Shown here piece after piece: positions 1 through 64,000 of a stretch of 64,000 nt of DNA. Where the stretch lies: NCBI GenBank assembly GCA_028716665.1, contig JAQUPP010000002.1, positions 139,717-203,716 on the forward strand, written 5' to 3'. The position numbers were made by a program, and so were the translations under genes. Numbering within the stretch: position 1 is the first letter of the stretch; the number at the start of each line of letters is the position of its first letter. This stretch comes from Patescibacteria group bacterium (lineage in GTDB: Bacteria; Patescibacteriota; Patescibacteriia; UBA2591; JAQUPP01). The notes under the pieces were generated by a model. It saw nothing but the letters and a program-made list of their open reading frames with translations, searched no databases and was not told the DNA's origin.

Positions 1-121
1 ATTTTATTTTGTTTTTTACGTTACGGTTAAATTGAAATTAATAGAAAGAGACATTACCAAAATTGTCGGAAAAATAAGTTTAAATGACAAGGAAGACAAA
101 AATTAATTAAAATTCATACTT

Positions 122-742
122 ATGATAGATTCGGAAAATATAAATCCAGAAGAAGAACCGAAAAAGGGCGGCTTTTTTAAAGCAAAACCTTATTGGGCGG
201 AATTTATTTTAGATTTGGCTAAAATTGTCATTTTGGCTTTTATAATCATTTGGCCGATTCATCATTTTGTCTTCCAGCCATTTTACGTAAGTGGACCATC
301 AATGGAACCGAATTATTACGATAAAGATTATTTGATTGTTGAAGAAATAAGTTACCGTTTTAATTCTCCGCAGAGAGGAGAGGTGATTGTTTTCCATTCG
401 CCCAATAATTCTCAAGATTATTTAATCAAGAGAGTGATCGGGTTGCCCGGAGAAAGAGTCGTTATCACAAAAAATAAAATTTCTATTTATAATCAGCAGT
501 TTCCCCAAGGAGCCGGGCTTAATGAAAACAGTTATTTAAATCCGGGCCTGATTACAATGGGGGAGATCGATATTCAATTGAATCCGGATGAATACTATGT
601 TTTGGGTGATCATCGAAATGTAAGTTTGGACTCCAGGGTTTTTGGGCCGATTAAAAAAAGCACCATTGTCGGCAGAGCTTGGTTTAGGGGATGGCCTTTT
701 AAAAACTTAGGATTATTAAAAACTCCAATTTTTACTTTTTAA
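122..742 (+). CDS. lepB: Signal peptidase I
   Basis: Motifs SGPSMEPN, KRVIGLPGE, GDHRNVSLDSR typical of S26 signal peptidase I; N-terminal TM anchor. Confidence 0.85.
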   Translation: MIDSENINPEEEPKKGGFFKAKPYWAEFILDLAKIVILAFIIIWPIHHFVFQPFYVSGPSMEPNYYDKDYLIVEEISYRFNSPQRGEVIVFHSPNNSQDYLIKRVIGLPGERVVITKNKISIYNQQFPQGAGLNENSYLNPGLITMGEIDIQLNPDEYYVLGDHRNVSLDSRVFGPIKKSTIVGRAWFRGWPFKNLGLLKTPIFTF

Positions 743-1057
743 AGAGTTTTGTCCCGCCCAAGTTTTCGCGAAGCGAAAATTTAGGCGGGCTACAAAACCT
801 TTACCCCCTCCTTTATCCCAACGATAAATTCTCGATAATCGTTAGGAATAAGGCGAAGCCGCTTCGCTTACGGCGTATCGTAAAAGGGTAGACCCCCGAT
901 GGAGTAAGGGAGGGGGTACTCAAATTTTTAGTAAAATTTTTCGCGTTATTGCCAAGCGAGTGAGAGAAAAGAAAATTTATTTTCTTTTCCGAGTAAGCGT
1001 AGGCAACACAGATCTGATAATCTTTATAAATAACTTAAAAATTTTAAAAAATTCGGT
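743..1057 (+). other. GC-rich highly structured intergenic element (candidate structured RNA / hisS leader), function unknown
   Basis: Nested hairpins (cccgcc...ggcggg, ttttcgc/gcgaaaa, ccccctcc...ggaggggg, gcgaagc/gcttcgc) in ~260 nt of atypically GC-rich sequence between lepB and hisS; no ORF. Confidence 0.3.
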
Positions 1058-2605
1058 ATGAACAAAAAAAAGAACAAAAAAATTAACAAAATAGCGAAAA
1101 AGAATAAGAATAATAAAAATAAGAGCAAAAAAAAGCAATTGATTAAACGACCTGAAAAAAGTCCGGTTAGACGAGAAAATAAAATTAGAAATATTCAAGA
1201 TAATACCGTTCAGCCTCTTATTCAACATAAAAAATATTTGCCGAAAAGTTTGCGCGGCATGGAAGATATTTTACCTGAAGAAGGAAAATATTGGGATTTC
1301 GTTTTTCAAAAGGCGCAGGATTTGGCAGAGGATTATGGGTTTAAGAAAATTGAAACCCCTGTTTTGGAAGAAAGAGTTTTATTTGAAAAAAGTACAGGGA
1401 TGACCACCGAAGTGGTTGAGAAACAAATGTATCAGTTTACTGATCGAGGACAAAATCAAGTGGCGCTGCGGCCGGAATTCACACCTTCAATGGTTAGAGC
1501 TTATATTGAACACGGAATGTTTAACTTATCTCAGCCGATAAAATTATTTTGTTTCGGCCCGCTCTTTCGTTATGAAAGACCTCAAGCCGGTCGGCTCCGC
1601 CAATTTCACCAAATTAATTTGGAAGTTTTAGGATCAGACAAACCGGTCAGTGACGCCCAGGTTATTCTATTTTGTAAAACTTTTTTTGAGGAATTGGGAA
1701 TTAAAATTTCCATTCAAATCAACAGTTTGGGCTGTTTGGAATGCCGTAAAGTTTATCGCGCCAAATTGATAAATTATTTTAAATCAAAACGAAACAGACT
1801 TTGTCCTGATTGCCAAAAAAGATTGGTTCGCAATCCTTTGAGAATTTTGGATTGCAAGCAAGAAAATTGTAAAGATTTGATAACTGATGCTCCTCAAATA
1901 GTCGATAGTTTATGTGAAAATTGTCATTCTCACTTTGTAAAAGTTTTAGAATGTCTTGATGAGGCGGAAATTGCTTATGAATTGAATCCGTTTTTGGTTC
2001 GAGGATTGGATTATTACACCCGAACAGTATTTGAAATCGTACCCGTCAGAACGGAAGTTATTTCAATGAAAAAAGTTTCTAAGCCGAAAGAAGAAAATAA
2101 AGAATTATTACCCGGTATGCTTCCTGGTCAGGTAAGCGAAGAACCGATAGAAGTTGTTCCCGTGGCTCCTCCTATGTCAGCTTTGGGTGGCGGAGGAAGA
2201 TATGATAATTTAGTCGGAGAATTAAGCGGCAGAGAAACACCGGCGCTTGGCGTGGCTTTTGGCGTGGAAAGAATTATTGAAGAATTGAAATATCAAAATA
2301 TCAGAATTTCCAAAGAACGGGCGCCAAAAATTTTCTTGGCTCAGCTCGGAGAATTGGCCATGCGAAGATCTTTGAAATTACTTGAAGATTTGCGCAAAGA
2401 AGGATTCAGAGTGGCGGAGAATTTAGCCAAAGACAGCTTGCGGGCTCAATTGGAAATGGCCAATAAAATAGGCGTTAAATTAACTTTGATTTTAGGACAG
2501 CAAGAAATGAGTGATAAAACTATTATTTTCCGCGATATGTCCAGCGGCAATCAAGAAACAATTGATCAGGAAAAAATGATTAAAGAATTAAGAAAAAGAA
2601 TATAA
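1058..2605 (+). CDS. hisS: Histidyl-tRNA synthetase with lysine-rich N-terminal extension and Cys-rich insertion
   Basis: Class II aaRS motifs (VALRPEFTPSMVRAY, FRYERPQAGRLRQFHQ, GGGRYDNL); first ~60 aa are K/N-rich low complexity, true start may be internal. Confidence 0.88.
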   Translation: MNKKKNKKINKIAKKNKNNKNKSKKKQLIKRPEKSPVRRENKIRNIQDNTVQPLIQHKKYLPKSLRGMEDILPEEGKYWDFVFQKAQDLAEDYGFKKIETPVLEERVLFEKSTGMTTEVVEKQMYQFTDRGQNQVALRPEFTPSMVRAYIEHGMFNLSQPIKLFCFGPLFRYERPQAGRLRQFHQINLEVLGSDKPVSDAQVILFCKTFFEELGIKISIQINSLGCLECRKVYRAKLINYFKSKRNRLCPDCQKRLVRNPLRILDCKQENCKDLITDAPQIVDSLCENCHSHFVKVLECLDEAEIAYELNPFLVRGLDYYTRTVFEIVPVRTEVISMKKVSKPKEENKELLPGMLPGQVSEEPIEVVPVAPPMSALGGGGRYDNLVGELSGRETPALGVAFGVERIIEELKYQNIRISKERAPKIFLAQLGELAMRRSLKLLEDLRKEGFRVAENLAKDSLRAQLEMANKIGVKLTLILGQQEMSDKTIIFRDMSSGNQETIDQEKMIKELRKRI

Positions 2606-2642
2606 AGAGTTTTGTCTCATTAAATTTTTAAATAATTTTGGT

Positions 2643-3884
2643 ATGAAGACAATAGCCATTTGCACATTGGGCTGCAAATTAAATCAGGCTGAAGCGGAAG
2701 AATTGAAAGAAAAATTTGAAGAAAGGGGATTGAGAATAGTGGAGCCGCTTCAAAAAGCTGATTTTTATATTATCAATGCCTGCGCCGTTACCCAAAAAGC
2801 GGAGAAAGAAACTCGGCAGCTTATTTCCCGAATCAAGCGGATGTTTCCTAAAACTTATTTGATAGTTGTTGGCTGTTTTCCTTCCATTCTCAGGCTTGAT
2901 CGCGAATTTATCGGCAAGGTTGATAAATGGATTGATAACAAAAATAAAGAAAAAACCGACAAACTTATTTTGGGACAAATCATTAAAAAGAAGAAAGGCA
3001 AAAATGATTTAAAAAAGAAAACGAGAGCGTTTATTAAAATTCAGGATGGATGCCAAAATTATTGTTCTTATTGTATTGTTCCTTATTTGCGAAAAGAAAT
3101 TTCAAACAAGCCGGCGCAAAAAATCATTCAGGAAATTAAAAATAGAGAAAAAAACGGCTGCCAGGAAATAGTTCTGGTCGGCACCAACATCGGCAACTAC
3201 CGGATAGGGAAATATGATTTGAAGGATTTGTTAAAAGAAATTTTAAATAAAACCACCATCAAGAGAATAAGGCTTTCCTCGCTTTGGCCGACCTTAATTG
3301 ACTCGGAGTTCGTCAAATTAATTCAGAATAATCCGAGAATTTGTCCGCACATTCATTTGTCAATTCAATCCGCTTCCGGCGAAGTTTTGGAAAAAATGAA
3401 TCGCCCCTACAATCGCAAAGATTTGGAAAAAATAATAAAACAACTTAAACAGATTAAAGATATCAATCTCACGGCCGATATTATCGTCGGTTTCCCCGGA
3501 GAGAGCGAGAAAGATTTTCAAGAAACTTATAATTTCGTCAAATCAAGTCAATTTTTGAAAATTCATGTTTTTAAATTTTCCGCCCGCCCGGGCACCAAAG
3601 CTTCTCTTGTTGAAGACGAAATTTCGGATAAAATAAAAAAAACAAGAAGCAATAAATTGATTAAGCTCGGCGAGAAATTATCAGAAAAACAAAGGAAAAT
3701 ATTCATTAATTCAACTTCGGAAGCGTTGATTGAAAACAAAAGAAGCGAATATTGGCAAGGATATACCCCGAATTATCTCAAAGTTTTTTTCAAAAGTGGT
3801 AAAGATTTAACCAATCAAATAGTCAAAGTGAAATTAGTTAAATTTTATCAAGACGGTTTCATGGGCAAATTAATTTCTTTATGA
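2643..3884 (+). CDS. MiaB/RimO-family radical SAM methylthiotransferase (MTTase N-domain, radical SAM core, C-terminal TRAM-like)
   Basis: N-terminal CTLGCKLNQ...NACAV, radical SAM CQNYCSYC motif, family architecture. Confidence 0.8.
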   Translation: MKTIAICTLGCKLNQAEAEELKEKFEERGLRIVEPLQKADFYIINACAVTQKAEKETRQLISRIKRMFPKTYLIVVGCFPSILRLDREFIGKVDKWIDNKNKEKTDKLILGQIIKKKKGKNDLKKKTRAFIKIQDGCQNYCSYCIVPYLRKEISNKPAQKIIQEIKNREKNGCQEIVLVGTNIGNYRIGKYDLKDLLKEILNKTTIKRIRLSSLWPTLIDSEFVKLIQNNPRICPHIHLSIQSASGEVLEKMNRPYNRKDLEKIIKQLKQIKDINLTADIIVGFPGESEKDFQETYNFVKSSQFLKIHVFKFSARPGTKASLVEDEISDKIKKTRSNKLIKLGEKLSEKQRKIFINSTSEALIENKRSEYWQGYTPNYLKVFFKSGKDLTNQIVKVKLVKFYQDGFMGKLISL

Positions 3885-5194
3885 AAATTACTAAAATTTA
3901 CAAACGAGACGGAACAATAGTTCCATTTCATCAAATAAAGATTACCCATGCTATTTACAAGGCTGCCCAGGAAGCCGGGGGACATGATATGAATCTGGCG
4001 GAAAAACTTTCGGATATGGTGGTGGATATTGTGGAAAATCATTCGCCCGAAACCATTCCCACGGTTGAAGAAATTCAGGATATTGTTGAACAAGTTTTAA
4101 TCAAAGAAGGGCATATTAAAACTTCAAAACTTTATATTTTATATCGTCAAAAACGCAAAGAACTGCGAGAAAAAAGAGACAAAAAGGAAATAGAGAATAT
4201 ACCTTATAAAACTATTTGGCAAAGCTTGGTTTGGAATTTGGAACATTCTTGCGACACAATCAGTAAATTAAACGAGCATGTTGAAGCTGGTACTTTTTCT
4301 CAATTAATAAAAGATTCAGAAGCAAGATATGACGAAGAGATTTCAAAAGTGGCGGCGTCAATAAAAGAAAATCTTAACAGAGTAAAATTATTGATTATCA
4401 GCGGCCCGTCTTCTTCCGGTAAAACCACCACCACTCAAAGAATTGCCGAAGAGCTCAAAAGAGAGGGGATGGATTTTATCAAGCTTACGGTGGATAATTA
4501 TTTTTACAGTTTAAAATATCAATTAAAAGACGATTATAGCGATTATGATTTTGAAGGTCCTTATGCTTTGGATATCCCTTTGATCAATCAGCACTTGGCG
4601 GATTTATTAAGAGGAAAGGAAATTGACGTGCCAAGATATAATTTTCAATTGGGTTGCCGCGAAGAAAAAACCGATAAATTAAAACTTAAGGGCAATCAAA
4701 TAATTTTAATAGATTCTCACTTCGGCATTTACGACAAATTAACCGAGATTGTGCCGGAAGATAAAAAATACAAGCTTTATTTGGAGACTCTTTGTCAATT
4801 GAGAGACAAAGACGGACAATTTGTCAGATGGACCGATATCAGATTATTGAGACGGATGATCAGGGATGTTCAATTCAGAGGTTATAATCCGAAAGAAACA
4901 ATCGGACATTGGCATTACGTGCGGCAGGGAGAATTGAAAAATATTATTCCTTACATTCATACGGCTGATTACGTTTTTAACACCAGTCTGGCTTATGAAC
5001 TGCCGATTTTAAAACATTGCCTTTTTAAATTTTTTCCGGAAATGATTGAAACTTATAAAAAAGATCCGAATCGTCAAGACGCTTATATTCGGGCTCAAAG
5101 AGTTTATGATTTATTGAAAGAAGTTAAAGAATTGTCGGACAAATCTTTAGTGCCTCAAAATTCAATTTTAAGAGAATTCATCGGCGATAATTAA
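3881..5194 (+). CDS. ATP-cone domain fused to uridine kinase/PRK-family P-loop kinase
   Basis: N-term KRDGTIVPF..KI..AI (ATP-cone); GPSSSGKTT Walker A; RLLRRMIRDVQFRGYNP...HTADYVFNT matches Udk C-terminal signature. Confidence 0.7.
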   Translation: MKITKIYKRDGTIVPFHQIKITHAIYKAAQEAGGHDMNLAEKLSDMVVDIVENHSPETIPTVEEIQDIVEQVLIKEGHIKTSKLYILYRQKRKELREKRDKKEIENIPYKTIWQSLVWNLEHSCDTISKLNEHVEAGTFSQLIKDSEARYDEEISKVAASIKENLNRVKLLIISGPSSSGKTTTTQRIAEELKREGMDFIKLTVDNYFYSLKYQLKDDYSDYDFEGPYALDIPLINQHLADLLRGKEIDVPRYNFQLGCREEKTDKLKLKGNQIILIDSHFGIYDKLTEIVPEDKKYKLYLETLCQLRDKDGQFVRWTDIRLLRRMIRDVQFRGYNPKETIGHWHYVRQGELKNIIPYIHTADYVFNTSLAYELPILKHCLFKFFPEMIETYKKDPNRQDAYIRAQRVYDLLKEVKELSDKSLVPQNSILREFIGDN

Positions 5195-5218
5195 AAATTA
5201 GTATTTAAAATAATATGC

Positions 5219-5430
5219 CAGGTAGTGGACTTTGACTTGTCCTCTCACAACTAAAAAGTTTTATCTGGTATATATTTTGCGCATCTAACATATTGTTGAA
5301 GATTTAATTTGTTGATTTTTGGTCGGACAAAAAAAATTCATAAAATAAAAAAGGTTTCCTAAAATAATTTAATTAATAACTTAAAACTTTGGTAATTTTA
5401 CAAAAATTGTCAAAGTTCTACTACCTGGTA
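5219..5430. repeat. ~19-bp inverted repeat pair (ccaggtagtggactttgac / gtcaaagttctactacctgg) flanking ~170 bp AT-rich spacer upstream of nucleoside phosphorylase gene
   Basis: Direct reading of sequence; arms at ~5219-5240 and ~5409-5428. Confidence 0.4.
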
Positions 5431-6260
5431 TGGTTAAACCAACCGCTAAAATGCCCGCTCAACCAAGTGGGGCTCAATATCATATTAATTGTAAAAAAGG
5501 AGACTTGGCGCCATTCGTGCTTTTGCCCGGCGATCCGGGGAGAGTGGCGAAAGTGGCCAATCTTTGGGATAAGAAAAAAGAAATAGCCAATCATCGGGAA
5601 TATCATTCCATGACCGGTGAATATAATGGCACAAAAATTTCTTGTCTTTCCACCGGCATCGGTTCGCCATCCACGGCTATTGCTGTTGAAGAAGCGGCCA
5701 GAATCGGCTGTCATACTTTTATTCGCATTGGTTCCACGGGCGCGATTCAACCGCACATTAAACCGGGTGATTTAATTATCAATACTGCCGGAGTCAGATT
5801 GGAAGGAACTTCTCATTCTTATGTTGACGCGAATTATCCAGCCTTTGCTCATTACGAAGTAATTTTGGCTTTAATAGAGGCGTGTGAAAAATTAAAAATA
5901 AAATATCATTTGGGAATTACCGCTTCAACCGATGCTTTTTATGTTGGTGAAGGCAGACCGGGTTTTAGGAGATACGACCAATCGCGCTTTAAACACACCC
6001 TGGAAGATTTGCAACAAACCAGAGTGACTAATTTGGAGATGGAATCTTCGGCTCTTTTCACCATTGCTAATTTATATGGTTTGAGAGCGGGTTCGGTTTG
6101 CGCGGTTTTTGACAACATCGTGACAGGAGATTGGGGAATAATTGGTGAAAAAGAAATCGGCTTGGTAGCTTCGGAAGCGGTGGCGATTTTGGACAAGTGG
6201 GATAAATTAAAAGATAAAAAACATAAAAAATATTTTTACCCTTCACTTTTAACTAATTAA
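5430..6260 (+). CDS. PNP/UDP-family nucleoside phosphorylase (purine/uridine phosphorylase-like)
   Basis: GDPGRVAKVA, STGIGSPS, EMESSALFT motifs of PNP_UDP_1 family. Confidence 0.8.
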   Translation: MVKPTAKMPAQPSGAQYHINCKKGDLAPFVLLPGDPGRVAKVANLWDKKKEIANHREYHSMTGEYNGTKISCLSTGIGSPSTAIAVEEAARIGCHTFIRIGSTGAIQPHIKPGDLIINTAGVRLEGTSHSYVDANYPAFAHYEVILALIEACEKLKIKYHLGITASTDAFYVGEGRPGFRRYDQSRFKHTLEDLQQTRVTNLEMESSALFTIANLYGLRAGSVCAVFDNIVTGDWGIIGEKEIGLVASEAVAILDKWDKLKDKKHKKYFYPSLLTN

Positions 6261-6275
6261 TTTAAATTTAAATTT

Positions 6276-6539
6276 ATGTGTTGTAAAGGAAAAAAAGTTT
6301 TTAAAGGATTTGCGTTAGGAACAATTTTAGGAGGCGTTTTAGGCGTATTGTTTGCCAAAAAATCCGGCAAAGAAACCAGAAAAGAATTAGGCAAAAAAAT
6401 GGAAGAAATAGGTGAAAGAGCTACTGATGCCAAAGAAAAAGTTTTTGAAACCGCCAAAAATACAGCCGAGAAGGTTAAAGAAATCAAAGACGAAGTTGTG
6501 AAAAATGTTGAAGAAATTAAAGATGTTTTTAAAGAATAA
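6276..6539 (+). CDS. YtxH-like small membrane-associated protein
   Basis: GFALGTILGGVLGVLFAKKSGKETRKEL matches YtxH/DUF948 signature followed by coiled-coil. Confidence 0.55.
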   Translation: MCCKGKKVFKGFALGTILGGVLGVLFAKKSGKETRKELGKKMEEIGERATDAKEKVFETAKNTAEKVKEIKDEVVKNVEEIKDVFKE

Positions 6540-6560
6540 ATAATTTAAAATAATTTTTGT

Positions 6561-6752
6561 ATGTTTAAAATTCAAATAGACAAAGAAAAATGTATTGGCT
6601 GCGGAACTTGCGAAGCGGTCTGTCCGATTAATTGGGAAATGGGGGATGATGGCAAAGCCAAAATGATTAAAGACGAAATTGAAGATTTGGGCTGCAATCG
6701 TTTAGCGGAAGAAAATTGCCCGGTTCAAGCCATTAAACTTACGCCGCAATAA
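6561..6752 (+). CDS. 4Fe-4S ferredoxin
   Basis: CIGCGTCEAVCP cluster motif plus distal C...CP. Confidence 0.75.
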   Translation: MFKIQIDKEKCIGCGTCEAVCPINWEMGDDGKAKMIKDEIEDLGCNRLAEENCPVQAIKLTPQ

Positions 6753-6758
6753 AAAGTC

Positions 6759-6933
6759 GCGAAATTCACCTTCACTCAACGCTCCAAATCCTTGAAAATT
6801 AAAGTCGTTTTGCTTAAAGAAAAATTCATAACTCCTCTCCCGACTATAGCGGGATCGTCAAACAGATGAATTTTTCTGCAAAACTCCTTAATTTTCTAAG
6901 GCTTTTCCGCGACATCGTTCAGGTGAATTTCGC
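6759..6933. repeat. Interspersed ~175-nt repeat, copy A, with 12-bp terminal inverted repeats (gcgaaattcacc...ggtgaatttcgc); MITE-like or structured ncRNA
   Basis: Near-identical core shared with 33917-34089; internal hairpin cccg-actatag-cggg. Confidence 0.6.
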
Positions 6934-6984
6934 TAAAGCGTAATTTGTAGTATTCATAAAATTCATAGATTAGTATTATAACTT

Positions 6985-7545
6985 ATGTTTGAAATTCGCA
7001 TTCATGGTCGAGCAGGTCAAGGAGCAAAAACAATTGCTCAACTTTTTGCTGAAGTCAATTTGGCGGTAGGCAAATTTGTTCAGGCTTTTCCTTCGTACGG
7101 ACCGGCCAGAGAAGGGGCAGCGATGAATGCTTTTGTCAGAATTGACAATCAGCCGATTAAACTGCATTCGGATATTAAAAAACCGGACGCGGTTTTGGTA
7201 ATTGACCCCTTGTTGGTTGAAACTGAAAATGTCACTCAAGGTTTGAAAAAAAACGGAATTGTTATTATCAATTCAAACGCTTCAAGCGACAGTTTTAAAA
7301 AGAAACTGGGTAATAATTTCAGAATTTATACCGTTCCGGCTTCGCATATTGCTTTGAAATTTTTCAAGAAAGATATTCCCAATACCGTTTTGCTCGGCGC
7401 TTTGGTCAAGGCGACGAAAATTATTTGTTTGGACGAATTGCTCAAGGGAACTAAAGAAAAATTCGTAAAAAAATTAAGTCCTCAATTGATTGAGGCAAAT
7501 TTAAAATCAATTCAAGAAGGTTATAATTTTCTTAAAATATCATAA
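6985..7545 (+). CDS. porC: 2-oxoacid:ferredoxin oxidoreductase gamma subunit
   Basis: IHGRAGQGAKTIAQL...AFPSYGPAREGA typical of PorC/OorC. Confidence 0.8.
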   Translation: MFEIRIHGRAGQGAKTIAQLFAEVNLAVGKFVQAFPSYGPAREGAAMNAFVRIDNQPIKLHSDIKKPDAVLVIDPLLVETENVTQGLKKNGIVIINSNASSDSFKKKLGNNFRIYTVPASHIALKFFKKDIPNTVLLGALVKATKIICLDELLKGTKEKFVKKLSPQLIEANLKSIQEGYNFLKIS

Positions 7546-7817
7546 TGACTGAAAAAAATAAAATTTTAATTGGCGGAATAATTGACAAACCGGGTTCGTC
7601 AAAAGATTATAAAACCGGCTCTTGGCGGTCTCAAGTGCCTGTTTGGGATAAAAAAAAATGCATTCAATGTTTAGTTTGCGTTAATTATTGTCCGGAAAAT
7701 TGCATCCCGCTCAAAGAAGACAAAAGAGTTGAAACAGATTTTGATTATTGCAAGGGTTGCGGAATTTGCGCTCAAGTTTGTCCGGTCAAAGCAATAATAA
7801 TGAAAGAGGGAAAATAA
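7545..7817 (+). CDS. porD: 2-oxoacid:ferredoxin oxidoreductase delta subunit (2x[4Fe-4S])
   Basis: CIQCLVCVNYCP and CKGCGICAQVCP motifs; position between gamma and alpha. Confidence 0.8.
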   Translation: MTEKNKILIGGIIDKPGSSKDYKTGSWRSQVPVWDKKKCIQCLVCVNYCPENCIPLKEDKRVETDFDYCKGCGICAQVCPVKAIIMKEGK

Positions 7818-7818
7818 A

Positions 7819-8988
7819 ATGATTAAAAATAATTTTAAAACAATAGCCTTAACCGGCGGAGAAGCCGCAGCCGAAGCGATGAGACAAATTAATCCGGCTG
7901 TTTTTTCGGCTTATCCGATTACTCCACAAACTCCGATTATTGAAAAATTCGCGAAAATAGTTGAACAGGGATTGGTGGAGACGAAATTCATTTCCGTTGA
8001 ATCAGAACATTCGGCTATGAGTTTGGTGGTTGGCGCTACTGCCGCGGGCGGACGGGCGATGACGGCCACTTCCAGTCAAGGATTGGCTTTAATGATTGAA
8101 ATTTTGCCCATTGCCTCGGGTTTGCGTTTGCCGATTGTGATGAATTTGGCAATGAGAGCTTTATCCGCTCCTTTAAATATTCATAATGATCATCAAGATG
8201 CGATGCTGGCGCGCGATTTGGGTTGGATACAAATATTCTGTGAAAATAATCAGGAAGTTTATGAAAATAATTTTTTAGCCGTTCGTTTGGCCGAAAGTCA
8301 AAAAGTTAAATTGCCGGTTATGGTTTGCCAAGACGGTTTTATCGCTTCGCATAATTTGGAAGGCGTTAAAGTTTATGACGATAAAATAATCAAAAATTTC
8401 GTCGGCGATTATACTCCGGAAAATTATCTTTTAAATCTTAAAAAACCTTTAACCATCGGAGCGTTCGTGATGCCGGATTATTATTTTGAAATTAAAAAAC
8501 AAGTGGCGGACGCGATGAACGAGGCAAAAAAAGTTTATTTGAAAATAGGACAAGAGCTTAAAAAAATCACCGGCAATAATTACGGATATTTTGAAGAATA
8601 TTTTATGTCTGACGCGAAAGCGGTGATCGTGGCCATGGGTTCTGTCAGCGGCACAGCCAAAGCAGCAGTGGATAAATTGAGATCTCAGGGCAAGAAAGTC
8701 GGCTTGTTGAAAATTAATTTATACCGGCCATTTCCTTATAAAGAAGTGGAAAAAGTTTTAAATAAAATAAAATTTGTCGGCATTTTGGAAAGAGTGATGG
8801 GTTGCGGTTCAATAACGCCGTTGACCAGCGATATCAGCGAATGCTTGAATTCAAAAACCTCAAGACAAACTTATATTTTGGGATTGGGCGGAAGAGATGT
8901 TCAAATGGAAGAAATAGAAGGAATTTTCAATGATTTGCTTAAAGGAAAATTAAGTAAAGAACCGAAATATGTTGGACTGAAAAACTAG
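7819..8988 (+). CDS. porA: 2-oxoacid:ferredoxin oxidoreductase alpha subunit
   Basis: Length/architecture and operon context; SAYPITPQTPIIEKFA N-terminus typical of PorA. Confidence 0.75.
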   Translation: MIKNNFKTIALTGGEAAAEAMRQINPAVFSAYPITPQTPIIEKFAKIVEQGLVETKFISVESEHSAMSLVVGATAAGGRAMTATSSQGLALMIEILPIASGLRLPIVMNLAMRALSAPLNIHNDHQDAMLARDLGWIQIFCENNQEVYENNFLAVRLAESQKVKLPVMVCQDGFIASHNLEGVKVYDDKIIKNFVGDYTPENYLLNLKKPLTIGAFVMPDYYFEIKKQVADAMNEAKKVYLKIGQELKKITGNNYGYFEEYFMSDAKAVIVAMGSVSGTAKAAVDKLRSQGKKVGLLKINLYRPFPYKEVEKVLNKIKFVGILERVMGCGSITPLTSDISECLNSKTSRQTYILGLGGRDVQMEEIEGIFNDLLKGKLSKEPKYVGLKN

Positions 8989-9026
8989 CTTCTTAGCTTG
9001 TAGCTTTTTAGCTTCTTAGGATTAAT

Positions 9027-9434
9027 ATGATTATAGAAATCAATAAATTAATAAAATTTAATCTCAGCAAGAATTTTATTAAATTGATTTTGAAAAGAAT
9101 TTTGAAGGAAACCGCCAAGAAAATTCCAAAAATAAAAAATATCGATTCTTTCTCCGTTGTTTTTACAAACGAAAAAACGATTCAGGCGATTAATAAAAAA
9201 TATCGCAAAATCAATAAAGCCACTGACGTTCTGTCTTTCAGCGATCCGGCCGAAATTATAATTTGCTGGTCTCAGCTCAAAAAGCAGGCGAAAGAATTCA
9301 AGCACACTCAAATTGAAGAATTGAAAATTTTATTGGTTCACAGTGTTCTGCATATTTTGGGACACGACCATCGTTTTGAAAAAGAAAAAAATAAAATGGA
9401 CAAACTCGCTAATCAAATACTTAGAGTAATATAA
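9027..9434 (+). CDS. ybeY: rRNA maturation endoribonuclease YbeY
   Basis: HSVLHILGHDH zinc-binding H-x3-H-x5-H motif. Confidence 0.85.
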   Translation: MIIEINKLIKFNLSKNFIKLILKRILKETAKKIPKIKNIDSFSVVFTNEKTIQAINKKYRKINKATDVLSFSDPAEIIICWSQLKKQAKEFKHTQIEELKILLVHSVLHILGHDHRFEKEKNKMDKLANQILRVI

Positions 9435-9586
9435 GACTTCGTAAGTTGGCGGACGCGAATTGCCGTGAAAATTTATAGTTATTAGTTAATGGTTTTTAGT
9501 CTTGGTTTATTGGTTGCCGGTTTCTAACTGACAACTGAATAACTATAACCAATAACTATGAACTAAAAACTATTATAAATACGCAT

Positions 9587-9946
9587 ATGTTTTTCAATCG
9601 TTTAATTAAAAGTTTCATCAATGCTTTTCGGGGGATAGGGTATACCTTTCGCCACGAAGTCAGCTTCAGAATTCAGATTATTTTTGCAATTGTTGTTTTA
9701 ATCGGCGCTTTTTATTTGCCTTTGAGAACTCTGGAAAGAGTGGTGATTATCTTATTAGTGGCGATGGTTTTAATTTTGGAACTGGCCAATTCGGTATTGG
9801 AAAGAGTGGTTGATTTATTTCAACCGAAAATAGATTATATCGCCAAAGCGGTTAAAGATATTATGGCCGCCGCGGTTTTTGTGGCCGCCTTGGCTTCGGT
9901 CGTGGTGGGACTAATTATCTTCGTACCATATCTTCTTAAAATTTAA
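9587..9946 (+). CDS. dgkA: Diacylglycerol/undecaprenol kinase (DgkA family)
   Basis: Three TM helices, conserved EL.NS.LE region (LILELANSVLERVVD). Confidence 0.75.
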   Translation: MFFNRLIKSFINAFRGIGYTFRHEVSFRIQIIFAIVVLIGAFYLPLRTLERVVIILLVAMVLILELANSVLERVVDLFQPKIDYIAKAVKDIMAAAVFVAALASVVVGLIIFVPYLLKI

Positions 9947-9999
9947 ACATTAAAAATTTGTTTAGAAATTAAAAATTAGAAATTAGAAATTTAAATCAT

Positions 10000-11220
10000 A
10001 TGTCTTCCAAAGAAATAATTACAGGAATTGACCTCGGGTCAAAATCAATAAAAATCGCCGTTGGGCAAGAAGTTGCCGGTGAGTTGAATATTATCGGCTT
10101 GGCCGAAGAACCATCGGAAGGAATTTCAAAAGGAATGATTATCAGCATTGAAGATACCATTTCTTCTCTTTCTTCTTGTCTTGAAAAAATTGATAAAATG
10201 ATAAGCATGCAAATAGAGCATGCTTATATCGGTATTTCCGGCTCGCATATTATTTCGCAAGAAAGCAAGGGCGTGATAGCCATTTCCCGAGCTGACGGAG
10301 AAATAAAAGACGATGATGTCAGAAGAGTTTTGGAAGCGGCTCAAACCGTGGTTACGCCGCCGAATTATGAATTCATTCACAGCATCCCGAGAAGTTTTAC
10401 GGTTGATAATCAGCCCGGAATCATAGATCCGATCGGTATGACCGGCGTGCGCTTGGAAGTGGAATCGCAAATTATTTTAGGCCTTTCAAATCAAATTAAA
10501 AATTTAACAAAATGTTTTTATCGCGTCGGCGTTAACATTGATGACAAAATTTTATCGGTTTTGGCCGCCGCGGAAACAGTGCTTTCCAGAAGACAGAAAG
10601 ATTTCGGCGTGGCCGTGGTCAATTTGGGACACACCACCACCAGCTTGGTTGTTTTTGAAGAAGGAGATATTTTATTGGCAAAAGTGTTGCCCATTGGCGC
10701 CCGCCATATTACCGGCGATATTTCTCTCGGTTTGAAAATTCCTCTTGATTTGGCCGAGGCGATTAAATTAAGATATGGAACAACTTTGCCCGACAAAGTG
10801 GACAAGCATGAACAAATCAATTTGAAAGATTTGGATGAAAATGAAGAAGGCCTGGTTTCCAGAAAAGAAGTGGCGAAAATCATTGAAGCAAGATGCGAAG
10901 AAATTTTTGAAATAGTTGATAAAGAATTAATGACCGTGGCCAGAAGCGGCAAATTGCCGGCCGGCGTGGTCTTGATCGGCGGGGGATCAAAATTGGACGG
11001 ATTGGTGGAAACGGCTAAAAATGTTTTCAAAACTCCGGCTTCAATCGGCGTGTCTCAAGGATTCACGAGCGGAATCAATAAATCTTACGACCCGATTTTT
11101 TCCACAGCCGTGGGTTTGGTTTTATACGGACCGAAAAACAGCATCAGGAACACAAAAGTTCTCAAGAATGAAACTTTTTCAAAAATAAAAAAAATGTTTA
11201 AAATGCTTAATCCGCTTTAA
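10000..11220 (+). CDS. ftsA: Cell division protein FtsA
   Basis: Actin-like ATPase fold motifs (GIDLGSKSIKIAVG, VVNLGHTTTSLVVF, LIGGGSKL); upstream of ftsZ. Confidence 0.9.
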   Translation: MSSKEIITGIDLGSKSIKIAVGQEVAGELNIIGLAEEPSEGISKGMIISIEDTISSLSSCLEKIDKMISMQIEHAYIGISGSHIISQESKGVIAISRADGEIKDDDVRRVLEAAQTVVTPPNYEFIHSIPRSFTVDNQPGIIDPIGMTGVRLEVESQIILGLSNQIKNLTKCFYRVGVNIDDKILSVLAAAETVLSRRQKDFGVAVVNLGHTTTSLVVFEEGDILLAKVLPIGARHITGDISLGLKIPLDLAEAIKLRYGTTLPDKVDKHEQINLKDLDENEEGLVSRKEVAKIIEARCEEIFEIVDKELMTVARSGKLPAGVVLIGGGSKLDGLVETAKNVFKTPASIGVSQGFTSGINKSYDPIFSTAVGLVLYGPKNSIRNTKVLKNETFSKIKKMFKMLNPL

Positions 11221-11223
11221 ACT

Positions 11224-12396
11224 ATGGCTCAATCCAAAAATCAGTCGTCAAAGTTGGCGGTAAAAATAAAAGTTATTGGCATCGGCGGGGCGGGTGGAGC
11301 GACTATCGGCAGGCTGATTAAAGCTAAAATAAACAATATTGAATACGTCGCCATCAATACTGATTTTAAATCTCTGGATTCAATCAAGGGAAAAGTTCAA
11401 AAAATAAAAATAGGAAAAAAAATCACCAAAGGATTGGGAACGGGAATGAATTTGGAACTGGGCAGAATGGCTATTGAAGAAAGCATCAATGACGTGAAAA
11501 AATCTTTAAACAACGCTGACTTGATTTTTATCGTTTCCGGATTGGGCGGGGGAACGGGCAGCGTGGTAACGCCCATTGTGGCGGAATTGGCGAAAAAAAA
11601 TGGAGCTCTTGTTATCGGCGTAATGACTACGCCTTTTATTTTTGAAGGAGCTCAACGCAAGCATATTGCCGATGAAGCTCTTAAAAAAATAATTCATCGA
11701 GTTGACGCGATGGTTACCATTCCGAACAGCCGGCTTTTGCAGACCATTGATAAATCAACTCCTTTATTGGAAGCGTTTAATATTTCCAGCGAAATTTTAA
11801 AACAGGCGATAGAAGGAATTTATAATATTCTTAATTTGCCCGGTTTGATTAACATAGATTTTGTTGAAGTCAAAACGGTTATTGAAAACGCCGGAGAAAC
11901 AATACTCGGCATGGGCACGGCCGAAGGAGAGGACAGAGCCAGGCAAGCCGCAAAATTGGCCTTGGAAAATCCTTTAATAGATATTTCCATCAAGGGAGCG
12001 AAAAAAGTTCTTTGCACCATCAGCGGCGGACCGGATTTAACCATGAATGAAGTTTATGAAATCACTCAAGAAATCACCAATCAAATCGGAAAAGAGGCGC
12101 AAATTATTTTCGGCGCCGTAACAGATGATAATTTAAAAAATAAAGTTAAGGTGACGATTGTCGCCACGGGTTTCAGCCAATTGCATTCTTATACGCCAAT
12201 TTTTGAGCCGTTCCACAAAAAAGAATTTACCGAAACTCCACTGCCTCAAAAATCTTCAATTAAAGAAGAAAAAAAAGAAATATTGAAAATAGAACCGATT
12301 TCAAAACAGGAATATAAATCAAAGTTTCAAAACAACAGCGAATTGTCGGAAGATGAATTGGAAATTCCCGCGTATTTGAGAAAGAAAAAGATGTAA
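11224..12396 (+). CDS. ftsZ: Cell division GTPase FtsZ
   Basis: Tubulin signature GGGTGSVVTPIVAELAKK; C-terminal conserved tail EIPAYLRKKKM. Confidence 0.95.
   Translation: MAQSKNQSSKLAVKIKVIGIGGAGGATIGRLIKAKINNIEYVAINTDFKSLDSIKGKVQKIKIGKKITKGLGTGMNLELGRMAIEESINDVKKSLNNADLIFIVSGLGGGTGSVVTPIVAELAKKNGALVIGVMTTPFIFEGAQRKHIADEALKKIIHRVDAMVTIPNSRLLQTIDKSTPLLEAFNISSEILKQAIEGIYNILNLPGLINIDFVEVKTVIENAGETILGMGTAEGEDRARQAAKLALENPLIDISIKGAKKVLCTISGGPDLTMNEVYEITQEITNQIGKEAQIIFGAVTDDNLKNKVKVTIVATGFSQLHSYTPIFEPFHKKEFTETPLPQKSSIKEEKKEILKIEPISKQEYKSKFQNNSELSEDELEIPAYLRKKKM
12331..12396 (+). repeat. Direct repeat copy 1 (authentic ftsZ 3' end, 66 nt)
   Basis: Sequence aacaacagcgaattgtcggaagatgaattggaaattcccgcgtatttgagaaagaaaaagatgtaa recurs at 13391, 14847, 16866. 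Confidence 0.9.
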
Positions 12397-12418
12397 TTTA
12401 AGGTGAAATTATAGTCAA

Positions 12419-12490
12419 AACCGTGAAAATCCGTGTTTTTTACCAGTTTTTCACGGTTATCTTGACAAAACCGTGAAAAAAGTGTATAAT
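12419..12490 (+). promoter_or_regulatory. Sigma-70-like promoter (TTGACA-17-TATAAT at 12462-12490) overlapped by three AACCGTGAAAA operator-like repeats (two inverted, one direct)
   Basis: Hexamers and spacing read directly; aaccgtgaaaa at 12419 and 12469, ttttcacggtt at 12448. Confidence 0.6.
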
Positions 12491-12498
12491 AGTAGTAT

Positions 12499-13386
12499 AT
12501 GACAAAAATACTTAATGTTTTCAATAATATAAATTCTCTTCGTGAGAGATACTATAAAGCGTCTATAGGCAAGCAGGCGCTTATTAAACTTATCGCCGAA
12601 ACCGAAGTCGCCGAACAGGTTTATAACTCAAACGCCATTGAAAACAGCACGCTTACTTTCGAAGAAACCGAAAAAATACTTCTTCAAATTGATTTGGACA
12701 GATTTATTACCGAACGAGAAATTTTTGAAGCAAAGAATTTGGCAAAAGTTGTATCCTATATAGACAAAAAAGCCAAAGAACAAGAACTTACACTTGAAGT
12801 AATTTTATCACTTCATAAAATGTTAATTTCAAATATCCGCGATGATGTCGCCGGAAGATTTAGAAAAGACAATGAATTTGTGCGTGTTGGAAACCATATA
12901 GCCCCGAATCCAAAAGAAGTAGTGGATCGCCTTGAAAAAATGTTGGCGGAATATAATGCCGCAAGCCATGAGAATATTATTAAGCGCATAGCGAAATTGC
13001 ATCTTGCTTTTGAATATACCCATCCGTTTATTGACGGCAATGGCCGCATTGGACGCGTTATTAACAATTATTTACTGATACGAGAAGGATTCGTCCCGAT
13101 AAATATAAAATTTATTGACAGGAAAAAATATTATGAAGCATTTAAAGAATTTGACGAAAAAGGCGCGACGGCTGTTATGGAAGAAATAGTGGGTAGGGCG
13201 CTTACTAATAGTTATCACAAACGATTGGCATATTTGGAAGGTAAAAAAATTATCACTCTGGCTGACTATGCTAAAAATAATAAACTTTCGCATTCAAATC
13301 TTATAAATAAAGCGGTTCGTCAAACAATTGAAGCTTTCTTGGAAAAGAATGTCTGGAAGATCGGCGTTAATAATACTAAAAAATAA
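12499..13386 (+). CDS. Class II Fic-family protein (AMPylator-like) with N-terminal inhibitory motif
   Basis: HPFIDGNGRIGR canonical Fic motif; SNAIEN matches (S/T)xxxE(G/N) inhibitory helix. Confidence 0.85.
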   Translation: MTKILNVFNNINSLRERYYKASIGKQALIKLIAETEVAEQVYNSNAIENSTLTFEETEKILLQIDLDRFITEREIFEAKNLAKVVSYIDKKAKEQELTLEVILSLHKMLISNIRDDVAGRFRKDNEFVRVGNHIAPNPKEVVDRLEKMLAEYNAASHENIIKRIAKLHLAFEYTHPFIDGNGRIGRVINNYLLIREGFVPINIKFIDRKKYYEAFKEFDEKGATAVMEEIVGRALTNSYHKRLAYLEGKKIITLADYAKNNKLSHSNLINKAVRQTIEAFLEKNVWKIGVNNTKK

Positions 13387-13390
13387 TATA

Positions 13391-13456
13391 AACAACAGCG
13401 AATTGTCGGAAGATGAATTGGAAATTCCCGCGTATTTGAGAAAGAGAAAGATGTAA
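13391..13456 (+). repeat. Direct repeat copy 2 of ftsZ 3' end (66 nt, 1 mismatch)
   Basis: Sequence identity to 12331-12396. Confidence 0.9.
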
Positions 13457-13667
13457 AATGAAAAAGCCCCCGATAGAGACGGAACTCTATAAGGGTCTTC
13501 TTCGTGGTGATATAATCATCTTATCAAATATAAAATTTTTGTCAAAACATTTATTGTGAATAAATTTCAAAATTTTTAGAAATAGTGAGTAGTATGTTGG
13601 AGTAAAATTTGATATAATTAAAAATTAACAGTTAATACTTGAACAGTAATAACTAACCAAAAAAATA

Positions 13668-13925
13668 ATGTACTCAATTATAGAAACAATCAAACAGGCT
13701 GCCAGTAAAAGAAAGATTTTAAAGATTATTTATCGTGAGAAAGATGGTACAAGCGAGGGGTGGCGATATATAGAACCCTATAGTTTCAGTCATGATGATG
13801 GCGAAGACGGTCTTTTTGCTTGGGATATTAGTAAAGGTGGCATCAGGAGATTTTCATTTGATAGAATTAATGATATTCAACTCACTGATGAAACATATAA
13901 TCCGCGTTATGGGATAGAAATTTAA
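13668..13925 (+). CDS. Stand-alone WYL-domain-like small protein
   Basis: KILKIIYREKDG..RYIEPYSF...GLFAWD...GIRRFSFDRI matches WYL domain consensus (iiY..g..R.veP..l.....wyL.aw....g.R.FrldRI). Confidence 0.55.
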   Translation: MYSIIETIKQAASKRKILKIIYREKDGTSEGWRYIEPYSFSHDDGEDGLFAWDISKGGIRRFSFDRINDIQLTDETYNPRYGIEI

Positions 13926-13926
13926 T

Positions 13927-14727
13927 ATGGAAAATAAAAAATTTAAATTAAAAATAAAAAAAAGAACTTTACTTATTATTGATTGGGCAAACGTTTGGGG
14001 TTGGTCAAAAACTTTAAAATGGGAAGTATGCCCTCAAAAATTATTTAAATTTTTTGATAGACCAAAAATTATTGATAAAAGATTTTATTATGGAGTAGAA
14101 AAGGGTCAGCCAAAATCAGAAAATTTTGAATTAGAAATTAAAAACATCGGATTTACTCCTATTTTTAAAGAAGTTAAATGGATACCAGTTTTGCTGGAAG
14201 AACAGTCTCATTTTAAGAAAATTGTTAAAGATTTATTTAATGTATTAGATAATGTGAAAAATACAAATTCTAATATTTCAAATAAACTTTATGAGTTGAT
14301 TAAAAAAATCAATGATTTGTCTGAAACAAGCGTTGGTAACAACAAGGAATCTTTTAACTTGTCTAGTGAGAAAAGTTTAAAGGAAATATTTGACTTAATT
14401 GAAGAATTGGATATTGATTTGAAAAATTTGAATATTGAAATAGGCGGGCTTCAAGAAAATTTAAAATTGCCGGTTCGAAGGCGGAAATGTGATTTTGATG
14501 TAGAAATAACTAGAGATGCTTTGAATGCTCAAGATAATTATGATACATTATTGTTATTTAGTGGGGATGGTGATTATTCTGCCTTAACAGCGGATTTAAT
14601 TGCAAAAGGTAAAAAGGTAATTTTAGTTTTTGCTTCTGATCATTTAGGGAAGGAATATCGAGAGATAAAGAGTAATCTTTTTTATGCTTGTTTAATTGAT
14701 AATTTAAGAGATATTTTACAAAAATAA
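13927..14727 (+). CDS. NYN/LabA-like (PIN-fold) predicted ribonuclease with central coiled-coil insert
   Basis: N-terminal LLIIDWANV and C-terminal LLLFSGDGDYSALTADLIAKGKKVILVFA match NYN/LabA core. Confidence 0.55.
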   Translation: MENKKFKLKIKKRTLLIIDWANVWGWSKTLKWEVCPQKLFKFFDRPKIIDKRFYYGVEKGQPKSENFELEIKNIGFTPIFKEVKWIPVLLEEQSHFKKIVKDLFNVLDNVKNTNSNISNKLYELIKKINDLSETSVGNNKESFNLSSEKSLKEIFDLIEELDIDLKNLNIEIGGLQENLKLPVRRRKCDFDVEITRDALNAQDNYDTLLLFSGDGDYSALTADLIAKGKKVILVFASDHLGKEYREIKSNLFYACLIDNLRDILQK

Positions 14728-14728
14728 A

Positions 14729-14757
14729 TCCGAGGAAGTAATTCCTCGGATTTATGT
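14729..14757 (+). terminator. Hairpin terminator after NYN gene (ccgagga-agtaatt-cctcgg + T)
   Basis: Inverted repeat read directly. Confidence 0.5.
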
Positions 14758-14846
14758 GTATCTCAATGAATAAATTCATTGAGCGCGATTAATTAAAATA
14801 TAGCATATAATGTTAAAATTACAATAGGCCATTGTGGATAACCTCA

Positions 14847-14910
14847 AACAGCGAATTGTCGGAAGATGAATTGGAAATTCCCGCGTATTTGAGAAAGAAA
14901 AAGGGGTAAT
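14847..14910 (+). repeat. Direct repeat copy 3 of ftsZ 3' end (~64 nt; gatg->gggg change)
   Basis: Sequence identity to 12333-12396. Confidence 0.85.
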
Positions 14911-14983
14911 TTATCTTGCACTATTCCTTAAATAAACCGCGATAGAACAATAGAAGGGGAATAAATTAATTATAATATAAAAT

Positions 14984-15241
14984 ATGAGCCTAACAAATAG
15001 AATAAGTGATGGGTGGCTTCGCTTATTAATAACAATTTGCTATACAATTATTTCTTTATTTTTTCTATATAAAGGAGTTGATTTAATAAAAATAGGAGCA
15101 AGAGGAGAATGGAGGGTTGTTGCTGATTTTAAAGATATACCACTTTATATAACAAGTATTTCCCCTGGTGTATTAGTAATTTTAGCTGGCATGCTGATAA
15201 TGTGTTGGGGCCTGCCAACAACTATAAAGAATTTAAAATAA
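14984..15241 (+). CDS. Small two-TM membrane protein, unknown function
   Basis: Two hydrophobic helices; no recognisable motif. Confidence 0.4.
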   Translation: MSLTNRISDGWLRLLITICYTIISLFFLYKGVDLIKIGARGEWRVVADFKDIPLYITSISPGVLVILAGMLIMCWGLPTTIKNLK

Positions 15242-15394
15242 ATATGGCCCGAATAAGATACAAAAATCCAATTGAATATAAAGGGTTATAGGCGGGGAAA
15301 ATTTTATGACAAGAAGATACCTATTAATGAGTCCACGAAGAGAAATTTTAATATATGATGAAAAAAATTAAAAACTAATTTAATCGTCAGTCAT

Positions 15395-15883
15395 ATGCAT
15401 GCAAAAATTTTAAATCAAGATGCCGATACTTATTACAATGAAGGAATAGGCTTAGAAAAATTGGGACACTACGAAGAAGCAATAGAAATGTATGACCAAG
15501 CAATTAAAATTAATCCTCGATTTGACGCCGCCTATTACAGTAAAGGAAGGACCTTAAATGAATTAGGGAATTACAGAGAAGCGATAAAAATGTTTGATCA
15601 GGCAATTAAAATTGCCCCTCAATTTGCCTGGATTTATAATAAAGGATATCAAGAAGTGATAGAAAGATCCTGTCAGGCAATCAAATTTAGAGGAAGTGAC
15701 TTAAATGAATTAGGGAATTACAGAGAAGCGATAAAAATGTTTGATCAGGCAATTAAAATTGATCCTCAGAATGCCGATGTTTATATTAGAAAAGGATATG
15801 CCTTAGATAAATTAGGTAATCATAGAGAAGCGATAAAAATGTATAAAAAGGCACTTAAAATTGATCCTCATTTTGGAGAATAA
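15395..15883 (+). CDS. TPR-repeat protein (contains two nucleotide-identical internal repeats)
   Basis: Repeated YxEAIKMxDQAIKIxP TPR-like units; DLNELGNYREAIKMFDQAIKI duplicated. Confidence 0.65.
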   Translation: MHAKILNQDADTYYNEGIGLEKLGHYEEAIEMYDQAIKINPRFDAAYYSKGRTLNELGNYREAIKMFDQAIKIAPQFAWIYNKGYQEVIERSCQAIKFRGSDLNELGNYREAIKMFDQAIKIDPQNADVYIRKGYALDKLGNHREAIKMYKKALKIDPHFGE

Positions 15884-15947
15884 ATAATTGAATAAAAATA
15901 ATGAATAGTGACTACGATGATTTAATTAAATTAAAGTAAATGAATCT

Positions 15948-16844
15948 ATGGAAGAAAAATTAAAAAAACGATTTACTTTTAAACTTTGGAGTCGCGAAAG
16001 AGATTTAAAAACTTTAAAATATATTGCTATATTTATAGTTGTTTTCGCTTCAATCATAATAATCTTGGATGCGATTGACTATCAGTTTGGCTCCAATGAA
16101 GATAACTCAGCTAATGAACCTACTGAGCAAAAAGTGGAAGAAAATAATTGCAATGTGTCGGGCATTCAATTGCATGGGGAATTTGTGACTTATATTCCAT
16201 CAAATAATTTTGATAAAGACGGAAATGTTTTGGAAGATCAAACCTCTTCTGACAATATTGTTTATTACATCAATGAAGCAGAAAAAAATGAAAGTATTAA
16301 AGCTATCATTTTAGAAATTGATTCTTACGGCGGTTCAGGAGTAGCCGCGGAAGAAATCAGTAATGCTTTAAAAAATGCTAAAAAGCCAACAGTTGCTTTA
16401 ATTAGAGATATTGGAGCCTCGGCTGCTTATTTTGCGGCAACCGGTACAGACAGAATTTTTGCTTCTAAAAATTCTAACGTTGGCAGCATAGGAGTTACCA
16501 TGTCTTATCTAGACTATACTCAACAAAATCAAAAAGAGGGAGTGACTTATATTCCGCTTAGTTCAGGAAAATTCAAAGATACCGGCGACCCGGATAGGGC
16601 ACTCTCACAAGAAGAAAAAGACCTTTTAATGCGTGACGTCAATATCCAATATCAAAATTTCATAAAATCAGTAGCGGAAAATAGAAATTTAGATATTAAA
16701 AAAGTGGCAGAATTAGCTGATGGTTCAACTATGCTTGGAGAAATGGCACTTCAAAACGGATTAATTGATCAAATCGGCGGGATAGAGGAGGTTAAAGAAT
16801 ATCTAAAAGAAAAAATCGGAGAAGACGTGGATATTTGTTGGTAA
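15948..16844 (+). CDS. SppA-like signal peptide peptidase (S49 family), N-terminal TM anchor
   Basis: IDSYGGSGVAAEEI, GASAAYFAA (Ser nucleophile context), SIGV motifs of S49/ClpP-fold peptidases. Confidence 0.7.
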   Translation: MEEKLKKRFTFKLWSRERDLKTLKYIAIFIVVFASIIIILDAIDYQFGSNEDNSANEPTEQKVEENNCNVSGIQLHGEFVTYIPSNNFDKDGNVLEDQTSSDNIVYYINEAEKNESIKAIILEIDSYGGSGVAAEEISNALKNAKKPTVALIRDIGASAAYFAATGTDRIFASKNSNVGSIGVTMSYLDYTQQNQKEGVTYIPLSSGKFKDTGDPDRALSQEEKDLLMRDVNIQYQNFIKSVAENRNLDIKKVAELADGSTMLGEMALQNGLIDQIGGIEEVKEYLKEKIGEDVDICW

Positions 16845-16865
16845 ATAATTTTATTTAAGAAAAAA

Positions 16866-16899
16866 TAATTCCCGCGTATTTGAGAAAGAAAAAGATGTA
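16866..16899 (+). repeat. Direct repeat copy 4 (partial, 34 nt) of ftsZ 3' end
   Basis: aattcccgcgtatttgagaaagaaaaagatgtag. Confidence 0.8.
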
Positions 16900-17070
16900 G
16901 TTTATTCCCTACCGGATTGACAATTTTTTATCGCTCAAATTCTAGCAGTTTGAATTAAAATTTTGCATAAGTTTTCAAAATATATTATTTTTTAAATGAT
17001 GATGAATATAAATGGATTATTGCACAATTTAATGAATAAGTGAGTTAAGAAATATAAGGTTCAAAATAGT

Positions 17071-18564
17071 ATGAAAAATATTCAAATTCAGAAATCGAAT
17101 AGTAGTGAGAAAGAAACCATAACAATTGAAAAAAATATGGTTATTATTGGGGCAAATGGTTCTGGTAAAACAAGACTCGGAGCAATGCTTGAACAAATAA
17201 ATACTCCTACAAAAAGAATTTCTGCACAGAGATATTTGACATTGCGTGAATTAGTAGAAAAGCAAGACGTTGAGACTGCAGATAATCAACTTAAAAATAT
17301 TTATAAAAATCAACCTTCTAATTCACCTCAAAATGATTATCAGCAAGTACTTATTTTATTGTTTGCCCAAGAATCAAGGAGGGATTCAGAGTACGTAGCA
17401 TCTTCGCGTGAGTCTAGAGGGAGGGTAGAAATTCCACAATCAATAAAAGAGAAGGTGATTGATTGTTGGATTTCTATTTTTCCTTATCGAGCATTAAAAC
17501 TTGAGAAAGATAGGGTTCGAGCTGATGATTTCTCTGGGCAAGAGATGAGTGACGGCGAAAAAGTTGGCCTGTATTTAATCTCTCAAATTTTACTTGCTGA
17601 AAAAGACTGTATTCTAATTATTGATGAACCAGAACTTCATCTACATAAAGCTTTAATGACAAGATTGTGGAATAAATTAGAAGAATATAGAAGTGACTGT
17701 ACTTTTATTTATATAACCCATGATCTCGATTTCGCAGTTAGTAAGTCGTCAAGTAAGCTCATTTGGGTCCAGAGTTATAAAGATAATTTATGGATTTGGA
17801 AAGAGATTGATCCAAATAATATAATTCCTGAGAATCTTTATCTTGAAATACTTGGAAGTCGAAAATCAATTTTATTTGTTGAAGGTGAGAAGGGTTCGCT
17901 AGATATACAAATTTATCAGTTATTCTATGATAATTTTACAGTTATTCCTCGCGGCTCTTGTGGAGAAGTAATTGAATCGGTAAAGGGTTTAAAAAAGAAT
18001 CCTAATCTTCACGACAAAAAGGTTTATGGGCTTATTGACAGGGATTTTCATTCTGAAGAAAAGATTAAATCATGGCATAAAAAAGGAATATTTAGTATTA
18101 AATTAAATAAGGTAGAAAATCTTTTTTTGATACCAGAAATAATTGAGATGGTCTGTAATCATTTGTCGAAACCAGAAGAAAAAGAAAAAATTATCTCAAA
18201 AATTAAGGAAAATTATAAAAAAAATAAAAAGAAAATATTTTTTACTGCTTCAAAAGATCGACAACATAGGCACTTAGGTGAAAAATTTGGATTGGTAAAA
18301 AATAAAAAGAATTATGATAATTTTAAAAGTGTTATTTTTTCTGAATTAGATAGCCTGTTTGTAAGTGATTTGCCAGATAATAATAGTGAAATTATAGAAA
18401 TATTGAAGGTTTATCCGTATAAGGGTTTTGTTAGAGAGATACAGGGAATGGTAGGATTATCAAAAAATGAATATATAAATTTGGTGTTAAGTTTTTTATC
18501 ATCTTCCGATAAAAGAAAAAAAATAATTAAAATTTTAAAATTTTATTTACCCAGAATAAACTAA
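17071..18564 (+). CDS. OLD-family-like ABC-type ATPase fused to Toprim-like/DUF4435-like C-terminal domain (candidate defence nuclease)
   Basis: Walker A GANGSGKT, signature MSDGEK, Walker B ILIIDEPELHLH, H-loop IYITHD; C-term ILFVEGEKGSLD ... GLIDRDF resembling Toprim E and DxD motifs. Confidence 0.6.
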   Translation: MKNIQIQKSNSSEKETITIEKNMVIIGANGSGKTRLGAMLEQINTPTKRISAQRYLTLRELVEKQDVETADNQLKNIYKNQPSNSPQNDYQQVLILLFAQESRRDSEYVASSRESRGRVEIPQSIKEKVIDCWISIFPYRALKLEKDRVRADDFSGQEMSDGEKVGLYLISQILLAEKDCILIIDEPELHLHKALMTRLWNKLEEYRSDCTFIYITHDLDFAVSKSSSKLIWVQSYKDNLWIWKEIDPNNIIPENLYLEILGSRKSILFVEGEKGSLDIQIYQLFYDNFTVIPRGSCGEVIESVKGLKKNPNLHDKKVYGLIDRDFHSEEKIKSWHKKGIFSIKLNKVENLFLIPEIIEMVCNHLSKPEEKEKIISKIKENYKKNKKKIFFTASKDRQHRHLGEKFGLVKNKKNYDNFKSVIFSELDSLFVSDLPDNNSEIIEILKVYPYKGFVREIQGMVGLSKNEYINLVLSFLSSSDKRKKIIKILKFYLPRIN

Positions 18565-18688
18565 GAATCTATAAATTATTTTTTAGGATTTAATTAATAT
18601 AGTTAAGCTTTTTTATTCGCATTTCAACATCGTTCTGTCACTCTCAATAAATAAATTTTAGCTTGAAAATCAACAATAATTTAAATCT

Positions 18689-20590
18689 ATGAAAAAACAA
18701 TTCTCATTTTTTAAAATTACAATAATCATTTTAATATTTGGTGTTTTTGCATTTGTCAATCAAGTTTGTGCAGAAATAAATGATTATCAACTAAATAAAA
18801 ATGATGTTCAATATGCGATAACACCATTAATATTTAACGAAGGGGATAGAGAGCCAATTGAATTAAAGTTTAAAATATTATCATCAAATTTTGATTATAC
18901 TGAAATTAAGTCTATTTATTTTAAGTTTTATAATTATTCTGATGATTTATACTTTTCTTTTTCTAAAGGAATCTTTGAAAATGATTGGAACACAAATAAC
19001 AAAGAATTCACATTCAGTATGACAAATGATTGGTCTACAAGATATAATGCCAAGTTAATTTCAATTGATTATCAGGTTAAATATCAAAATATTTTGTATT
19101 CTATTCCAATTGATGATGAAACCAAAATAATAGTTATACCGACGGTGCCGATTACTTGTAATTCTTTTATTTATTCTAATTGGTCTTCTTGCTCTGAGGG
19201 CGGTTCACAGACAAGGTCTATAATTTCTTCTTCTCCAAGTGGATGTTCCGGGGGCAACCCTATTTTAACTCAAACTTGTACTTATGTTCTACCAGTTTGC
19301 ACTTCATGGGTATATTCCGATTGGAATATTTGTCAATCTAATGGGACACAAAATAGAACTGTAACTTCATTTTCACCAAACGGTTGCACGGGTGGCAACC
19401 CTATTTTAACTCAATCCTGTGCTTATGTTGCACCAACCTGCACTTCATGGACTTATTCTAATTGGTCTTCGTGTTTAGACAACAGTCAGCAAACAAGGTC
19501 TATAATTTCTTCTTCTCCAAATGGTTGTTCTAATGGAAATCCAATATTGACTCAATCTTGCACATATATTTACACTCCACCAACCTGCACTTCATGGACT
19601 TATTCTGATTGGGGCGCGTGTGTTAATAATCAACAAAGCAGAACAATAATATCGTCACAGCCTGCAAGCTGTATTGGCGGTAATCCTATATTAATACAAA
19701 CTTGTAATCTTACACCAGCCTGTTCAGAAAACGATTGGACGTCTCTTTTAACTCCAACGGCTTGTCCAAATAACGGTCAGCAAACAAAAACATGGTATAA
19801 AATAGGGCAATGCCAAGAGGGAGTTACTCATCCATCTACAGAAACAATCAGCTGTAATTATCAAGCACTTACTTGTACTGATTTCACATACAATAATTGG
19901 GGTGAGTGCGGTTTAAGCGGTGTGCAATCAAGGACGGTATTTTCTTCTTCTCCAAGTGGATGTTCCGGGGGCAACCCTATTTTAACTCAAACTTGTACTT
20001 ATATTCCTACCTGCATAGTAAATAATTGGTCTTGTGGTAATTGGTCTAGTTGTTCTTCAAATGGTGCTCAAACTAGAATATGTAATAAAATTTTAAATTG
20101 CGATGGGGGCGTATTGTCGCCTGCAACTACACAATCATGTATTTATACATCGCCAGAAAAACAAGAAAATATCGGTTCACTTTCGGACGGAACCTTGGTC
20201 AGAATAAAAGGTACTGCCGGTGTTTATTTAATTTATAACAATCAAAAACGTCCCATTAAGAGTGCTGCGGTATTTTTAGGCAGAGGATATAAATGGAAAA
20301 ATATAATTGATGTTGATGCGAATATATTAAATGTTTATCCTACGGGCTCAGAATTAACAATTTCAGAAGTAATAAATATAGTGCCAAAAAATCAGGGTAT
20401 CAAGATAAAGATTAATGTCCCGAGTTTGCGAGTTAGAAGTTTACCCAATGCGAACGGAAAAATTATTATTTCAGTCTTGAACGGGAAAGAATATCAAGTG
20501 ATCGAAAAACAAACCGGTTGGTATAAAATAAATTATACTGCTAATAAAACAGGCTGGATAATGAGCCAATATACAAAAATAATTAAATAA
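18689..20590 (+). CDS. Secreted protein with ~7 thrombospondin-type-1-like Cys-rich repeats and C-terminal SH3b-like domain
   Basis: Signal peptide; repeats CTSW.YS.WS.C..NG.QTR...SSSP.GC.GGNPILTQ.C.Y (W-S-x-W-S-x-C...QTR) with near-identical DNA copies; C-term GWYKINYTANKTGWIMSQYTKI. Confidence 0.55.
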   Translation: MKKQFSFFKITIIILIFGVFAFVNQVCAEINDYQLNKNDVQYAITPLIFNEGDREPIELKFKILSSNFDYTEIKSIYFKFYNYSDDLYFSFSKGIFENDWNTNNKEFTFSMTNDWSTRYNAKLISIDYQVKYQNILYSIPIDDETKIIVIPTVPITCNSFIYSNWSSCSEGGSQTRSIISSSPSGCSGGNPILTQTCTYVLPVCTSWVYSDWNICQSNGTQNRTVTSFSPNGCTGGNPILTQSCAYVAPTCTSWTYSNWSSCLDNSQQTRSIISSSPNGCSNGNPILTQSCTYIYTPPTCTSWTYSDWGACVNNQQSRTIISSQPASCIGGNPILIQTCNLTPACSENDWTSLLTPTACPNNGQQTKTWYKIGQCQEGVTHPSTETISCNYQALTCTDFTYNNWGECGLSGVQSRTVFSSSPSGCSGGNPILTQTCTYIPTCIVNNWSCGNWSSCSSNGAQTRICNKILNCDGGVLSPATTQSCIYTSPEKQENIGSLSDGTLVRIKGTAGVYLIYNNQKRPIKSAAVFLGRGYKWKNIIDVDANILNVYPTGSELTISEVINIVPKNQGIKIKINVPSLRVRSLPNANGKIIISVLNGKEYQVIEKQTGWYKINYTANKTGWIMSQYTKIIK

Positions 20591-20594
20591 AGAT

Positions 20595-20813
20595 ATGATA
20601 GGTACGATTGGATTAATTTTTAATTTTATCGGTACATTATTGATTATCCTTTTTATAGGTAAAGATCAAAATGAGTGGACGGAGAACGAAGGAAAATATA
20701 AAAATAAAAAATATTATGCCTTATTTATTAAGTGCCCCCGTTGTTTAAATTTTGGAATTATTTTAATAGTTATAGGATTTATTTTTAGTTTAATTGATAG
20801 TTTATTAAAATAG
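20595..20813 (+). CDS. Small membrane protein with CPRC motif, unknown function
   Basis: ORF with two hydrophobic segments; weak. Confidence 0.3.
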   Translation: MIGTIGLIFNFIGTLLIILFIGKDQNEWTENEGKYKNKKYYALFIKCPRCLNFGIILIVIGFIFSLIDSLLK

Positions 20814-20849
20814 CGAGTAGTACGACAGGGTAAAATTTCAAAAAAGTCA

Positions 20850-20878
20850 TTGTCAACAAATTAATTTTGTGATATAAT
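20850..20878 (+). promoter_or_regulatory. Promoter TTGTCA-17-TATAAT with extended -10 (TGTGATATAAT) upstream of gyrB
   Basis: Hexamers/spacing read directly. Confidence 0.5.
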
Positions 20879-20885
20879 ATTACTG

Positions 20886-22928
20886 ATGAAAAATAAACAA
20901 ACAGACAAAAAGACGGAAGTCAAAATAACTCCTCAAGACAAAAAGAAGGCGGATATTAAAGAATATGGCGCCAAGCAAATTACCGTTCTTGAAGGATTGG
21001 AACCGGTTAGAAAAAGACCGGCCATGTATATTGGTTCAACCGATTTAACCGGCTTGCATCATCTTATTTGGGAAGTGGCGGACAACGCTTTGGACGAAGC
21101 CACGGGCGGTTTTTGCAATGAAATAAGCATTGAATTATTGGAAGGCAACAGAGTCAGAGTTTCGGATAACGGCCGAGGTATTCCGGTTGATATTCACAAA
21201 GGCACGGGTAAAAGCGCGCTTGAAGTGGTTATGACCAAACTTCATGCCGGCGGAAAATTTGACCAAGGAGCTTATAAAATTTCAGGCGGATTGCACGGGG
21301 TGGGAGTTTCAGTGGTAAACGCTTTGTCAGTTTACACAAAAGCGGAAGTTAAGAGAGACGGAAAACTTTGGGCGCAAGAATATAAACGGGGAATTCCAAC
21401 CGGAAAAGTCAAACCAGTCGGAAAAGCAGAGGGGAGCGGAACAATCATTACTTTCCAGCCTGATCCGGAAATTTTTCCAAGAACAGATTTTAATTTTGAA
21501 ACAATTTTAAATCATCTTCGCCAGCAAGCTTATTTGACACGCGGAATAAAAATCAGTGTTTCCGACGAATCGTCTCCGAAAAATAAAAAATCATACACTT
21601 TTTATTTTGAAGGCGGCGTATATTCGTTTGTTCAATATTTAAATAGAACCAATGAACCGCTGCATCCGAATGTTTTTTACGTGGCCAAAGAAGCGGAAGA
21701 TATTTTCGTGGAAGTCGGTTTTCAATACACCAATGATTTCAGAGAATGTTTGCTCGGTTTTGCCAATAATATTTATACTCCCGAAGGCGGATCGCACGTG
21801 GTCGGTTTTCGTTCAGCTTTGACCAGAGTATTAAACAGCTATGCCAGAGATAAAGATTATATAAAAGAAAAAGATGCCAATTTGACAGGTGATGATGTTC
21901 GCGAAGGATTAACCACGGTTATCAGCGTGAAATTAAAAGATCCGCAATTTGAAGGCCAGACCAAAAGCAAGTTGGGAAATGTTGAAGCGAGAACGGCGGT
22001 TGATACGATTTTCTCCGCTGCTTTCAAAGATTTTTTGGAAGAACATCCCAAAGATGCGGAAGCGATTATTAAACGTTGCGTTTTGTCGGCCAAGGCCAGA
22101 CAAGCGGCCAAATCAGCCCGAGAAACAATTTTAAGAAAAGGCGTTTTGGAAAGCTTGGCTTTGCCGGGAAAATTGGCTGATTGCACTTCGAGAGATCCTC
22201 AATTGAGCGAACTTTTCATTGTCGAAGGAGACAGTGCCGGTGGAAGTTGTAAAATGGCTCGCGACAGAATGTATCAGGCGATTTTGCCATTGCGCGGAAA
22301 AATTATGAACGTTGAGAGAGCGCGTTTGGATAAAATTCTTTCCAATCAAGAATTAAAATCTTTGGTTATCGCTTTGGGAACAAATATCGGAGAACAATTT
22401 GAAATTGAAAAATTGCGCTATCATAAAATTATTATTATGACTGATGCGGACGTAGACGGTTCGCACATCAGAACGCTTCTTTTGACTTTCTTCTATCGTT
22501 ATTTTCCGGAATTGGTCAATCAGGGATTTATTTACGCCGCTCAACCGCCATTGTATCGCGTTCAATTTGGCGGTAATTCCAAATATTTTTACAATGAAGA
22601 AGACAAAGATAAATTTTTAAAACAAGAGAGAAATGATAAATCGGAAGAAGTGGGCAAAGGATTTAAAGTAAAGAAAATAGGGGATACGCCCAAGCAATCA
22701 GCGCCGAAAAATTTTAACATTCAAAGATATAAAGGTTTGGGTGAAATGAATCCGGACGAACTTTTTGAAACCACCATGAATAAAAACACCCGCATTTTGA
22801 AAAAGATAGAAGTGGAAAACGCCTCCAAAACAGACGAGATATTTGATATTTTAATGGGCAAAGACGTTGAACCGAGAAAAAGATTTATTCAAACCCACGC
22901 CAAAGCCGTTAAAAATTTGGATATCTAA
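20886..22928 (+). CDS. gyrB: DNA gyrase subunit B
   Basis: GHKL ATPase motifs (HHLIWEVADNALDEA, DNGRGIP, GGLHGVG), Toprim EGDSAGGS, C-terminal QRYKGLGEMNP. Confidence 0.93.
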   Translation: MKNKQTDKKTEVKITPQDKKKADIKEYGAKQITVLEGLEPVRKRPAMYIGSTDLTGLHHLIWEVADNALDEATGGFCNEISIELLEGNRVRVSDNGRGIPVDIHKGTGKSALEVVMTKLHAGGKFDQGAYKISGGLHGVGVSVVNALSVYTKAEVKRDGKLWAQEYKRGIPTGKVKPVGKAEGSGTIITFQPDPEIFPRTDFNFETILNHLRQQAYLTRGIKISVSDESSPKNKKSYTFYFEGGVYSFVQYLNRTNEPLHPNVFYVAKEAEDIFVEVGFQYTNDFRECLLGFANNIYTPEGGSHVVGFRSALTRVLNSYARDKDYIKEKDANLTGDDVREGLTTVISVKLKDPQFEGQTKSKLGNVEARTAVDTIFSAAFKDFLEEHPKDAEAIIKRCVLSAKARQAAKSARETILRKGVLESLALPGKLADCTSRDPQLSELFIVEGDSAGGSCKMARDRMYQAILPLRGKIMNVERARLDKILSNQELKSLVIALGTNIGEQFEIEKLRYHKIIIMTDADVDGSHIRTLLLTFFYRYFPELVNQGFIYAAQPPLYRVQFGGNSKYFYNEEDKDKFLKQERNDKSEEVGKGFKVKKIGDTPKQSAPKNFNIQRYKGLGEMNPDELFETTMNKNTRILKKIEVENASKTDEIFDILMGKDVEPRKRFIQTHAKAVKNLDI

Positions 22929-23037
22929 ACAGCTTTTTAGCTTGTAGCTTATTAGCTTTTTAGGCCTTAGAAACTAGCTTATTAAAAATTTTAGCCTACA
23001 GGCTAAAAAGCCAGTTTATCCACTTGCATGTTTTTAA

Positions 23038-23277
23038 ATGAGTGTTATTATAAATAAGACCCGCCGGGTCATTTTAAAAACCAATAATATTAGTATGATA
23101 AATAAATTTAGCAATTATATTAAAAGTTCCATTAGCGAACTGAAAAAAGTGGCTTGGCCTTCACGAAAAGAAACCACAAACCACACTATTTTGGTTATTG
23201 GTATAAGTTTAGGCCTCGCTGCTTTTTTAGGTTTGATTGATTTTTTCTTAACCAAATTATTACAAGTGATATTATAA
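23038..23277 (+). CDS. secE: Preprotein translocase subunit SecE (true start probably internal, ~23098)
   Basis: Single C-terminal TM helix, position immediately upstream of nusG. Confidence 0.6.
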   Translation: MSVIINKTRRVILKTNNISMINKFSNYIKSSISELKKVAWPSRKETTNHTILVIGISLGLAAFLGLIDFFLTKLLQVIL

Positions 23278-23281
23278 ATTT

Positions 23282-23827
23282 ATGCCTAGGCAAATTCAAC
23301 AAGAAGGCCGCCGTTGGTATGCCATTCATACTTATGCCGGATACGAAGAAAACGTGGCCGAAAACTTGCAGCAAAGAATTGACTCAATGGACATGCACGA
23401 TAAAATTTTTAATATTTTAATTCCCACTGAAAAGAGAATTAAAATAAGAAATAGCAAGCGAAGAGTGGTGATTGAAAAAATGTTTCCCGGTTATGTATTA
23501 GTGGAAATGGATGTAACCGATGATTCATGGTATGTGGTCAGAAATACACCGAATGTTACCGGTTTTATCGGCTCGGGCACTACGCCTACTCCGTTGTCTG
23601 ACGCGGAATTTAAAAATATTCAGAAAAGAATGGGTGTTGAAGAACCCAAATATAAAATTGATATCAGCATCGGTTCTCCTGTTAAAATCAATGATGGACC
23701 GTTTAAGGGTTTTGAAGGCAGAGTAGAGGAAGTTGACGAAATGAGAGGAAGATTAAAAGTTCTGATTTCCGTCTTCGGCCGCGAAACTCCTATTGAATTA
23801 GACTTTTTACAGATTAAAAAAATATAA
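23282..23827 (+). CDS. nusG: Transcription termination/antitermination factor NusG
   Basis: NGN domain ([14 protein letters not shown]) and KOW motif ([21 protein letters not shown]). Confidence 0.9.
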
Positions 23828-23834
23828 TAATTTT

Positions 23835-24260
23835 ATGGCTAAAAAAATAAAAAGCGTTATTAAACTTCAAATTCAGGCAGGACAAGCTAATCCCGCGCCG
23901 CCAGTCGGTCCGGCATTAGGCCAGCACGGTTTAAATATCGCGGAATTTTGCAAAAAATTTAATGACGCCACTAAAGATAAAATCGGCAACATTATTCCGG
24001 CGGAAATTACTGTTTTTGAAGACAGGACTTATTCTTTTGTTCTCAAAACTCCTCCCGCTTCGGAATTGCTTAAAAAAGCGGCCGGTATTGAGAAAGGTTC
24101 AGGAAAACCATTGCAAGTGAAAGTTGGAAAAGTAACCAAAGCTCAAATCAGAGAAATTGCCAAAATAAAATTACCGGATTTGAATACTGATAATTTGGAA
24201 GCGGCTTGTAAAATTATTGAAGGCACAGCCAGACAAATGGGCATTGAGGTGAAAAACTAA
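23835..24260 (+). CDS. rplK: 50S ribosomal protein L11
   Basis: [27 protein letters not shown]. Confidence 0.93.
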
Positions 24261-24295
24261 AAAGCTAATAAGCTAATTCCTAAAAAGCTAATTTT

Positions 24296-24973
24296 ATGTA
24301 CAGCAAACGTTATCAAAAAATAAAAAAACAAACAGATTCTTCTAAAGCTTATAATTTAGGCGAAGCTATAGATCTTATTAAAAGTTTGAAATCCGCCAAA
24401 TTTGACGAGACGATTGATATTCATATTAAATTGGGTATTAATCCTTCCAAAACAGAACAGCAAGCCAAGGGCTCGGTTATTCTGCCAAATGGAGCGGTAA
24501 AAACAAAAAAAATTGTTGCTTTTGTTTCTGAAAAGCACGTTCAGGAAGCCAAAGACGCCGGAGCTGATTTGGTTGGCGGCGAAGAATTGATCAAGGAAAT
24601 CAAGGAAACAGGTAAATGCAATTTTGACGTAGCCGTCGCTCATCCTGATATGATGAGAAGTTTGGCTCAAGTGGCAAAAGTTTTAGGACCAAAGGGTTTA
24701 ATGCCAACGCCAAAACTCGGCACCATTACCGAAGATATTTCTAAAATTATCGGTGAATTGAAAAAAGGCAAAGTGGCTTTTAAAAATGACGCCGGCGGAA
24801 ATGTCCATCAAGCAATGGGAAAAGTTTCTTGGGATAAAGAAAAAATTCAAGGCAATATGGAAGCATTTTTGTCCGCGGTCAGAAAATCAAAACCGGCCGG
24901 AGTGAAAAGTAATTTTATCAAATCAGTGTCCATTGCCTCAACCATGGGGCCGGGATTAAAGATTAGTATCTAA
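24296..24973 (+). CDS. rplA: 50S ribosomal protein L1
   Basis: Family-typical sequence, follows rplK. Confidence 0.9.
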   Translation: MYSKRYQKIKKQTDSSKAYNLGEAIDLIKSLKSAKFDETIDIHIKLGINPSKTEQQAKGSVILPNGAVKTKKIVAFVSEKHVQEAKDAGADLVGGEELIKEIKETGKCNFDVAVAHPDMMRSLAQVAKVLGPKGLMPTPKLGTITEDISKIIGELKKGKVAFKNDAGGNVHQAMGKVSWDKEKIQGNMEAFLSAVRKSKPAGVKSNFIKSVSIASTMGPGLKISI

Positions 24974-24976
24974 TTT

Positions 24977-25672
24977 ATGAAGAAGAAAGGGCTATTCATC
25001 GTTTTGGAAGGAACTGATGGCTCGGGCAAAAGCGAACAATTTAATCGTTTGCTTAAAAGATTAAAACAATCAGGTCAAAATATAAAAACAGTGGACTTTC
25101 CGCAATACGGGAAGTCTTCTGCTTATTTCGTGGAAAAATATTTAACCGGCGAATACGGCGGATGGAAAGAAGTCGGACCGTATAAAGCTTCTCTTTTTTA
25201 TGCCTTGGACAGATTTGATATTTCCGCGCAAGTTAGAAAATGGTTAAAACAGGGAAATATAATTTTAGCCAATCGTTATGTAGCTTCCAATTTGGGACAC
25301 CAGGGTGTTAAAATAAAAAATAAAAACACTCGGCATAATTTTTTCAAATGGATTAATAATTTGGAATATGAAATTTTAGGCATTCCCAGACCGGATATCA
25401 ATTTTTTTCTTCACGTGCCGGCCAAGGTGGCTTATAAATTAGTGGCTAAAAAAGGAGCGCGCGAATATTTGCACGGTAAAAAAAGAGATATCCATGAACA
25501 GGATATCAAACACTTGCAGCAAGCGGAAAAAAATTATTTGGAAATCGTAAAATTTTTCCCTAAAGATTTTTTATTGATTGAATGCGCTTCAAATAATAAG
25601 CTTTTAAGCAGAGAGGAGATAGAGGAAAGAATTTGGAAAAGTTTCAAAAGAAAATATCCAAGCTTAGGATAA
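24977..25672 (+). CDS. tmk: Thymidylate kinase
   Basis: [14 protein letters not shown]-loop and DRF/LID regions. Confidence 0.8.
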
Positions 25673-27058
25673 TTTCTTGATAATTGATCCTTGCTCAGCA
25701 TCTTCCACCGTAAATCCTAAATCTTCAATTTTTTTGCGAACTTGGTCGGCTTCCGACCATTTTTTTTGTTTTCTTAATTCTTCCCGTTCTTTGGCCAAGG
25801 CAGATATTTCTTCCGGAATTTCTATCGGTTTTACTTTATCCAAATTTAATCCCAAAACTTGGTCAAACTTCAATAAAGTGGCCATTTTTTGTTCATCAGG
25901 ATATTTTTCTTTTAATAAATCCCAAACAACCGCCAAAGCTTTTGGCGTGTTTAAGTCATCGTTAATGGCTTGGTCAAATTTTTCTTCAACTTCTTTAATT
26001 ATGGTAGTTGGTTTAGGAAAATTTCCCACGATTTGATAAAGATTATTCAAAGCATTCTGAGCCGCAGTTAAACTTTCCAAATCAAAGGATAGGGGAGAAC
26101 GGTAATGAGTGTTTAAACATAAATAACGGAAAGCCAAAGATTGAAAATTTAAATTTTTTAATTCTGAAAGGGTATAAATTTCACCTTTACTTTTTGACAT
26201 TTTTCCGCCTTTAAACAAGAGCCATCTTATATGCAGCCAATAATTGACGAATTTTTTACCCGTGGCCGCTTCGCTTTGGGCGATTTCATTAGTATGATGA
26301 ATGGCAATATGTTCTTCACCGCCGGTATGAATGTCGAAATGTTCTCCCAGATATTTCATACTCATAGCCGAGCATTCAATATGCCAGCCCGGAAAACCAA
26401 TTCCCCAAGGGCTTTCCCATTCTTGCTGCCTTTTCGCTTGTCCTGAGCCATGAGCTTGTCGAATGGTCGAAGGGGAGAATTTCCAAAGAGCAAAATCAGT
26501 AATGTTCTTTTTTTCTTTCATCTCAATTCTCGCACCTGCCTCAAGCCCTTCTATTTTGAGTCCGGCCAATTTGCCATAATCTTTTAATTTGGAAGTGTCA
26601 AAATAAATTCCGTCAGAAGTTTTGTAAGTATATCCTTTTTCTTCCAATTTTTTTATCAATTCAATTTGTTCTTTAATATGTTCGGTTGCCTTGCACCAAA
26701 TATCGGGTTCGGAGATATTTAATTTTTTAAAATCATCTTTAAGAATTTGCCAATAATAATTGGCGATATCTTCCGCTTTTTTCCCTTCTTTGGCAGCCGC
26801 TTTTTCCATTTTATCTTCGCCTGTGTCCGCATCAGAAGTTAAATGTCCAACATCAGTTACATTGATAACATGCTTGATTTGATAATTATTGTAAATTAAG
26901 GTTTTTTTGAGAACATCGGCAAAAATATAAGCTCTTAAACAGCCGATGTGCTGATACCAATAAACCGTTGGGCCGCAAGAATAAATGCCGGCAAAACCGG
27001 GTTTAATCGGTTTAAATTCTTCTTTCTGGCGAGTGAGAGTGTTATAAAGTTTTAACAT
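25664..27058 (-). CDS. cysS: Cysteinyl-tRNA synthetase (with 12-16 aa insertion [13 protein letters not shown] before the GWHIECS zinc motif)
   Basis: Class I HIGH-like region ([17 protein letters not shown]), [14 protein letters not shown]. Confidence 0.92.
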
Positions 27059-27089
27059 ATTAAAATTATTTTAACATTATAAAATAGGG

Positions 27090-27117
27090 TTGACAAGTGT
27101 TCAAAATTTGCTATATT
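27090..27117 (+). promoter_or_regulatory. Promoter TTGACA-16-TATATT for 27174 gene; divergent TTGAAC-17-TATAAT for cysS on opposite strand
   Basis: Read directly. Confidence 0.5.
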
Positions 27118-27173
27118 ATTAATTAATAATTCCAAACATGTTTTGGAAAGAAAATTAAAAAAGGAGGAAAACC

Positions 27174-27569
27174 ATGAATAGCGGAGTATATGCCGTTAGG
27201 CAGCTACGGAAAATTCGCAAAATTCAGAAAGAACAGAATAGGGTTATAAAAAGATATGAAAAAGAAAAAAGGATAATTGCAGATGCAATTATCACGAGAA
27301 TCGAAGAACCGGTTTTAAGCGGAGATTTATTTCGGATCATGAAAGACTCAGGTAATCGTCCGCCGGAAGAAATTAGATTTGAAGTTAATAAAGAAAAAGG
27401 AACCCTGGATGTCATTTTTGACTACAGCGGAAATTATCTCGATAATAATAAGGTGAATGGCGAATTCATTGATGATTGGGTGCAAAAAAAAGTTCAAGAA
27501 AGATTTAAAGAATGGGGTATGTCTTCGGAGTATATTTCCAGTTGTATTATCGCAGAATATGGGAAATAA
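27174..27569 (+). CDS. Hypothetical protein (paralog-leader gene 1)
   Basis: ORF preceded by conserved 41-nt leader with near-palindrome ttccaaacatgttttggaa and AGGAGG SD. Confidence 0.5.
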   Translation: MNSGVYAVRQLRKIRKIQKEQNRVIKRYEKEKRIIADAIITRIEEPVLSGDLFRIMKDSGNRPPEEIRFEVNKEKGTLDVIFDYSGNYLDNNKVNGEFIDDWVQKKVQERFKEWGMSSEYISSCIIAEYGK

Positions 27570-27577
27570 TAAAAAAA

Positions 27578-27612
27578 GCGGCGTGAGAAAATCTCACCCG
27601 CTTTTATTTTTT
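27578..27612 (+). terminator. Rho-independent terminator (gcggcgtgaga...tctcacccgc + T-tract)
   Basis: GC hairpin followed by ttttattttttt. Confidence 0.7.
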
Positions 27613-27680
27613 TATTAAAATTTTTTACTCTTGACAAAAGCTAAAAAATATGCTAATATATTAATAATTCCAAACATGTT

Positions 27681-28085
27681 TTGGAAAGAAAATTAAAAAA
27701 AGGGGGAAGAATGACGGAAATCCAAGAAAATTTTTATGATGGAATGAGAGCGGCCGAAAAGGGCCTTTTAAGTTCTGGCCTTCCGATAACTATGCCCGAT
27801 CTTATTGGTTTCAGATTTGTTTTTGGGTGTAAATATGGTTCTCATTACCAAATTCTTGTTGGTACTATCACCGGAGTTCGTATTTCCGATATAGGGGGAT
27901 TTCAGCTTCAGATTTCTAATGAGAAGATGGGTGGGGACAAGATTGACTGTATTATACAAACAGAAGAGGGTTGGGAATTAATAACTCTTCCAGAGGAAAA
28001 AGAGTGTTCAAGGCCAATAATGGGCGCCACGAATCTTTACCATCCCAAAGATAGGGGGTATTATCCGGGAGTTTTCTTAAAATAA
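27681..28085 (+). CDS. Hypothetical protein (paralog-leader gene 2), own TTGACA-17-TAATAT promoter at ~27632
   Basis: Same 41-nt leader as 27174 gene; no recognised domain. Confidence 0.5.
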   Translation: MERKLKKGGRMTEIQENFYDGMRAAEKGLLSSGLPITMPDLIGFRFVFGCKYGSHYQILVGTITGVRISDIGGFQLQISNEKMGGDKIDCIIQTEEGWELITLPEEKECSRPIMGATNLYHPKDRGYYPGVFLK

Positions 28086-28166
28086 GGACTAATAATAGAA
28101 GGAGTGATTGATGTAAAACATCTTTCGCTCCTTTTCTTTTTCTTAAAATTTGATAGAATATGAAAC

Positions 28167-29099
28167 ATGATTCAGGTTAAGAAAAATGTTTGTTTGGCGC
28201 CTTTGACCAGTTTTAAAATTGGCGGACCGGCCAAATATTTTTTGGAAGCCAAAAATGTTGATGAAGTTGCAGGGGGTTTGAAATGGGCCAAGAAAAATAA
28301 AATTAAATATTTTGTTTTGGGCGGCGGGAGCAATATATTGATATCGGATAGGGGATTTAACGGATTGGTGATAAAATTACTAATTACTAATTACAAATTA
28401 CTAAATAATAAATTAGTTGTCGGAGTTGGAACATCACTGGCCAAATTAGTCAGTACTTCAATTAAGGCCGGTTTAACTGGACTAGAATGGGCGGCAGGCA
28501 TTCCGGGCACTCTTGGGGGCGCAATATACGGCAATACGGGAGCCATGGGTCATTCTATTTCACAATCAGTGGAAAAGATAAAAGTTTTGAGAAACGGCAA
28601 GATAAAAAATTTAAAAAACAAAGACGCAAAATTCGCTTATCGGAAAAGTATTTTTCAAAAAAATAAAGATATTATTTTAGAGATTGAATTAAAATTGCAG
28701 AAAGGGGACAAGGAGGAAATTAAAAAATTGATAAAAGAAAATTTATTAAAAAGATCTCCAAATCAACCCCGTTATCCAAGCGCCGGATGCGTATTTAAAA
28801 ATTTCAGCTTAAGGCTGACCAGCCTCGGGCTGGCGAAATTATCAGAAAAGTACCCCGAGCTAGAAAATTTCAAGAAATCAGGCACGGTTTCAGCCGGCTG
28901 GTTGATTGAGAAATGCGGTTTAAAAGGCAAGCAAATCGGCCAAGCGCAAATCAGTGAGAAACATGCTAATTTCATAGTTAATCTGTGCAATGCCAGGGCC
29001 AAAGATGTTATTGCTTTAATCAATTTAGTCAAGAAAACAGTTAAAAATAAATTTAATTTTGATTTGAAAGAAGAAATACAATATGTCGATTTTAAATAG
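28167..29099 (+). CDS. murB: UDP-N-acetylenolpyruvoylglucosamine reductase
   Basis: FAD-binding N-term (LTSFKIGGPAKYF), GGSNIL, C-terminal MurB domain. Confidence 0.85.
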   Translation: MIQVKKNVCLAPLTSFKIGGPAKYFLEAKNVDEVAGGLKWAKKNKIKYFVLGGGSNILISDRGFNGLVIKLLITNYKLLNNKLVVGVGTSLAKLVSTSIKAGLTGLEWAAGIPGTLGGAIYGNTGAMGHSISQSVEKIKVLRNGKIKNLKNKDAKFAYRKSIFQKNKDIILEIELKLQKGDKEEIKKLIKENLLKRSPNQPRYPSAGCVFKNFSLRLTSLGLAKLSEKYPELENFKKSGTVSAGWLIEKCGLKGKQIGQAQISEKHANFIVNLCNARAKDVIALINLVKKTVKNKFNFDLKEEIQYVDFK

Positions 29100-29766
29100 A
29101 AAATCATTGGAAATTGACGATTCGGTGAAGGTAGATTTTTTTTCTTTTGCTTTTAAATTTTATTTTTTCGGCGTTATCGGTTTAGCCTTGATTTTTTTGT
29201 CCGTTTGGCTGCCGATGTCCAAGGTTCAATTGACTGTTGCTTCCGAACCGTTAATTGCCAATTTTGAAATAAATTTGGATACTCAAGTTGATAACCCGAT
29301 TTTTAATTTGGATACTATTGGCGCCAAAATTATTCCCGTTTCAACCATAAAAAGTTTTCCCGGATATAAAACTTTGGAAGGACTTCAAGATAATGAAAGC
29401 GGCAAGGCAATAGTTTTTAAAGAAAAAGATTTGATTAATTTGGTGGATTATAAAATAAATTTTTTACTGGGCAATAATAAGCGTGTTCTTGATCCGGATC
29501 CTAAAAAATGGGGGATTGAGATTCTTGATAAAAATTTTTCAAAAGGCGAAGGGAAGATAAAGCTGGCTATTTCACAAAAAGTTGTTTATGATTATAATCT
29601 CAGTGAAATCAGGCAAAGCTTGTCTTTTAAGCCGCGAATTCAAGCTCAAGAAAAACTTAATGAATTGCCCGGTCTTCAAAAAATCAATATTAAAATTTAT
29701 TCCCCTTGTTATAGAAGAATGCCCATTTTTCCAAGCAGGATTTTTGTCTCTTTTATACCCATCTAG
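29083..29766 (+). CDS. Hypothetical membrane-anchored protein
   Basis: ORF with N-terminal TM; no motif. Confidence 0.4.
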   Translation: MSILNRKSLEIDDSVKVDFFSFAFKFYFFGVIGLALIFLSVWLPMSKVQLTVASEPLIANFEINLDTQVDNPIFNLDTIGAKIIPVSTIKSFPGYKTLEGLQDNESGKAIVFKEKDLINLVDYKINFLLGNNKRVLDPDPKKWGIEILDKNFSKGEGKIKLAISQKVVYDYNLSEIRQSLSFKPRIQAQEKLNELPGLQKINIKIYSPCYRRMPIFPSRIFVSFIPI

Positions 29767-29849
29767 AGGTACTGCCCTTTGTTGGGGAAAACTTTAAAAG
29801 GGGCTTGACAAGATTTTTAAGATGTATAGAATAATAGTAATATTTATTT

Positions 29850-30080
29850 ATGCCAGATATTCAAAAAGTGTCCAAAGATTTTATAGAAGTTGAGGGAATG
29901 GTTACAGAGTCATTGCCAAATACTACTTTTCGTGTACAATTAAGTAACGAAAAAGTTATCTTAGCTTATTTATCGGGTAAGATGCGTTTGCATAAAATTA
30001 AAATTTTGCCTGGTGATAGAGTAAGAATTGAAATGAGCCCCTACGACTTAACTAAAGGAAGAATAGTGTATAGGAACTAA
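29850..30080 (+). CDS. infA: Translation initiation factor IF-1
   Basis: S1-like fold sequence [16 protein letters not shown]...[16 protein letters not shown]. Confidence 0.92.
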
Positions 30081-30178
30081 ATGCAAATCACTACAAATTT
30101 TATTAGAGTTACAAATTTTTACAAATATTGGTAGCGATTTGCATATTTGTTTAATTTGTAATAATTCGTAATCATAAT

Positions 30179-30292
30179 ATGAAAGTAAGATCATCCGTAA
30201 AAGCAATGTGCAGATTATGCAAAGTCGTCCGCCGAAAAAAGCGGCTTTATGTGCTTTGTAAAAATGCGAAACATAAACAAAGACAAGGATAA
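30179..30292 (+). CDS. rpmJ: 50S ribosomal protein L36 (37 aa; below ORF-track cutoff)
   Basis: Translation [37 protein letters not shown] with C-x2-C...C-x4-H zinc ribbon; infA-rpmJ-rpsM context. Confidence 0.85.
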
Positions 30293-30304
30293 AATTTTAA
30301 ATTT

Positions 30305-30691
30305 ATGGCAAGAATACAAGGCGTTGATTTACCAAAAGACAAAAGAATAGAAATAGGTTTAACCTATATTTTTGGCATTGGTCAAACAACTTCAAATAAA
30401 ATTTTAAAAGAAGCAAAAATAAATCCTAATAAGCGGGTTAAAGAACTGAATGCTCAAGAAGTTGAACAGCTTAAAAGTATTATAGATAGTATTAAAGTGG
30501 AAGGAGCATTACATAGCGCTATCGTGGCCAATATTAAAAGATTAAGAGATGTAGGTTGTTATAGAGGTATTAGACATACTCGTCATCTTCCTGTTCGTGG
30601 TCAACGAACAAAAACTAATTCAAGAACAGTTCGTGGCAATGTACGCAGAACTATGGCCAGCGGACATAAAGAAGCTACTAAAAAAGGATAA
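30305..30691 (+). CDS. rpsM: 30S ribosomal protein S13
   Basis: [26 protein letters not shown]. Confidence 0.93.
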
Positions 30692-30697
30692 AATTAT

Positions 30698-31141
30698 ATG
30701 GCAAAAGAAAAAAAAGAAACTAAAAAAGAAACAGCTGAAGAACCCAAGAAAAATAAAAAAGTTAAAAAGATTAAAAAGGGTCAGGCTGTCAGACAAATTC
30801 CAAAAGGCCAGGCCTATATTCAGGCTACCTATAATAACACAATTGTGTCTCTTACTGATTTAATGGGTAATGTTTTATCTTGGTCAAGCGCCGGTAAATT
30901 GGGTTTTAGAGGTCCAAAAAAAGCGACTCCTTATGCCGCCAATATTATTGTTAAAGACGCGGTGGAAAAAGCTCAAAAATACGGACTTAAAGAAGTTCAA
31001 GTTTTTGTTAAGGGAGTTGGAATGGGAAGAGAAGCAGCGGTCAGATCTCTTTATACTTATGGCCTTGAAATTTCAACTATTAAAGATACAACTCCGACTC
31101 CTCATAATGGATGTCGCCCGCCAAAAGTAAGAAGGGTATAA
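30698..31141 (+). CDS. rpsK: 30S ribosomal protein S11 (K-rich N-terminal extension)
   Basis: [16 protein letters not shown]...[19 protein letters not shown]. Confidence 0.92.
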
Positions 31142-31165
31142 CTTAAATTTTAAAACAATTTTAAT

Positions 31166-31789
31166 ATGAAATTCGGTCCTCAATGTAAAATATGTCGTCG
31201 TGAAGGCAAAAAACTTTTTCTAAAAGGTGATCGTTGTAATGCAGCGAAATGTCCTTTGCTTAAAAGAAAATATCCGCCGGGAATGCATGGCCCTAAGGGT
31301 TATGGTCGTTTATCAGAATACGGCGTTCAGTTAAGAGCAAAACAATGCCTTAAACGTTCTTATAATATTTTGGAACAGCAAATAAAAAATTATTTTAAAA
31401 AAGCCAAACGATTGAAAGGGGATACCGGAGTCAATTTCATGAAATTGATAGAATTAAGATTAGACAGTGTTATTTATCTGGCCGGTTTTGTTAATTCAAG
31501 AAAAAATGCCCGTCAGACAGTTTCTCACGGCAATATATTTGTTAATAATAAAGCGGTTGATATCCCGTCTTATCAAGTACAAGTGGGCGATATCATCACT
31601 CCTCGGCCGAAAAAGGAAATTACCGATAAAGTCAGCGAACAATTAAATTCAAGAAAAGACCAAGGATTAAAATCATGGTTTAACGTTGATGCCAAGAATC
31701 TTAAGGTTACGATTCTTAAAGAACCGGAGCCGGAAGATCTTCCTAAAGAATTTGATATTAAATTAATTATTGAGTTTTATAATCGATAG
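31166..31789 (+). CDS. rpsD: 30S ribosomal protein S4
   Basis: N-terminal zinc ribbon CKICRREG...CNAAKC; S4 domain. Confidence 0.9.
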   Translation: MKFGPQCKICRREGKKLFLKGDRCNAAKCPLLKRKYPPGMHGPKGYGRLSEYGVQLRAKQCLKRSYNILEQQIKNYFKKAKRLKGDTGVNFMKLIELRLDSVIYLAGFVNSRKNARQTVSHGNIFVNNKAVDIPSYQVQVGDIITPRPKKEITDKVSEQLNSRKDQGLKSWFNVDAKNLKVTILKEPEPEDLPKEFDIKLIIEFYNR

Positions 31790-32597
31790 TTTATATATTA
31801 TGAAAAATATTTCTTTGCCAGTTAAAATTGAATATCAAGCTGACGAAAAAAATAAAAATAAAGGTTCTGTTATTGTCGAACCTTGCTATCCGGGTTATGG
31901 AAACACATGGGGAAATGCCTTACGCCGCGTTTTGCTTTCATCATTAGAAGGAGCAGCGGTAACCGCAGTTAAGATTAAGGGCGCGAAATATGAATTTTCC
32001 GCCATGTCGGACGTTTCAGAAGATATTTTGGATATAATTTTGAATTTGAAATCATTACGCCTTAAAATTTTAAGTGATACCAATGAACCGATTAAATTGA
32101 ATCTTAAAGCAAGCGGAGAAAAAAAGGTAACCGCCGGCGATATTACGCCTTGTGCTGATGTTGAAATTTTAAATCCAGAATTGATTATTGCCACTTTAAC
32201 AGACAAAAAAATTCATTTTGAAATGGATATTTGGGTACAGAAAGGATATAGCTGGATTTCTTCAGAAGAGAAAAGCCGTGAAGGATTAGAAGTGGGAATA
32301 ATCGTTACTGATTCAATTTTTACTCCTGTTGTGCAAGTGGCGGTTAATATAGAAAATGTCCGTGTCGGCAAAAGAACTGATTTTGACAAACTTATAGTAA
32401 CCATTGAAACAAATGGCGCTCTAACTCCTCAGGAAGCTTTTTATACCGCCAGCCAATTATTAACTGAACAATTTTCCGCTTTAACTGACGGTTCTAGATT
32501 GATAATGGAAACTAAGGCGACAAAAGAAAAAACTAAAGATAAAAAAGAGAAAAAAGAGAAAAAAACTGCCGTAAAATCTAAGAAAAAATCGAAATAA
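31770..32597 (+). CDS. rpoA: DNA-directed RNA polymerase alpha subunit, N-terminal domain only; CTD replaced by lysine-rich tail
   Basis: NTWGNALRRVLLSSLEGAAVTAV alpha-NTD; no HhH CTD, ends KEKTKDKKEKKEKKTAVKSKKKSK. Confidence 0.85.
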   Translation: MSFIIDSLYIMKNISLPVKIEYQADEKNKNKGSVIVEPCYPGYGNTWGNALRRVLLSSLEGAAVTAVKIKGAKYEFSAMSDVSEDILDIILNLKSLRLKILSDTNEPIKLNLKASGEKKVTAGDITPCADVEILNPELIIATLTDKKIHFEMDIWVQKGYSWISSEEKSREGLEVGIIVTDSIFTPVVQVAVNIENVRVGKRTDFDKLIVTIETNGALTPQEAFYTASQLLTEQFSALTDGSRLIMETKATKEKTKDKKEKKEKKTAVKSKKKSK

Positions 32598-32606
32598 AAT
32601 TTTGGT

Positions 32607-32960
32607 ATGAAGCATAGAAATAAAAAAAAGATTCTATCTAGAAAAATCGGTCCGCGAAAGGCCTTGATTAGAATTATGGCCATTAATTTTCTTTTAAAAG
32701 AAAAAATTAAAACCACAGAAGCAAAAGCCAAGGCAGTAAGACCGATAATTGAACGTTTAATTTCTTCGGCTAAAACTGATGATTTGGCTACCAGAAGAAA
32801 AATCATTGCCTCTCTTAATAATATTGAAGTTACCAAAAAACTTTTGGAAAAAATCGGTCCGAGATATAAAGAAAGAGCAGGCGGTTATATAAGAATTATA
32901 AAAATCGGCCGACGCCGCGGAGACGCTGCGGAGATGGTTTTTATGGAATTAGTTAAATAA
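32607..32960 (+). CDS. rplQ: 50S ribosomal protein L17
   Basis: Family-typical sequence; position after rpoA. Confidence 0.88.
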   Translation: MKHRNKKKILSRKIGPRKALIRIMAINFLLKEKIKTTEAKAKAVRPIIERLISSAKTDDLATRRKIIASLNNIEVTKKLLEKIGPRYKERAGGYIRIIKIGRRRGDAAEMVFMELVK

Positions 32961-32975
32961 ATTTGATATCATTCT

Positions 32976-33332
32976 ATGAAAAATGTAATTCGTAAAATAC
33001 ATACAATTGATGCCACAGATAAAGCGATTGGGCGTTTGGCGACAGAAGCTGTCAGGCTTCTTTCAGGTAAGCATAAAGTTGAATATGTTCCGTATCTTGA
33101 CCAAGGCGACATTGTAGTTGTCAAAAATCTTGAAAAGGTTAAAATTACCGGTCAAAAATTAACTCAGAAAAAATATTATCATTATAGTGGTTATCCGGGC
33201 GGTATGAAAACGAGAACAATGGGCAAGATTTTTGTAAAAAATCCGCAAGATGTTTTACATCGAGCTGTTTACAATATGTTACCCAAGAATCAGTTGAGAA
33301 GGGGAATGATTAAAAGATTAAAATTTATTTAA
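32976..33332 (+). CDS. rplM: 50S ribosomal protein L13
   Basis: AIGRLATEAVRLLSGKHKVEYVPYLDQGDIVVV typical L13 N-terminus. Confidence 0.85.
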   Translation: MKNVIRKIHTIDATDKAIGRLATEAVRLLSGKHKVEYVPYLDQGDIVVVKNLEKVKITGQKLTQKKYYHYSGYPGGMKTRTMGKIFVKNPQDVLHRAVYNMLPKNQLRRGMIKRLKFI

Positions 33333-33355
33333 AATTTATTTTTTACAAATAAAAA

Positions 33356-33388
33356 AACTTCCCCGTTAAGGGGTTGTTTTTTTAGTTA
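33356..33388 (+). terminator. Rho-independent terminator (cccc-gtta-gggg + T-tract)
   Basis: aacttccccgttaaggggttgttttttt. Confidence 0.65.
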
Positions 33389-33407
33389 AATTTGATAAAA
33401 TGATTCT

Positions 33408-33899
33408 ATGTCAAAAATGGATATCAAAAAATTCGGCGACTCTATCTTAAGAGTAAGATGCCAAGAAATAAAAAATATCGACGACCAGGTAAAAAAAACC
33501 GCCATGGAAATGTTGGAAACAATGTATCATGGCAGGGGAGTTGGGTTAGCCGCTCCTCAAGTTGGTCTTAATTGGCAGTTGGTTGTAATTGATGCGGGCA
33601 AAGGGCCTCTGGTTTTAATTAATCCAAAAATTATTCAAAAATCAAATATTTTGGTCAAAGGCGAAGAGGGTTGTTTAAGTTTGCCAAATGTGAGTTTAAA
33701 AATAAAAAGGCCTTCTTGGGTTGAAATAGAAAACAGAAATATTAAAACTGATAATATTCAAAAATTTAAAGCTGAGGGATTGTTGGCCAGAGTCATTCAA
33801 CACGAAATGGATCATCTTGAAGGAAAATTGATTATTGATCGAGTTCCATTTTGGGAAAAATGGTGCGCCTTGGGAAAATTAAAAACAAACATGAAATAA
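33408..33899 (+). CDS. def: Peptide deformylase
   Basis: GVGLAAPQVG, EGCLSLP, HEMDHLEG motifs. Confidence 0.92.
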   Translation: MSKMDIKKFGDSILRVRCQEIKNIDDQVKKTAMEMLETMYHGRGVGLAAPQVGLNWQLVVIDAGKGPLVLINPKIIQKSNILVKGEEGCLSLPNVSLKIKRPSWVEIENRNIKTDNIQKFKAEGLLARVIQHEMDHLEGKLIIDRVPFWEKWCALGKLKTNMK

Positions 33900-33916
33900 A
33901 TTGATAACGAATGGTG

Positions 33917-34089
33917 GCGAAACCCGCCTTCACTCAGCGCTCCAAATCCTTGAAAATTATACTCGTTTTATTTTTAAAAATTCATAACTCCTCTCCCGAC
34001 TATAGCGGGATCGTCAAACAGATGAATTTTTCAATAAAACTCCTTAATTTTCTAAGGCTTTTCCGCGATTTCGTTCAGGCGAATTTCGC
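33917..34089. repeat. Interspersed ~175-nt repeat, copy B, with terminal inverted repeats (gcgaaacccgcc...ggcgaatttcgc)
   Basis: Core near-identical to 6759-6933; ORF 33911..34126 in track is considered spurious. Confidence 0.6.
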
Positions 34090-34163
34090 CATAAGCATAT
34101 TTGATAATTTTGCGAGCGTAGTATAAGGGGTATTATGTCATCTTCTTTACCCCGTTAAATTTT

Positions 34164-34234
34164 GCGGGATTAGTATAGTGGTAATACGCTTCCTTCCCAA
34201 GGAAGAACTGCCAGTTCGATTCTGGTATCCCGCT
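34164..34234 (+). tRNA. tRNA-Gly (anticodon CCC)
   Basis: Manual cloverleaf: acceptor gcgggat/atcccgc, D-stem gtat/atac, anticodon stem cttcc/ggaag, loop ttCCCaa, T-arm gccag-ttcgatt-ctggt. Confidence 0.8.
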
Positions 34235-34254
34235 CATAACGAAGCAAAATTTTT

Positions 34255-34300
34255 GCGGGGCCAAGGTGAAGAAACGGGTTCGATTCCCGTTACTCCAAAT
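34255..34300 (+). pseudogene. Truncated tRNA-like fragment (5' acceptor strand + T-arm only)
   Basis: gcggggcc...aaacgggttcgattcccgtt; too short (46 nt) and 3' end does not pair with 5' strand. Confidence 0.3.
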
Positions 34301-34302
34301 AA

Positions 34303-34376
34303 GCCCTCTTAGTTCAGTGGTAGAACAGCGGTATCGTAAACCGCATACGTCAGTTCGATTCTGACAGAGGGCTCCA
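34303..34376 (+). tRNA. tRNA-Thr (anticodon CGU), CCA encoded
   Basis: Manual cloverleaf: acceptor gccctct/agagggc, D-stem gttc/gaac, anticodon stem gcggt/accgc, loop atCGTaa, T-arm gtcag-ttcgatt-ctgac, tCCA. Confidence 0.8.
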
Positions 34377-34404
34377 TAAATGAATATTTTTTATATTTTA
34401 AAAT

Positions 34405-35178
34405 ATGCCAAATTCAATGGAACAATTTGATTTTTTTGAATCAAAAAGTTTGAAAAAAACAAAGAATAAAAGAGAGGATGAACAAAAAATTGATACAAGT
34501 GTTATCTTGAAAAAAATAAAAACTCCTCGATTTAGAGAAGCCATTTATGGAGATGGCTTATTTGAGTCGCTCATTCATTTAGTTAAAGAGCTTAAAAAAG
34601 AAATGCCAAATTATGACACCATTCTTTCAGATGATATCAGCGGGCGAGAAGTTTCTCTATTATTACGGCGTTTAATCGATAAAAAAAGAACTGAATTGAA
34701 TAAGCCTCCGGTAAAAACTTATTTTTTAGCCTCCGGTCGCCATATAACTTATGAATCAAAAATTTTTGATGGTATTAAAAATTTTATAAAAAATGAAAAA
34801 GATCATTTGGGTAAGGTTTTATTAGTCACGGAATTTATTTCTTCGGGTGAGAGCATATCTAAATTAGTGAATATTTTAGAACAATTAGAAATTGATTTTG
34901 ACATAGCTGCTGTTTCTATGCAAAATTCACCTAAAGATGAGGGTTATCAGAATAATATTGGTTATTTAAATAAAAAAATTAAATACGGAGATGTTGGCAA
35001 GGGAGGGCTTGCTTTTCATGATCGAACGCAATCAATAGATAAAATATTTATATATGAAAAAGATATTTCAGCTCATCCTTATGTTAAACAAGATATTCTC
35101 AAAGAAGAACAAAAAGAAATAAAGGAATCACGCGAAGACGTGGAAGTTCTGGCGGAAGAATTATCCAAGTTTATTTAA
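34405..35178 (+). CDS. Hypothetical protein
   Basis: Long ORF, no recognised motif. Confidence 0.4.
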   Translation: MPNSMEQFDFFESKSLKKTKNKREDEQKIDTSVILKKIKTPRFREAIYGDGLFESLIHLVKELKKEMPNYDTILSDDISGREVSLLLRRLIDKKRTELNKPPVKTYFLASGRHITYESKIFDGIKNFIKNEKDHLGKVLLVTEFISSGESISKLVNILEQLEIDFDIAAVSMQNSPKDEGYQNNIGYLNKKIKYGDVGKGGLAFHDRTQSIDKIFIYEKDISAHPYVKQDILKEEQKEIKESREDVEVLAEELSKFI

Positions 35179-35231
35179 ATTAGTTTTCAGAGGATAGAAA
35201 AATAACTATTTTAATGCTATAATGTTAAGGT

Positions 35232-35912
35232 ATGATCAAATTTGCTAATGTTACTAAATTCTATCGGCCGAATACTTACGCTTTGCGCAATGTTTCTTTT
35301 CATATTAAACCGGGCGAATTTGTTTCCATTGTCGGTCAATCAGGAGCGGGGAAAAGCACTATCATAAAATTATTAACCGCAGAAGAAAAAGCAGACGAAG
35401 GAAAAATTATTATCGGCGGATGGGATATTACCAAAGTCAGGCCGGCCGAAATACCGACTTTAAGACGGCAGCTTGGCGTAGTTTTCCAGGATTTCAAGCT
35501 TTTATCTAAAAAAACGGTTTATGAAAATATCGCCTTTGCCTTGGAAGTGATTAACACGCCCTATAAAAATATCAAACCGATTGTTAAACAAGTTTTAAAA
35601 ATTGTCGGTTTGGAGAATAAAATTAATTATTTTCCGAGACAATTATCATCCGGCGAGGCACAGAGAGTGGTTATTGCCAGATCGCTCGTTCATCGCCCAA
35701 AAATATTATTGGCCGACGAACCGACCGGCAATCTTGATCCTATCACTACTCGCGATATTATTGAACTTTTGACAAAAATCAATGAATTTGGCACCACAAT
35801 TTTATTGGTAACCCATAATCGGGAAATAGTTAATTTCTTTAAAAAGAGAGTTATTACCTTGGATAGAGGAGTGGTTATTGGCGATCAGACAAGAGGCAGA
35901 TACGTTATCTAA
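35232..35912 (+). CDS. ftsE: Cell division ABC ATPase FtsE
   Basis: GQSGAGKST Walker A, LSSGEAQRV signature, ILLADEPTGNLD Walker B; no ftsX follows. Confidence 0.8.
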   Translation: MIKFANVTKFYRPNTYALRNVSFHIKPGEFVSIVGQSGAGKSTIIKLLTAEEKADEGKIIIGGWDITKVRPAEIPTLRRQLGVVFQDFKLLSKKTVYENIAFALEVINTPYKNIKPIVKQVLKIVGLENKINYFPRQLSSGEAQRVVIARSLVHRPKILLADEPTGNLDPITTRDIIELLTKINEFGTTILLVTHNREIVNFFKKRVITLDRGVVIGDQTRGRYVI

Positions 35913-35994
35913 ATGCCAATAGTTACAAATTTTAATATTTACGATGATAAAGTTTTTAAAGTAATCGGGTAAGAATATTTTTTAACATAATAAT

Positions 35995-36228
35995 TTGATT
36001 ATGCCGCAAAAAATTGAAGACGCGGACAAGATTCTAATATCCAAACAAAAATGGATGATTATCGGTTTATTGATTATTATTTTTAATCCTTTGCCGGCAG
36101 GATTGATTTACGGTTTTGCTTTATGGCGGGAGAAAAAATTTCAAGCTGAAGGGAAATTAATGATGATTTTTTCTTTGCTTTGGGGTGGAATTTCTTTAGC
36201 TTTGACTAAGCAATATTTAGGATATTAA
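35995..36228 (+). CDS. Small membrane protein, unknown function
   Basis: Two TM segments; followed by hairpin + T-tract at ~36252-36280. Confidence 0.35.
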   Translation: MIMPQKIEDADKILISKQKWMIIGLLIIIFNPLPAGLIYGFALWREKKFQAEGKLMMIFSLLWGGISLALTKQYLGY

Positions 36229-36371
36229 ATATCTACCTTCATTGAGAGTTAATAGGGGTTCTAAGACCCTCTATTTTTTACTTCATATACTGAATTGGAG
36301 CGGGGTTGACAATATTAAACTTTAAGGATATATTTAAATATAGAGGAAAATAATAAATTAAATTTAATTTT

Positions 36372-36836
36372 ATGAGGAAAGAAAACAATCTACCTCAAAA
36401 TTTAACCTCAAACAAGAGAGAACAAATGGGACCAATGGGAGACGAAGACGTTTTAGATGTAAAAAATGGAATATCAGAAATAATGGCTTCTGTTGAAGAA
36501 ATTTATGATCCAAAAAAGAGAAAAGAAGTTTTAGAAAAAATGTTAGAAAAGATAGACGGTGTAACAGAAAGCGCGCCCCAAAAAGCAGAAAAAGAAATTG
36601 GAAATAACGAAATAGGAAATTTTAATTATCCATCTTTAGGGGCGGGCGAAATAGATAAAAAATTTACCTCGGACATAGAAGTGGAAATTGAGCACACTGC
36701 GATGCCGAAAATTAAAAAAATTATCAATACAATTCAAAATTCAAAAATTAAAACAGAAGTCTTGGAAAATATAATAAGTATGATAAAGGGAGAACTAGAA
36801 AAAGTGAAAACGGAATTAGAAAAATTAGGAAAGTAA
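36372..36836 (+). CDS. Hypothetical protein (acidic, coiled-coil rich); TTGACA-17-TATATT promoter at ~36305-36335
   Basis: ORF; promoter read directly. Confidence 0.4.
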   Translation: MRKENNLPQNLTSNKREQMGPMGDEDVLDVKNGISEIMASVEEIYDPKKRKEVLEKMLEKIDGVTESAPQKAEKEIGNNEIGNFNYPSLGAGEIDKKFTSDIEVEIEHTAMPKIKKIINTIQNSKIKTEVLENIISMIKGELEKVKTELEKLGK

Positions 36837-36850
36837 TTTAGTATTGTTTT

Positions 36851-37141
36851 ATGCGTATTAAAATTGATTTAGACGATTCCATTAATCCGGTTGTTTTTAT
36901 CAGGCGAACCGGTTACGCGGAAATTAAAGATTTTAGAAGCGGTCAAACAAGTTATATTCGCAGATTGCGCGGCTATCATTATCCGCGTTTTCATATTTAT
37001 ATAGAAAATGGATATTTTAATCTTCATTTGGATCAGAAAGCGCCCAGTTATGAAGGCACTTCGGCTCATAGCGGCGAATATGAAGGCAGGGTAGTAGAAG
37101 AAGAGGCGGAAAGAATTAAAAAATTTTTTAATAAAAAATAA
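36851..37141 (+). CDS. Hypothetical protein
   Basis: ORF only. Confidence 0.35.
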   Translation: MRIKIDLDDSINPVVFIRRTGYAEIKDFRSGQTSYIRRLRGYHYPRFHIYIENGYFNLHLDQKAPSYEGTSAHSGEYEGRVVEEEAERIKKFFNKK

Positions 37142-37145
37142 ATTT

Positions 37146-38120
37146 ATGACTCAAAAAGAAATTTACAATTTAGCCATTAAAATGGGCATTGAAGCGGATT
37201 TGCGAGGCAAAAAAATGGTTGAAAAAATAATGAAAAGAATCAATCAAAAATACGAGGCAATGTCTAAGGATCAAAAAGAAGAATTTGATGAAGAAAGATT
37301 GACTAATCCGTATTCCGATTCGCGTATTTTATTTGACCCTTCGACCATTCGACAAGCTCATGGCTCAGGGCAGGCAAAAAAGCAAATTAAAAGAATTTTA
37401 GTCGGCGTTGATATGGAAATAGGCGAACTTTTACTAGCCGACAAATTGGGTAATATTGATTTGGTTTTAGCGCATCATCCGGATGGTTGCGCTTTGGCCG
37501 GGCTGGACGATGTGATGAAACTTCAGGCAGACGTTTTAAATCTTTACGGCGTGCCGATTAATATTGCCGAGAATTTAATTCATATTCGCATGGAAGAGGT
37601 GAGTAGAGGGGTTTCTTCAGCTAATCACAATGAAGCCGTGGATGCGGCAAAATTATTAAATATGGGTTTTATGTGTGTTCATACTCCGTGCGATAATTTA
37701 GTGGCTGATTTTCTCAAGAAAAAAATAGAAAAAGAAAAACCGGAATTTGTTGAAGATTTATTGAAATTATTAAAAAGCATTCCTGAATATAAAGAGGCGA
37801 TTAAAATCGGAGTCGGGCCGAGGCTTTTTACCGGCAAATCGGAAAATCATTGCGGAAAAATTGCCTTAACCGAACTTACCGGCGGTACCGAAGGCTCGCC
37901 CGAAATTTACGAAAAATTATCTCAGGCCGGAGTTGGTACGGTGGTGGCCATGCATCTCAGCGAAAAACATGTTAAAGAAGCTATTAAAGCACACATTAAC
38001 GTAGTCGTGGCCGGGCATATTTCATCAGATTCGCTGGGCTTGAATTTATTTTTAGATAAACTTGCCAAACAAAAAATTGAAATCATTCCTTGTTCCGGAC
38101 TAATCAGAATAAAAAGATAA
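37146..38120 (+). CDS. NIF3/YbgI-family dinuclear-metal protein with N-terminal extension carrying [13 protein letters not shown] segment
   Basis: RILVGVD...DLVLAHHP...VVAGHISSDSLG motifs of NIF3 family. Confidence 0.7.
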   Translation: MTQKEIYNLAIKMGIEADLRGKKMVEKIMKRINQKYEAMSKDQKEEFDEERLTNPYSDSRILFDPSTIRQAHGSGQAKKQIKRILVGVDMEIGELLLADKLGNIDLVLAHHPDGCALAGLDDVMKLQADVLNLYGVPINIAENLIHIRMEEVSRGVSSANHNEAVDAAKLLNMGFMCVHTPCDNLVADFLKKKIEKEKPEFVEDLLKLLKSIPEYKEAIKIGVGPRLFTGKSENHCGKIALTELTGGTEGSPEIYEKLSQAGVGTVVAMHLSEKHVKEAIKAHINVVVAGHISSDSLGLNLFLDKLAKQKIEIIPCSGLIRIKR

Positions 38121-38154
38121 AATATAAATAATAATTATTTTAAAATTTATACTT

Positions 38155-38448
38155 ATGACAAAACTTCAACCATTAGGCAGTCGGTTAATCGTTAAGCCGA
38201 TTGAAGTAAACGAAACAACCAAATCAGGCATTATTTTGCCGGATACAGCTGATAAAGAAAAACCTGTCAGAGGGAAGGTGATAGCCGTCGGCAAGGGCAA
38301 AATGTTGGAAAACGGCCAACGGGAAATTATTGACGTAAAAGTCGGTGATGAAATTTTATTTGAAAAATACGGTACGGACGAATATAAAATAGACAAGGAA
38401 GAATTTTTAGTTGTTGATTACGAAAAAGTTGTCGCGTTAATTAAATAA
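38155..38448 (+). CDS. groES: Co-chaperonin GroES
   Basis: LQPLGSRLIVKPIE...GIILPDTA...GKVIAVG. Confidence 0.93.
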   Translation: MTKLQPLGSRLIVKPIEVNETTKSGIILPDTADKEKPVRGKVIAVGKGKMLENGQREIIDVKVGDEILFEKYGTDEYKIDKEEFLVVDYEKVVALIK

Positions 38449-38460
38449 TTATTTAAATAT

Positions 38461-40110
38461 ATGGCAAAACAAATTTTATTTGATGAAAAAGCTCGCGCTG
38501 CTATAAAGCGAGGAGTAGATCAATTGGCGGCAGCAGTCAAAGTGACTATGGGACCGGTTGGCCGCAATGTTATTTTGGACAAAGGTTTCGGTTCGCCGAT
38601 TATCACCAATGACGGCGTAACCGTGGCAAAAGAAATAGAATTGGAAGATAAATATGAAAATGTCGGCGCGCAATTGCTTCAAGAAGTGGCGACAAAAACC
38701 AATGATATAGCCGGTGATGGTACGACCACCGCGGTTATTTTGGCTCAAGCCATTATTTCCGCCGGTTTAAAAAATGTGGCTGCCGGAGCCAATCCATTAG
38801 CCTTGAAAAGAGGCATTGATAAAGGCGTGGCAGTAGTGGTTAAAGAATTGAAAGAAAAAATATCCAAACCGGTTTCCACTAAAGCGGAAATTAAACAAGT
38901 GGCTTCAATTTCGGCCAACAGCGAAGCAATCGGCAGTATTATTGCCGAAGCAATGGAAAAAGTCGGCAAAGACGGAGTTATTACCGTGGAAGAATCTCAA
39001 TCTTTTAATATGGAATTGGAAGTAACTGAAGGAATGCAATTTGATCACGGTTATGTTTCTCCTTATATGATTACCAATCCGGAAAAAATGTCAGCTGAAT
39101 ATGATAATCCTTATATTTTAATCACTGAAAGAAAAATTTCAGCCGTGAGTGAAATTTTGCCGATTATGGAAAAAATCGCTCAATCAGGAAAAAAAGATTT
39201 AGTGGTGATTGCTGATGAAATTGAAGGCGAAGCTCTGGCCACTTTTGTGGTTAATAAATTACGAGGAGTTTTTAATGTCTTGGCTGTCAAAGCGCCTGGT
39301 TTTGGCGATCGCAAAAAAGAAACACTTGGCGATATTGCTGCTTTAACTGGCGGTAAAGTTATTACTGAAGATTTGGGTTTAAAATTGGAAAATGTAAATT
39401 TAAACGATCTTGGCAAGGCAAGAAAAGTTATTGCCAATAAAGAAGAAACAACCATTGTTAACGGTAAGGGAAAAGAAGAAGCGATTAAAAACAGAATTGC
39501 CGGCATTAAAAGAGAATTGGAAAAAACAACTTCTGAATTTGATAAAGAAAAACTTCAAGAAAGATTGGCGAAATTATCAGGCGGCGTGGCGGTAATTAAA
39601 GTTGGAGCCGCAACCGAAACAGCGATGAAAGAAATTAAATTTAAAGTTGAAGACGCGGTTCATGCCACTAAAGCGGCCGTGGAGGAAGGAGTGGTTGTCG
39701 GCGGAGGATTGGCTTTATTAAGATGCTTGTCAATCGTGGATAAAATAAAACTTGAAGGCGATGAAATAATCGGACTGCAAATTTTAAAAAGAGCATTGGA
39801 AGAACCGATTCGTCAAATTGCCATTAATTCCGGTGAAGACGGCGCGGTGATTGCTCAAAAGGCAAAAGAGACAAAAGGTAATATGGGTTATAATGCCGCG
39901 ACAAATAAATTTGAAGATTTGATTGAAGCGGGAATTGTTGATCCGGCCAAAGTGACTCGGACGGCTTTGCAAAATGCCGCTTCCATTGCTACTTTATTTT
40001 TAACCACTGAAGCGGTAATAACCGATAAACCTGTTAAAGAAGAATGCAAGCACGAACACGGAATGGGTGGCGGAATGCCCGGAATGGGAGGAATGGGCGG
40101 GGAGTACTAG
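38461..40110 (+). CDS. groEL: Chaperonin GroEL
   Basis: [23 protein letters not shown]-terminal GGM repeats. Confidence 0.96.
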
Positions 40111-40262
40111 TCCTTGGACAGGCCACAAAAAAAGACACTGTCGATTTCCCCAGCGGGAAAATCGCAGCTCGTTCTCGGTCTCGCTCCTCCGACATTCGTC
40201 GGAGACCGTGCCCGCTCGACCTGCGAAACGCTTTTTTTGCGGCACAATCCTCGGACTATTAG
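40111..40262 (+). other. GC-rich structured segment in groEL 3' region (candidate ncRNA / structured 3' UTR)
   Basis: ~150 nt of ~60% GC with hairpins (tccgac-attc-gtcgga; outer tagtcc...ggacta) between groEL stop and terminator; ORFs 40044/40067 in track are arginine-rich GC artefacts. Confidence 0.3.
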
Positions 40263-40270
40263 ATAGATAA

Positions 40271-40310
40271 AATGAAAAGAAGAGGTTTACGCCTCTTCTT
40301 TTCATTTTAT
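40271..40310 (+). terminator. Strong Rho-independent terminator (15-bp stem aatgaaaagaagagg / cctcttcttttcatt + T)
   Basis: Read directly. Confidence 0.8.
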
Positions 40311-40399
40311 TGGCAATATGGTATAATTAGAATAAGTAATAAGCTAGTAAGCTGATAAGTAAATAAGCTAAATAATTTAATAAATTAAATAAAAATTAT

Positions 40400-40762
40400 A
40401 TGGACCAAAAAGAAACTTTAGAGAAAATTAAATCTGCGATTGAGACGACTAAAAATACCAGTCTTTTAAGCAAGTTTTTAGCCGCTATTTCTTACGTCGG
40501 TGTTTTTTGTTTTGTCCCTCTCGTGGTAAAAGTAAAAGATGAAGGCGTCAATATTCATGCTCGTCAAGGCATGGTTTTATTTGTGGCCGAGATTATCTTT
40601 ACTTTAATCTGGGTTATTCCGTTTATCGGTTGGGTTGTTGGTTTTATCGGCTGGATATTCTGTATTATTGTTTCAGTAATCGGATTTATTCAATCTATCT
40701 CAGGCCGTCTTTTTACCGCGCCTTTTATCCATCGTTTTGCCGACAAGATTAAAATTATCTAA
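40400..40762 (+). CDS. DUF4870-like small membrane protein
   Basis: Multi-TM; HARQGMVLF motif region typical of DUF4870. Confidence 0.45.
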   Translation: MDQKETLEKIKSAIETTKNTSLLSKFLAAISYVGVFCFVPLVVKVKDEGVNIHARQGMVLFVAEIIFTLIWVIPFIGWVVGFIGWIFCIIVSVIGFIQSISGRLFTAPFIHRFADKIKII

Positions 40763-40836
40763 CTCAAAAAGTTTTTAGTATTTTTTAACTCGCAAGATCG
40801 ACGAGATTGTTGATTTTTTATTAAATTATATTTTTT

Positions 40837-43335
40837 ATGACCAAAAAATTAGTTATACCTTTTAAAGATTTAACCATTAAAGACGTTCCCAGAGTTGGCG
40901 GTAAAAATGCTTCCTTAGGAGAAATGTATCAGAAATTAACGAAAAAAGGGATTAGAATACCAAATGGTTTTGCCACCACATCTGATGCTTATTGGTATTT
41001 TTTGGATGAATCAGGTCTCAAAAAAGGAATCAAAGAAATTTTAAAGGGCCTTGATGTAAAGGACATGAAAAATTTAATGACTCGCGGTAAAAAGATTCGA
41101 GAGTTAATTTTAAAATCAGAATTGTCTCAAGATTTAAAATCGGAGATTGTTAAATTTTATAAAAATCTCTCCAAAGAATACGGCGTGGAAAATGTGGATG
41201 TGGCGGTAAGAAGTTCTGCCACCGCTGAAGATTTGCCCGGTGCTTCTTTTGCCGGCCAGCAAGAAACTTTTTTAAATATTCATGGCGAAAAAGAACTTTT
41301 AATAGCAGTACTTAAATGTATTGCTTCTCTTTTTACTGACAGAGCTATTGTTTATCGAACAGAACAGGGATTTGATCATCTTAATGTGGCTCTCTCAGTC
41401 GGAGTGCAAAAAATGATTCGTAGTGATTTGTCTTGTTCCGGAGTAATGTTTTCTTGCGATACGGAATCCGGTTTTGCAGACGTGACGGTTATAAATTCAT
41501 CATGGGGATTGGGTGAAAATGTCGTGCAAGGAAAAGTCAGCCCAGACGAATTTATAGTTTATGAACCGTTGAATAAAGGCCAATTTAAGCCAATTGTCAG
41601 CAAGAAATTAGGTTTGAAAGAATGGACAATGACTTATGACAATAAAGGAAATAAATCGACAAAAAATTTGCGCACTGCTTTTGAAAAACAAAATAAATTT
41701 ACTTTAACTGATGAAGAAGTTTTGGAATTGGCGCGTTACTCGGTTATTATTGAAGAACATTATAAGCGGCCAATGGATATGGAATGGGCGAAAGACGGTC
41801 ACGATAAAAAATTATATGTTTTACAGGCAAGACCGGAAACAATCCAATCCAAAAGATCTCTTGATGTTTTGGAAGAATATGTTTTATCGGGAAAGGAAAT
41901 AAATTCACGAACTTTAGCGAGAGGTAAAAAGTTCTCGGCCCAAGGCCGATCCGCCTCGGGCGGAAGTGTTTTAACAACCGGCGTGGCAATTGGCAGTAAA
42001 ATCGGCACAGGTGAAGTTAATATTATTAAAACCGCAAAAGATATCAGTAAATTTAAACCCGGACAAATTTTAGTTACTGAAATGACTGATCCTGATTGGG
42101 TACCGATTATGAAAATCGCCAAAGCCATTGTTACTGATGCCGGCGGCAGAGTTTGCCATGCGGCGATTGTCTCTCGCGAATTGGGAATTCCTTGCGTAGT
42201 GGGTACGGGGAATGCCACTCAAAAAATTCATCAAGGACAAAAAATAACCGTTTCTTGTTCCGAAGGGGAACAGGGCTTTGTTTATAACGGTTTGCTGCCT
42301 TTTAAAATTAAAAAAACCGTGATTAAGGGTTTGAAAAGACCGAAGACAAAAATTATGATGAATGTCGGCGATCCGGAGCAGGCTTTTGCTTTTGGCTTGA
42401 TTCCAAATGACGGCGTTGGCTTGGCGCGAGAAGAATTCATTATTAATGATTATATTAAAATTCATCCTTTGGCGCTTATTCATTATTCGAAAATTAAAGA
42501 TAAAAAAATAAAAGAACAAATTAATAAAATTACCATTGGTTATTCTGATAAAGTTAAATTTTACGTTGATAAATTGGCCGAAGGCATTGCTCATATCGGC
42601 GCCGCGTTTTATCCAAAAGACGTAATTGTCAGATTTTCTGATTTCAAAACCAATGAATACGCGAATTTAGTCGGCGGTTCTTTGTTTGAACCGACGGAAG
42701 CAAATCCGATGATCGGCTGGCGCGGGGCTTCCCGTTATTACGGAGAAAAATTTAAACCGGCTTTTGAATTGGAATGCCAAGCGATTAAAAAAGTTCGCGA
42801 AGTGATGGGATTGGACAATGTGATTGTAATGGTGCCGTTTTGCCGAACCGTTAAAGAAGGGGAGGATGTGCTGAAAATTATTGACCAATACGGTTTGCGT
42901 AAAAATAAAAAAGGCATTAAACCTTTGAAGGTTTATGTGATGTGCGAAATTCCTTCCAATGTTATTTTGGGCGAGGAATTTGCCAAGATTTTTGACGGTT
43001 TTTCAATCGGCTCAAATGATTTGACTCAATTGACTTTGGGACTTGATAGAGATTCGGCTTTGGTGGCGCATTTATTTGACGAAAGAAATGAAGCGGTAAA
43101 AAGATTAGTTAAAAAAATTATTGAAATTGCTCATCAGTATAAACGAAAAGTTGGAATTTGCGGCCAAGCGCCAAGCGATTTTCCTGATTTTGCCGAATTC
43201 TTGGTTAAAGAAGGAATTGATTCCATTTCTCTTAATCCTGATACGGTGGTTAAGACTACGATGGATATTTTAAAGACCGAGAAAAATATTCGGCCCAAGG
43301 CCGATCCGCCTCGGGCGGAAAAGAAAAATAAATAA
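40837..43335 (+). CDS. ppsA: Phosphoenolpyruvate synthase / pyruvate,water dikinase
   Basis: PEP-utilising enzyme domains; GGRVCHAAIVSRELGIPCVVG phosphohistidine region; C-terminal TIM barrel. Confidence 0.88.
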   Translation: MTKKLVIPFKDLTIKDVPRVGGKNASLGEMYQKLTKKGIRIPNGFATTSDAYWYFLDESGLKKGIKEILKGLDVKDMKNLMTRGKKIRELILKSELSQDLKSEIVKFYKNLSKEYGVENVDVAVRSSATAEDLPGASFAGQQETFLNIHGEKELLIAVLKCIASLFTDRAIVYRTEQGFDHLNVALSVGVQKMIRSDLSCSGVMFSCDTESGFADVTVINSSWGLGENVVQGKVSPDEFIVYEPLNKGQFKPIVSKKLGLKEWTMTYDNKGNKSTKNLRTAFEKQNKFTLTDEEVLELARYSVIIEEHYKRPMDMEWAKDGHDKKLYVLQARPETIQSKRSLDVLEEYVLSGKEINSRTLARGKKFSAQGRSASGGSVLTTGVAIGSKIGTGEVNIIKTAKDISKFKPGQILVTEMTDPDWVPIMKIAKAIVTDAGGRVCHAAIVSRELGIPCVVGTGNATQKIHQGQKITVSCSEGEQGFVYNGLLPFKIKKTVIKGLKRPKTKIMMNVGDPEQAFAFGLIPNDGVGLAREEFIINDYIKIHPLALIHYSKIKDKKIKEQINKITIGYSDKVKFYVDKLAEGIAHIGAAFYPKDVIVRFSDFKTNEYANLVGGSLFEPTEANPMIGWRGASRYYGEKFKPAFELECQAIKKVREVMGLDNVIVMVPFCRTVKEGEDVLKIIDQYGLRKNKKGIKPLKVYVMCEIPSNVILGEEFAKIFDGFSIGSNDLTQLTLGLDRDSALVAHLFDERNEAVKRLVKKIIEIAHQYKRKVGICGQAPSDFPDFAEFLVKEGIDSISLNPDTVVKTTMDILKTEKNIRPKADPPRAEKKNK

Positions 43336-43341
43336 GAAATA

Positions 43342-44142
43342 ATGGATTTTAAAAAACCGAAAATAATTTTTGTTTTAAGCGGCGGGGGAGCGAGAGGACT
43401 CGCGCATTTGGGTTTTTTAAAAGTTTTGGAAAAAGAAGGAATTAAACCGGACGCAATAATCGGGGTGAGTATGGGAGCATTTATCGGCGGTTTATACGCA
43501 GCCGGCATGAGTATTGAAGAAATAGGAGAAACAGCGAAGCAAATCAAAAAATTTAAAAAAGTTTTATTTTTTACTTCCCGGCCCAATAAAACAGGTTTAA
43601 TTCAGGGAGACCAAATAGAAAAATACATTGCGAATATTGTCGGTAAAAAAAGAATTGAAAATTTAAAAATTCCATTTTATGCCGTGGCCACTGATTTAAA
43701 TAAGGGGACTGATGTGGTGATAAATAAAGGACCCTTAATTAAAGCTATCTTGGCGAGCATGGCTATTCCGGGGCTTATTTCGCCGGTTAAATTTAAAAAT
43801 AAAATTTTAATTGACGGCAGAATCAGTAATCCGTTGCCCATAGATTTGGCGCGTGATTTGGGAGGCGATTTGATAATTGTTTCCAATACTCAGTTTCCTG
43901 TGCAAAAAATAAATGTCTATTCAATCAATATTATTGGCATTTTACGACGCAGTTTGGAAATAGTTGAAAGTAAAAATTTGGAGAATTTACTTTCAAAAGA
44001 AAAAGAAATTGTTGTTGTTATGCCAAAGGTGGCTAAAATTAACATATTGGAATACGAATTGGCGGAAAAAATAATTTCATTGGGTAAATTGGCAACTCAG
44101 AAAAAATTGGGAGAAATAAAAAAACGATTAAATATTGTTTAA
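43342..44142 (+). CDS. Patatin-like phospholipase
   Basis: GGGARG oxyanion motif and GVSMG nucleophile elbow; DGR..N near C-term. Confidence 0.8.
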   Translation: MDFKKPKIIFVLSGGGARGLAHLGFLKVLEKEGIKPDAIIGVSMGAFIGGLYAAGMSIEEIGETAKQIKKFKKVLFFTSRPNKTGLIQGDQIEKYIANIVGKKRIENLKIPFYAVATDLNKGTDVVINKGPLIKAILASMAIPGLISPVKFKNKILIDGRISNPLPIDLARDLGGDLIIVSNTQFPVQKINVYSINIIGILRRSLEIVESKNLENLLSKEKEIVVVMPKVAKINILEYELAEKIISLGKLATQKKLGEIKKRLNIV

Positions 44143-44147
44143 AAATG

Positions 44148-44503
44148 GCTTGACATTAAAAATAAATAGATTATACTGTTAAAATAATAGTTCTTTGGAA
44201 AATAATTGATGTGGCCAGGAGGGGAAGGTTAGTCTAAGCAGACCCTAACGACCGATGGCGCTGATGGTTGCTCTCGTACAGAGAATCGGTCTCTCAAATA
44301 ATGTGACCGAGCATAAGAGCAGGCAAATACTTAGATTACCGATGATAAAAGATCTTTAATTTTAAATATCTTTTATCTCTCCAAGCAAGATTGGAGTAGT
44401 TTTGGCCTGGACTGTTGGCTATTAGTTTTGCATACTTGCAAGCTGTAGCCATAACTGGCGCATCTGGAAATTAAGGACGTATACAAAGATATACGTCCTT
44501 TTC
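44148..44503 (+). ncRNA. Candidate ~320-nt non-coding RNA: TTGACA-16-TATACT promoter (44148-44178) to Rho-independent terminator (44473-44503), no ORF
   Basis: Promoter and terminator hairpin (aaggacgtat/atacgtcctt) read directly; GC-rich internal segments incl. pseudoknot-like GACCGAU...AUCGGUC. Confidence 0.4.
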
Positions 44504-44625
44504 AATTATAAAATTTATGTTATAATTGAAATGTTATGGAGAGGTCGCACCCGCTCGGCGATGCGAGCGGGCTCGCTCAACCTGCTCAATAATTTGAGTA
44601 GGGCTGAGCGTAGTAGAAAATTATT

Positions 44626-44880
44626 ATGTTTTATGTTTATATCTTACAAAGCAAAAAAGATGGTAAAAAATATATTGGATTTAGTTCTGATTTAAAAGAG
44701 AGAATTAAACAACATAAAAGTGGTGAAGTGAGAGCAACTAAAAATAGATTGCCGTTAGAATTGGTTTATTACGAAGCATTTAGTGATAAAAAAGCAGCTC
44801 AACAACAAGAGTTATTTTATAAAACAGGACAAGGAAGAAGAATTTTAAATAAAAGATTATTTTTTGTAAATAAAATATAA
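44626..44880 (+). CDS. GIY-YIG nuclease domain small protein (YhbQ/UPF0213-like)
   Basis: FYVYILQSKKDGKKYIGFSSDLKERIKQH matches GIY-x10-YIG..R..H core. Confidence 0.7.
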   Translation: MFYVYILQSKKDGKKYIGFSSDLKERIKQHKSGEVRATKNRLPLELVYYEAFSDKKAAQQQELFYKTGQGRRILNKRLFFVNKI

Positions 44881-44899
44881 ATAAAGTTTAGATAGATGA

Positions 44900-44984
44900 G
44901 GAGAGGTCGCATAGTGGTCGAGTGCGCTTGCTTGGAAAGCAAGTATACCGCAAGGTATCGGGGGTTCGAATCCCCCCCTCTCCG
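44900..44984 (+). tRNA. tRNA-Ser (anticodon GGA), type II with long variable arm
   Basis: Manual fold: acceptor ggagagg/cctctcc, anticodon stem cttgc/gcaag loop ttGGAaa, variable arm tataccgcaaggtatc, T-arm ggggg-ttcgaat-ccccc. Confidence 0.8.
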
Positions 44985-45039
44985 TTTTTAAATATTATTA
45001 TTTATTAAAAAATAAATAATAATATACAAATATATAAAT

Positions 45040-45130
45040 AAATATGATTCGAACCGCGGGCCGCAGTCCCCGAAGAGGGGACGAAGGTTTCGAGCCGCAG
45101 CAGCGGCGAGAAGCGAATCTCCCCCCGTTT
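45040..45130 (+). other. GC-rich tRNA-3'-end-like remnant / small structured element downstream of tRNA-Ser
   Basis: Hairpins gtcccc-gaag-ggggac and gccgc-agca-gcggc; 3' end cgaatctccccccgttttta resembles tRNA-Ser 3' end cgaatccccccctctccgttttta. Confidence 0.3.
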
Positions 45131-45168
45131 TTAATAACGTATTATTTTTAATTTAATCGAAAAAAATT

Positions 45169-45891
45169 ATGACTGAATCAAAATTAAATGTTAGTGTTAT
45201 TCTCGGAGTCGCCCTAATAATCAGTGCATTGATATTCGGCGGATTTTATTATTTCGCTCAATCAAAAAATTCCACAGACGCATTATCCGTTACCGGTTCG
45301 ACTAAAATACGTGTGACCTCAGATCAGGCTAAATTGATAATCAATCTTTCCAGTATTGTTTATGCCAATGATTTATCTTCGGGTAATCGTGATATTGCCC
45401 ATGATTTGGCTTTGACACGCGATCTGTTAAAAAAATCAGGTGTGGCCGACACTGATATTGTGGAAGGACCGGTTTCCATGAATCAAGTGTGGGATCAAAA
45501 TAATACCGGTCAAATTCGTTATCAATTAAGCCAGATAATCACCGTGCAATCAAATGATGTTAATAAAATAACCGATATCTCCAAAAAAATTCCGACTCTG
45601 TCTGAGCAGGGAGCTATTATTTCAGTTCAATCATTGGAATATTATTATTCCAAATTACCAGATCTTCGCGTATCGCTTTTAACACAAGCGGTTCAAGATG
45701 CCAAAGCTAGGGCTGAAAAAATTGCCGAAGGCACAGGCAGGTACGTTGGCAGCGTCATATCGGCTTCAAATGGCGTGGTGCAAATTTTAACGCCCAATTC
45801 GGTTGATATTTCCGATTACGGCAATTATGACACTTCCAGTATTGAAAAAGACGTGATGGTAACAATTAAAGCTTCTTTCCGTCTTAAATAA
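45169..45891 (+). CDS. SIMPL/DUF541-family protein (YggE-like), N-terminal TM
   Basis: Family-like pattern LSVTGSTKIRVTSDQAKLIINL ... VMVTIKASFRLK. Confidence 0.55.
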   Translation: MTESKLNVSVILGVALIISALIFGGFYYFAQSKNSTDALSVTGSTKIRVTSDQAKLIINLSSIVYANDLSSGNRDIAHDLALTRDLLKKSGVADTDIVEGPVSMNQVWDQNNTGQIRYQLSQIITVQSNDVNKITDISKKIPTLSEQGAIISVQSLEYYYSKLPDLRVSLLTQAVQDAKARAEKIAEGTGRYVGSVISASNGVVQILTPNSVDISDYGNYDTSSIEKDVMVTIKASFRLK

Positions 45892-45988
45892 TTATTTAAG
45901 ACGATCAGTAAATTTATTAATCTGTTAATATAGAAAATGTCACTTCTCAAGAAATGACATTTTCTATATTATTCAGGTATGTTATATT

Positions 45989-46966
45989 ATGAAACAAAAT
46001 TTTTGGGAAAAATTGAAAAAACCAATTATGGCTATCGCGCCGATGGCAAATGTCACTGATGCGGCGTTTCGGCAAATGCTTTTAAAATACGGTCGGCCGG
46101 ATATTTTTTTGACAGAATTCGTTTCCGTGGAAGGATTAACTTCAAAGGGCAAAGAACAATTGTTGGTGGATTTGTGGTATAATAAAAAAGAGCATCCGAT
46201 TGTGGCTCAAATATTCGGCGCCAAACCTGAAAAATTTGAAAAGGCGGCTGAAATAATACGCGAACTCGGTTTTGACGGCATTGATATCAATATGGGTTGT
46301 CCGGACAAAGATATTGAGAAACAAGGTGCCGGAGCGGCATTAATCAAAAATCCGGAATTGGCAAAACAAATTATCAGAGCGACAAAAAAAGGAGCAGGGG
46401 ATCTGCCAATTTCCGTAAAAACGCGAATCGGTTATTCCAAAAATCAAATTAAAGAATGGATTCCGATTCTTTTGAAAGAAAATTTAGCCGCGCTGACTGT
46501 CCATCTTCGCACAAAAAAAGAGGGGTATAACATTGCCGCGCATTGGGAGCTTGCCCCTGAGATCGCAGCATTAAGAGATTGTTACGCGTCGGAGACGATT
46601 ATTCTCGGCAATGGCGATATAAATACATTGGATGAAGCGCGCGAAAAAACAAAAAAATCCGGACTGGACGGAGTAATGGTTGGAAGGGGAATTTTGGCAA
46701 ATCCGTGGTTATTTTCAAAAAAAATGCTCCGCATTCAGGAGCGGCTCGAATGCATGGTAAAACACGTCGAGCTTTTTGAAAAAATGTATAAAACAGATAG
46801 TGATAAAAATTTAAAAAGTTTCAATACTATAAAAAAATATTTCAAAGCATATATCAGTGGATTTGACAATGCGAAAGATTTAAGAGTTCTGCTGATGGGG
46901 GCGAAAAATGCTATTGAAGTGAAAAAGATTACGAAAAAATTTATCAAAGAAACTAATATATTTTAA
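45989..46966 (+). CDS. tRNA-dihydrouridine synthase (Dus family)
   Basis: MAIAPMANVTDAAFRQM, DINMGCPDKDI catalytic Cys region, TIM-barrel Dus fold. Confidence 0.85.
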   Translation: MKQNFWEKLKKPIMAIAPMANVTDAAFRQMLLKYGRPDIFLTEFVSVEGLTSKGKEQLLVDLWYNKKEHPIVAQIFGAKPEKFEKAAEIIRELGFDGIDINMGCPDKDIEKQGAGAALIKNPELAKQIIRATKKGAGDLPISVKTRIGYSKNQIKEWIPILLKENLAALTVHLRTKKEGYNIAAHWELAPEIAALRDCYASETIILGNGDINTLDEAREKTKKSGLDGVMVGRGILANPWLFSKKMLRIQERLECMVKHVELFEKMYKTDSDKNLKSFNTIKKYFKAYISGFDNAKDLRVLLMGAKNAIEVKKITKKFIKETNIF

Positions 46967-46972
46967 AATATT

Positions 46973-47596
46973 ATGAAAAATAAAATACTTATTTTAATTT
47001 TTGTTATCTTATTTTGTGCGGGGATCGGTTGCTGGTTTATTAGAAAATATCAAATTCCTGTTTCAAAAACAATCAGCGAATCTGTTGCGATTGAAATAAT
47101 AAAAAATCAATTTCCAGAATTCAAAGAATATCCAAGCAATCAGTTGCCGCCAAAATCCATTAAAACTCAGAAAACAGACGACGGCTGGCATATTGCTTTT
47201 ATTCAAGAAGGTTCCGGACGGCCGATTATTTCAGCAACCTGTTTTTTTATGGATAACCAAAAGAATATTATGAGCCAGAGAATATATAATCCAACCATTG
47301 AAGAAGATTCAACCGTAGAATTGTCGCCGATAACTTGCACTCCGGGCGCCTGTTCATTGGAAAATTGTCATGGATTGGACATAAAATGCGGTTCAAATCC
47401 GCCTGATGTTTGCACGGAAATATACTTAATCGGGGATAAATGTCTGCAATATGCCAAATGCGGCGTTCAAAATGGCGAATGCCGGCAAATAGAAAATTCT
47501 CAATTTACAGAGTGCAAATCATGCGTTCAAAAATGCATAGACGCTAATGAAAATGATAATATAAAGTTGTTTAACTGTGAGAGTAAGTGTAAATAA
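46973..47596 (+). CDS. Secreted/membrane-anchored Cys-rich hypothetical protein
   Basis: N-terminal TM/signal; 12 Cys in C-terminal half. Confidence 0.4.
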   Translation: MKNKILILIFVILFCAGIGCWFIRKYQIPVSKTISESVAIEIIKNQFPEFKEYPSNQLPPKSIKTQKTDDGWHIAFIQEGSGRPIISATCFFMDNQKNIMSQRIYNPTIEEDSTVELSPITCTPGACSLENCHGLDIKCGSNPPDVCTEIYLIGDKCLQYAKCGVQNGECRQIENSQFTECKSCVQKCIDANENDNIKLFNCESKCK

Positions 47597-49427
47597 AAAA
47601 AGAATATTTAGCATGAAATCAACACATTCAAATATAATTTATCCAAAAGTATACGTTAAAGACGTATTTAATTCAATTTGGAAGGGTGTACGCCGAAACT
47701 GGCCTTCACTGGCAATCAGTGTTATTGGCATTGGCGCTCAAAACGTTTTTGCCATAATTATTCCTCTTTATTATAAGCATTTATTTGATGCCTTAACTTC
47801 GGGAGAAAAAATTATGTCCTCTCAAGCTAAAGCCGATTTGGCGCCCCAACTTATACATATTATTTTAATCATTTTAGGTCTCAATATTTTAAAATGGCTC
47901 GGCGCGCGCATTGGCTCATTTGCAAACGGGTATTTTCAAATAAAATCAATGGCCACTTTACGCGAGCAAGCCTATGATTCTTTGCAGTATCATTCATACA
48001 GTTTTTTTACTAATAATTTTACCGGCGCTTTAGTGCAGAGAATAAGTCGATACGCGCGGGCTTTTGAGCGTTTGGCTGATCGTATTACTTGGGATTTATG
48101 GCCGCTCATTATCCGCATTACCGGTACGGTTATTATCGTTTGGACTATCAAGCCAGGATTAGCCATTCTGATTTTATGTTGGGCGTTGGTAAATATGACT
48201 GTTAATTATTTTTTTTCGCTCTGGCGCCTGCCTTATAGAATAAAAGCCGCCGCAGCGGACTCGCATACTACCGCTGTTCTCGCTGATGCTATTACCAATC
48301 AAAACAATATTGATGTATTTAATCGTCATAAAGACGAATTTAAATATTTAAAAAAAGCGACAACCGCTCAGCAAGAAATAAATCTTTTAAATTGGAATAT
48401 TCACAATTGGCTTGATGCTATCCAATCTGGTCTTATTTTGCTGGTGGAATTTTTTATTTTTTATTTTGCCATTCATTATTGGCAAGCAGGCGTTGTGACC
48501 GTAGGCACTTTTATATTATTGCAACTTTACGTCATCAGTCTTGGCGGGACCTTATGGGATTTTAGCCGTATTATCCGCGATTTTTATGAAAGCTATGCCG
48601 ATGCCAAAGAAATGGTTGAAATTATGAAACTGCCTCATGAAATTAAAAATATTCCAACAGCGCAACCCCTCCGCGTTTCTTCCGGCAAAGTGGCCTTTAA
48701 TGACGTCAGTTTTTCTTTTAATAATAATCGTAAAGTTTTGAAAAATATAAATGTCAAAATTGAAGCCGGAGAAAAAGTGGCTTTAGTCGGTCCTTCAGGT
48801 GCCGGAAAAACAACTTTTATCAGATTGCTTTTGAGATTTCATGATGTGACCAGCGGCGAAATTGTGATTGACGGACAAAATATTCATAATGTGACGCTAG
48901 AAAGTTTGCGAGAGGCGATTAGTTTAGTGCCGCAAGATCCGCTCCTTTTTCATCGCACGATTATGGAAAATATCCGCTATGGCAAGCCATCGGCCACGGA
49001 TGACGAAGTGATAAAAGCGGCTGAGCTTGCTCATTGCGACGAATTTATAGAAGGTTTGGCTCAAAAATATGATACCTATGTCGGCGAACGGGGCATCAAA
49101 CTCTCGGGCGGAGAGAGGCAAAGAGTTGCCATTGCCCGGGCTATTCTTAAAAATGCTCCGATTTTAATTCTTGACGAAGCCACTTCAAGCTTGGATTCTT
49201 ATTCGGAAAGCTTGATTCAAGACGCTCTTGATAATCTTATGAAAGACAAGACGGTAATTGTTATTGCTCATCGTCTTTCCACTATTCGCAAAATGAACAG
49301 AATCATAGTGATGAAGCAGGGGAGTATTTCTGAAGAAGGCACGCACGAAAATCTTATTAATGAGAAAGACGGCTTATACGCCAAATTATGGAATCTTCAA
49401 GCCGGCGGTTTTATCGCGAAAAAATAA
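47577..49427 (+). CDS. ABC transporter permease/ATPase fusion (MsbA-like exporter)
   Basis: 6-TM domain then GPSGAGKTT, LSGGERQRVAIARA, ILILDEATSSLD. Confidence 0.85.
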   Translation: MRVSVNKKRIFSMKSTHSNIIYPKVYVKDVFNSIWKGVRRNWPSLAISVIGIGAQNVFAIIIPLYYKHLFDALTSGEKIMSSQAKADLAPQLIHIILIILGLNILKWLGARIGSFANGYFQIKSMATLREQAYDSLQYHSYSFFTNNFTGALVQRISRYARAFERLADRITWDLWPLIIRITGTVIIVWTIKPGLAILILCWALVNMTVNYFFSLWRLPYRIKAAAADSHTTAVLADAITNQNNIDVFNRHKDEFKYLKKATTAQQEINLLNWNIHNWLDAIQSGLILLVEFFIFYFAIHYWQAGVVTVGTFILLQLYVISLGGTLWDFSRIIRDFYESYADAKEMVEIMKLPHEIKNIPTAQPLRVSSGKVAFNDVSFSFNNNRKVLKNINVKIEAGEKVALVGPSGAGKTTFIRLLLRFHDVTSGEIVIDGQNIHNVTLESLREAISLVPQDPLLFHRTIMENIRYGKPSATDDEVIKAAELAHCDEFIEGLAQKYDTYVGERGIKLSGGERQRVAIARAILKNAPILILDEATSSLDSYSESLIQDALDNLMKDKTVIVIAHRLSTIRKMNRIIVMKQGSISEEGTHENLINEKDGLYAKLWNLQAGGFIAKK

Positions 49428-49453
49428 TCAATAAATTATAAAATTTTTACATT

Positions 49454-49717
49454 ATGGAAAATAAAATCATTCAATTAAAGAAGGGTATATGGTCCAATAA
49501 ATATTTCTGCAAATTGGCGTTATTGGATCACTTGCGCGAATGTTTGGAAAAAGATAATTATTTAAAGGCCACTGACGCGTCCAAAAATTCAGACGGCTAC
49601 AAAAATTTGGATAAAGAATTAATGGATCTTAAAATCATTTTGGACTTGTATTTTGATGACAACAATGAACTTCACGCGCAAAGAATTGACAAGTTTATAG
49701 ATAAGTTGGAAAAATAG
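49454..49717 (+). CDS. Hypothetical small protein
   Basis: ORF only. Confidence 0.3.
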   Translation: MENKIIQLKKGIWSNKYFCKLALLDHLRECLEKDNYLKATDASKNSDGYKNLDKELMDLKIILDLYFDDNNELHAQRIDKFIDKLEK

Positions 49718-49758
49718 GCGTAAAAATAAGTTAGGCGCAATAAAGTTGAAATTAATTT

Positions 49759-50628
49759 ATGATTTATAAAATATCCTTACTGAATTTTTTATACGGCCAT
49801 CTCATGCCATCCGAAGATTCAATGCTGGTTGATGGAAAAATTTTTTGTGTTGCTGACGGAGTAACAAGGGATCCAATTTTTTCAAAAGATTTTACCAGAT
49901 TGTCATACGAAGAGGCTTTGAAAAAATATCCGAATCCGAGTGGTGCAAAATTAGCAGCGGATATTTTTTGTGAATCGTTTATAAAGTCATTAAAAAACAA
50001 AAGCTTTTCAATAAAAAATGTTAGAGACGCATTTATTTTCGGGAATAAAGAAATTTTTAAACTAAACAAGAAGTATATTAAAAAAGTTGATTATCTGGTA
50101 AATGATTTTTTCAGCTGTGTTGCTATTGGTGGAATAATTCATGGCAATAAACTATTCTGGGGTGGAATATGTGATTGTGGAATAATTATTTACGATAAAC
50201 ATGGCAAGGTAAAATTTCAAACTCCAAACTGGATGAAGCCATTTGAAGAATATGAAAAACAATATCTGCAAAAATCCGATTTCAATTTTGCTATGCCTAA
50301 ATATCGCAAAATGATCAGGTCGGAATATAGAAACAACATTAAAAAAATCATAGATGATAAATGTGTTTCTTATGGCGCTTTAACGGGCGAGAGTGCAGGT
50401 GAAAAGTTTATGAATTTTGGAGAAATTGAATTGAACAAAGGAGATTTAATCATTTTTTATTCCGATGGTTTTGAAGCTACAGTACAACACAAAAAATTTT
50501 TCAGAATTATTTATCAAAAAACGAAACGCCTAATTGACCAACAATTTATTCCTTTTAGCTTATATCTTGCAAAACAAGATTATAATAAATTCGGCAAAGA
50601 AAGAACTTTAATAGCGGTTATTAATTAA
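49759..50628 (+). CDS. Hypothetical protein, weak PP2C/SpoIIE-like phosphatase similarity
   Basis: FCVADGVTRD and IIFYSDGFEA resemble PP2C metal-binding motifs; weak. Confidence 0.3.
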   Translation: MIYKISLLNFLYGHLMPSEDSMLVDGKIFCVADGVTRDPIFSKDFTRLSYEEALKKYPNPSGAKLAADIFCESFIKSLKNKSFSIKNVRDAFIFGNKEIFKLNKKYIKKVDYLVNDFFSCVAIGGIIHGNKLFWGGICDCGIIIYDKHGKVKFQTPNWMKPFEEYEKQYLQKSDFNFAMPKYRKMIRSEYRNNIKKIIDDKCVSYGALTGESAGEKFMNFGEIELNKGDLIIFYSDGFEATVQHKKFFRIIYQKTKRLIDQQFIPFSLYLAKQDYNKFGKERTLIAVIN

Positions 50629-50650
50629 AATTTTTTAATTTTTACTAATT

Positions 50651-51388
50651 ATGGCATTAAATTTGTACGAAATGGATCCTCAAATTTATGATGACTATAT
50701 AGATACCAGAATTGAAAGAATAAATTTCAATAAAGTTTTTGATTTAATCAAAAAAATTGCCAACAAAAAAGAATCTGTTGAAATTCTTGATTTTTGTTGT
50801 GGGACAGGCCTTTTTCCAAGAAAATGGCTGACAAAAATAAACAATATAAAATATCTTGGAGTTGATATAAATTCTGATTTTATCAAGTTCGCCAAAAAGA
50901 AATTAAAAAATAATAGGTTTGGTTTTGTTGTTAATGATTCAATTTTATTCAAAACTGATAAAAAATTTGATATTATTCTCGCTACTTCGTCTTATCATCA
51001 TATTCAAGATAATAAAAAAAGAGTATTTCTTAAAAATATTTTTTCTCATCTTAAAAACGATGGTATTTTAATTGTTTATGAAAAAATTATTGACACTTTT
51101 TCTAATAAAATTGAAGCAGTTGATAGTAGTACTCAATTTTACCTTGAAAGAATAAAATATATGATGAAAGCTGAGAAGCTCAGTAAAAATCAATTATTTG
51201 CTTTGTTTAACGAACAATATCTTACTGCAATTCGCCACGAAGAATATAAAGTTGATTTTCAGTATTTTAAAGATGACATAGAAGCCAGCGGAATGAATAT
51301 AAAAGAATATATTAAATTATGGCCAAAAGAAAATTTATTTCACAACGATAAAATCGGAGATTTTGTGTTTCTTATTGTAAAAAAATAA
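50651..51388 (+). CDS. Class I SAM-dependent methyltransferase
   Basis: ILDFCCGTGLF motif I; Rossmann-like pattern. Confidence 0.65.
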   Translation: MALNLYEMDPQIYDDYIDTRIERINFNKVFDLIKKIANKKESVEILDFCCGTGLFPRKWLTKINNIKYLGVDINSDFIKFAKKKLKNNRFGFVVNDSILFKTDKKFDIILATSSYHHIQDNKKRVFLKNIFSHLKNDGILIVYEKIIDTFSNKIEAVDSSTQFYLERIKYMMKAEKLSKNQLFALFNEQYLTAIRHEEYKVDFQYFKDDIEASGMNIKEYIKLWPKENLFHNDKIGDFVFLIVKK

Positions 51389-51441
51389 TATAAATTTGCT
51401 TCTTTTAGTAAAATTTATTAATATTAAGTCATATCTTAATC

Positions 51442-52515
51442 ATGAAAAAGCTTGAATATTATCCATGGAGCCCTAGAATATTAGATAATGCCCTAAAAGA
51501 ATATACCAAAGGCAAAATTCCCACAGCTTATCTTGAATTGACGGCCAAGTGCAGTTATTGTCAATGTTTATATTGCGATTCAAAGTCAGGTATGGCAAAT
51601 CGCGGCGAATTGACATTTCCGGAAATAAAGAAACTGATTTTAAAACTCAAGAAATTGGGACTTCAATGGCTTTTTATTTGCGGTCTGGGAGAACCAAGAG
51701 AAGAAAATAATTTTTTTGACATTCTTAAATTTTTAAAAGATCAAAATATCAAGGTTTCTTTTTTCACCAATGGTTTGGCTTATAAAGAAGAAGACGTAAA
51801 ACTTTTAAAAAAATATAATGCCAATATTATACTCAAGTTAGACACATTTGACGGAAAGACGTTTGATAAAATTTTATCTAAAAAAGGAGCCAGCAAGAAA
51901 ATATATAATTTCGTGGATAAGCTTATTCAAGATAATTTCATAAAAGTCAACTCGGATAACGAAACAAATCTTGCTTTTTCCATTGTCGCGACAAAGTTGA
52001 ATTTTGACGCAATCCCCGATGTTATTAATTTTTGCAAAAAGCATAATATTTTTCCGTGTGTTGATGAAATGGAATATACGCATAGAGCTAAATTAAATTA
52101 TAAAGATCTTAAAATAAACGATAGCGATTTAATTGAATTAAAAACAAAAATAGATAAAATTTTAGGTTATCCGTACAAGAGAACTCTTTGCCAGGGAATA
52201 ATACCCGGCCTGCACATAAATAATGTCGGAAAAATTATTATTGATAAAAGAACGGGTTTAAGTTGTGATTGGTTTTTTCAAGAAGATCCTGTATATGTGG
52301 AAATAGGAGATGCAAGAAGCGATAATTTATCTGATGTCGTGCGCAAAATGAATGAATACAGAATAAAAAAACTTCCGGATATTAAATCTTTATTTTCAAA
52401 CAGAACATCAACAATATCTGCGGGCGGGGGCACAAAGCCAAGTACTTGGTATAAACGCTATATTAATGTAATGAATGCGATAAAAAAAGAAAATGATTTT
52501 GTAAATATGTTATAA
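51442..52515 (+). CDS. Radical SAM-like Fe-S protein
   Basis: Cys cluster KCSYCQCLYCD near N-term and CGLGEPREE glycine-rich motif; non-canonical Cys spacing. Confidence 0.45.
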   Translation: MKKLEYYPWSPRILDNALKEYTKGKIPTAYLELTAKCSYCQCLYCDSKSGMANRGELTFPEIKKLILKLKKLGLQWLFICGLGEPREENNFFDILKFLKDQNIKVSFFTNGLAYKEEDVKLLKKYNANIILKLDTFDGKTFDKILSKKGASKKIYNFVDKLIQDNFIKVNSDNETNLAFSIVATKLNFDAIPDVINFCKKHNIFPCVDEMEYTHRAKLNYKDLKINDSDLIELKTKIDKILGYPYKRTLCQGIIPGLHINNVGKIIIDKRTGLSCDWFFQEDPVYVEIGDARSDNLSDVVRKMNEYRIKKLPDIKSLFSNRTSTISAGGGTKPSTWYKRYINVMNAIKKENDFVNML

Positions 52516-52527
52516 TAATTTAATACT

Positions 52528-53106
52528 ATGACCGAAATTAAAATTTTAATTGAGGGTTACGCAAAACCATTGAAAAATGGCTGGTTGGCGAATTCTTCTG
52601 TTGTTTTTATAAAATCAAATGGAAAAAATATCATTGCAGACCCCGGTTTTGACAGAGAAAAATTATTAAGCGCATTGAAGAAAGAAAAATTAAAAACTTC
52701 GGATATTGATTTTGTATTTTTAACTCACGGACATATTGATCATTCGCTTCTGTCTGGAATTTTTGAAAAGGCAAAAATAGTTGATGAACTTTATATTTAT
52801 CAAAAAGATATCATTATTAAACACAATGGAATTATTCCTAACACTGACCTAAAAGTAATTCGTACGCCCGGCCATATGGAAGAGCACTGTTCCTTAATTG
52901 TTGAAACAAAAAAAGGAGTTTATGCTGTTGCCGGAGATGTTTTTTGGTGGTTGGAGAATGAAAAGCAAGAAATAGATATCAGTAAACCGGATAACGATCC
53001 GGAACATATGAATCTTCAAAAACTTATTGTCTCCCGTAAAAAAATACTAAAACTGGCTGATTATATAATTCCAGGACACGGTAAAATGTTTAGGGTTAAA
53101 AAATAA
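52528..53106 (+). CDS. MBL-fold metallo-hydrolase
   Basis: LTHGHIDH motif. Confidence 0.7.
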   Translation: MTEIKILIEGYAKPLKNGWLANSSVVFIKSNGKNIIADPGFDREKLLSALKKEKLKTSDIDFVFLTHGHIDHSLLSGIFEKAKIVDELYIYQKDIIIKHNGIIPNTDLKVIRTPGHMEEHCSLIVETKKGVYAVAGDVFWWLENEKQEIDISKPDNDPEHMNLQKLIVSRKKILKLADYIIPGHGKMFRVKK

Positions 53107-53115
53107 TTTTTATTT

Positions 53116-53520
53116 ATGACAAAACAATATTTAAATCCAAAAAATTTTACTCACATCATGGGTGCGTATTCGCACGGCCTAAAGATTGATATTGGCGATT
53201 CCGAGATGATTTTTGTAACCGGCCAAATCGCCATGGACAAAGATGGAAATGCGGTCGCGCCGAACGATATAGTAAAACAGACGGAATTTGTGTTTGAGAA
53301 TATTCAAGCTATTCTTAAAGAAGGCAATGCCTCAATTGACGATGTGGTAAAAGCGGTTATTTACGTTACTGATATTTCTAAATTTAAAGAAATTTCGGCT
53401 GTGAGAAATAAATATTTTGCAAACGCCAAGCCCGTAAGTACGCTGGTTGAAATTAATAAAACCGTAAAAGAGGGTTGCGATATTGAGATTGAAGTGATGG
53501 CGATAAAAAAGAAACATTAA
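53116..53520 (+). CDS. RidA/YjgF-family reactive-intermediate deaminase
   Basis: Family-typical length and sequence (FVTGQIAMD, VKAVIYVTD, EIEVMA). Confidence 0.75.
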   Translation: MTKQYLNPKNFTHIMGAYSHGLKIDIGDSEMIFVTGQIAMDKDGNAVAPNDIVKQTEFVFENIQAILKEGNASIDDVVKAVIYVTDISKFKEISAVRNKYFANAKPVSTLVEINKTVKEGCDIEIEVMAIKKKH

Positions 53521-53532
53521 TTTTAATAATTT

Positions 53533-54549
53533 ATGAAGTTTTATCAAGAAATAATAAAAAAATCCAAATCTGTTGATGGTAAATTCAAGAAAATCAATGA
53601 ATCTCAACTAAACAGGATAAAGATAATTTTTCATATTCCTAAATTTCATCCTAGGGCAAAAGCAATTTCAGGCTATACTTTTAGTCCATTGGCTTTGGAA
53701 AATCTTACAAAAAATAAAACTTACAATTTAACGAAAAATCATATCTTTATTATAGATGAATCAGTCAGCAAGCAATCATTTGTCAGAGAGTTTATTAAAA
53801 AACAAAATATCAGTCCAATCATTCTTAAATCAATTGAGGGTAAAGTTAAGACCAAGCCTTTTCTTGATGAATTGATAAAAAACCATGATTTGAATAAAAA
53901 ACAAAATTTAACATTAGTCATTATTGGAGGGGGTTTGCTTCTTAATGTCGGCGCTTATCTTGCGGAAAAATTGTCAGCAAATCTTATTCTTTTCCCGACT
54001 ACTGTTATAGCAATGGCTGATGGCGCAGGAGGAAAAGTTAGAATAAATTTTATTTCCGATAATCGCGCCTACAAACATTTTTATAAGTCGTTTTACGAAC
54101 CAAACGCGATTTTTCTTGATAAGAGATTTCTTGAGTCGCTTCCCAAAAAACAAATCAGTATTGGTTTTGTTGAGATTATAAAACATGGTTTGTTTCAGAG
54201 TCCTAAACTTTATGATTATATTCTTCGTTCAGGAAAAGATTTTTTTGTCGACATAAAAAAACTAAAAAAAGCCATTTTTTGGGCAGCAGCCTTGAAGAAT
54301 GTATGTATTGATGTTGACGTAGAAGAAAATGAGAATGGTTCTAGAAAAATTCTAAGGGGAGGACATGATTTTTCTGATAGAATCGAGGAAGATTTAAAAC
54401 TTGAAATTCCTCACGGAATTGCTGTTGCAATTGGAATCATAAAGCAGCTAGAAATGGAGCGCGAAAATGAGCTTCTTGATAAAGCAAAAAAGTTATTTAA
54501 TATCTTAAATATTCCTTATACTATTGAAGATTTTAATAAATGGAATTAA
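53533..54549 (+). CDS. Dehydroquinate-synthase-like / iron-ADH superfamily enzyme (sugar-phosphate cyclase or glycerol-phosphate dehydrogenase-like)
   Basis: LVIIGGGLLLNVGAYLAEKL nucleotide-binding motif; size ~340 aa. Confidence 0.5.
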   Translation: MKFYQEIIKKSKSVDGKFKKINESQLNRIKIIFHIPKFHPRAKAISGYTFSPLALENLTKNKTYNLTKNHIFIIDESVSKQSFVREFIKKQNISPIILKSIEGKVKTKPFLDELIKNHDLNKKQNLTLVIIGGGLLLNVGAYLAEKLSANLILFPTTVIAMADGAGGKVRINFISDNRAYKHFYKSFYEPNAIFLDKRFLESLPKKQISIGFVEIIKHGLFQSPKLYDYILRSGKDFFVDIKKLKKAIFWAAALKNVCIDVDVEENENGSRKILRGGHDFSDRIEEDLKLEIPHGIAVAIGIIKQLEMERENELLDKAKKLFNILNIPYTIEDFNKWN

Positions 54550-55775
54550 CGCGTCTCTATTTATCTTTAATTTTTATTTCCAAAATTATGCAAGTAAAAG
54601 AAATGGATAAAAAATTTTTATCACGAGATTTGCCGCCCGACGATATTGAAATAGTAAAGTCAGATGGGAATTTTTTATTTGATTCCAAAGGGAAAAAATA
54701 CATAGATTTTTTAATGGGTTGGTGCGTTGGAAATGTCGGTTGGGGGAACGAAGAAATAAAAAAGAAAATAAAAAAATATAATGGGCCGGACTATGTTAAT
54801 CCGAATTATTTGTATAAATCATGGGCTGAATTGGCAGAATTGTTGGCAAAAATAACACCGGGTAAATTGAAAAAGAGTTTTCGCGCGACTGGCGGAACGG
54901 AAGCGGTGGAAATCGCGCTTCAAGCGGCTATGTCGCACACCAAACGGCATAAATTTATTTCCATTGAAGGCAGCTATCACGGCCATTCAATCGGAGCGAT
55001 GAGCGTCGGGTCTTCTGATTTTCGTAATTGGTATAAAAATCTCCTGCCGGATTGTTATAAAATAAAACCGCCCTTGGACGATAAAGCGGCTGATGAAGTT
55101 GAAAAATTATTAAAACAAAAAGACATTGCTGCTCTGATTATGGAACCGATTATTTGTAATCTCGGCGTAATAATTCCGGAAAAAGAATTTATGACCCGAG
55201 CGCAATCGTCTTGTAAAAAATACGGTACCTTACTGATTATGGACGAAGTGGCGACCGGTTTTGAGAGAACCGGAAAATTATTTGCTTCAGAATATTTTGA
55301 CCTAGAACCGGACATTATGTGTTTGGCAAAGGGGATTACCGGCGGTTATGGCGGTTTGGGCGCGACAATCACAACCGAAGAAATTGCAAAATCAATGGAA
55401 TACGAATTCAGTTTTTATTCAACCTATGGTTGGCATCCGTTAAGCGCAGAAATTGCCATTGCTAATATCAAATATATCTTGAAACATAAAAAACAATTGG
55501 AGAAAAATATAAATGAAATGAGCAAATATTTTACAGAACGGCTTTCAAAAATGAAATTTAAATATCCGGCCAATGTTCATGTCAAAGGATTGGCAATAGG
55601 AGTTGAATTTAAAAAACCAAATTACGCTAATCAAATAGTTGCTCAATCGCAAAAAAACGGTGTTTTATTTTCATCACTTGGTAATACGATATTCACTTTA
55701 TTTCCGGCTTTAAATATTGATAGAAAAACAGCCGAAAAAGGATTGAATATTTTAGAAAAATCTTTAATGTTATAA
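54540..55775 (+). CDS. Class III PLP-dependent aminotransferase
   Basis: GGTEAVEIALQAA, LIMDEVATGF, CLAKGITGG (PLP-Lys region). Confidence 0.75.
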   Translation: MELTRLYLSLIFISKIMQVKEMDKKFLSRDLPPDDIEIVKSDGNFLFDSKGKKYIDFLMGWCVGNVGWGNEEIKKKIKKYNGPDYVNPNYLYKSWAELAELLAKITPGKLKKSFRATGGTEAVEIALQAAMSHTKRHKFISIEGSYHGHSIGAMSVGSSDFRNWYKNLLPDCYKIKPPLDDKAADEVEKLLKQKDIAALIMEPIICNLGVIIPEKEFMTRAQSSCKKYGTLLIMDEVATGFERTGKLFASEYFDLEPDIMCLAKGITGGYGGLGATITTEEIAKSMEYEFSFYSTYGWHPLSAEIAIANIKYILKHKKQLEKNINEMSKYFTERLSKMKFKYPANVHVKGLAIGVEFKKPNYANQIVAQSQKNGVLFSSLGNTIFTLFPALNIDRKTAEKGLNILEKSLML

Positions 55776-55806
55776 TTTAAATAATTAATTAATTTAAATA
55801 AAATTT

Positions 55807-56001
55807 ATGGTACAATTTTTAACGCAGAATCCATGGGCAATGTATTTAATAATTATCTGGTGTTTGCCGTGGAAGGGAATAGCGCTTTGGATGGCGGCCA
55901 GACGAAATGATATTTGGTGGTTTGTGGCACTCTTAGTGATTAATACCTTGGGAATACTTGAAATTCTTTATATTTTTGTATTCAGCAAAAGGAAGGTTTA
56001 A
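55807..56001 (+). CDS. Small membrane protein, unknown
   Basis: Two TM helices. Confidence 0.3.
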   Translation: MVQFLTQNPWAMYLIIIWCLPWKGIALWMAARRNDIWWFVALLVINTLGILEILYIFVFSKRKV

Positions 56002-56033
56002 TTTTTTCAATTGGCTGATTAAACCTTAAAATT

Positions 56034-56573
56034 ATGCCGCTTTATTTTATTACCGGAAATAAAAATAAATTCGCTGAAGTAAAATCAATATTGAATGATG
56101 TTGAACAATTGGATATTAATTTGACGGAAATTCAGGATATTGACGCAAAAAATATTGTTAAAGAAAAATTATTGGAAGCGTTAAAACATCAAAAAGGCGA
56201 ATTTATTATTGAAGACACATCGCTTTATTTGGATTGTCTTAATGGTTTGCCCGGTCCGTTGATAAAATGGTTTTTACAGACGATCGGGAATGAAGGCATA
56301 TTTAAAATCGCGGAAAAGTGGGGTAATTTTAAAGCAGAGGCCAAAACTATTGTCGGTTACGCCAAAAGTCCGGAAGAAATATATTTTTTTGAGGGCTCGG
56401 TAAAAGGAGAAATTGTCGTTCCAAGAGGGGAAACTAATTTTGGCTGGGATCCGATTTTTCAGGCGGAAGGCATGGATAAAAGTTTTGCCGAAATCAGCCG
56501 AGAAGAAAAAAATTCCATCAGTATGAGACGAAAGGCATTGAATAAATTTAAAGAATTTATTGAGAAAAAATAA
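56034..56573 (+). CDS. Non-canonical purine NTP pyrophosphatase (Ham1/RdgB ITPase)
   Basis: FITGNKNKFAEV, EDTSL, GFGWDPIF motifs. Confidence 0.8.
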   Translation: MPLYFITGNKNKFAEVKSILNDVEQLDINLTEIQDIDAKNIVKEKLLEALKHQKGEFIIEDTSLYLDCLNGLPGPLIKWFLQTIGNEGIFKIAEKWGNFKAEAKTIVGYAKSPEEIYFFEGSVKGEIVVPRGETNFGWDPIFQAEGMDKSFAEISREEKNSISMRRKALNKFKEFIEKK

Positions 56574-56624
56574 TTATAATTTATAAAATAGCTCCATCTT
56601 CGGATTAGAGGGGCTATTTTTTAA

Positions 56625-56655
56625 AATTTGACCTTTTTTTAATTTGTGATATAAT
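56625..56655 (+). promoter_or_regulatory. Promoter TTGACC-16-TATAAT with extended -10 TTTGTGATATAAT (same extended -10 as gyrB promoter)
   Basis: Read directly. Confidence 0.45.
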
Positions 56656-56711
56656 TAGAAAAAGCAGGCTGATTAGCATTATTACTTTATTAGTGTTAAA
56701 ATAATATTAAT

Positions 56712-57374
56712 ATGAAAATTACGCGATTTGCGCAATCTTGTGTTCTAATTGAAACAAAAAATAAAAGGATTTTAATTGATCCCGGAAATATTCAATACCA
56801 GGAATCATTTTTAAATAATGAATGGAAAGACGTTGATGTTTTATTGATTACACATAAACACGCGGATCATTGCCATATTGATGCTATTAAAGAAATTATA
56901 AAAAATAAAAAAACAAAGTTTTATACCACCCAAGAAGTTGCCGCCGCTTATCCGGAAATTCAATCAGAAATTATAAAGGAAGGTGATATTTTAAACTGCG
57001 ATGATATTAAAATTGAGGCAGTAAAGGCGATTCACGGTTATGTCCCTTTTCTTAAGGGCGATAAAGAAATAAAAGAAAATGTCGGATATATAATTGATGA
57101 TGGTGCTTGCAGAGTTTATCAAACCAGCGACACCATTTGTTTTAATAATAATTATAAGTGTGATGTTCTATTCGTGCCGGTTTGCGATCACGGTTTAGTG
57201 ATGGGTCCTTATGAGGCAGCATTGTTCACCAAAGAAACGGGTGCCAAATTAGTTGTGCCGATCCATTATGACAATCCGAAATATCCCGCTGATTTTGAGC
57301 GCGTGAAAAAAGAATTTGAAGCACAAGATTTGAATTTTAAATTTTTAACGATAGGAGAGAGTTTTATAAAATAA
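56712..57374 (+). CDS. MBL-fold metallo-hydrolase
   Basis: LITHKHADHC motif. Confidence 0.65.
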   Translation: MKITRFAQSCVLIETKNKRILIDPGNIQYQESFLNNEWKDVDVLLITHKHADHCHIDAIKEIIKNKKTKFYTTQEVAAAYPEIQSEIIKEGDILNCDDIKIEAVKAIHGYVPFLKGDKEIKENVGYIIDDGACRVYQTSDTICFNNNYKCDVLFVPVCDHGLVMGPYEAALFTKETGAKLVVPIHYDNPKYPADFERVKKEFEAQDLNFKFLTIGESFIK

Positions 57375-57381
57375 TATTAAT

Positions 57382-58146
57382 ATGAAACTAAACAATAAAA
57401 CAATCTTAATTTTTTTGATTGTAATAATGGTAATCGCAGTTTGTATTGTGCTATTTTCTTTTAATAAAATACAAAAAATATCAGATCAATATCGACAACC
57501 GAATTTACCGAAAACACAGCCGCAAACCGGATTGGCAAATCCCGCTTCGGTTAATTGCGTTAATAAAGGCGGAAATTTAGAAATAAAAACTGATTTAACC
57601 GGCGGCCAATACGGTCTTTGTGTTTTTTCAAGCGGCGCAAAATGCGAGGAATGGGCGTTATTTAGAGGGGAGTGCGGCGCGGAAAATCCGAATTATTGCG
57701 AGCAAGATTTAGACTGCGCTTGCGGGAAAAATAAAACAACCGATAACTGTTTTTATGGACAAAAAGAATTTGTAAACACAAATCAACAGTGTCCGGATTT
57801 TTGCAACGGAATTGCAGCCAATTTGGAAATAAAATGTGAAAATTATAAATGTACGCAGATTAATAAACTAAACCAAAAATGCACTGATTACAGCGTGGAA
57901 AATTGTCCAACTGATTGCGTAGTTTGTCCGCCTTGCGCCGAATGCAGTTCCATAAGCTGCCAATCAAAAGAATTTTGTAAAAATATCGGATTTGACAGCA
58001 GTTGGTATGAAAGCATTAAACATCAAAGCTCTGCAAAAAATTGCGAAGACCAGTGCGGGAACGGCATTTGTGAAGAAGTAGTTTGTTTGACTGTCGGTTG
58101 CCCGTGCGCGGAAACAAAAGAAACTTGTCCAAAAGATTGTAAATAA
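57382..58146 (+). CDS. Secreted DUF333-domain Cys-rich protein (paralog 1)
   Basis: NPASVNCVNKGGNLEI...GQYGLCVF..GAKCEEWALFRGECG matches DUF333; C-terminal CGNGICEEVVC...PCAETKETCPKDCK module. Confidence 0.6.
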   Translation: MKLNNKTILIFLIVIMVIAVCIVLFSFNKIQKISDQYRQPNLPKTQPQTGLANPASVNCVNKGGNLEIKTDLTGGQYGLCVFSSGAKCEEWALFRGECGAENPNYCEQDLDCACGKNKTTDNCFYGQKEFVNTNQQCPDFCNGIAANLEIKCENYKCTQINKLNQKCTDYSVENCPTDCVVCPPCAECSSISCQSKEFCKNIGFDSSWYESIKHQSSAKNCEDQCGNGICEEVVCLTVGCPCAETKETCPKDCK

Positions 58147-58154
58147 TTTAGATT

Positions 58155-58580
58155 ATGAAAGTAAATAAAAAATTAATTTTTAGCATTATAATTATTGCGG
58201 TTATTGCCGGAATAATTTTGTTATGTTGTTTATGGAAAAGTGGTTATTGGCAAAAGAAAAAAATAAATCAAATTCAAGAGCAATTTAAAAATCAGTCCCA
58301 ATCGCAAACCGGAATGGTCAATCCAGCTTCAAAATATTGCGTTGAACAAAACGGAACATTGGAAATAAGAAAAAATGAAGCAGGCGAGTATGGAGTTTGT
58401 GTTTTCGCGAATGGCACCGAGTGCGATGAATGGGAATTTTTTCGCGGAGAATGCAAGGTAGAAAGAGATAAATGTGTTGATTTATGCGGAGATCAAATAT
58501 GTCAAGAAGTTGTTTGCAAGGAAATAGGGAGTCCTTGCGCGGAAACAAAAGAAACTTGTCCGGCAGATTGTAAAAAATAA
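58155..58580 (+). CDS. Secreted DUF333-domain Cys-rich protein (paralog 2)
   Basis: NPASKYCVEQNGTLEI...GEYGVCVF..GTECDEWEFFRGEC; same C-terminal Cys module. Confidence 0.6.
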   Translation: MKVNKKLIFSIIIIAVIAGIILLCCLWKSGYWQKKKINQIQEQFKNQSQSQTGMVNPASKYCVEQNGTLEIRKNEAGEYGVCVFANGTECDEWEFFRGECKVERDKCVDLCGDQICQEVVCKEIGSPCAETKETCPADCKK

Positions 58581-58611
58581 CTTTAAAAAATTAAAATAAA
58601 AAATATTATTT

Positions 58612-59061
58612 ATGATTTATTTAGGGGCGGATCACGCCGGATTCAAATTAAAAGAAGAAATAAAAAAATATTTAAAAAATTCAGGTTTTAAATATCAAGA
58701 TTTAGGTAATCAAATTTTTGATTCAGAGGATGATTATCCGGACTTTGCTTATCAAGTGGCGAAGAAAGTGGCTCAAGAAAAAAATTCCAAAGGAATTTTA
58801 TTTTGCGGCACCGGTCAAGGAATGGCCTTGGCGGCCAATAAAGTAAAAGGAATCTATGCCATGCCGGCCTGGAATAAATTAACCGCCAAGCACGCGGCAG
58901 ATCATAATCAAGCCAATATTTTAACTTTGGGCGGACACATTACTTCAACTAAATCGGCCAAAGAAATAATTAAAATTTGGTTAAAAACCAAACCGTTGAA
59001 AAATATAAAATATTCAAGAAGAATTAATAAAATAAAGAGTTTTGAAAATGAATTAAAATAA
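58612..59061 (+). CDS. rpiB: Ribose-5-phosphate isomerase B
   Basis: IYLGADHAGF...ILFCGTGQGMALAANKVKGI. Confidence 0.85.
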   Translation: MIYLGADHAGFKLKEEIKKYLKNSGFKYQDLGNQIFDSEDDYPDFAYQVAKKVAQEKNSKGILFCGTGQGMALAANKVKGIYAMPAWNKLTAKHAADHNQANILTLGGHITSTKSAKEIIKIWLKTKPLKNIKYSRRINKIKSFENELK

Positions 59062-59106
59062 TCCGAATCTGCGAATGTATCCGAATGCTACAAATAAATA
59101 AAAATT

Positions 59107-60936
59107 ATGAGCAGCGTCATTGACGAGATAAAATCTAAATTGGATATTGTTGATGTTCTGTCCGAATATATCCAACTCAAACAGGCGGGCGCCAATTTCA
59201 GAGCGGTTTGTCCATTTCATCGCGAGAAGACGCCGTCATTTTTTATTTCTCCGGAAAGGCAAATTTGGCATTGCTTCGGGTGCGGCAAGGGAGGAGATAT
59301 TTTTGGTTTTATCAGAGAAATAGAAGGGGTGGAATTTCCGGAAGCTTTGAGAATTTTGGCTCAGCGCGCCGGAGTTAAAATTGAAAAATATAATCAGGCC
59401 GAAGTCAGCCAAAAAACAAAATTACAGGATATTTGTTCCATTTCGGCAAAATTTTATCATAAAATTCTTTTGGAATCTTCCTCCGCGGAAAAAGCCCGTC
59501 AATATCTTAAAGAAAGGGAATTGGATCAAAAAACCATTGCCGAATTTCAATTGGGTTTTGCGCCGGAAAAAGGAAATTTGCTTTTGGAGTTTCTTTCAAA
59601 AAGAGGTTATAAGCCGGCCGAGATTGAAGCGTCAGGCATGATTATCAAGTCAACTCATCAATCTTCATATTATGATCGTTTTCGCAGTCGGATAATGTTT
59701 CCGATTTTTAATCTTTTCGGCCAAGTGGTCGGTTTCACGGGAAGAGTTATGCCCGCCTTCTCCGACCAGCTGGCGGATACGGCGGGCAGGCCCGTCGATG
59801 AACAAAAAGAAGTGGCAAAATATATCAATACGCCGGAAACTCAAATTTACAGCAAGAGCCGCGTTTTATACGGTTTGGATAAGGCCAAATTAGAAATTAA
59901 ACTCCAAGATTTTGTTATTTTAGTTGAAGGGAATATGGACGTGATCGCTTGCCATCAATTCGGCACCAAAAATGTGGTTTGCACTTCGGGCACGGCTTTA
60001 ACCTCGGAACAGATCAAGCTTTTAAAACGTTACACGCCAAATATAATTTTAGCTTTTGATGTTGATTTGGCCGGTCAAAATGCCACTCAAAGAGGCATAG
60101 ATTTATTGCTTCAAGAAGATTTGAATGTTAAAATTCTTCATTTGTTATCCGGAAAAGATCCTGACGAATGTATCAGGAAAACACCGGAGATTTGGCAAAA
60201 AGCCATTAAAGAACCATTGCCGATTATGGAATATTATTTTTCTTCGGCCATTGCTCGCGTTAATCCGGATTCAAAAATTTTAAGTATTGAAAATAAAAAG
60301 CAAGTTTCACAAATTTTATTGCCTTTTATCGCCAAATTGGGCAGTCCGGTTGAACAAGGCCTCTGGGTAAAAAAACTCAGCAATGATTTGGATATTTCCG
60401 AAATTTCTTTACACGATGCTTTGAAAAAAATTAAATTGCCACAAAAAAATAAAGAAAAAGATAATTCGGAAGCCAATGAAAAACCATCAAGCGAAGAACA
60501 AGTAGGCGATATGCTGCTCGGCTTGATTTTAAAATATCCGGAAAAAGGAGAAATAGCGAGCAAATTGATTTTTGATATGTTCATTAGGCCCAGGGCTCAA
60601 ACCCTTGCCAAAATCATAAAAGAATGTTATATTAAGAATAATAAAATTGAAGTTGATCAAATTAAGGAAGAATTCAAAGACAAAGATTCGGAATATATTG
60701 ATTTTTTGTTTTTTTTGATTGAAAAGGAATTTGCCGGCCAAAAAGACAAAGAAATAGAAAAAGAATTCAATAATTTATTCCGCATTTTAAAAAAACGGCA
60801 TTTGGAAAAAAGAAGAGAAAAAGTGATGCTGGAATTGAAAGAAGCGGAAAAAAATAAAGATAAAGAAATGGTTGAAAAAATTATCAGGGAAATTACGGAA
60901 TTATCGCATGAAATAAATGTTTGCGACCATTCTTAA
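59107..60936 (+). CDS. dnaG: DNA primase
   Basis: Zinc finger CPFHREKTPSF...WHCFGCGKGGD, Toprim EGNMDV...DVDLAG. Confidence 0.92.
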   Translation: MSSVIDEIKSKLDIVDVLSEYIQLKQAGANFRAVCPFHREKTPSFFISPERQIWHCFGCGKGGDIFGFIREIEGVEFPEALRILAQRAGVKIEKYNQAEVSQKTKLQDICSISAKFYHKILLESSSAEKARQYLKERELDQKTIAEFQLGFAPEKGNLLLEFLSKRGYKPAEIEASGMIIKSTHQSSYYDRFRSRIMFPIFNLFGQVVGFTGRVMPAFSDQLADTAGRPVDEQKEVAKYINTPETQIYSKSRVLYGLDKAKLEIKLQDFVILVEGNMDVIACHQFGTKNVVCTSGTALTSEQIKLLKRYTPNIILAFDVDLAGQNATQRGIDLLLQEDLNVKILHLLSGKDPDECIRKTPEIWQKAIKEPLPIMEYYFSSAIARVNPDSKILSIENKKQVSQILLPFIAKLGSPVEQGLWVKKLSNDLDISEISLHDALKKIKLPQKNKEKDNSEANEKPSSEEQVGDMLLGLILKYPEKGEIASKLIFDMFIRPRAQTLAKIIKECYIKNNKIEVDQIKEEFKDKDSEYIDFLFFLIEKEFAGQKDKEIEKEFNNLFRILKKRHLEKRREKVMLELKEAEKNKDKEMVEKIIREITELSHEINVCDHS

Positions 60937-60976
60937 AGTTTAATTTTGATAAGACGAATAAAATTTAATAAAGTTC

Positions 60977-61888
60977 ATGAAATTTAAAATAGTCAGTGAT
61001 TATAAAGAAGCCAAAGAATTATGGCAGATGTTCAGTCCTAATCAATGCCTGTGGGATCTATGGGAAGTCAGGGATTGTTTTATCAGGGGTACGAATTATC
61101 CGTTATATTTTATCGTTGGTTACGAAGGAGATGAAATCTTGGGCATTTTGCCGTTATGGTATAATCCGGATCAAAAATATTATTCTTTCATCGGCGATGA
61201 TTTGCCGGAAGAAAATAAATTATTTTTAAAAGATAAAAAGCTTTTGCCTGAATTTTTGAAACAATGTCCAGACAGGACTTATCTGGAATATCTTAATCAA
61301 GATGATAAGAATTTTTTCCCTTCTTTCAAAATTGTAGTTCATCCGGATGATTGTTATTATCACTTGAATTTGACAGGCTTTAATTCTTTTGAAGATTATT
61401 TGCAAAGCTTTGGTAAAAAACATCGCAAAAATCTTAAATACGATCTTAACGGTTTGTCGGTTCAAGGTTTTACCGCTGACTTGGAAAATAATTTTGAAGA
61501 AAATATTATTGATATTATTTCTCGTTATAATTTAGGGCGATTTAAAGATGATTCTTTTTTTGCCACTCCCAGTTTTAGCAAGAGTTTATTAAATTTAATT
61601 CTTTTGACTAAGGAAAAAGGGGAGCTGCACATGGTTGTTATTAAAAAATTAAATCAGATATACGGCGCGCAATTTGCCATTCTCCATAAGGGTGTTTATA
61701 CTGTTATTATGGGCGGACATGATTCAAGTATAAAAAATTTAGGCAAATTATTGACAGTCGGTCATATCAAAAATGCCGTCAATTTGGGCATTCAAGAAAT
61801 AGATTTTATGGCTGGCGGAGAGTGGAAACAATTATGGCAGATGTTCGGAAGCGACGTTTACGAATGGGATAATTCGACCGGCAATTAA
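60977..61888 (+). CDS. Hypothetical protein, possibly FemAB/CelD-like (Acetyltransf_6) GNAT-fold
   Basis: Weak pattern similarity only; located between dnaG and rpoD. Confidence 0.3.
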
Positions 61889-61901
61889 GAAAAATAATAT
61901 T

Positions 61902-63137
61902 TTGTTTTTTATTTTTAATTCCGTTAAGGCGGAAAAAAAATCAATGAAATCAAATCATAAACAAAAAATCAACAAGAAAAAATCAGTTAAAATAGTGAAG
62001 AAGGCTTCCAAAAAAGTTTATAATTCTGATCATCAAGATAATGCTTCGCGAATAAAATGGCCGGAACAAGAAGCTCAGGCATTAATCAATAAGGGCAGAC
62101 AGAGAAGTTTTGTGACAGAAAAAGAACTTTTTTATACTTTTCCCCGCTGTGAGAAATATTTGAATGAATATGAAGACTTTTTGGATTATATGGAAAGAAT
62201 GGGAATCAAAATCATTGAATCTCCGGAAGGATTTTTGGAAAAACCTCATAAAAAAGAAGAAAAGAAATCAGGAAAGGATGGGGGATTAATGTTTGATTTA
62301 AGCCAGCTTTCATCCGATTCAATTCAAATGTATTTAAAAGAAATTGGACGCGTTCCATTATTAACCCCGGGCGAAGAAGTGGAATATGCGAAGGCTAAAG
62401 ATAAGGGGGATCATAAATCATCTCAAAAATTAATAGAAGCGAACTTGCGTTTGGTTGTCAGTATTGCCAAGAAATTTACCGGTTATGGACTAAGTTTTTT
62501 AGATTTGATTCAAGAAGGCAATATCGGTTTGTTCAAAGCCGTGGAGAAATATGATTGGAAAAGGGGTTATAAATTTTCCACTTATGCCACTTGGTGGATT
62601 AAACAAGCGGTCACTAGAGCTCTGGCGGATCAATCAAGAACAATCAGAATTCCAGTTCACGTGGTGGAAACTTTAAGCAAATTCCAACAAGCCACTCGCT
62701 GGTTGGCTCAGCAACTTGGACGTCAGCCGACTCCGGAAGAAGTGGCAAGCGAATTAAGCATTCCGATTGATGAGTCAAGATATTTAATGAAAATTTCTCA
62801 AGAAACGGTTTCGCTTGAAACCACAGTTGGCGACGACGAAGACAGCGACACGGAATTGGGAGATTTTATTGAAGATGTCAAAACTTTAACTCCGGATCGT
62901 TCCGCCGCCTTGAAATTATTAAGAGATTATATTAAAGAAATTGTCGTTGACTTGCCTCAGCGCGAAAGAAAAATTTTGGATATGCGTTTCGGTTTAACCG
63001 ATGGCGCCGCCCATACCTTGGAAGAGGTGGGGCAAGTTTTCTGTGTTACTCGTGAAAGAATTCGTCAAATTGAATCTAAAGCATTGGAGCGAATGAGAGA
63101 ATTCAAGGGTATTGAAAAAATTAAAGACTATTACTAA
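61902..63137 (+). CDS. rpoD: RNA polymerase sigma-70 (primary sigma factor)
   Basis: Regions 1.2 ([12 protein letters not shown]), 2.x ([16 protein letters not shown]...[13 protein letters not shown]), 3, 4 ([23 protein letters not shown]). Confidence 0.93.
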
Positions 63138-63197
63138 TTTGCAGAGCAAATTAGTAACCAATAACAAAAGACGAATAACTAATAACCACCAATAACT

Positions 63198-63554
63198 ATG
63201 TTTCGCTTTCAGAAATGGAATATTTATAATGAAACGAGAAAGTTAAGATTGGATATTAAAAGAAATTTATTACCAAAAATTTCATCTGCAGAAAAATATA
63301 TTTTAATACCTCAAATTGAGAGAGCAATTAATTCAATTATTTTAAATATTGCCGAGGGTTCATATAGAAAGTCTGATAAAGATTTTGCTCATTTTCTTAA
63401 TCAAGCGATAGCATCTCTTTATGAGGTTGTAGCCTGCCTTGATCTTATGTTGGATAGTTGTTATATTAATGAGGAAGATCATAGTAAATATTTGTTTCAA
63501 TTAGAGAATATCGCTAGACAAATTAGCGCTTTTACTCGATCATTAAAGAAATAA
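63198..63554 (+). CDS. Four-helix-bundle protein (TIGR02436 family, 23S-rRNA-IVS-type protein), stand-alone and flanked by short inverted repeats
   Basis: LNIAEGSYRKSDKDFAHFLNQAIASLYEV matches family signature; IRs aataactaataac (63170) / gttattagttatt (63563). Confidence 0.75.
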   Translation: MFRFQKWNIYNETRKLRLDIKRNLLPKISSAEKYILIPQIERAINSIILNIAEGSYRKSDKDFAHFLNQAIASLYEVVACLDLMLDSCYINEEDHSKYLFQLENIARQISAFTRSLKK

Positions 63555-63613
63555 TATTTTGTTATTAGTTATTTGTTCTTTGTTATTTGTAAAATTGTTT
63601 TAGCAATTTTTAT

Positions 63614-63939
63614 TCCGGCGTAGCTCAATGGTAGAGCAGCTGGCTGTCAAAAAAAGGCAGCCCTCCGAAGTAATTCGGGGTAGAAAAATAGGGTGAAATC
63701 GGGGAAACCCCACTGGGGCAATCCCGAGCCAAGCCTTAACCTATAAAGTTAAGGAAGGTGTAGAGACTATCCATTTATGGAGTAGCCGATCAACTTGTTG
63801 ATGTAGGCGAAGCGCCCTATCCCGCACAGAATTTAATATTTTATTAAATTCTACGGGAATGATATAGTCCACGCTTAGAAGCAATTCTAGGATAAGTGTA
63901 ACCAGCTTGTTGTGGGTTCGATTCCCTCCGCCGGAGCCA
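63614..63939 (+). tRNA. tRNA-Asn (anticodon GUU) interrupted by group I intron; exon1 63614-63647, exon2 63899-63936 (+CCA to 63939)
   Basis: Exons fold as tRNA with U1-A72, G73, D-stem gctc/gagc, anticodon stem gctgg/ccagc, loop cuGU|Uaa, T-arm gtggg-ttcgatt-ccctc. Confidence 0.7.
63648..63898 (+). ncRNA. Group I self-splicing intron (IC3-like, tRNA-intron family), 251 nt
   Basis: Hallmark P3/P7 sequences GGCAATCCCGAGCCAAGCC and AAGGTGTAGAGACTATCCATTTATGG (cf. trnL intron GCAAUCCUGAGCCAA / AGGUGCAGAGACUCAAUGG); P1 exon ggcugU pairs with intron gcagcc (U.G at splice site); intron ends with G. Confidence 0.75.
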
Positions 63940-64000
63940 AATATTCTTGTGAAAGCGACCCGTCCCCGTCAGGGAATTGGTCAATAAAAATAAGGGTTTT

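What the first reader, a model, noticed from the sequence alone, without database searches (positions are those of the whole stretch)
6759..6933. Two-copy ~175-nt interspersed repeat with terminal inverted repeats and a compensatory change (MITE-like or small RNA)
Nearly identical ~175-nt elements lie downstream of the ferredoxin gene (6759-6933) and downstream of def (33917-34089). Each is bounded by 12-nt inverted termini, and the two copies differ there in a compensatory way: cacc/ggtg in copy A against cgcc/ggcg in copy B. That preserves pairing and argues for a functional stem, either an RNA structure or a TIR recognised by a transposase in trans. The core contains a conserved hairpin, cccg-actatag-cggg. 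The 71-aa ORF called in copy B is not conserved as an ORF in copy A, which has an in-frame stop.
Basis: seen in the sequence. Interest (0 to 1): 0.55.

Follow-up and report, generated by a model that had tools for sequence, protein, structure and literature searches.

The report
Mobile hairpin repeat after stop codons
The two ~175-nt repeats belong to a previously undescribed family of small mobile palindromic DNA elements in a Patescibacteria (CPR) lineage that always sit, in one orientation, a few bases after a gene's stop codon and evolve more slowly than silent sites in neighbouring genes, so they are probably not inert junk.

Summary
Copies at 6759-6933 and 33917-34089 are about 89% identical, have discrete ends, and each folds into one long hairpin. 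They are not a two-copy oddity. A metagenome scan found 16 more copies, giving 12 independent genomic sites in close relatives.

Three sites are filled in some strains and empty in others, so the element is or recently was mobile. Stem pairing is kept by compensatory changes (9 pairs against 4.3 in shuffles). G·U and A·C mismatches are equally frequent, so no RNA strand is favoured.

The "conserved" apical hairpin cccg-actatag-cggg is specific to this genome. Relatives carry a shorter, different one.

Every copy with a readable left flank is co-oriented with the upstream gene, and the hairpin foot starts 4-9 nt after that gene's stop codon (17 nt in copy B). Orthologous copies diverge 6.5%, against 21% at four-fold sites.

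There is no Rfam match, no coding signal, no target-site duplication at the resolvable junctions, and no transposase in the sequence held.

Best reading: a new MITE/REPIN-like non-autonomous element, co-transcribed as an intercistronic hairpin and under constraint. How it moves and what it does are inferred, not shown.

The parts
6750..6752 (+). TAA stop codon of the ferredoxin gene (6561-6752). The insertion begins directly after it.
   Evidence: The empty alleles L015 and L016 keep the stop at the same place.
6753..6758 (+). Copy A left linker AAAGTC. The family consensus is (A)AGTGYC, between the stop codon and the hairpin foot.
   Evidence: Left flanks of the 12 independent sites share TAA-(A)AGTG-YC.
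6759..6933 (+). Copy A, the long imperfect hairpin that forms the element body.
   Evidence: nhmmer E=2e-53.
6759..6771 (+). Copy A left terminal arm GCGAAATTCACCT. The outer 11-mer GCGAAnTTCGC is itself dyad-symmetric in the family.
   Evidence: Helix 1 has 5 covarying pairs.
6921..6933 (+). Copy A right terminal arm AGGTGAATTTCGC.
6820..6876 (+). Central block, 100% identical to 33976-34032 in copy B. It covers the AAAAATTCAT/ATGAATTTTT stem and the apical loop segments AACTCCTC and TCGTCAAACAG.
   Evidence: About 9 differences would be expected from the divergence of the rest (P about 4e-5). This suggests gene conversion or strong constraint.
6839..6853 (+). Apical mini-hairpin CCCG-ACTATAG-CGGG, specific to this genome.
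   Evidence: In all 16 relatives it is replaced by the 8-nt-shorter CCTC-CCRAA-KAGG.
6934..6953 (+). Copy A right tail TAAAGCGTAATTTGTAGTAT. It belongs to the inserted unit but is more variable than the hairpin.
   Evidence: From 6954 onward the sequence aligns with the spacer of the empty allele L015 (16/19, p about 0.02). Tails show subfamily-level similarity between unrelated sites.
33897..33899 (+). TAA stop codon of def (33408-33899).
   Evidence: The stop is at the same position in the empty alleles L034 and L035.
33900..33916 (+). Copy B left linker ATTGATAACGAATGGTG, the longer form of the left end. It carries its own TGA-TAA.
   Evidence: Similar to the left ends of L026 (TTGATATAATAGAGTGTC), L018 (ATAACGAGTGCC) and L023.
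33917..34089 (+). Copy B, the long imperfect hairpin.
   Evidence: nhmmer E=6e-54.
34090..34139 (+). Copy B right tail. Its extent is uncertain. It lies between the hairpin and the remains of the ancestral def-tRNA-Gly spacer.
   Evidence: Comparison with the empty alleles L034/L035. Two alternative alignments of the junction are possible.
9947..9999 (.). Empty dagK-ftsA spacer in the window. A relative carries a family copy at this site.
   Evidence: L026 6039-6213 is filled. The window and L012 are empty.

Best explanation
The two repeats are members of a lineage-restricted family of non-autonomous palindromic mobile elements in a Patescibacteria genome, similar in kind to MITEs and REPINs. 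Each unit is about 180-240 bp.

**Shown.**
- A unit consists of a short left linker ((A)AGTGYC), a 165-175-nt imperfect hairpin whose feet are the dyad-symmetric 11-mer GCGAAnTTCGC, and an AT-rich right tail (TATAAGYR...).
- Copies lie at 12 unrelated sites, and three sites are filled in some close strains and empty in others.
- Every copy with a readable upstream gene is co-oriented with that gene.
- The hairpin foot starts 4-9 nt after the upstream stop codon (17 nt in copy B).
- Pairing is maintained by compensatory changes.
- Resident copies evolve about 3 times slower than four-fold sites of flanking genes, and stems slower than loops.

**Inferred.**
- The element is mobilised in trans by an enzyme encoded elsewhere. 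Three features fit a single-strand, IS200/IS605- or RAYT-like route better than DDE cut-and-paste: no target duplication, asymmetric ends, and insertion directly 3' of TAA(A) in one fixed orientation on the lagging-strand-template strand.
- Because it lies inside co-directional gene arrays, it is transcribed with them. The + strand RNA would then form a stable hairpin just past the terminating ribosome.
- In that position it most likely acts as an intercistronic mRNA structure, either a 3'-end protector or a processing site. The opposite orientation would place a hairpin plus U-run (CACUUUUAUU) in the operon transcript and so be counter-selected.
For: **Repeat and hairpin:**, plus 72 (L023 copy, -48.9 kcal/mol, z -6.4).

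**Family:**
- The 20-mer TCGTCAAACAGATGAATTTT gave 17 metagenome loci, 16 of them true.
- nhmmer E-values run from 1e-53 to 1e-60, and no diverged extra copies appear in 315 kb.
- Flanks are unrelated outside the unit.

**Mobility:**
- fdx-porG is filled in the window, L012 and L014, and empty in L015 (same sample, identical PorG) and L016.
- dagK-ftsA is filled in L026, and empty in the window and L012.
- def-tRNA-Gly is filled in the window, and empty in L034 and L035.
- The L026 dagK-ftsA copy differs from the L020 fdx-porG copy, 3 kb away in the syntenic map, at only 5 of 158 columns.
- Logan contig L004 breaks inside copy B on a variant typical of other copies.

**Structure under selection:**
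- 52 pairs are 97.2% paired.
- 9 pairs and 21 cells changed on both sides, against 4.3 and 5.2 in shuffles (0 of 500 reach the observed values). Slid controls give 1-4 pairs.

**Orientation and stop codon:**
- All 10 independent sites with a callable upstream ORF are co-oriented (P about 1e-3).
- The ORF stop ends 2-5 nt before the profile start.
- In L021 a canonical terminator follows the element, so the element lies inside the transcript.

**Constraint (six orthologous pairs):**
- Element divergence is 62/948 = 6.5% (stems 4.0%, loops 10.3%).
- Third codon positions diverge 17.2% (n=2513) and four-fold sites 21.4% (n=842).
- Fisher p = 2e-20 for element against four-fold sites. Stems against loops give p = 2e-4.

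**Not coding:**
- All frames are broken and there is no protein homologue.
- Substitutions by codon position are 16/12/14, and 3 of 18 copies are frameshifted.

**Not a known RNA:**

**Strand:** the + strand is the G-rich strand that carries nearly all genes.
Against: - **No mobilising enzyme identified.** There is no transposase domain among 20 window ORFs or in the precomputed Pfam annotation of neighbouring contigs. No IS-like repeat appears in an all-against-all comparison of the held loci.
- **Insertion junctions are blurred.** They could be resolved only at two or three sites, between strains about 5% apart. 'No TSD' and 'inserts 3' of TAAA' therefore rest on very few, partly ambiguous alignments.
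- **No expression data.** Transcription, the RNA hairpin and any effect on mRNA are inferred.
- **No RNA-strand signal.** G·U on the + strand (13 cells) and A·C (14 cells, which would be G·U on the - strand) are equally common. The structural constraint could act on DNA, as a single-strand hairpin or cruciform. It could also come from templated correction within a quasi-palindrome rather than from selection.
- **Slow divergence has other possible causes.** It could partly reflect gene conversion between copies. The 57-nt block shared by A and B, but not by A's orthologue, shows that conversion happens. Ordinary intergenic tails are equally conserved at 6.6%.
- **Ascertainment.** All relatives were found through one exact 20-mer, so diverged members are missing.
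Confidence: 0.68

Rival explanations
1. A purely selfish classical MITE. On this view it is a deletion derivative of a DDE-transposase insertion sequence, moved by cut-and-paste through its terminal inverted repeats, with no role for the host. Its position after stop codons would simply be the only place a compact genome tolerates it.
For: - It has 13-nt inverted termini with conserved outer GCGAA tips.
- Its size is uniform, it occupies 12 dispersed sites, and it is polymorphic between strains.
- Spacers in this genome are short, so few insertion points are neutral.
- Inverted repeats can covary if both must fit one transposase.
Against: - No target-site duplication of 2 nt or more appears at the fdx and def junctions.
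- The ends are asymmetric: a left linker against a roughly 20-nt right tail.
- Orientation is fixed at 10 of 10 sites, which cut-and-paste does not predict.
- Resident copies diverge 3 times slower than four-fold sites, and stems slower than loops, instead of decaying neutrally.
- No cognate IS is present in 315 kb.
Confidence: 0.17
2. A multicopy free-standing small RNA gene with its own promoter and terminator, on either strand, acting in trans. One possibility is action through the conserved apical loop: ACUCCUCC on the + strand, or GGAGGAGUUAUG on the - strand.
For: - The fold is stable and covarying.
- The unpaired apical segments AACTCCTC and TCGTCAAACAG are well conserved.
- On the - strand the hairpin is followed by a U-rich run (the left-flank consensus read in reverse).
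- Sequence constraint is present.
Against: - No Rfam family matches.
- No sigma-70-like promoter or intrinsic terminator is called at either copy.
- On the + strand there is no room for a promoter between the stop codon and the hairpin.
- G·U and A·C are symmetric.
- Presence/absence between close strains at housekeeping loci, and 12 scattered sites, fit a mobile repeat better than a gene family.
- The apical mini-hairpin is not conserved.
Confidence: 0.08
3. A small-protein gene: the 23-50-codon ORF that starts at the ATG in the right arm (MNFSIKLLNFLRLFRD...), carried on a repeat.
For: An ATG preceded by GAGG/TAGG about 10 nt upstream is present in all copies. The right arm is somewhat less variable than the left (diversity 0.10 against 0.15).
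Against: - Substitutions are spread evenly over codon positions (16/12/14).
- Three of 18 copies are frameshifted.
- The C-terminus runs into unrelated flanks.
- A search with copy B's 71-aa ORF, which contains this peptide, found no protein homologue.
Confidence: 0.02
4. A segmental duplication or gene-conversion tract limited to this genome, with no family and no mobility.
For: Only two copies occur in the window, and a 57-nt block is identical between them.
Against: Sixteen further copies lie at other sites in relatives, with sharp boundaries and unrelated flanks.
Confidence: 0.01

Closest known systems
REPINs (REP doublets forming hairpins), mobilised by RAYT tyrosine transposases; Bertels & Rainey 2011, PMC3116915
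   Same: Both are extragenic, non-autonomous and dispersed. In both, two short palindromic end modules in inverted orientation make the whole unit a hairpin. Compensatory changes across the hairpin are common in REPINs too (PMC3116915). Both are vertically persistent rather than decaying.
   Different: The element here is about twice as long, and its whole interior is palindromic. Its end module is an 11-mer (GCGAAnTTCGC), not a 20-35-nt REP. No RAYT gene was seen. The strict stop-codon abutment and single orientation are not REPIN features I know of.
Correia repeat-enclosed elements of Neisseria and ERIC/RUP-type bacterial MITEs; PMC2649163, PMC2229807, PMC10969869
   Same: These are 100-200-bp inverted-repeat elements in transcribed intergenic regions that fold into long RNA hairpins. 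Correia elements bind or are cut by RNase III and alter expression of adjacent genes (PMC2649163, abstract). Strain-to-strain presence/absence is also seen.
   Different: Correia elements have a TA target duplication and occur in both orientations (from my own knowledge). Here no duplication is visible, the orientation is fixed, and no promoter consensus is created at the ends.
IS200/IS605-family single-strand transposition and its miniature derivatives (from established knowledge; Barabas 2008 and Ton-Hoang 2010 as cited in PMC3116915)
   Same: Shared features are no target duplication, insertion directly 3' of a short fixed sequence, hairpins near both ends, asymmetric ends, and an orientation tied to the lagging-strand template.
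   Different: Those elements have no long terminal complementarity, and their end hairpins are direct rather than inverted copies. The required Y1 transposase was not found in the sequence held. The target (TAA/TAAA) is inferred from only two or three junctions.
MIRUs of mycobacteria (Supply 1997, as summarised in PMC3184786)
   Same: Both are short repeats inside polycistronic operons, with ends that touch the adjacent genes' coding ends.
   Different: MIRUs are 40-100-bp units that carry small ORFs overlapping the neighbours. Here there is no coding signal, and only the upstream stop codon is abutted.
REP/BIME as intercistronic mRNA stabilisers (Higgins 1982 and Stern 1988, cited in PMC3184786)
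   Same: This is the proposed mode of action: a stable stem-loop just 3' of a cistron inside an operon.
   Different: The function is untested here. The element is far larger than a REP.

Membership tests
MITE (bacterial miniature inverted-repeat transposable element) | Short (under ~500 bp) and non-coding | tested here: met
   The unit is 180-240 bp. All frames are broken or unconserved, and there is no protein homologue.
MITE (bacterial miniature inverted-repeat transposable element) | Terminal inverted repeats | tested here: met
   The arms are 13 nt, and the outer GCGAA/TTCGC is nearly invariant.
MITE (bacterial miniature inverted-repeat transposable element) | Many dispersed copies with discrete ends, polymorphic between strains | tested here: met
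   There are 12 independent sites. Three sites show filled and empty alleles.
MITE (bacterial miniature inverted-repeat transposable element) | Target-site duplication flanking each copy | tested here: inconclusive
   No duplication of 2 nt or more appears at the fdx and def junctions. The filled and empty alleles are about 5% diverged, however, and the flanks are AT-rich. Some copies show imperfect ATAAG-like direct repeats on both sides.
MITE (bacterial miniature inverted-repeat transposable element) | Cognate autonomous IS with the same termini | tested here: not met
   None was found in the window or in 315 kb of related loci. A whole-genome search is not possible with these tools.
REPIN / RAYT system | Two short palindromic REP modules in inverted orientation forming a hairpin with compensatory changes | tested here: inconclusive
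   The dyad-symmetric 11-mers GCGAAnTTCGC sit at both feet and covariation is present. The interior is also palindromic, though, and the modules are shorter than REPs.
REPIN / RAYT system | A single-copy RAYT (Y1 transposase) gene flanked by the same REPs | not testable with these tools
   It was not seen in the sequence held.
IS200/IS605-type miniature element | No target duplication, and insertion 3' of a fixed tetra- or pentanucleotide | tested here: inconclusive
   Both window insertions begin right after TAA(A) of the stop codon, and the empty alleles read TAAA|TC. Only two clean junctions are available.
IS200/IS605-type miniature element | Orientation bias relative to replication | tested here: inconclusive
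   All copies lie on the G-rich strand that also carries the genes. Replication and transcription direction cannot be separated here.
Intrinsic (Rho-independent) terminator | GC-rich stem followed directly by a U run on the transcribed strand | tested here: not met
   No terminator is called at either copy. The + strand hairpin is followed by UAUAAG, and L021 has a separate canonical terminator downstream.
Any Rfam 15 RNA family (6S, SRP, riboswitches, ribozymes, sRNAs) | Covariance-model score at or above the gathering threshold | tested here: not met
   There is no hit on the elements in the window or in 16 loci. The best sub-threshold hits are microRNA models that match any long hairpin.
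MIRU-like intercistronic repeat | Small ORF in the repeat overlapping the stop and start codons of the neighbours | tested here: not met
   The upstream stop is abutted, but there is no conserved frame or coding signature. Distance to the next start varies between 13 and 56 nt.
Integron attC site | Imperfect palindrome 3' of promoterless cassettes next to an IntI integrase | not tested
   Considered only. The flanking genes are core housekeeping genes in conserved synteny (fdx, porG, def, dagK, ftsA), which is not the context of a cassette array.

The most novel reading that the evidence does not exclude
Stop-codon docking may be a property of the element, not a by-product of selection. On this reading the element is inserted specifically at translation stop sites by a mechanism not yet described. 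Its hairpin foot, 4-9 nt past the stop, is the same spacing as recoding stimulators and would place it at the ribosome's mRNA entrance during termination. It would then work as operon punctuation in these minimal CPR genomes, coupling termination of one cistron to stability, processing or re-initiation of the next.

Two observations fit this reading. A second, unrelated hairpin family begins at the same position after stop codons and occupies the very same fdx-porG site in another strain. Resident copies are also under purifying constraint.
Probability: 0.15. Interest if true: 0.75.

Novelty: new member of a known kind. Interest (0 to 1): 0.45.

Why it matters
Patescibacteria have tiny, tightly packed genomes and are usually described as poor in mobile DNA. 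I found no description of a MITE- or REP-like family in them: literature searches and Rfam both came back empty.

This family shows that small palindromic elements do move in such genomes. It also shows an unusually clean pattern: one orientation, docked on stop codons, conserved above the silent-site level, with a second family sharing the niche. If the constraint reflects a host function, these hairpins would be a cheap, transposable way to shape operon mRNAs in organisms with few regulators.

In practice they break short-read assemblies (contigs L004 and L008 end inside repeats) and generate spurious ORF calls such as the 71-aa one.

Tried and rejected
**Searches that found nothing useful**
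- The exact apical 20/21-mer (CCCGACTATAGCGGGATCGT) gave 0 hits in viral contigs and 0 in metagenomes. It gave two chance hits in high-GC coding DNA in the genome collection. In hindsight this was the least conserved part of the element, and it cost the only genome-collection scan.
- A protein search with the 71-aa ORF, intended to catch spurious ORF calls on related copies, returned nothing.
- Viral contigs searched with two conserved blocks gave nothing.
- blastn of the consensus against phage and plasmid collections gave nothing.
- Rfam returned nothing relevant at the gathering threshold or at E up to 10.

**Ideas tested and dropped**
- Minus-strand RNA. Copy B suggested it, because TT>CC gives G·U only on the minus strand. 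The variant in L012/L020 shows the opposite pattern, and family-wide counts are 13 against 14.
- Small-protein gene. Rejected on codon-position counts and frameshifts.
- Outward promoter in the TATAAG right end. There is no consensus hit and the critical last T is missing.
- Element-borne start codon or ribosome-binding region for the downstream gene. This was raised by the second family, but the shared AT-rich motif is also present in the empty spacer, so it is native.
- Integron attC and retron ncRNA. Rejected on context: core syntenic genes, and no integrase or reverse transcriptase nearby.

**Attempts that did not resolve**
- A target-site duplication could not be settled at the dagK-ftsA site. 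Local alignments were no better than shuffles.
- A partner IS was sought through the terminal 11-mer and through all-against-all blastn. This turned up only orthologous synteny and one solo site.

Full report
**1. The observation**

- Copy A (6759-6933) follows the ferredoxin gene (6561-6752).
- Copy B (33917-34089) follows def (33408-33899) and precedes tRNA-Gly.
- They are 88-89% identical over about 185 nt with one 2-nt indel. Sensitive blastn and a 23-mer search with 3 mismatches find no third copy in the window or in about 10 kb of extra sequence from the same organism.
- The 13-nt termini are complementary, and the cAcc/ggTg versus cGcc/ggCg difference is compensatory. So is GTTTTGC/GCAAAAC versus GTTTTAT/ATAAAAC.
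- The element is more than a pair of TIRs. The whole unit is an imperfect palindrome that folds into one long hairpin on either strand, with MFE -55 to -72 kcal/mol and z from -5.5 to -8.6.
- No frame is open in both copies, and the 71-aa ORF of copy B has no homologue among 5.8 billion proteins.

**2. Host and context**

The window has 35% G+C and a uniformly positive GC skew, and virtually all genes lie on the + strand. NCBI calls the closest proteins 'Patescibacteria group bacterium'. Identical sequence occurs in two NCBI MAGs and in Logan assemblies. Neighbouring genes are ordinary housekeeping genes, and none of the ORFs tested carries a transposase domain.

**3. It is a family**

My first pattern scans used the apical hairpin and failed. 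That hairpin turned out to be the least conserved part. Looking up contigs that encode a 98%-identical PorG gave a close relative carrying a variant element at the same site (L012, L014). It also gave two contigs with a 28-31-nt spacer and no element: L015, from the same sample with an identical PorG protein, and L016, a 67%-identical relative.

A block conserved in A, B and the variant (TCGTCAAACAGATGAATTTT) then retrieved 17 metagenome loci. Sixteen are true copies, from two IMG metagenomes. With the window copies this makes 18 sequences at 12 independent sites, five of them sampled in two or three strains. A profile search of all 315 kb held finds these and nothing weaker.

Similarity stops sharply on both sides. 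To the left of the hairpin only a short linker (consensus (A)AGTGYC) is shared. To the right a motif TATAAGYR and about 10-20 more loosely similar bases are shared.

All 16 relatives lack the window's cccg-actatag-cggg and carry the 8-nt-shorter CCTC-CCRAA-KAGG. Copy A's orthologue (L020) has the short form, yet shares A's arm variants. A and B share a 57-nt identical centre despite 16% divergence elsewhere (P about 4e-5). This indicates gene conversion between copies within the window genome.

**4. Mobility**

Three sites are polymorphic among strains whose flanking genes are about 94-98% identical:
- fdx-porG
- dagK-ftsA, filled in L026 and empty in the window at 9947-9999 and in L012
- def-tRNA-Gly, filled only in the window and empty in L034/L035

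The dagK-ftsA copy of L026 differs at only 5 of 158 columns from the fdx-porG copy of L020. That is closer than L020 is to its own orthologue in the window.

At fdx and def the native stop codon is unchanged and the insertion begins immediately after TAA(A). For fdx, the ancestral spacer resumes about 20 nt after the hairpin (16/19 match, p about 0.02). That defines an inserted unit of about 6753-6953. I see no duplication of 2 nt or more at these junctions, but the alleles compared are too diverged for a firm statement, and the dagK-ftsA junction is unalignable. One solo site in L028 (AAGTGA-GCGAATTTCGC-TATAGAG on the minus strand) looks like a left linker, a single terminal 11-mer and a right motif. 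It could be a deletion footprint between the two near-identical dyad-symmetric feet.

**5. Structure**

RNAalifold gives a 52-pair consensus, and 97.2% of cells are paired. Nine pairs (21 cells) changed on both sides, against 4.3 pairs (5.2 cells) in column shuffles, with 0 of 500 shuffles reaching the observed values. Partner-slid controls give 1-4 pairs. Five of the covarying pairs lie in the terminal helix.

Variation is concentrated in bulges (one bulge column shows all four bases), internal loops and the apical loop. The data do not pick an RNA strand. Cells that are G·U on the + strand number 13, and cells that are A·C (G·U on the - strand) number 14. The same balance, 8 against 7, holds for substitutions that arose after insertion.

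**6. Position and orientation**

At all 10 independent sites where an upstream ORF can be called, the element points the same way as that ORF (P about 1e-3). The ORF's stop codon ends 2-5 nt before the profile start. That puts the stop 4-9 nt before the hairpin foot, or 17 nt in copy B, whose longer linker carries its own TGA-TAA. The two sites at contig edges show the same TAA-AGTGTC junction.

The next gene starts 13-56 nt after the profile end and is usually co-directional. In L021, where the next gene is convergent, a canonical terminator follows the element, so the element lies within the transcription unit. On the + strand the hairpin has no U run after it and is not called as a terminator. 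Read on the - strand, it is followed by CACUUUUAUU.

**7. Constraint**

Six orthologous pairs give 62 substitutions in 948 comparable sites, or 6.5%. Stems diverge 4.0% and unpaired columns 10.3%. Flanking genes in the same pairs differ at 17.2% of third codon positions (n=2513) and 21.4% of four-fold sites (n=842). The differences are highly significant:
- element against four-fold sites, p = 2e-20
- unpaired columns alone against four-fold sites, p = 2e-6
- stems against loops, p = 2e-4

Paralogues differ by only about 10%. Resident copies are therefore not decaying neutrally.

Three caveats apply. Ordinary spacer tails are equally conserved (6.6%). Conversion between copies occurs. Templated correction within quasi-palindromes could also lower stem divergence without selection.

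**8. What it is not**
- Not a known RNA.
- Not a protein gene. The ORF from the right-arm ATG shows 16/12/14 substitutions by codon position, three frameshifted copies and flank-dependent C-termini.
- Not present in phage, plasmid or viral collections.
- Not a segmental duplication.

**9. Interpretation**

The element is a non-autonomous mobile palindromic element, closest in kind to REPINs and to Correia/ERIC-type MITEs. Several features fit single-strand (IS200/IS605- or RAYT-like) transposition better than DDE cut-and-paste: no visible duplication, asymmetric ends, insertion 3' of TAA(A), and one orientation on the lagging-strand-template strand. No enzyme has been found, though, and orientation with respect to replication cannot be separated from orientation with respect to transcription here.

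Because copies lie inside co-directional gene arrays, the + strand is almost certainly transcribed with them. A stable hairpin starting just beyond the ribosome's footprint at the stop codon is the classic arrangement of REP-type intercistronic stabilisers. The reverse orientation would look like a terminator, which may explain the orientation lock. These functional steps are inference.

**10. Side finding that bears on the interpretation**

A second, unrelated hairpin family (TAAAGAGT-TTTGTCCCGCC...GGCGGGC) also starts right at stop codons.
- It sits after lepB in the window (about 743-930).
- It sits after hisS in L012. There the window keeps only an 11-nt left-end remnant (AGAGTTTTGTC, 2606-2616).
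- It sits in the very fdx-porG spacer of strain L026.

One spacer thus exists in three states among close strains. The stop-codon-proximal position is a general niche, or target, for hairpin elements in this lineage.

Noticed in passing
window 743-~930 (also L012 4894-5131, L012 3213-~3260, L026 9040-9185 minus strand): There is a second palindromic repeat family, TAAAGAGT-TTTGTCCCGCC-YAAGTTTTYGCGAAGCGAAAAKTTWGGCGGGC. It is often followed by a second long hairpin, TTTACCCCCTCC...GGAGGGGGTAC. It begins right at stop codons and sits at different sites in the window and in its close relative. In strain L026 it occupies the same fdx-porG spacer that holds the studied element in the window. Logan contig L008 ends inside the window copy.
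   Followed up: partly
window 2606-2642: The hisS-miaB spacer starts with AGAGTTTTGTC, the first 11 nt of the second family. The rest of that element is absent here, although L012 has the full ~230-nt copy at this site. This looks like a deletion footprint.
   Followed up: partly
window 9435-9586: A 152-nt insertion lies between ybeY and dagK. It is absent from both relatives (L012, L026), where the two genes abut. It contains inverted ATAGTTATTAGTT / AACTATAACCAATAACTAT motifs that resemble the repeat GTTATTAGTTAT at 63157-63186 / 63561-63590.
   Followed up: no
L028 4790-4815 and 4816-4990: A solo terminal 11-mer carries both junction motifs (rc: AAGTGA-GCGAATTTCGC-TATAGAG). Next to it is a ~170-nt G+C-rich, apparently structured region ending in a terminator-like hairpin, upstream of trpS. 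There was no Rfam hit at the gathering threshold.
   Followed up: partly
window 26427-26474 and 37337-37384: A 48-nt inverted repeat, 92% complementary, has its arms 10.9 kb apart. One arm lies inside the minus-strand cysS gene.
   Followed up: no
window 41927-41965, 43282-43320, 28796-28834: A G+C-rich 39-nt repeat (..GGCCCAAGGCCGATCCGCCTCGGGCGG..) occurs in three copies inside or at the ends of coding regions (PPDK, MurB) of this 35% G+C genome.
   Followed up: no
window 12330-12400, 13390-13460, 14843-14913, 16867-16904: Four successive features share a near-identical 38-67-nt 3' end (..GAATTGGAAATTCCCGCGTATTTGAGAAAGAAAAAGATGTAA). One of them is the end of ftsZ. This suggests a repeated C-terminal coding module.
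   Followed up: no
window 63638-63891: A group I intron (Rfam RF00028, 75.5 bits) lies just downstream of a gene annotated in a sister contig as a 23S-rRNA-intervening-sequence protein (63198-63554). It is flanked by the inverted repeat at 63157/63561.
   Followed up: no
window 34405-35178: A 257-aa ORF with no Pfam match sits between the tRNA pair and the ABC-transporter gene. It is absent from the close relative L034, so this neighbourhood differs between strains by more than the repeat.
   Followed up: no
window 1030-1057, 2617-2642; L012 3360-3387, 5105-5131: Several unrelated genes are preceded by the same AT-rich motif, AAATTTTAAAWAATTNGGT-ATG, instead of a Shine-Dalgarno sequence. It may be a lineage-specific translation-initiation or promoter signal.
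   Followed up: no

Follow-up and report, generated by a model that had tools for sequence, protein, structure and literature searches.

A small set of close relatives within the Patescibacteria carries a rapidly changing series of short cassettes, mostly of defence-like character, between the essential genes ftsZ and gyrB, with copies of the final 34-95 nt of ftsZ at the joins; in this clade the interval is best explained as an insertion hot spot. In the window (the whole 64-kb stretch of DNA that was analysed), the order is ftsZ, a Fic unit, a copy of the ftsZ tail of the 66-nt class (R66), a WYL-NYN unit, a copy of the 64-nt class (R64), a unit encoding a membrane protein, a TPR protein and SppA, a copy of the 34-nt class (R34), terminal DNA and gyrB. 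The array is a variant of the known tandem accretion at gene 3' ends, and we consider it nearly an even chance that the units were acquired by serial insertion into the ftsZ tail, catalysed by a site-specific recombinase that acts in trans or has been lost. To our knowledge, the gene-flow mechanisms and the defence repertoires of Patescibacteria (CPR) are poorly characterised.

Copies of the ftsZ tail and their cargo

The features of the interval and its flanks are the following:
11224..12396, +, ftsZ, 390 aa (Pfam Tubulin and FtsZ_C)
12330/12331-12396, +, R1, native ftsZ tail
12397..13389, +, cassette A, Fic unit
12499-13386, +, Fic gene (Pfam Fic, 2.4e-23; PADLOC PDC-S04, 1e-34, and SoFic, 3e-27)
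13390-13456, +, R2, 66-67-nt ftsZ-tail copy with stop codon (66/67 identical)
13457..14846, +, cassette B, WYL and NYN unit
13668-13925, +, WYL gene (Pfam WYL, 8e-12)
13927-14727, +, NYN gene (Pfam NYN, 8.6e-14)
14847-14909, +, R3, ~63-nt ftsZ-tail copy differing in the last codon only
14910..16866, +, cassette C, membrane protein, TPR and SppA unit
14984-15241, +, 85-aa membrane protein
15395-15883, +, TPR protein (Pfam TPR_1, 8e-40)
15948-16844, +, SppA/S49 peptidase (Pfam Peptidase_S49, 1e-38)
16867-16899, +, R4, 33-34-nt ftsZ-tail copy (33/33 identical)
16900..20844, +, terminal segment D, without a repeat on its right side
17071-18564, +, fused AriA-AriB (PARIS-like) gene (PADLOC AriAB, 1.2e-110; Pfam SMC_N/AAA_21 and DUF4435)
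18689-20590, +, Cys-repeat/SH3 protein (~47-aa Cys/Trp repeats; C-terminal Pfam SH3_3)
20595-20813, +, 72-aa membrane ORF
20850-20878, +, gyrB promoter TTGTCA-17-TGtGATATAAT (promoter scan 11/12, with TG)
20886-22928, +, gyrB (conserved right flank, 20850..22928)

The repeated unit corresponds to the final 22 codons of ftsZ, ending in NNSELSEDELEIPAYLRKKKM and the stop. The direct repeats reported in the first-pass annotation are real: the window holds four co-oriented copies (R1-R4), with a chance expectation of 0 matches for either half of the repeat in 100 dinucleotide-preserving shuffles, and a search of the 64 kb for additional copies detected none. A pair of sequences at 58105-58143 and 58536-58574, considered as a second case of 3'-end reiteration, was rejected as two DUF333 paralogues.

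The only mismatch in R2 is AAA>AGA. In R3 the last codon is GGG instead of ATG, GGG being the state in the ftsZ of most relatives, and the match to the DNA downstream of ftsZ runs 4 nt beyond the stop, to 14913; R4 ends in TAG where ftsZ has TAA, and its match extends to 16904. No other genome has the terminal ATG, but three of the four copies here do, a pattern that speaks for homologous gene conversion between copies; GCG is found in all four, and GCT in four of the five ftsZ allele types of the relatives. Seven ftsZ alleles fall in one 90% cluster, and a comparison of ftsZ alleles with the repeat copies shows just one polymorphic site in 44 nt of the tail. A mosaic signal was sought in the tail and discarded as uninformative, the SNP density of the last 100 nt (11 sites) being equal to the gene average. 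The single-stranded DNA fold of the tail, on either strand, is no better than that of shuffled sequences (z 0.08 and -0.47), the values for R3 and R4 with their flanks are -0.91 and -0.25, and the idea that the repeat is an attC-like folded site was dropped on these grounds. By inspection, no dyad-symmetric core is obvious in the tail except GAATTggAAATTC at the -34 edge. The repeat has no Rfam match, and there is no ncRNA or tRNA target in the island.

The Fic, WYL, NYN, TPR and SppA (peptidase S49) assignments were all confirmed by Pfam. What had been called an OLD-like ATPase is a fused AriA-AriB of 497 aa, of which residues 5-496 are covered by the PADLOC AriAB model. By its domain matches the gene has the composition of PARIS, which is described as the ABC ATPase AriA plus the TOPRIM/DUF4435 nuclease AriB (PMC11464382). 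The putative TSP1-repeat protein has no TSP1 match in Pfam and consists instead of ~47-aa Cys/Trp repeats and SH3_3.

The cargo has a GC content of 0.28-0.34, compared with 0.40 in the flanks. Cassette A (GC 0.34) has its own promoter, TTGACA-17-TATAAT, at 12462-12490 (promoter scan 12/12), flanked by AAACCGTGAAAA repeats, and its Fic gene, which is in a different frame from R2, ends 4 nt short of it. Cassette B (GC 0.28) has a gyrB-promoter-like stretch in its leader (13542-13583), a hairpin at 14724-14755 and, adjoining R3, a perfect DnaA-box 12-mer (14831-14842). Segment D begins with a 'beta' leader (16900-16935) that is common to L004 and L008/L012 and is partly shared with the R3 flank (L numbers denote relatives).

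The defence- or toxin-like character ascribed to the cargo holds for part of it. PADLOC matches comprise AriAB, PDC-S04/SoFic, WYL and NYN in the window, and PDC-S05 (RhuM; 1e-138) and a mad2-like methyltransferase among the cargo of the relatives, to which Pfam adds Schlafen AlbA_2 and Nmad3. About half of the cargo, namely membrane proteins, TPR, SppA, the SH3-repeat protein and small ORFs, is without defence annotation. The interval is flanked by core genes and holds variable cargo enriched in defence-system genes.

The interval in relatives and the authenticity of the array

The comparison across related genomes proposed in the first-pass annotation was carried out and yielded conserved flanks, differing cargo and tail copies between units. 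Among close relatives whose ftsZ and gyrB flanks are 93-95% identical at the nucleotide level, the interval has at least eight different contents; in six of these, tail copies of 34, 64-66 or 95 nt lie at unit borders. The R34, R64, R66 and R95 classes occur in L003, L004, L006, L007 and L012; L005 has no ftsZ-tail repeat in the interval. In all genomes with repeats ftsZ is full length. The R34 copy is always the most distal and R64-95 are proximal, a nested pattern of the kind expected if insertion at ftsZ pushes older units distally. In a sister clade (FtsZ 49-52% identical) the order is ybeY-ftsA-ftsZ-(1-2 small genes)-gyrB-secE-nusG; ftsZ-tail repeats are absent there under the same synteny, so the array is derived. 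Differences without a repeat at the border also occur, in terminal segments and in some internal genes, which implies that another process acts in the interval as well.

Chimeric assembly of strain variants at the shared ftsZ-tail k-mer is a negligible prospect. The short contigs L010, L013 and L008 do break in, or within ~95 nt of, a repeat copy, as is expected where co-occurring strains differ. Against an artefact, L001 (GCA_028713475.1) matches the window at 100% identity across 21 kb, all four copies are present in the independent assembly L002 (GCA_028690995.1), which differs from the window by 6 SNPs, the array of L012 is contiguous within a 150-kb contig, and the L004 type was obtained from two samples, as was the L007 type. 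The combination that would speak against the insertion reading, an invariant island with artefactual repeats, was accordingly not seen: the island is variable and the array recurs in L002.

Edges of the repeats and adjoining motifs

The left edges of the repeats fall into discrete classes, at -34, -64/-66 and -95 from the stop. The -64/-66 edge recurs within 1-3 nt behind the unrelated Fic and NYN cargo, and specifically behind Fic and three divergent NYN units; the -34 edge is common to SppA and to a 101-aa ORF and is seen in four configurations. The right edge of homology, at about 15 junctions, is always the stop codon or at most 4 nt beyond. The first-pass annotation had placed an att site over the ftsZ stop; if recombination is site-specific, the crossover would more likely lie at the left edges (-34, -64/-66 and -95).

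Some of these edges adjoin conserved sequences that are not part of ftsZ. Every R34 is adjoined by the motif TTAAGAAAAAAT, which lies at 16855-16866 in the window and occurs only once on its + strand. Three NYN units, encoding proteins that are only 33-36% identical, all end in a TTGTGGATAAC-type motif beside R64/66; the junction of Fic and R66 lacks it. The 3' UTR of the NYN unit of the window is not significantly similar to that of L012 (p 0.13), and its similarity to that of L006 is significant only for the 20 nt adjoining the repeat (p 0.011). Edge clustering and abutting motifs are observed, and descent from a single event is possible for R34. A block of SppA, TTAAGAAAAAAT and R34 is also present in L004/L023 (88% nt identity); the R34 copies differ at 4 of 34 positions, about the same rate as the neighbouring SppA gene, and R34 is therefore not specially conserved. 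The 101-aa ORF with its R34 heads the array in L003, takes second place in L006, after an NYN unit and R66, and is followed by different cargo in the two.

Recombinases and mobile vehicles

Pfam revealed no recombinase of the tyrosine or serine type and no transposase in any of ~17 cargo units from 8 configurations, in 40 other ORFs of the window, or in the Pfam-annotated gene tables of the fetched flanks; the earlier observation that the window contains no integrase is upheld, and the wider search for recombinases, as far as these units, ORFs and flanks extend, gave the same answer. Intergenic gaps are below 260 nt and leave no room for integrase remnants. Viral contigs contain no match to the repeat core (searched as two patterns) or to the AriAB and Fic proteins.

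Origin of the array

We infer the order of events, the position of the crossover and the enzyme as follows. Small cargo units would be spliced one by one into the ftsZ 3' end, each bringing a replacement ftsZ tail that restores the essential FtsA-binding C-terminal peptide and the stop codon; the former tail, still joined to the old downstream DNA, would be pushed downstream and persist as a truncated direct repeat, the equivalent of attR. Repetition of this process would produce the order found in the window, with the older downstream DNA nearest gyrB. The splicing would be site-specific recombination with a crossover at the left edge of each class (-34, -64/-66 and -95), a position that follows the pattern of elements inserted at tRNA and tmRNA genes. 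The recombinase might be supplied in trans or might have belonged to parent elements now decayed; the present units would then be like cis-mobilizable elements (CIMEs) that lack an integrase. The repeats, when in place, would also permit RecA-type deletion, swapping and gene conversion, with ftsZ left intact after each. Of the two mechanisms offered in the first-pass annotation, site-specific integration and homologous recombination between the repeats, both are viable, and serial insertion as such is supported. In favour of serial insertion are the discrete left edges, the presence of TTAAGAAAAAAT at every R34 and the right edge at the stop; counted against its site-specific form are the absence of a recombinase, the weak fold of the tail, the viral contigs without a match, gene conversion, reflected in the ATG codon in three of the four copies, and the several specificities that three or more crossover classes would require.

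An alternative is that the cassettes move by homology only, a possibility that we take seriously while holding it to be less than probable. A unit would then travel as ftsZ body, tail, cargo and tail copy, the tail copies serving as portable right arms for capture by RecA without a dedicated recombinase: after DNA uptake, RecA would align two parts of the unit, the long left-hand ftsZ arm and the right-hand tail copy of 34-95 nt, with the single tail of the recipient and loop in the cargo whatever the recipient's downstream DNA, and one crossover could also reinsert a circle excised between two repeats. Unit ends would be conserved by descent, and cargo inside the slot would be replaced by illegitimate events. 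One enzyme would account for all repeat lengths from 34 to 95 nt, and no recombinase was found anywhere it was searched for; the copies of the window evolve in concert, as seen for the Met codon and for GCG against the mostly GCT-bearing relatives; R34 diverges at the SppA rate; and the turnover without repeats, together with the terminal replacement beside the gyrB promoter, attests to homologous and illegitimate exchange. However, a 34-nt arm, which in some genomes carries 2-4 mismatches, hardly reaches the minimal length at which RecA is usually efficient or falls short of it, the first tail duplication of each class would still require a separate illegitimate event, and neither the discrete left edges nor the motifs abutting unrelated or diverged cargo are predicted. 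It is unlikely, in our estimation, that the array is a cassette-acquisition platform of a new kind, in which recombinase-less mini-cassettes carry an ftsZ-tail mimic as a recombination site or portable homology arm and a host enzyme, either an unlinked recombinase or RecA after DNA uptake, stacks, swaps and deletes them at ftsZ, with an intact ftsZ after every rearrangement.

Rather improbable is a history in which the units are not cassettes and the tail copies are scars of a few events of homology-facilitated illegitimate recombination that play no further part, the donor DNA having been anchored in gyrB or downstream homology while its other end, inside the donor ftsZ tail, was joined illegitimately. 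Each repeat is contiguous with the DNA that follows it, as if copied from the end of a donor ftsZ; the alpha and beta leaders occur after both true ftsZ and repeat copies; the R95 copy of L007 combines C at -76 with T at -64, a combination absent from the ftsZ of that genome; the RhuM ORF reads out of frame into R95 and ends inside it, so that the join looks arbitrary; and illegitimate borders are common in the interval. Random ends would nevertheless scatter, and instead the edges recur with conserved motifs abutting them, at -34 in four configurations with two cargos and at -64/-66 behind Fic and three NYN units, and the same unit with its repeat (the 101-aa ORF) leads to different cargo in L003 and L006. 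The chance that the repeats are not junctions at all and are selected as free or fused copies of the FtsA-binding peptide that act as decoys or as a regulatory RNA or DNA signal is very slight. A 42-aa ORF that starts at TTG (13328-13456) does include R2, an in-frame TTG precedes R3 by 7 codons, and 44 nt of the tail are nearly invariant; on the other side, R4 lacks a start codon and is preceded, at a distance of four codons, by an in-frame TAA, Fic and RhuM meet their repeats in other frames, the repeat lacks an Rfam match and a significant fold, copy length varies from 34 to 95 nt, and L005 has no copy. Translated decoy peptides in particular were rejected on the basis of frames and stop codons.

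Relationship to known systems

Serial insertion into the ftsZ tail has its closest counterparts among integrative elements. One case is that of the ICESt1/ICESt3-related elements, whose target gene is fda. In Streptococcus thermophilus these elements show tandem ICE/IME/CIME accretion at the 3' end of a protein-coding gene (Pavlovic 2004 and Bellanger 2011, as cited in PMC5704250), and tandem accretion with integrase-less remnants is documented elsewhere too (PMC5704250; tycheposon preprint 10.1101/2020.12.28.424599). As in those elements, the 3' end of a conserved gene would be restored on insertion, a direct repeat marks the far border, successive insertions would make arrays, and integrase-less units are bounded by att-like repeats. 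The units are bounded by repeats of the target 3' end with the target intact, both at R1-R4 and in the relatives, they are polymorphic (at least eight configurations between 93-95% identical flanks), and the outgroup site is simpler. In contrast to ICE/IME/CIME, the units in all genomes lack an integrase, relaxase or other mobility gene, with no recombinase in the cargo, the 40 ORFs or the flanks adjoining the array, and they are only 0.35-2 kb in size, with long repeats of several lengths (34-95 nt). A literature search on ftsZ as an integration target found no report.

The ssrA islands of Dehalococcoides likewise lie in tandem downstream of a single-copy essential gene, have strain-specific content, are each bounded by a 3'-end repeat with a conserved non-target motif upstream, and include units without an integration module. 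That motif is a conserved 15-bp sequence next to each repeat; a conserved integration module of six genes, which includes a CcrB-like serine recombinase, is present in 16 islands, and the repeats there are uniformly 20 bp long (PMC3146451), whereas the array is without any module and its repeat length varies. Tycheposons and Prochlorococcus tRNA islands share with the array a streamlined genome and scattered partial copies of the target gene as remnants; tycheposons carry tyrosine recombinases, with replication genes in many, and target tRNA genes (10.1101/2020.12.28.424599). Fragmented integrases are among their remnants, unlike in the array.

Integron cassettes and Xer-dependent dif modules/IMEX are also comparable, being small, co-oriented, recombinase-less units that end in a recombination site and stack at a single chromosomal site, while the gene for the enzyme lies elsewhere. 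However, the array is headed by ftsA-ftsZ and not by an intI/attI platform, no Phage_integrase-family match was found at its head or in its units, the folding palindromes of attC have no equivalent (z 0.08, -0.47, -0.91 and -0.25, as above), and inspection revealed no dif-like site of 28 nt with 11-nt inverted arms and a 6-nt spacer, the only dyad being GAATTggAAATTC; the site of the array is a copy of host coding sequence. The cDHS of P. aeruginosa (PMC10250203) and the defence-island hot spots of E. coli (PMC10121019), as their abstracts present them, resemble the interval in placing variable defence genes between core genes; those abstracts do not mention reiterated flanking-gene ends.

This hot spot is compact and can be located directly by the sequence of its borders, ftsZ-tail copies to the left and the gyrB promoter to the right, which offers a practical harvest of candidate defence or toxin genes in the lineage, including unannotated ones: the WYL-NYN pair, the 101-aa ORF and proteins of 372, 252 and 239 aa. 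The part of ftsZ that encodes the essential FtsA-binding C-terminal peptide would join the protein-coding genes whose 3' ends are used and regenerated by inserts. If the units move without a recombinase of their own, they would newly illustrate how a very small genome can maintain a flexible gene pool; were the cassette-platform reading true, the interval would be an integron-like, self-healing defence-gene slot of a streamlined genome.

The gyrB side of the interval

The partition into four segments by repeats, as initially described, fails for the fourth: segment D has no repeat on the gyrB side, and turnover there is independent of repeats. Its SH3-repeat gene is shared with L007/L024 (89% nt identity), and the homology boundary, 22 nt upstream of the ATG, has no repeat. 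In all relatives homology resumes ~10 nt upstream of the -35 box of gyrB, a gene that is 93-94% identical at the nucleotide level. A 31-nt motif at 13580-13610 recurs at 20808-20838 (25/31 identical, shuffle p ~0.002), these being its only two copies. The sharing of this motif, reported previously, is real; its description as native gyrB upstream DNA is not, since the second copy lies within a ~250-nt stretch (~20594-20841, the 72-aa ORF and the motif) that is missing in relatives (L024/L025). The motif belongs to window-specific cargo and not to the native gyrB promoter.

The ftsZ tail array in the window

The final 66 nt of ftsZ (R1, 12331-12396) occur three more times in the window, always co-oriented with the gene, where shuffled sequences lead one to expect zero matches; the reiteration of the ftsZ 3′ end claimed in the first-pass annotation is thus borne out, and no further tail copies are present in the 64-kb window. 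The copies (R2-R4) alternate with four units of cargo (A-D).

Tail copies and cargo units between ftsZ and gyrB
ftsZ, 11224-12396: C-terminal end ...NNSELSEDELEIPAYLRKKKM, then stop
Unit A, 12397-13389: Fic protein (PADLOC PDC-S04 and SoFic) with its own perfect sigma-70-type promoter
R2, 13390-13456, co-oriented with ftsZ: 66/67 identical to the ftsZ tail
Unit B, 13457-14846: WYL and NYN
R3, 14847-14909, co-oriented with ftsZ: ~63 nt; final codon GGG, not ATG; match to ftsZ extends 4 nt beyond the stop codon
Unit C, 14910-16866: 85-aa membrane protein, TPR protein, S49 peptidase SppA
R4, 16867-16899, co-oriented with ftsZ: 33/33 identical; stop codon TAG
Unit D, 16900-20844: fused AriA-AriB (PARIS) protein (PADLOC AriAB, E 1e-110); 633-aa Cys/Trp-repeat protein with SH3_3; 72-aa membrane ORF

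The array is genuine. It is found in the assemblies L001 (GCA_028713475.1), 100% identical to the window across 21 kb, and L002 (GCA_028690995.1), which keeps all four tail copies and differs by six SNPs, every one in the last segment, so that an assembly artefact can be rejected. Translated "decoy tails" are ruled out by the reading frames and stop codons. The GC content of the cargo is 0.28-0.34, compared to 0.40 in ftsA-ftsZ and gyrB. All island genes run in the direction of ftsZ, which tells little, since nearly all genes of the window do so. In the Fic leader (12400-12498), AAACCGTGAAAA is found three times, in two direct copies and one inverted copy, around and inside the perfect TTGACA-17-TATAAT promoter, in what looks like a putative operator arrangement.

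Variation of the ftsZ-gyrB interval among relatives

All seven alleles of the FtsZ protein cluster derive from Patescibacteria MAGs or from metagenome contigs; the comparison loci were collected by a genome scan, a metagenome DNA-pattern scan and exact-protein look-ups. In the relatives, ftsZ and gyrB are 93-95% identical at the nucleotide level, and ftsA, nusG and other flanking genes 96-100% identical at the amino acid level. Between these conserved flanks the contents vary, as expected of the cassette-like hot spot proposed at first pass, and fall into at least eight types.

Types of the ftsZ-gyrB interval (R34, R64, R66, R95: tail copies by length in nt; H: a 101-aa ORF)
Type 1, window: ftsZ / Fic / R66 / WYL, NYN / R64 / TM, TPR, SppA / R34 / AriAB, SH3-repeat, TM / gyrB
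Type 2, L003: ftsZ / H / R34 / four small ORFs / gyrB
Type 3, L004 and L023 (two samples): ftsZ / Nmad3, SppA / R34 / 252 aa, methyltransferase / gyrB
Type 4, L005: ftsZ / zinc-ribbon/trypsin-like 387 aa, 236-aa membrane protein / gyrB; without repeat
Type 5, L006 (fragment): ...NYN / R66 / H / R34 / other ORF...
Type 6, L007/L024 and L025 (two samples): ftsZ / RhuM / R95 / Schlafen-AlbA_2, 239 aa, SH3-repeat / gyrB
Type 7, L012 (150-kb contig; fragments L010, L013, L008): ftsZ / NYN / R64 / 372 aa, 118 aa, methyltransferase / gyrB
Type 8, contig of protein P0002 (gene calls only): ftsZ / KTSC 70 aa / 123 aa...

The hot spot with its repeats thus turns over faster than ~5% core divergence. Outside the cluster, the next most similar FtsZ proteins are only 49-55% identical. 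The loci of three of these, from a sister clade (FtsZ 49-52% identical), have the order ybeY-ftsA-ftsZ-(one or two small genes)-gyrB-secE-nusG without any tail repeat, and the repeat-bearing hot spot is therefore derived and restricted to one narrow clade. The sister-clade gyrB (L015, L016, L020 and L021; e.g., L015 7771-10488) encodes 905 aa with an intein (Pfam Intein_splicing), and that of the window 680 aa without one. A second small presence/absence site lies nearby: a 129-aa 23S_rRNA_IVP-family gene located between nusG and rplK in L003 (6338-6727), L008 and L012 (17426-17815) is absent from the window (23827-23835).

Repeat junctions and probable mode of insertion

At ~15 junctions, the homology to ftsZ ends on the right with the stop codon or with the 3-4 nt that follow (TAA-TTT), and the last codon of the tail varies among ATG, GGG, GGA and AAT. 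The left edges fall into discrete classes, counted from the ftsZ stop. At the -34 edge, which follows SppA and H, every copy has the non-ftsZ motif TTAAGAAAAAAT before it; this motif has a single + strand occurrence in the window. The -64/-66 edge follows Fic and three NYN units, and the -95 edge follows RhuM. Identity among the three NYN proteins is only 33-36%; all three units end in a TTGTGGATAAC-type motif within 5-6 nt of the repeat, and 20 nt next to the repeat are common to the window and L006 (p 0.011). In the window, this end holds a 12-mer (14831-14842) with a perfect DnaA box, TTATCCACA (- strand, 14833-14841), 6 nt left of R3 and the only one in the 64 kb. In L012 (~11903-11914), L008 and L010, the exact reverse complement of the 12-mer is found 5 nt before R64, and R66 of L006 has a degenerate copy on its left; all of these follow NYN-domain units.

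Downstream of the junctions, an "alpha" leader directly follows ftsZ in L003, R66 in L006 and R95 in L007, and a "beta" leader follows R4 and partly R3 of the window, R34 of L004 and R64 of L012; unrelated cargo comes next in each case. R34 is invariably the most distal tail copy, and H/R34 is first past ftsZ in L003 and second, behind NYN/R66, in L006. Together, the junction edges, the leaders and the rank of R34 and of H/R34 fit repeated insertion at the ftsZ end. New units would enter at the true end of ftsZ, and older junctions would be pushed toward gyrB, with the former tails kept as repeats. Whatever the enzyme, the core of the process is very probably such an insertion of unit after unit into the ftsZ tail, the repeats being earlier tails that were displaced.

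Site-specific recombination could well have spliced the units, at a probability we put a little short of even. Its canonical signature is seen here, namely tandem direct repeats of a conserved gene's 3′ end together with restoration of the gene; the right edge is tightly defined, and the discrete left edges adjoin conserved motifs as in the ssrA islands of Dehalococcoides (PMC3146451). Tandem arrays with integrase-less CIMEs are on record (PMC5704250), as are Prochlorococcus islands with partial-tRNA remnants (10.1101/2020.12.28.424599). However, there are several edge classes, the repeat has neither a clear dyad core nor folding, no recombinase was found in the cargo units, in 40 other window ORFs or in the gene tables of the fetched flanks, and no viral or plasmid-like carrier was found. 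Capture by homology only, in which ftsZ and a tail copy serve as left arm and portable right arm and RecA performs the exchange, requires no additional enzyme and is a tenable though less probable alternative. It also agrees with the concerted evolution of the window copies, the Met codon found in this genome only being present in 3/4 copies; yet 34 nt is a very short arm, and the conserved motifs beside the repeats would have to be explained by descent. Non-mobile scars and minor rivals share the remaining probability and are unlikely.

In its behavior the array resembles tandem accretion at gene 3′ ends, as in CIME arrays, ssrA islands and tycheposon-remodelled islands. It differs from autonomous integrative elements in having no integrase and from integrons in having no intI, attI or attC. 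New are the target, the coding end of the FtsZ C-terminal peptide, and the host group, Patescibacteria, as well as the very small units, all recombinase-less, and the long repeats of variable length.

Variation outside the repeat borders

The terminal segments differ among genomes up to a point ~10 nt short of the gyrB -35 box, where there is no repeat. The SH3-repeat gene is preceded by AriAB in the window and by Schlafen and the 239-aa protein in L007, the swap border lying 22 nt ahead of its ATG, and the window and L004 are homologous in SppA from its start codon on. These repeat-free borders and gene swaps argue that ordinary illegitimate or flank-homology exchange also shapes the interval. 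An insertion of ~250 nt (20594-20841; the 72-aa membrane ORF and a 31-nt motif) separates the SH3-repeat gene from the gyrB promoter in the window and is absent from L024 (11890-11935) and L025. The resemblance of this motif (20808-20838) to one in the unit B leader (13580-13610), reported at first pass, is real (25/31 identical, p ~0.002), but its description as native gyrB upstream sequence is wrong, the motif being absent upstream of gyrB in the relatives. In unit B it is preceded by a weakly gyrB-promoter-like stretch (13542-13583, p ~0.04), and at gyrB the order is reversed, with the motif upstream of the promoter; this permutation hints at a past head-to-tail junction.

Other features of the window

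Two adjacent genes share a 39-nt repeat near their 3′ termini (58105-58143 and 58536-58574); it was rejected as a reiteration of the ftsZ type, the genes being DUF333 paralogues with a common Cys-rich C-terminus. A possible second accessory region is the low-GC stretch 49759-52515 (0.27-0.28), which encodes a methyltransferase, a radical-SAM protein and a 289-aa ORF without annotation, with no repeats seen on either side. An intergenic element of ~180 nt occurs twice (6757-6935 and 33915-34095; ~91% identity over 165 nt), one copy upstream of the POR gamma-subunit gene and the other upstream of tRNA-Gly. By inspection its ends appear to be inverted repeats (GCGAAATTCACCT...), and it looks MITE-like, with no credible match to an Rfam family. 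An exact 41-nt direct repeat (27122-27162 and 27660-27700) lies just 5′ of each of two adjacent ORFs without a Pfam match (27174-27569 and 27681-28085), and an exact 33-nt inverted match links cysS (26442-26474, - strand) to a NIF3-like gene (37337-37369, within 37146-38120, + strand). Close to its right end, the window has a match to the Rfam group I intron at 63638-63891 (75.5 bits, E 2e-17).

Follow-up and report, generated by a model that had tools for sequence, protein, structure and literature searches.

A WYL-domain gene coupled to a LabA-like NYN gene and a predicted convergent antisense RNA: a candidate RNase toxin-antitoxin or defense cassette of Patescibacteria

In the 64-kb stretch of patescibacterial DNA analyzed here (the window), a gene for a stand-alone WYL-domain protein is followed by a gene for a LabA-like NYN protein, on whose 3' end a conserved small-RNA gene is predicted to converge. 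The module looks like a new kind of RNase toxin-antitoxin (TA) or defense cassette. Our overall reading, to which the sequence comparisons lend about an even chance, is that of a mobile three-part module of Patescibacteria, in which an RNase effector would be combined with an antisense RNA antidote and a clade-specific WYL modulator. A preliminary description of the locus had proposed an undescribed, minimal two-gene unit. Both of its open reading frames (ORFs) are present, but the small-RNA gene means that two genes are not the whole unit. The claim of novelty stands: Rfam, PADLOC, NCBIfam, and the searchable literature yielded no description of the system, and no paper turned up that deals with WYL and NYN as a gene pair or with NYN in a matching toxin-antitoxin or anti-phage role. 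Coordinates are listed in Table 1.

Table 1. Features of the module and its surroundings in the window
Feature	Coordinates	Strand	Details and basis
ftsZ 3' end copy c2	13390-13456	+	Last ~20 codons plus stop, KRKM-stop; left cassette boundary
AT-rich leader	13457-13667	+	Genome specific; homology to other WYL-NYN loci from about 13659
Extended -10 promoter-like TGATATAAT in leader	13610-13618	+	Sequence reading
WYL-domain gene	13668-13925	+	85 aa; PF13280 match, AF2 model, Foldseek matches
LabA-like NYN (PIN-like) nuclease gene	13927-14727	+	266 aa; PF01936 match, 2QIP likeness, AF2 core
Predicted convergent small RNA, ~70 nt	14720-14789	-	Covariation, G·U bias, covariance model
Small-RNA layout		-	5'-AUCGCG, 14789-14784; hairpin 2, 14783-14762; GAUAC spacer; hairpin 1, 14753-14726; U-run, 14724-14720
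Predicted small-RNA promoter	14797-14824	-	-35 TTGTAA, 14824-14819; 16-nt spacer ending TGc; -10 TATATT, 14802-14797
DnaA-box-like 9-mer TTATCCACA	14833-14841	-	Final conserved element in the module; copy c3 follows after 1-5 nt
ftsZ 3' end copy c3	14843-14913	+	KKKG-stop; right cassette boundary

The WYL assignment was borne out by profile and structure. The 85-aa ORF matches Pfam WYL (PF13280) with an E value of 8e-12 and 45.4 bits (cutoff, 21.8) over 69 of the 70 profile positions, and its AF2 model (pLDDT, 93.8) consists of one helix and five strands, as in an Sm-like five-stranded beta-barrel. The model superimposes on the WYL domains of BrxR, CapW, PafBC, and DriD (Foldseek TM, 0.78-0.84; rmsd, 1.3-2.3 Å); these are its best structural matches, and they are defense associated and bind single-stranded DNA (ssDNA) (PMC11662680). 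Such wHTH-WYL-WCX regulators are, however, dimeric transcription factors of ~300 aa, whereas the 85-aa protein has neither HTH nor WCX. According to Pfam and AF2 it is a bare domain without HTH, RHH, or AbrB, encoded in the position of a small upstream coupled gene. Members of the family share 60-86% identity and the invariant residues Y22, K25, D26, G27, W32, R33, E36-S39, A51-D53, and G58-F62. The signature of the ssDNA-sensing subgroup (arginines of the RWHVR motif; CapW S144, R164, R168, and R184) is not found in the protein. In a profile alignment to 9C5G/7QFZ, the positions of CapW R164 and R168 are occupied by E/D46 and F50, and only one of the three ssDNA-contacting arginines is kept (R66, the equivalent of R184). 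Since the equivalents of R164 and R168 are not conserved, the ligand cannot be taken to be ssDNA. Its PADLOC-DB v2 matches were limited to generic models of WYL and to an AbiEii model, through the WYL tail of the latter.

The 266-aa ORF was likewise verified as a NYN/LabA protein. It matches Pfam NYN (PF01936; E = 8.6e-14, 52.7 bits; cutoff, 24.2), and the nearest solved structure both by sequence (hmmsearch, 1.1e-9) and by fold (Foldseek E, 1.2e-7; TM(target), 0.76) is the LabA-like NYN protein 2QIP. Residues 12-83 and 188-237 align to residues 9-80 and 90-139 of 2QIP, that is, to nearly adjacent segments, so the fold is indeed split in two by an insert as proposed, which comprises ~100 aa (about residues 84-187) and not ~120 aa. 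The insert lies directly N-terminal of the catalytic KCDFDVE strand and is predicted to be helical with low confidence (AF2 pLDDT, 42-77), against a pLDDT of >90 for the core. D19, N22, D189, D191, E193, and S212-G213-D214-G215-D216 are invariant in 28 homologs of 46-83% identity, and these acidic motifs align to VDVQNV, GDWDV, and SGDGDF of 2QIP. The protein is probably an RNase and probably harmful if unrestrained, although no member of COG1432 (LabA-like NYN) has been studied or shown to be a nuclease (PMC5499597). NCBIfam holds no name and PHROG no family for it, its PADLOC-DB v2 match is a weak one to a CRISPR-associated NYN model (2.7e-5), and no single PADLOC-DB v2 system was strongly matched by both proteins.

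The two genes form a tight operon, with a gap that measures 1 nt in the window where 2 nt had been reported. In the neighborhood census, 26 of 28 related long-form loci, drawn from different species, have WYL immediately ahead of NYN, which is far above chance, and the distance from WYL stop to NYN start is -4 to +12 nt in 21 of 23 loci. A search of 185,579 species genomes gave only about 30 long-form loci, scattered over many candidate phyla. Across Patescibacteria the pair is patchy and its genomic position varies, in agreement with the variable, mobile context suggested earlier; no ftsZ synteny was found at WYL-NYN loci elsewhere. The pair is much better conserved than flanking restriction-modification (RM) genes (NYN 70% versus Mod 33%; in another comparison of loci, NYN 66% versus Mod 28% and Res 22%), and within it WYL is more conserved than NYN. 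Two loci lack WYL, one with a truncated NYN gene (L017) and one with an intact long-form NYN gene and no WYL gene within 1.4 kb upstream (L006), too few to decide the question of an orphan toxin; because the intact NYN gene of L006 stands without WYL, the latter may not be an obligatory antidote. A 353-aa ORF that resembled a natural WYL-NYN fusion (L036) proved to be a frame artifact, with WYL and NYN in different frames, and none of the 150 best WYL representatives contained a NYN domain.

The homology among loci continues for ~115 nt beyond the NYN stop codon. The preliminary description had placed a terminator here, and the hairpin itself is real (14724-14755; dG, -22.3; z, -7.5); its U-run, however, sits on the minus strand, so the hairpin would terminate a convergent small RNA whose hairpin 1 spans the NYN stop codon. 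RNAalifold predicted 19 base pairs in the alignment, 14 of them with compensatory changes, and 94% of cells were paired, a value reached by 0 of 500 shuffles and compared with 30-57% in slid controls. G·U pairs number 29 when the element is read from the minus strand versus 2 from the plus strand, a bias that points to the minus strand. The corresponding covariance model scored 96.9 bits in the window; at 18 other loci it scored 65-100 bits, and each hit lies at the 3' end of NYN on the minus strand. With a strict filter the element was detected at 62 of 81 NYN loci, and other scans added 9, giving about 70-71 of the 79 loci with DNA; the predicted RNA ranges from ~38 to 75 nt across the family. 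Rfam 15 holds no family for it (best matches, 13-20 bits versus gathering scores of 35-128; E ≥ 0.85) and six further loci likewise gave no match at the 3' end of NYN. A generic antisense unit associated with Fic genes was considered and rejected, as the Fic genes of other loci are not followed by a similar unit.

A predicted sigma-70-type promoter with an extended -10 precedes the element, and on these sequence features we infer that the RNA is transcribed. In the window, 7 nt separate the -10 from the 5' AUCGCG. The family layout (TTGACx, 16-17 nt, TGnTAnnnT, ~7 nt, ATCACGC) was matched at ≥11 of 13 positions on the minus strand of 43 of 71 NYN 3' regions, compared with 3 of 71 on the plus strand, a mean of 0.9 in shuffles, and 6 of 185 control windows. 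The 5' tag of the family, AUCACG, is termed invariant; the copy in the window reads AUCGCG. The exact 9-mer at the outer end of the module recurs in 17 of 71 NYN 3' regions (shuffle mean, 0.15; control windows, 2 of 185). The RNA element also accompanies WYL-less NYN genes, among which no conserved small protein partner was found, the small ORFs upstream being mutually unrelated and, except at L059, non-WYL. Since the RNA unit thus follows the whole NYN family, the ancestral partner of the RNase would be the RNA and not WYL.

In the reading we favor, the LabA-like NYN nuclease would be the effector and the small RNA, made from a strong convergent promoter just downstream and perfectly complementary, as an antisense RNA, to the nuclease mRNA at its 3' end, would be its antidote. 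The RNA might pair with the mRNA, as in type I TA systems with a 3' overlap, or the protein might bind the AUCACG tag and hairpin, as in type III systems. In the insert-bearing clade, WYL would be translationally coupled to the nuclease and modulate its activity, binding the protein and/or single-stranded nucleic acid; the fusion of closely related WYL domains to TIR and to AbiEii toxin domains would fit a WYL domain that acts directly on effectors. The module would enter varied sites and settle preferentially in or beside RM operons and other defense genes, and there it would serve for addiction or as a back-up (abortive) device. What we infer here are the toxicity of the nuclease, the part played by each partner, and any defense phenotype.

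The small-RNA unit also bears on an alternative that we consider unlikely, namely, that WYL and NYN form a two-protein sensor-effector or type II TA pair, in which WYL would sense a ligand or neutralize NYN and the downstream element would be a mere terminator. The tight order of a small gene and then an enzyme would suit such a pair, as would the ssDNA sensing by the WYL domains of CapW, DriD, and PafBC (PMC11662680), the close relatives of the module's WYL domain that occur fused to TIR and AbiEii toxin domains, and the insert that the WYL-linked clade carries beside the active site, a possible dock for WYL. A plain terminator, however, does not explain a minus-strand promoter at fixed spacing to AUCACG, the 29:2 G·U bias, or the minus-strand U-run, and the RNA element is found at NYN genes that have neither WYL nor another conserved small protein partner. 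In addition, WYL has no DNA-binding domain with which to regulate its own expression, and its conservation exceeds that of the presumed toxin, which is unusual for an antitoxin.

The module in the window is part of a 1.45-kb cassette with a 67-nt copy of the ftsZ 3' end on either side. Copy c2 is 99% identical to the true ftsZ end (12330-12396), a match obtained in 0 of 100 shuffles, and copy c3 ends like the single ftsZ end of a related strain (L092). The cassette is missing from a 94%-identical strain, in which a Nmad3 gene occupies the site. A circular or excised form suggested by a 1,461-nt Logan contig (L082) turned out to be a repeat-bounded unitig (13416-14876). A phage origin was also rejected: IMG/VR contained no close relative, only distant matches to the NYN C terminus, and the ftsZ-end repeat, in exact or degenerate form, was missing from viral contigs.

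These borders raise the improbable alternative that the module is a selfish mobile cassette: its nuclease would serve homing or insertion, and recombination or end sites at the DNA level, loosely like integron attC, would be formed by the hairpin, the GCGTGAT motif, and the TTATCCACA 9-mer. Homology among the loci has sharp limits, at the ribosome-binding site of WYL on one side and at the 9-mer on the other; insertion between operon genes is precise; the hairpin varies in sequence while keeping its structure; and in the window the module ends next to an ftsZ-end repeat. The conserved -35, the TG-extended -10, and the 7-nt spacing to the motif, on the other hand, fit transcription and not recombination. 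The ftsZ repeats are limited to this lineage, no flanking direct repeats of ≥18 nt were found at other loci, and no recombinase accompanies the module. Moreover, NYN/PIN-like domains are not known to act as homing or transposition nucleases. With regard to integron gene cassettes, those in the window are bounded by direct repeats and not by attC-type imperfect palindromes, and the surrounding ±10 kb showed no recombinase.

The proposed defense setting was supported, in that Fic and a PARIS-like AriAB fusion are found nearby, as are RM systems in other genomes. RM genes lie within 6 kb of 15 of 31 long-form loci compared with 2 of 48 short-form (WYL-less) NYN loci from the same phyla, which served as controls (p = 4e-6), a contrast that may be inflated because the profiles were seeded from long-form loci. 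Often the pair is inserted precisely between mod and res, with 5-13 nt separating it from the methyltransferase gene in the loci examined. This arrangement recurs in no fewer than two unrelated type III lineages, and the pair also occurs behind hsdM in type I systems; the order Mod-WYL-NYN-Res or HsdM-WYL-NYN...HsdS was seen in L001, L026, L028, L085, L089, and L091. Further neighbors across the loci are Fic, an OLD-like ATPase, Zeta, SocA, transposases, and recombinases. In roughly half of the loci no RM gene is nearby, and local profiles found none in the 64-kb window.

Just as improbable as the selfish cassette is an ordinary enzyme of RNA processing or turnover that has an antisense regulator of its own and is found close to RM genes only because accessory genes pile up in islands. 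Bacterial NYN/LabA proteins are tied by gene neighborhood to tRNA/rRNA processing (PMC5499597), and several loci adjoin housekeeping genes (LeuRS, MreC, a sigma factor, and glycosyltransferases). Such an enzyme, however, would not be expected to be rare, patchy, variable in position, and absent from a 94%-identical strain, nor would its identity across phyla exceed that of its neighbors, and the RM enrichment is strong relative to WYL-less NYN genes of the same phyla. Still less probable is a post-transcriptional controller of the host RM operon, C-protein-like at the RNA level, that would tune res versus mod by cleaving the polycistronic mRNA: the repeated placement between mod and res or behind hsdM and an antisense promoter facing the mod-wyl-nyn transcript at mod/res loci would fit it, but half of the loci, including the window, have no RM genes nearby, and the NYN-RNA unit occurs without such neighbors at 46 of 48 short-form loci.

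The favored RNase-antisense RNA reading has parallels in several known systems. In the Bacillus subtilis type I pairs txpA/RatA, bsrG/SR4, and yonT/SR6, as in the module, a strong promoter drives a convergent small RNA complementary to the 3' end of the toxin mRNA, and the bidirectional terminator common to both RNAs and the location on mobile DNA of txpA/RatA-type systems add to the likeness (PMC3531473, PMC5848175). The predicted unit has the antisense RNA of this type, with a minus-strand promoter, covarying hairpins, and a U-run overlapping the NYN stop codon or 3' coding end. Type I toxins, however, are membrane peptides of 30-60 aa, whereas the module encodes a NYN nuclease of 170-330 aa (here a soluble 266-aa enzyme) and not a small hydrophobic toxin, which would make it an atypical member at best. 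Further differences are an RNA of down to ~38 nt, the addition of WYL in one clade, and the conserved AUCACG tag, which would be needless if the RNA were purely cis-antisense, so that simple cis-pairing leaves part of the mechanism unexplained.

In the type III systems ToxIN and AbiQ/antiQ, an endoribonuclease toxin is neutralized by a specific small structured RNA, and the systems act by abortive infection. Type III antitoxin RNAs such as ToxI are, however, toxin-processed tandem repeats on the sense strand upstream of the toxin gene, and ToxN does not have a PIN/NYN fold; no tandem repeats were found upstream of NYN, and the RNA of the module is single, downstream, and antisense, which sets it apart from type III. 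Escherichia coli SymE/SymR shares with the module a toxin linked to RNA cleavage, repression by a cis-antisense RNA, lateral mobility, and RM and transposon neighbors (PMC1891008), but SymE has an AbrB fold unrelated in sequence or structure to NYN or WYL, and SymR overlaps the 5' end. PrrC/RloC likewise place an RNase gene inside an RM operon as a fallback for blocked restriction (PMC1484252, PMC3458546); PrrC, however, joins an ABC-ATPase to a distinct nuclease domain and is kept silent by the restriction enzyme itself, with no RNA or WYL partner and no homology. VapBC resembles the module as a sporadic, mobile type II system with a small upstream gene coupled to a PIN-like nuclease gene, but VapB antitoxins combine DNA-binding domains with disordered toxin-binding tails, VapBC has no antisense RNA, and NYN/LabA, with its GDGD motif, belongs to another branch of the PIN-like superfamily than VapC. 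For the proposed role of WYL, WYL1 of type VI-D CRISPR offers a parallel, as it is non-enzymatic, binds ssRNA, and modulates a partner RNase in trans, boosting that of Cas13d (PMC5935466, PMC6547453). WYL1 differs in its size (~390 aa), its additional ribbon-helix-helix domain, and its crRNA-guided HEPN RNase partner, and its structure, 6OAW, was a weaker Foldseek match to the WYL model (ranks 33 and 35).

A more specific version of the favored reading, and a fairly unlikely one, is that the LabA-like NYN proteins of Patescibacteria represent an unrecognized RNA-protein TA/immunity class. Here, a convergent RNA of 38-75 nt would restrain the nuclease, the protein would read AUCACG plus hairpin, the DnaA-box-like site would couple the RNA promoter to the replication state, and the bare, Sm-like WYL domain would be an RNA/ssDNA sensor in one clade, the whole serving as back-up to RM. 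If true, this would be the first function for the large COG1432 family. LabA-like NYN proteins have thousands of members and no demonstrated biochemical role, and the strictly associated, tagged small RNA is a candidate substrate, inhibitor, or regulator. WYL domains are so far known in transcription factors or as Cas13d accessories; a bare 85-aa WYL protein coupled to a nuclease would add a new arrangement, one in which WYL signaling could be studied in minimal form. Patescibacteria have tiny genomes and few recognized defense systems beyond RM, and a mobile RNase module inside RM operons bears on their phage resistance and on the stabilization of accessory DNA.

At this locus, the array of ftsZ 3' repeats points to a gene-capture hotspot in these organisms. 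The AT-rich leader between copy c2 and the WYL gene, which had been described as the operon's own, is specific to this genome and lies outside the conserved module. A second small-RNA-like unit was observed on the minus strand within this leader.

Both open reading frames (ORFs) of the module are present as the preliminary description had placed them, separated by one base rather than 2 nt, and Pfam searches assigned the first to the WYL domain and the second to the NYN family (see table). Generic NCBI labels already exist on both genes. According to Pfam, AlphaFold, and structure superposition, the 85-aa protein consists of a WYL domain and nothing else. Its model (pLDDT 93.8) comprises one helix and a five-stranded barrel and superposes on the WYL domains of BrxR, CapW, PafBC, and DriD with TM scores of 0.78-0.84, in agreement with the initial assignment. 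Two of the three single-stranded DNA-contacting arginines of CapW, R164 and R168, are not conserved, and K25, R33, R60, R61, R66, W32, and W52 show no or almost no variation. The entire WYL subfamily collapses into one representative upon clustering at 50% identity. Stand-alone relatives are common (≤115 aa in 68 of the best 150 representatives), and TIR and AbiEii effector domains are directly fused to related WYL domains; no WYL-NYN fusion was found among these 150.

Coordinates of the WYL-NYN module and the surrounding ftsZ 3'-end array
Feature	Position	Strand	Remarks
ftsZ, last ~20 codons and stop	12330-12400		original; recurs at three further places
Fic cassette	12401-13389		between ftsZ end and c2
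Fic promoter region	12438-12490
ftsZ-end copy c2	13390-13456		99% identical
Second small-RNA-like unit	13456-13545	-	just past c2
WYL-NYN cassette	13457-14842		between c2 and c3
WYL ORF, 85 aa	13668-13925	+	PF13280, E 8e-12
NYN ORF, 266 aa	13927-14727	+	PF01936, E 8.6e-14
Predicted small RNA	~14789-14720	-	convergent
9-mer TTATCCACA	14833-14841
ftsZ-end copy c3	14843-14913		97% identical; ends KKKG*
Small membrane (TM) protein, TPR protein, and S49 peptidase cassette	14914-16866
TPR gene	15395-15883
ftsZ-end copy 4	16867-16904		truncated
ABC-ATPase-DUF4435/Toprim fusion, 497 aa	17071-18564

By family and fold, the larger protein is a LabA-like NYN protein and probably a nuclease, with 2QIP as its sole significant solved relative in both sequence and fold. 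Residues 12-83 and 188-237 align with 2QIP residues 9-80 and 90-139, so that about 100 residues predicted to be helical, modeled with low confidence (pLDDT 42-77), stand in for a short loop just ahead of the catalytic KCDFDVE strand. The previously noted split of the fold thus stands, with an insert of ~100 instead of ~120 residues. D19, N22, D189, D191, E193, and SGDGD (212-216) do not vary among 28 NYN homologues, and the active site appears intact.

In the protein database there are 334 NYN and 137 WYL relatives of the same kind, nearly all from Patescibacteria metagenomes and on contigs whose lengths match between the two sets. Scanning a single genome for each species yielded 110 loci, 80 of them retrieved. 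The insert-bearing long form is found at the 30 closest (46-82% identity), and in 26 of the 28 of these with upstream DNA a WYL gene lies directly upstream of the NYN gene, with -4 to +12 nt from WYL stop to NYN start in 21 of 23 measured loci. Across the same locus pairs, WYL shows the higher conservation (56-89% identity, versus 46-81% for NYN). The other ~50 loci encode a shorter NYN protein without the insert; no other conserved small protein partner was found for these, and only one, L059 (1561-2420), has a WYL neighbor. It combines a divergent WYL protein (107 aa), a short-form NYN protein (184 aa), and a small-RNA unit, and is an independent second pairing, so the insert is not strictly needed for the association. 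Locus L006 (1468-2223) has an intact long-form NYN gene whose 1.4 kb of upstream DNA contains no WYL gene, and at L017 (10001-10600) an N-terminally truncated NYN gene lacking catalytic D19 and a WYL partner retains an intact small-RNA unit.

Nucleotide homology between loci extends from the WYL ribosome-binding site (~13659) to about 115 nt beyond the NYN stop codon and ends at 14841-14842, directly before c3. Read on the minus strand, its distal part contains the 9-mer TTATCCACA, a -35 box, a 16- to 17-nt spacer with TG as its last bases, a -10 box, and, after 7 nt, an invariant AUCACG (AUCGCG in the window copy). A hairpin beginning exactly six bases past the A of this motif comes next, followed by GAUAC, in many long-form loci another hairpin spanning the NYN stop codon, and a U-run. 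A promoter score of 11/13 or higher was reached on the minus strand of 43 of 71 loci, versus 3 on the plus strand, an average of 0.9 in shuffles, and 6 of 185 control windows; 17 of 71 NYN 3' regions contain the exact 9-mer (0.15 expected). Compensatory changes are seen at 14 of the 19 pairs in a 15-sequence alignment, and 94% of cells are paired, a level reached by 0 of 500 shuffles and compared with 30-57% in slid controls. There are 29 G·U pairs on the minus strand and 2 on the plus strand, and the minus-strand fold is more stable in 38 of 42 loci (41 distinct hairpin sequences; p = 1e-7). The hairpin had been described as a terminator of the gene pair. Given the minus-strand promoter, covariation, and strand bias, for which a plain terminator would not account, the best reading is that this hairpin terminates a predicted convergent small RNA, and it may do so bidirectionally.

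Searches with a covariance model and a composite pattern placed the unit almost exclusively at NYN 3' ends. It was detected at 62 of 81 loci with a strict filter, and nine more from other scans bring this to ~71 of 79 loci with DNA there, short-form genes included. At short-form loci, the predicted RNA spans just ~38 nt, with AUCACGC followed by a G+C-rich hairpin and a U-run. No Rfam family matches it. In some lineages (homologues P0081, P0107, P0116, and P0119; loci L014, L016, L018, and L025-L028) the NYN ORF reads through the hairpin and the GCGTGAT motif, which yields a conserved C-terminal tail, IPxDFSxGRD, the translation of ATC CCC .. GAT TTC TCG GGG GGG CGT GAT; at other loci, the TGA within GCGTGAT serves as the stop codon. 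The apparent protein conservation of this tail is thus caused by constraint on RNA or DNA.

Several features accompany the unit. At L074, two tandem AUCACGC-hairpin-U-run units with promoters (10543 and 10656, minus strand) lie 3' of one short-form NYN gene. The 9-mer is DnaA-box-like, with a perfect match to the consensus; it adjoins the -35 box in either orientation in many NYN 3' flanks, and a one-mismatch variant, TTATACACA, lies directly 3' of the stop codon at L026 and L028. The second unit in the window (-35 TTGACA, 16-nt spacer, TG-TAAGAT, 7 nt, 5'-AUCACCACG, a long hairpin with dG -21.2 and z -5.1, and a U-run) shares the design of the NYN-associated RNA, yet faces no NYN gene and does not match its covariance model.

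The proposal of a variable, defense-linked setting was borne out by the differing neighbors of the pair, whose context is mobile. It lies between a type III methyltransferase and the Res subunit at L085 and L091, as annotated, and by inference also at L001, L026, and L028; between hsdM and hsdS of a Fic-rich type I system at L089; and after Mod-Res-T5orf172 and before a SocA/Panacea gene at L090. It adjoins Vsr-Dcm-MutH and transposases at L083 and serine recombinases at L087 and the P0116 locus. Of 24 species loci, 8 have a DNA methyltransferase gene immediately 5' of the pair. Fifteen of 31 long-form loci have restriction-modification genes within 6 kb, as against 2 of 48 short-form loci of the same phyla (Fisher p = 4e-6), a contrast to be read with the caveat that the local profiles were seeded from long-form loci. 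Between lineages, NYN identity is 46-70%, whereas Mod falls to ~30% and Res to ~24%, which argues against simple co-divergence with one restriction-modification system. No close relatives of the pair were found in viral contigs.

A toxin-antitoxin-like module is the most economical reading of these data, and we give about even chances to the following model. The NYN nuclease would be the effector and the antisense RNA the ancestral antidote, acting either by pairing with the mRNA 3' end followed by duplex cleavage, as described for txpA/RatA and yonT/SR6 (PMC3531473, PMC5848175), or by direct binding to the NYN protein in type III fashion. Both routes are compatible with the data; direct binding would account for the invariant AUCACG beside a covarying hairpin. 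WYL, presumably gained together with the insert beside the active site and translationally coupled to NYN, would be a modulator that binds the nuclease, a single-stranded nucleic acid, or both; candidate ligands are the RNA 5' tag or nucleic-acid fragments from infection or restriction. Residence within restriction-modification operons is reminiscent of PrrC (PMC1484252) and of the SymE/SymR family (PMC1891008), which suggests that the pair may stabilize these operons or act as a back-up when restriction fails.

The module can be filed with small toxin-antitoxin or abortive-defense modules, with partial likeness to the canonical types: it lacks the peptide toxin that defines type I, the DNA-binding antitoxin of type II, and the sense-strand repeat RNA of type III. 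Both protein domains are already known. PADLOC, NCBIfam, PHROGs, Rfam, and the searchable literature yielded no record of the conserved pairing, of its placement inside restriction-modification operons, or, most notably, of the convergent small RNA that accompanies the whole family, in line with the view of the pair as an undescribed system. The preliminary description was therefore correct in its observation and partly supported in its interpretation, which was incomplete in missing the small RNA. Through this RNA, the function of the NYN/LabA family, to our knowledge not known, becomes directly testable.

In the window, four ftsZ ends in direct orientation delimit three promoter-bearing cassettes. 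A metagenome contig of a related strain (L092), 94% identical over ybeY-dagK-ftsA-ftsZ, has a single ftsZ end (KKKG*, as in c3) followed by an unrelated Nmad3 gene, which marks the WYL-NYN genes as an insertion at a hypervariable site; the ftsZ 3' end is a gene-capture hotspot. No recombinase was found within ±10 kb, and ftsZ is a neighbor at none of the other loci. The Fic cassette has a perfect consensus promoter (TTGACA-17-TATAAT) enclosed by the arms of an operator-like 21-nt inverted repeat (AACCGTGAAAA / TTTTCACGGTT). Within the TPR gene, near-identical DNA repeats (a 37-nt unit present five times, with 100% identity between two copies, plus a 185-nt duplication) suggest recent repeat expansion or recombination. 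Just past the truncated ftsZ-end copy, the fused ABC-ATPase-DUF4435/Toprim protein matches the PADLOC AriAB (PARIS) fusion model (E 1e-110) and is PARIS-like (AriA-AriB).
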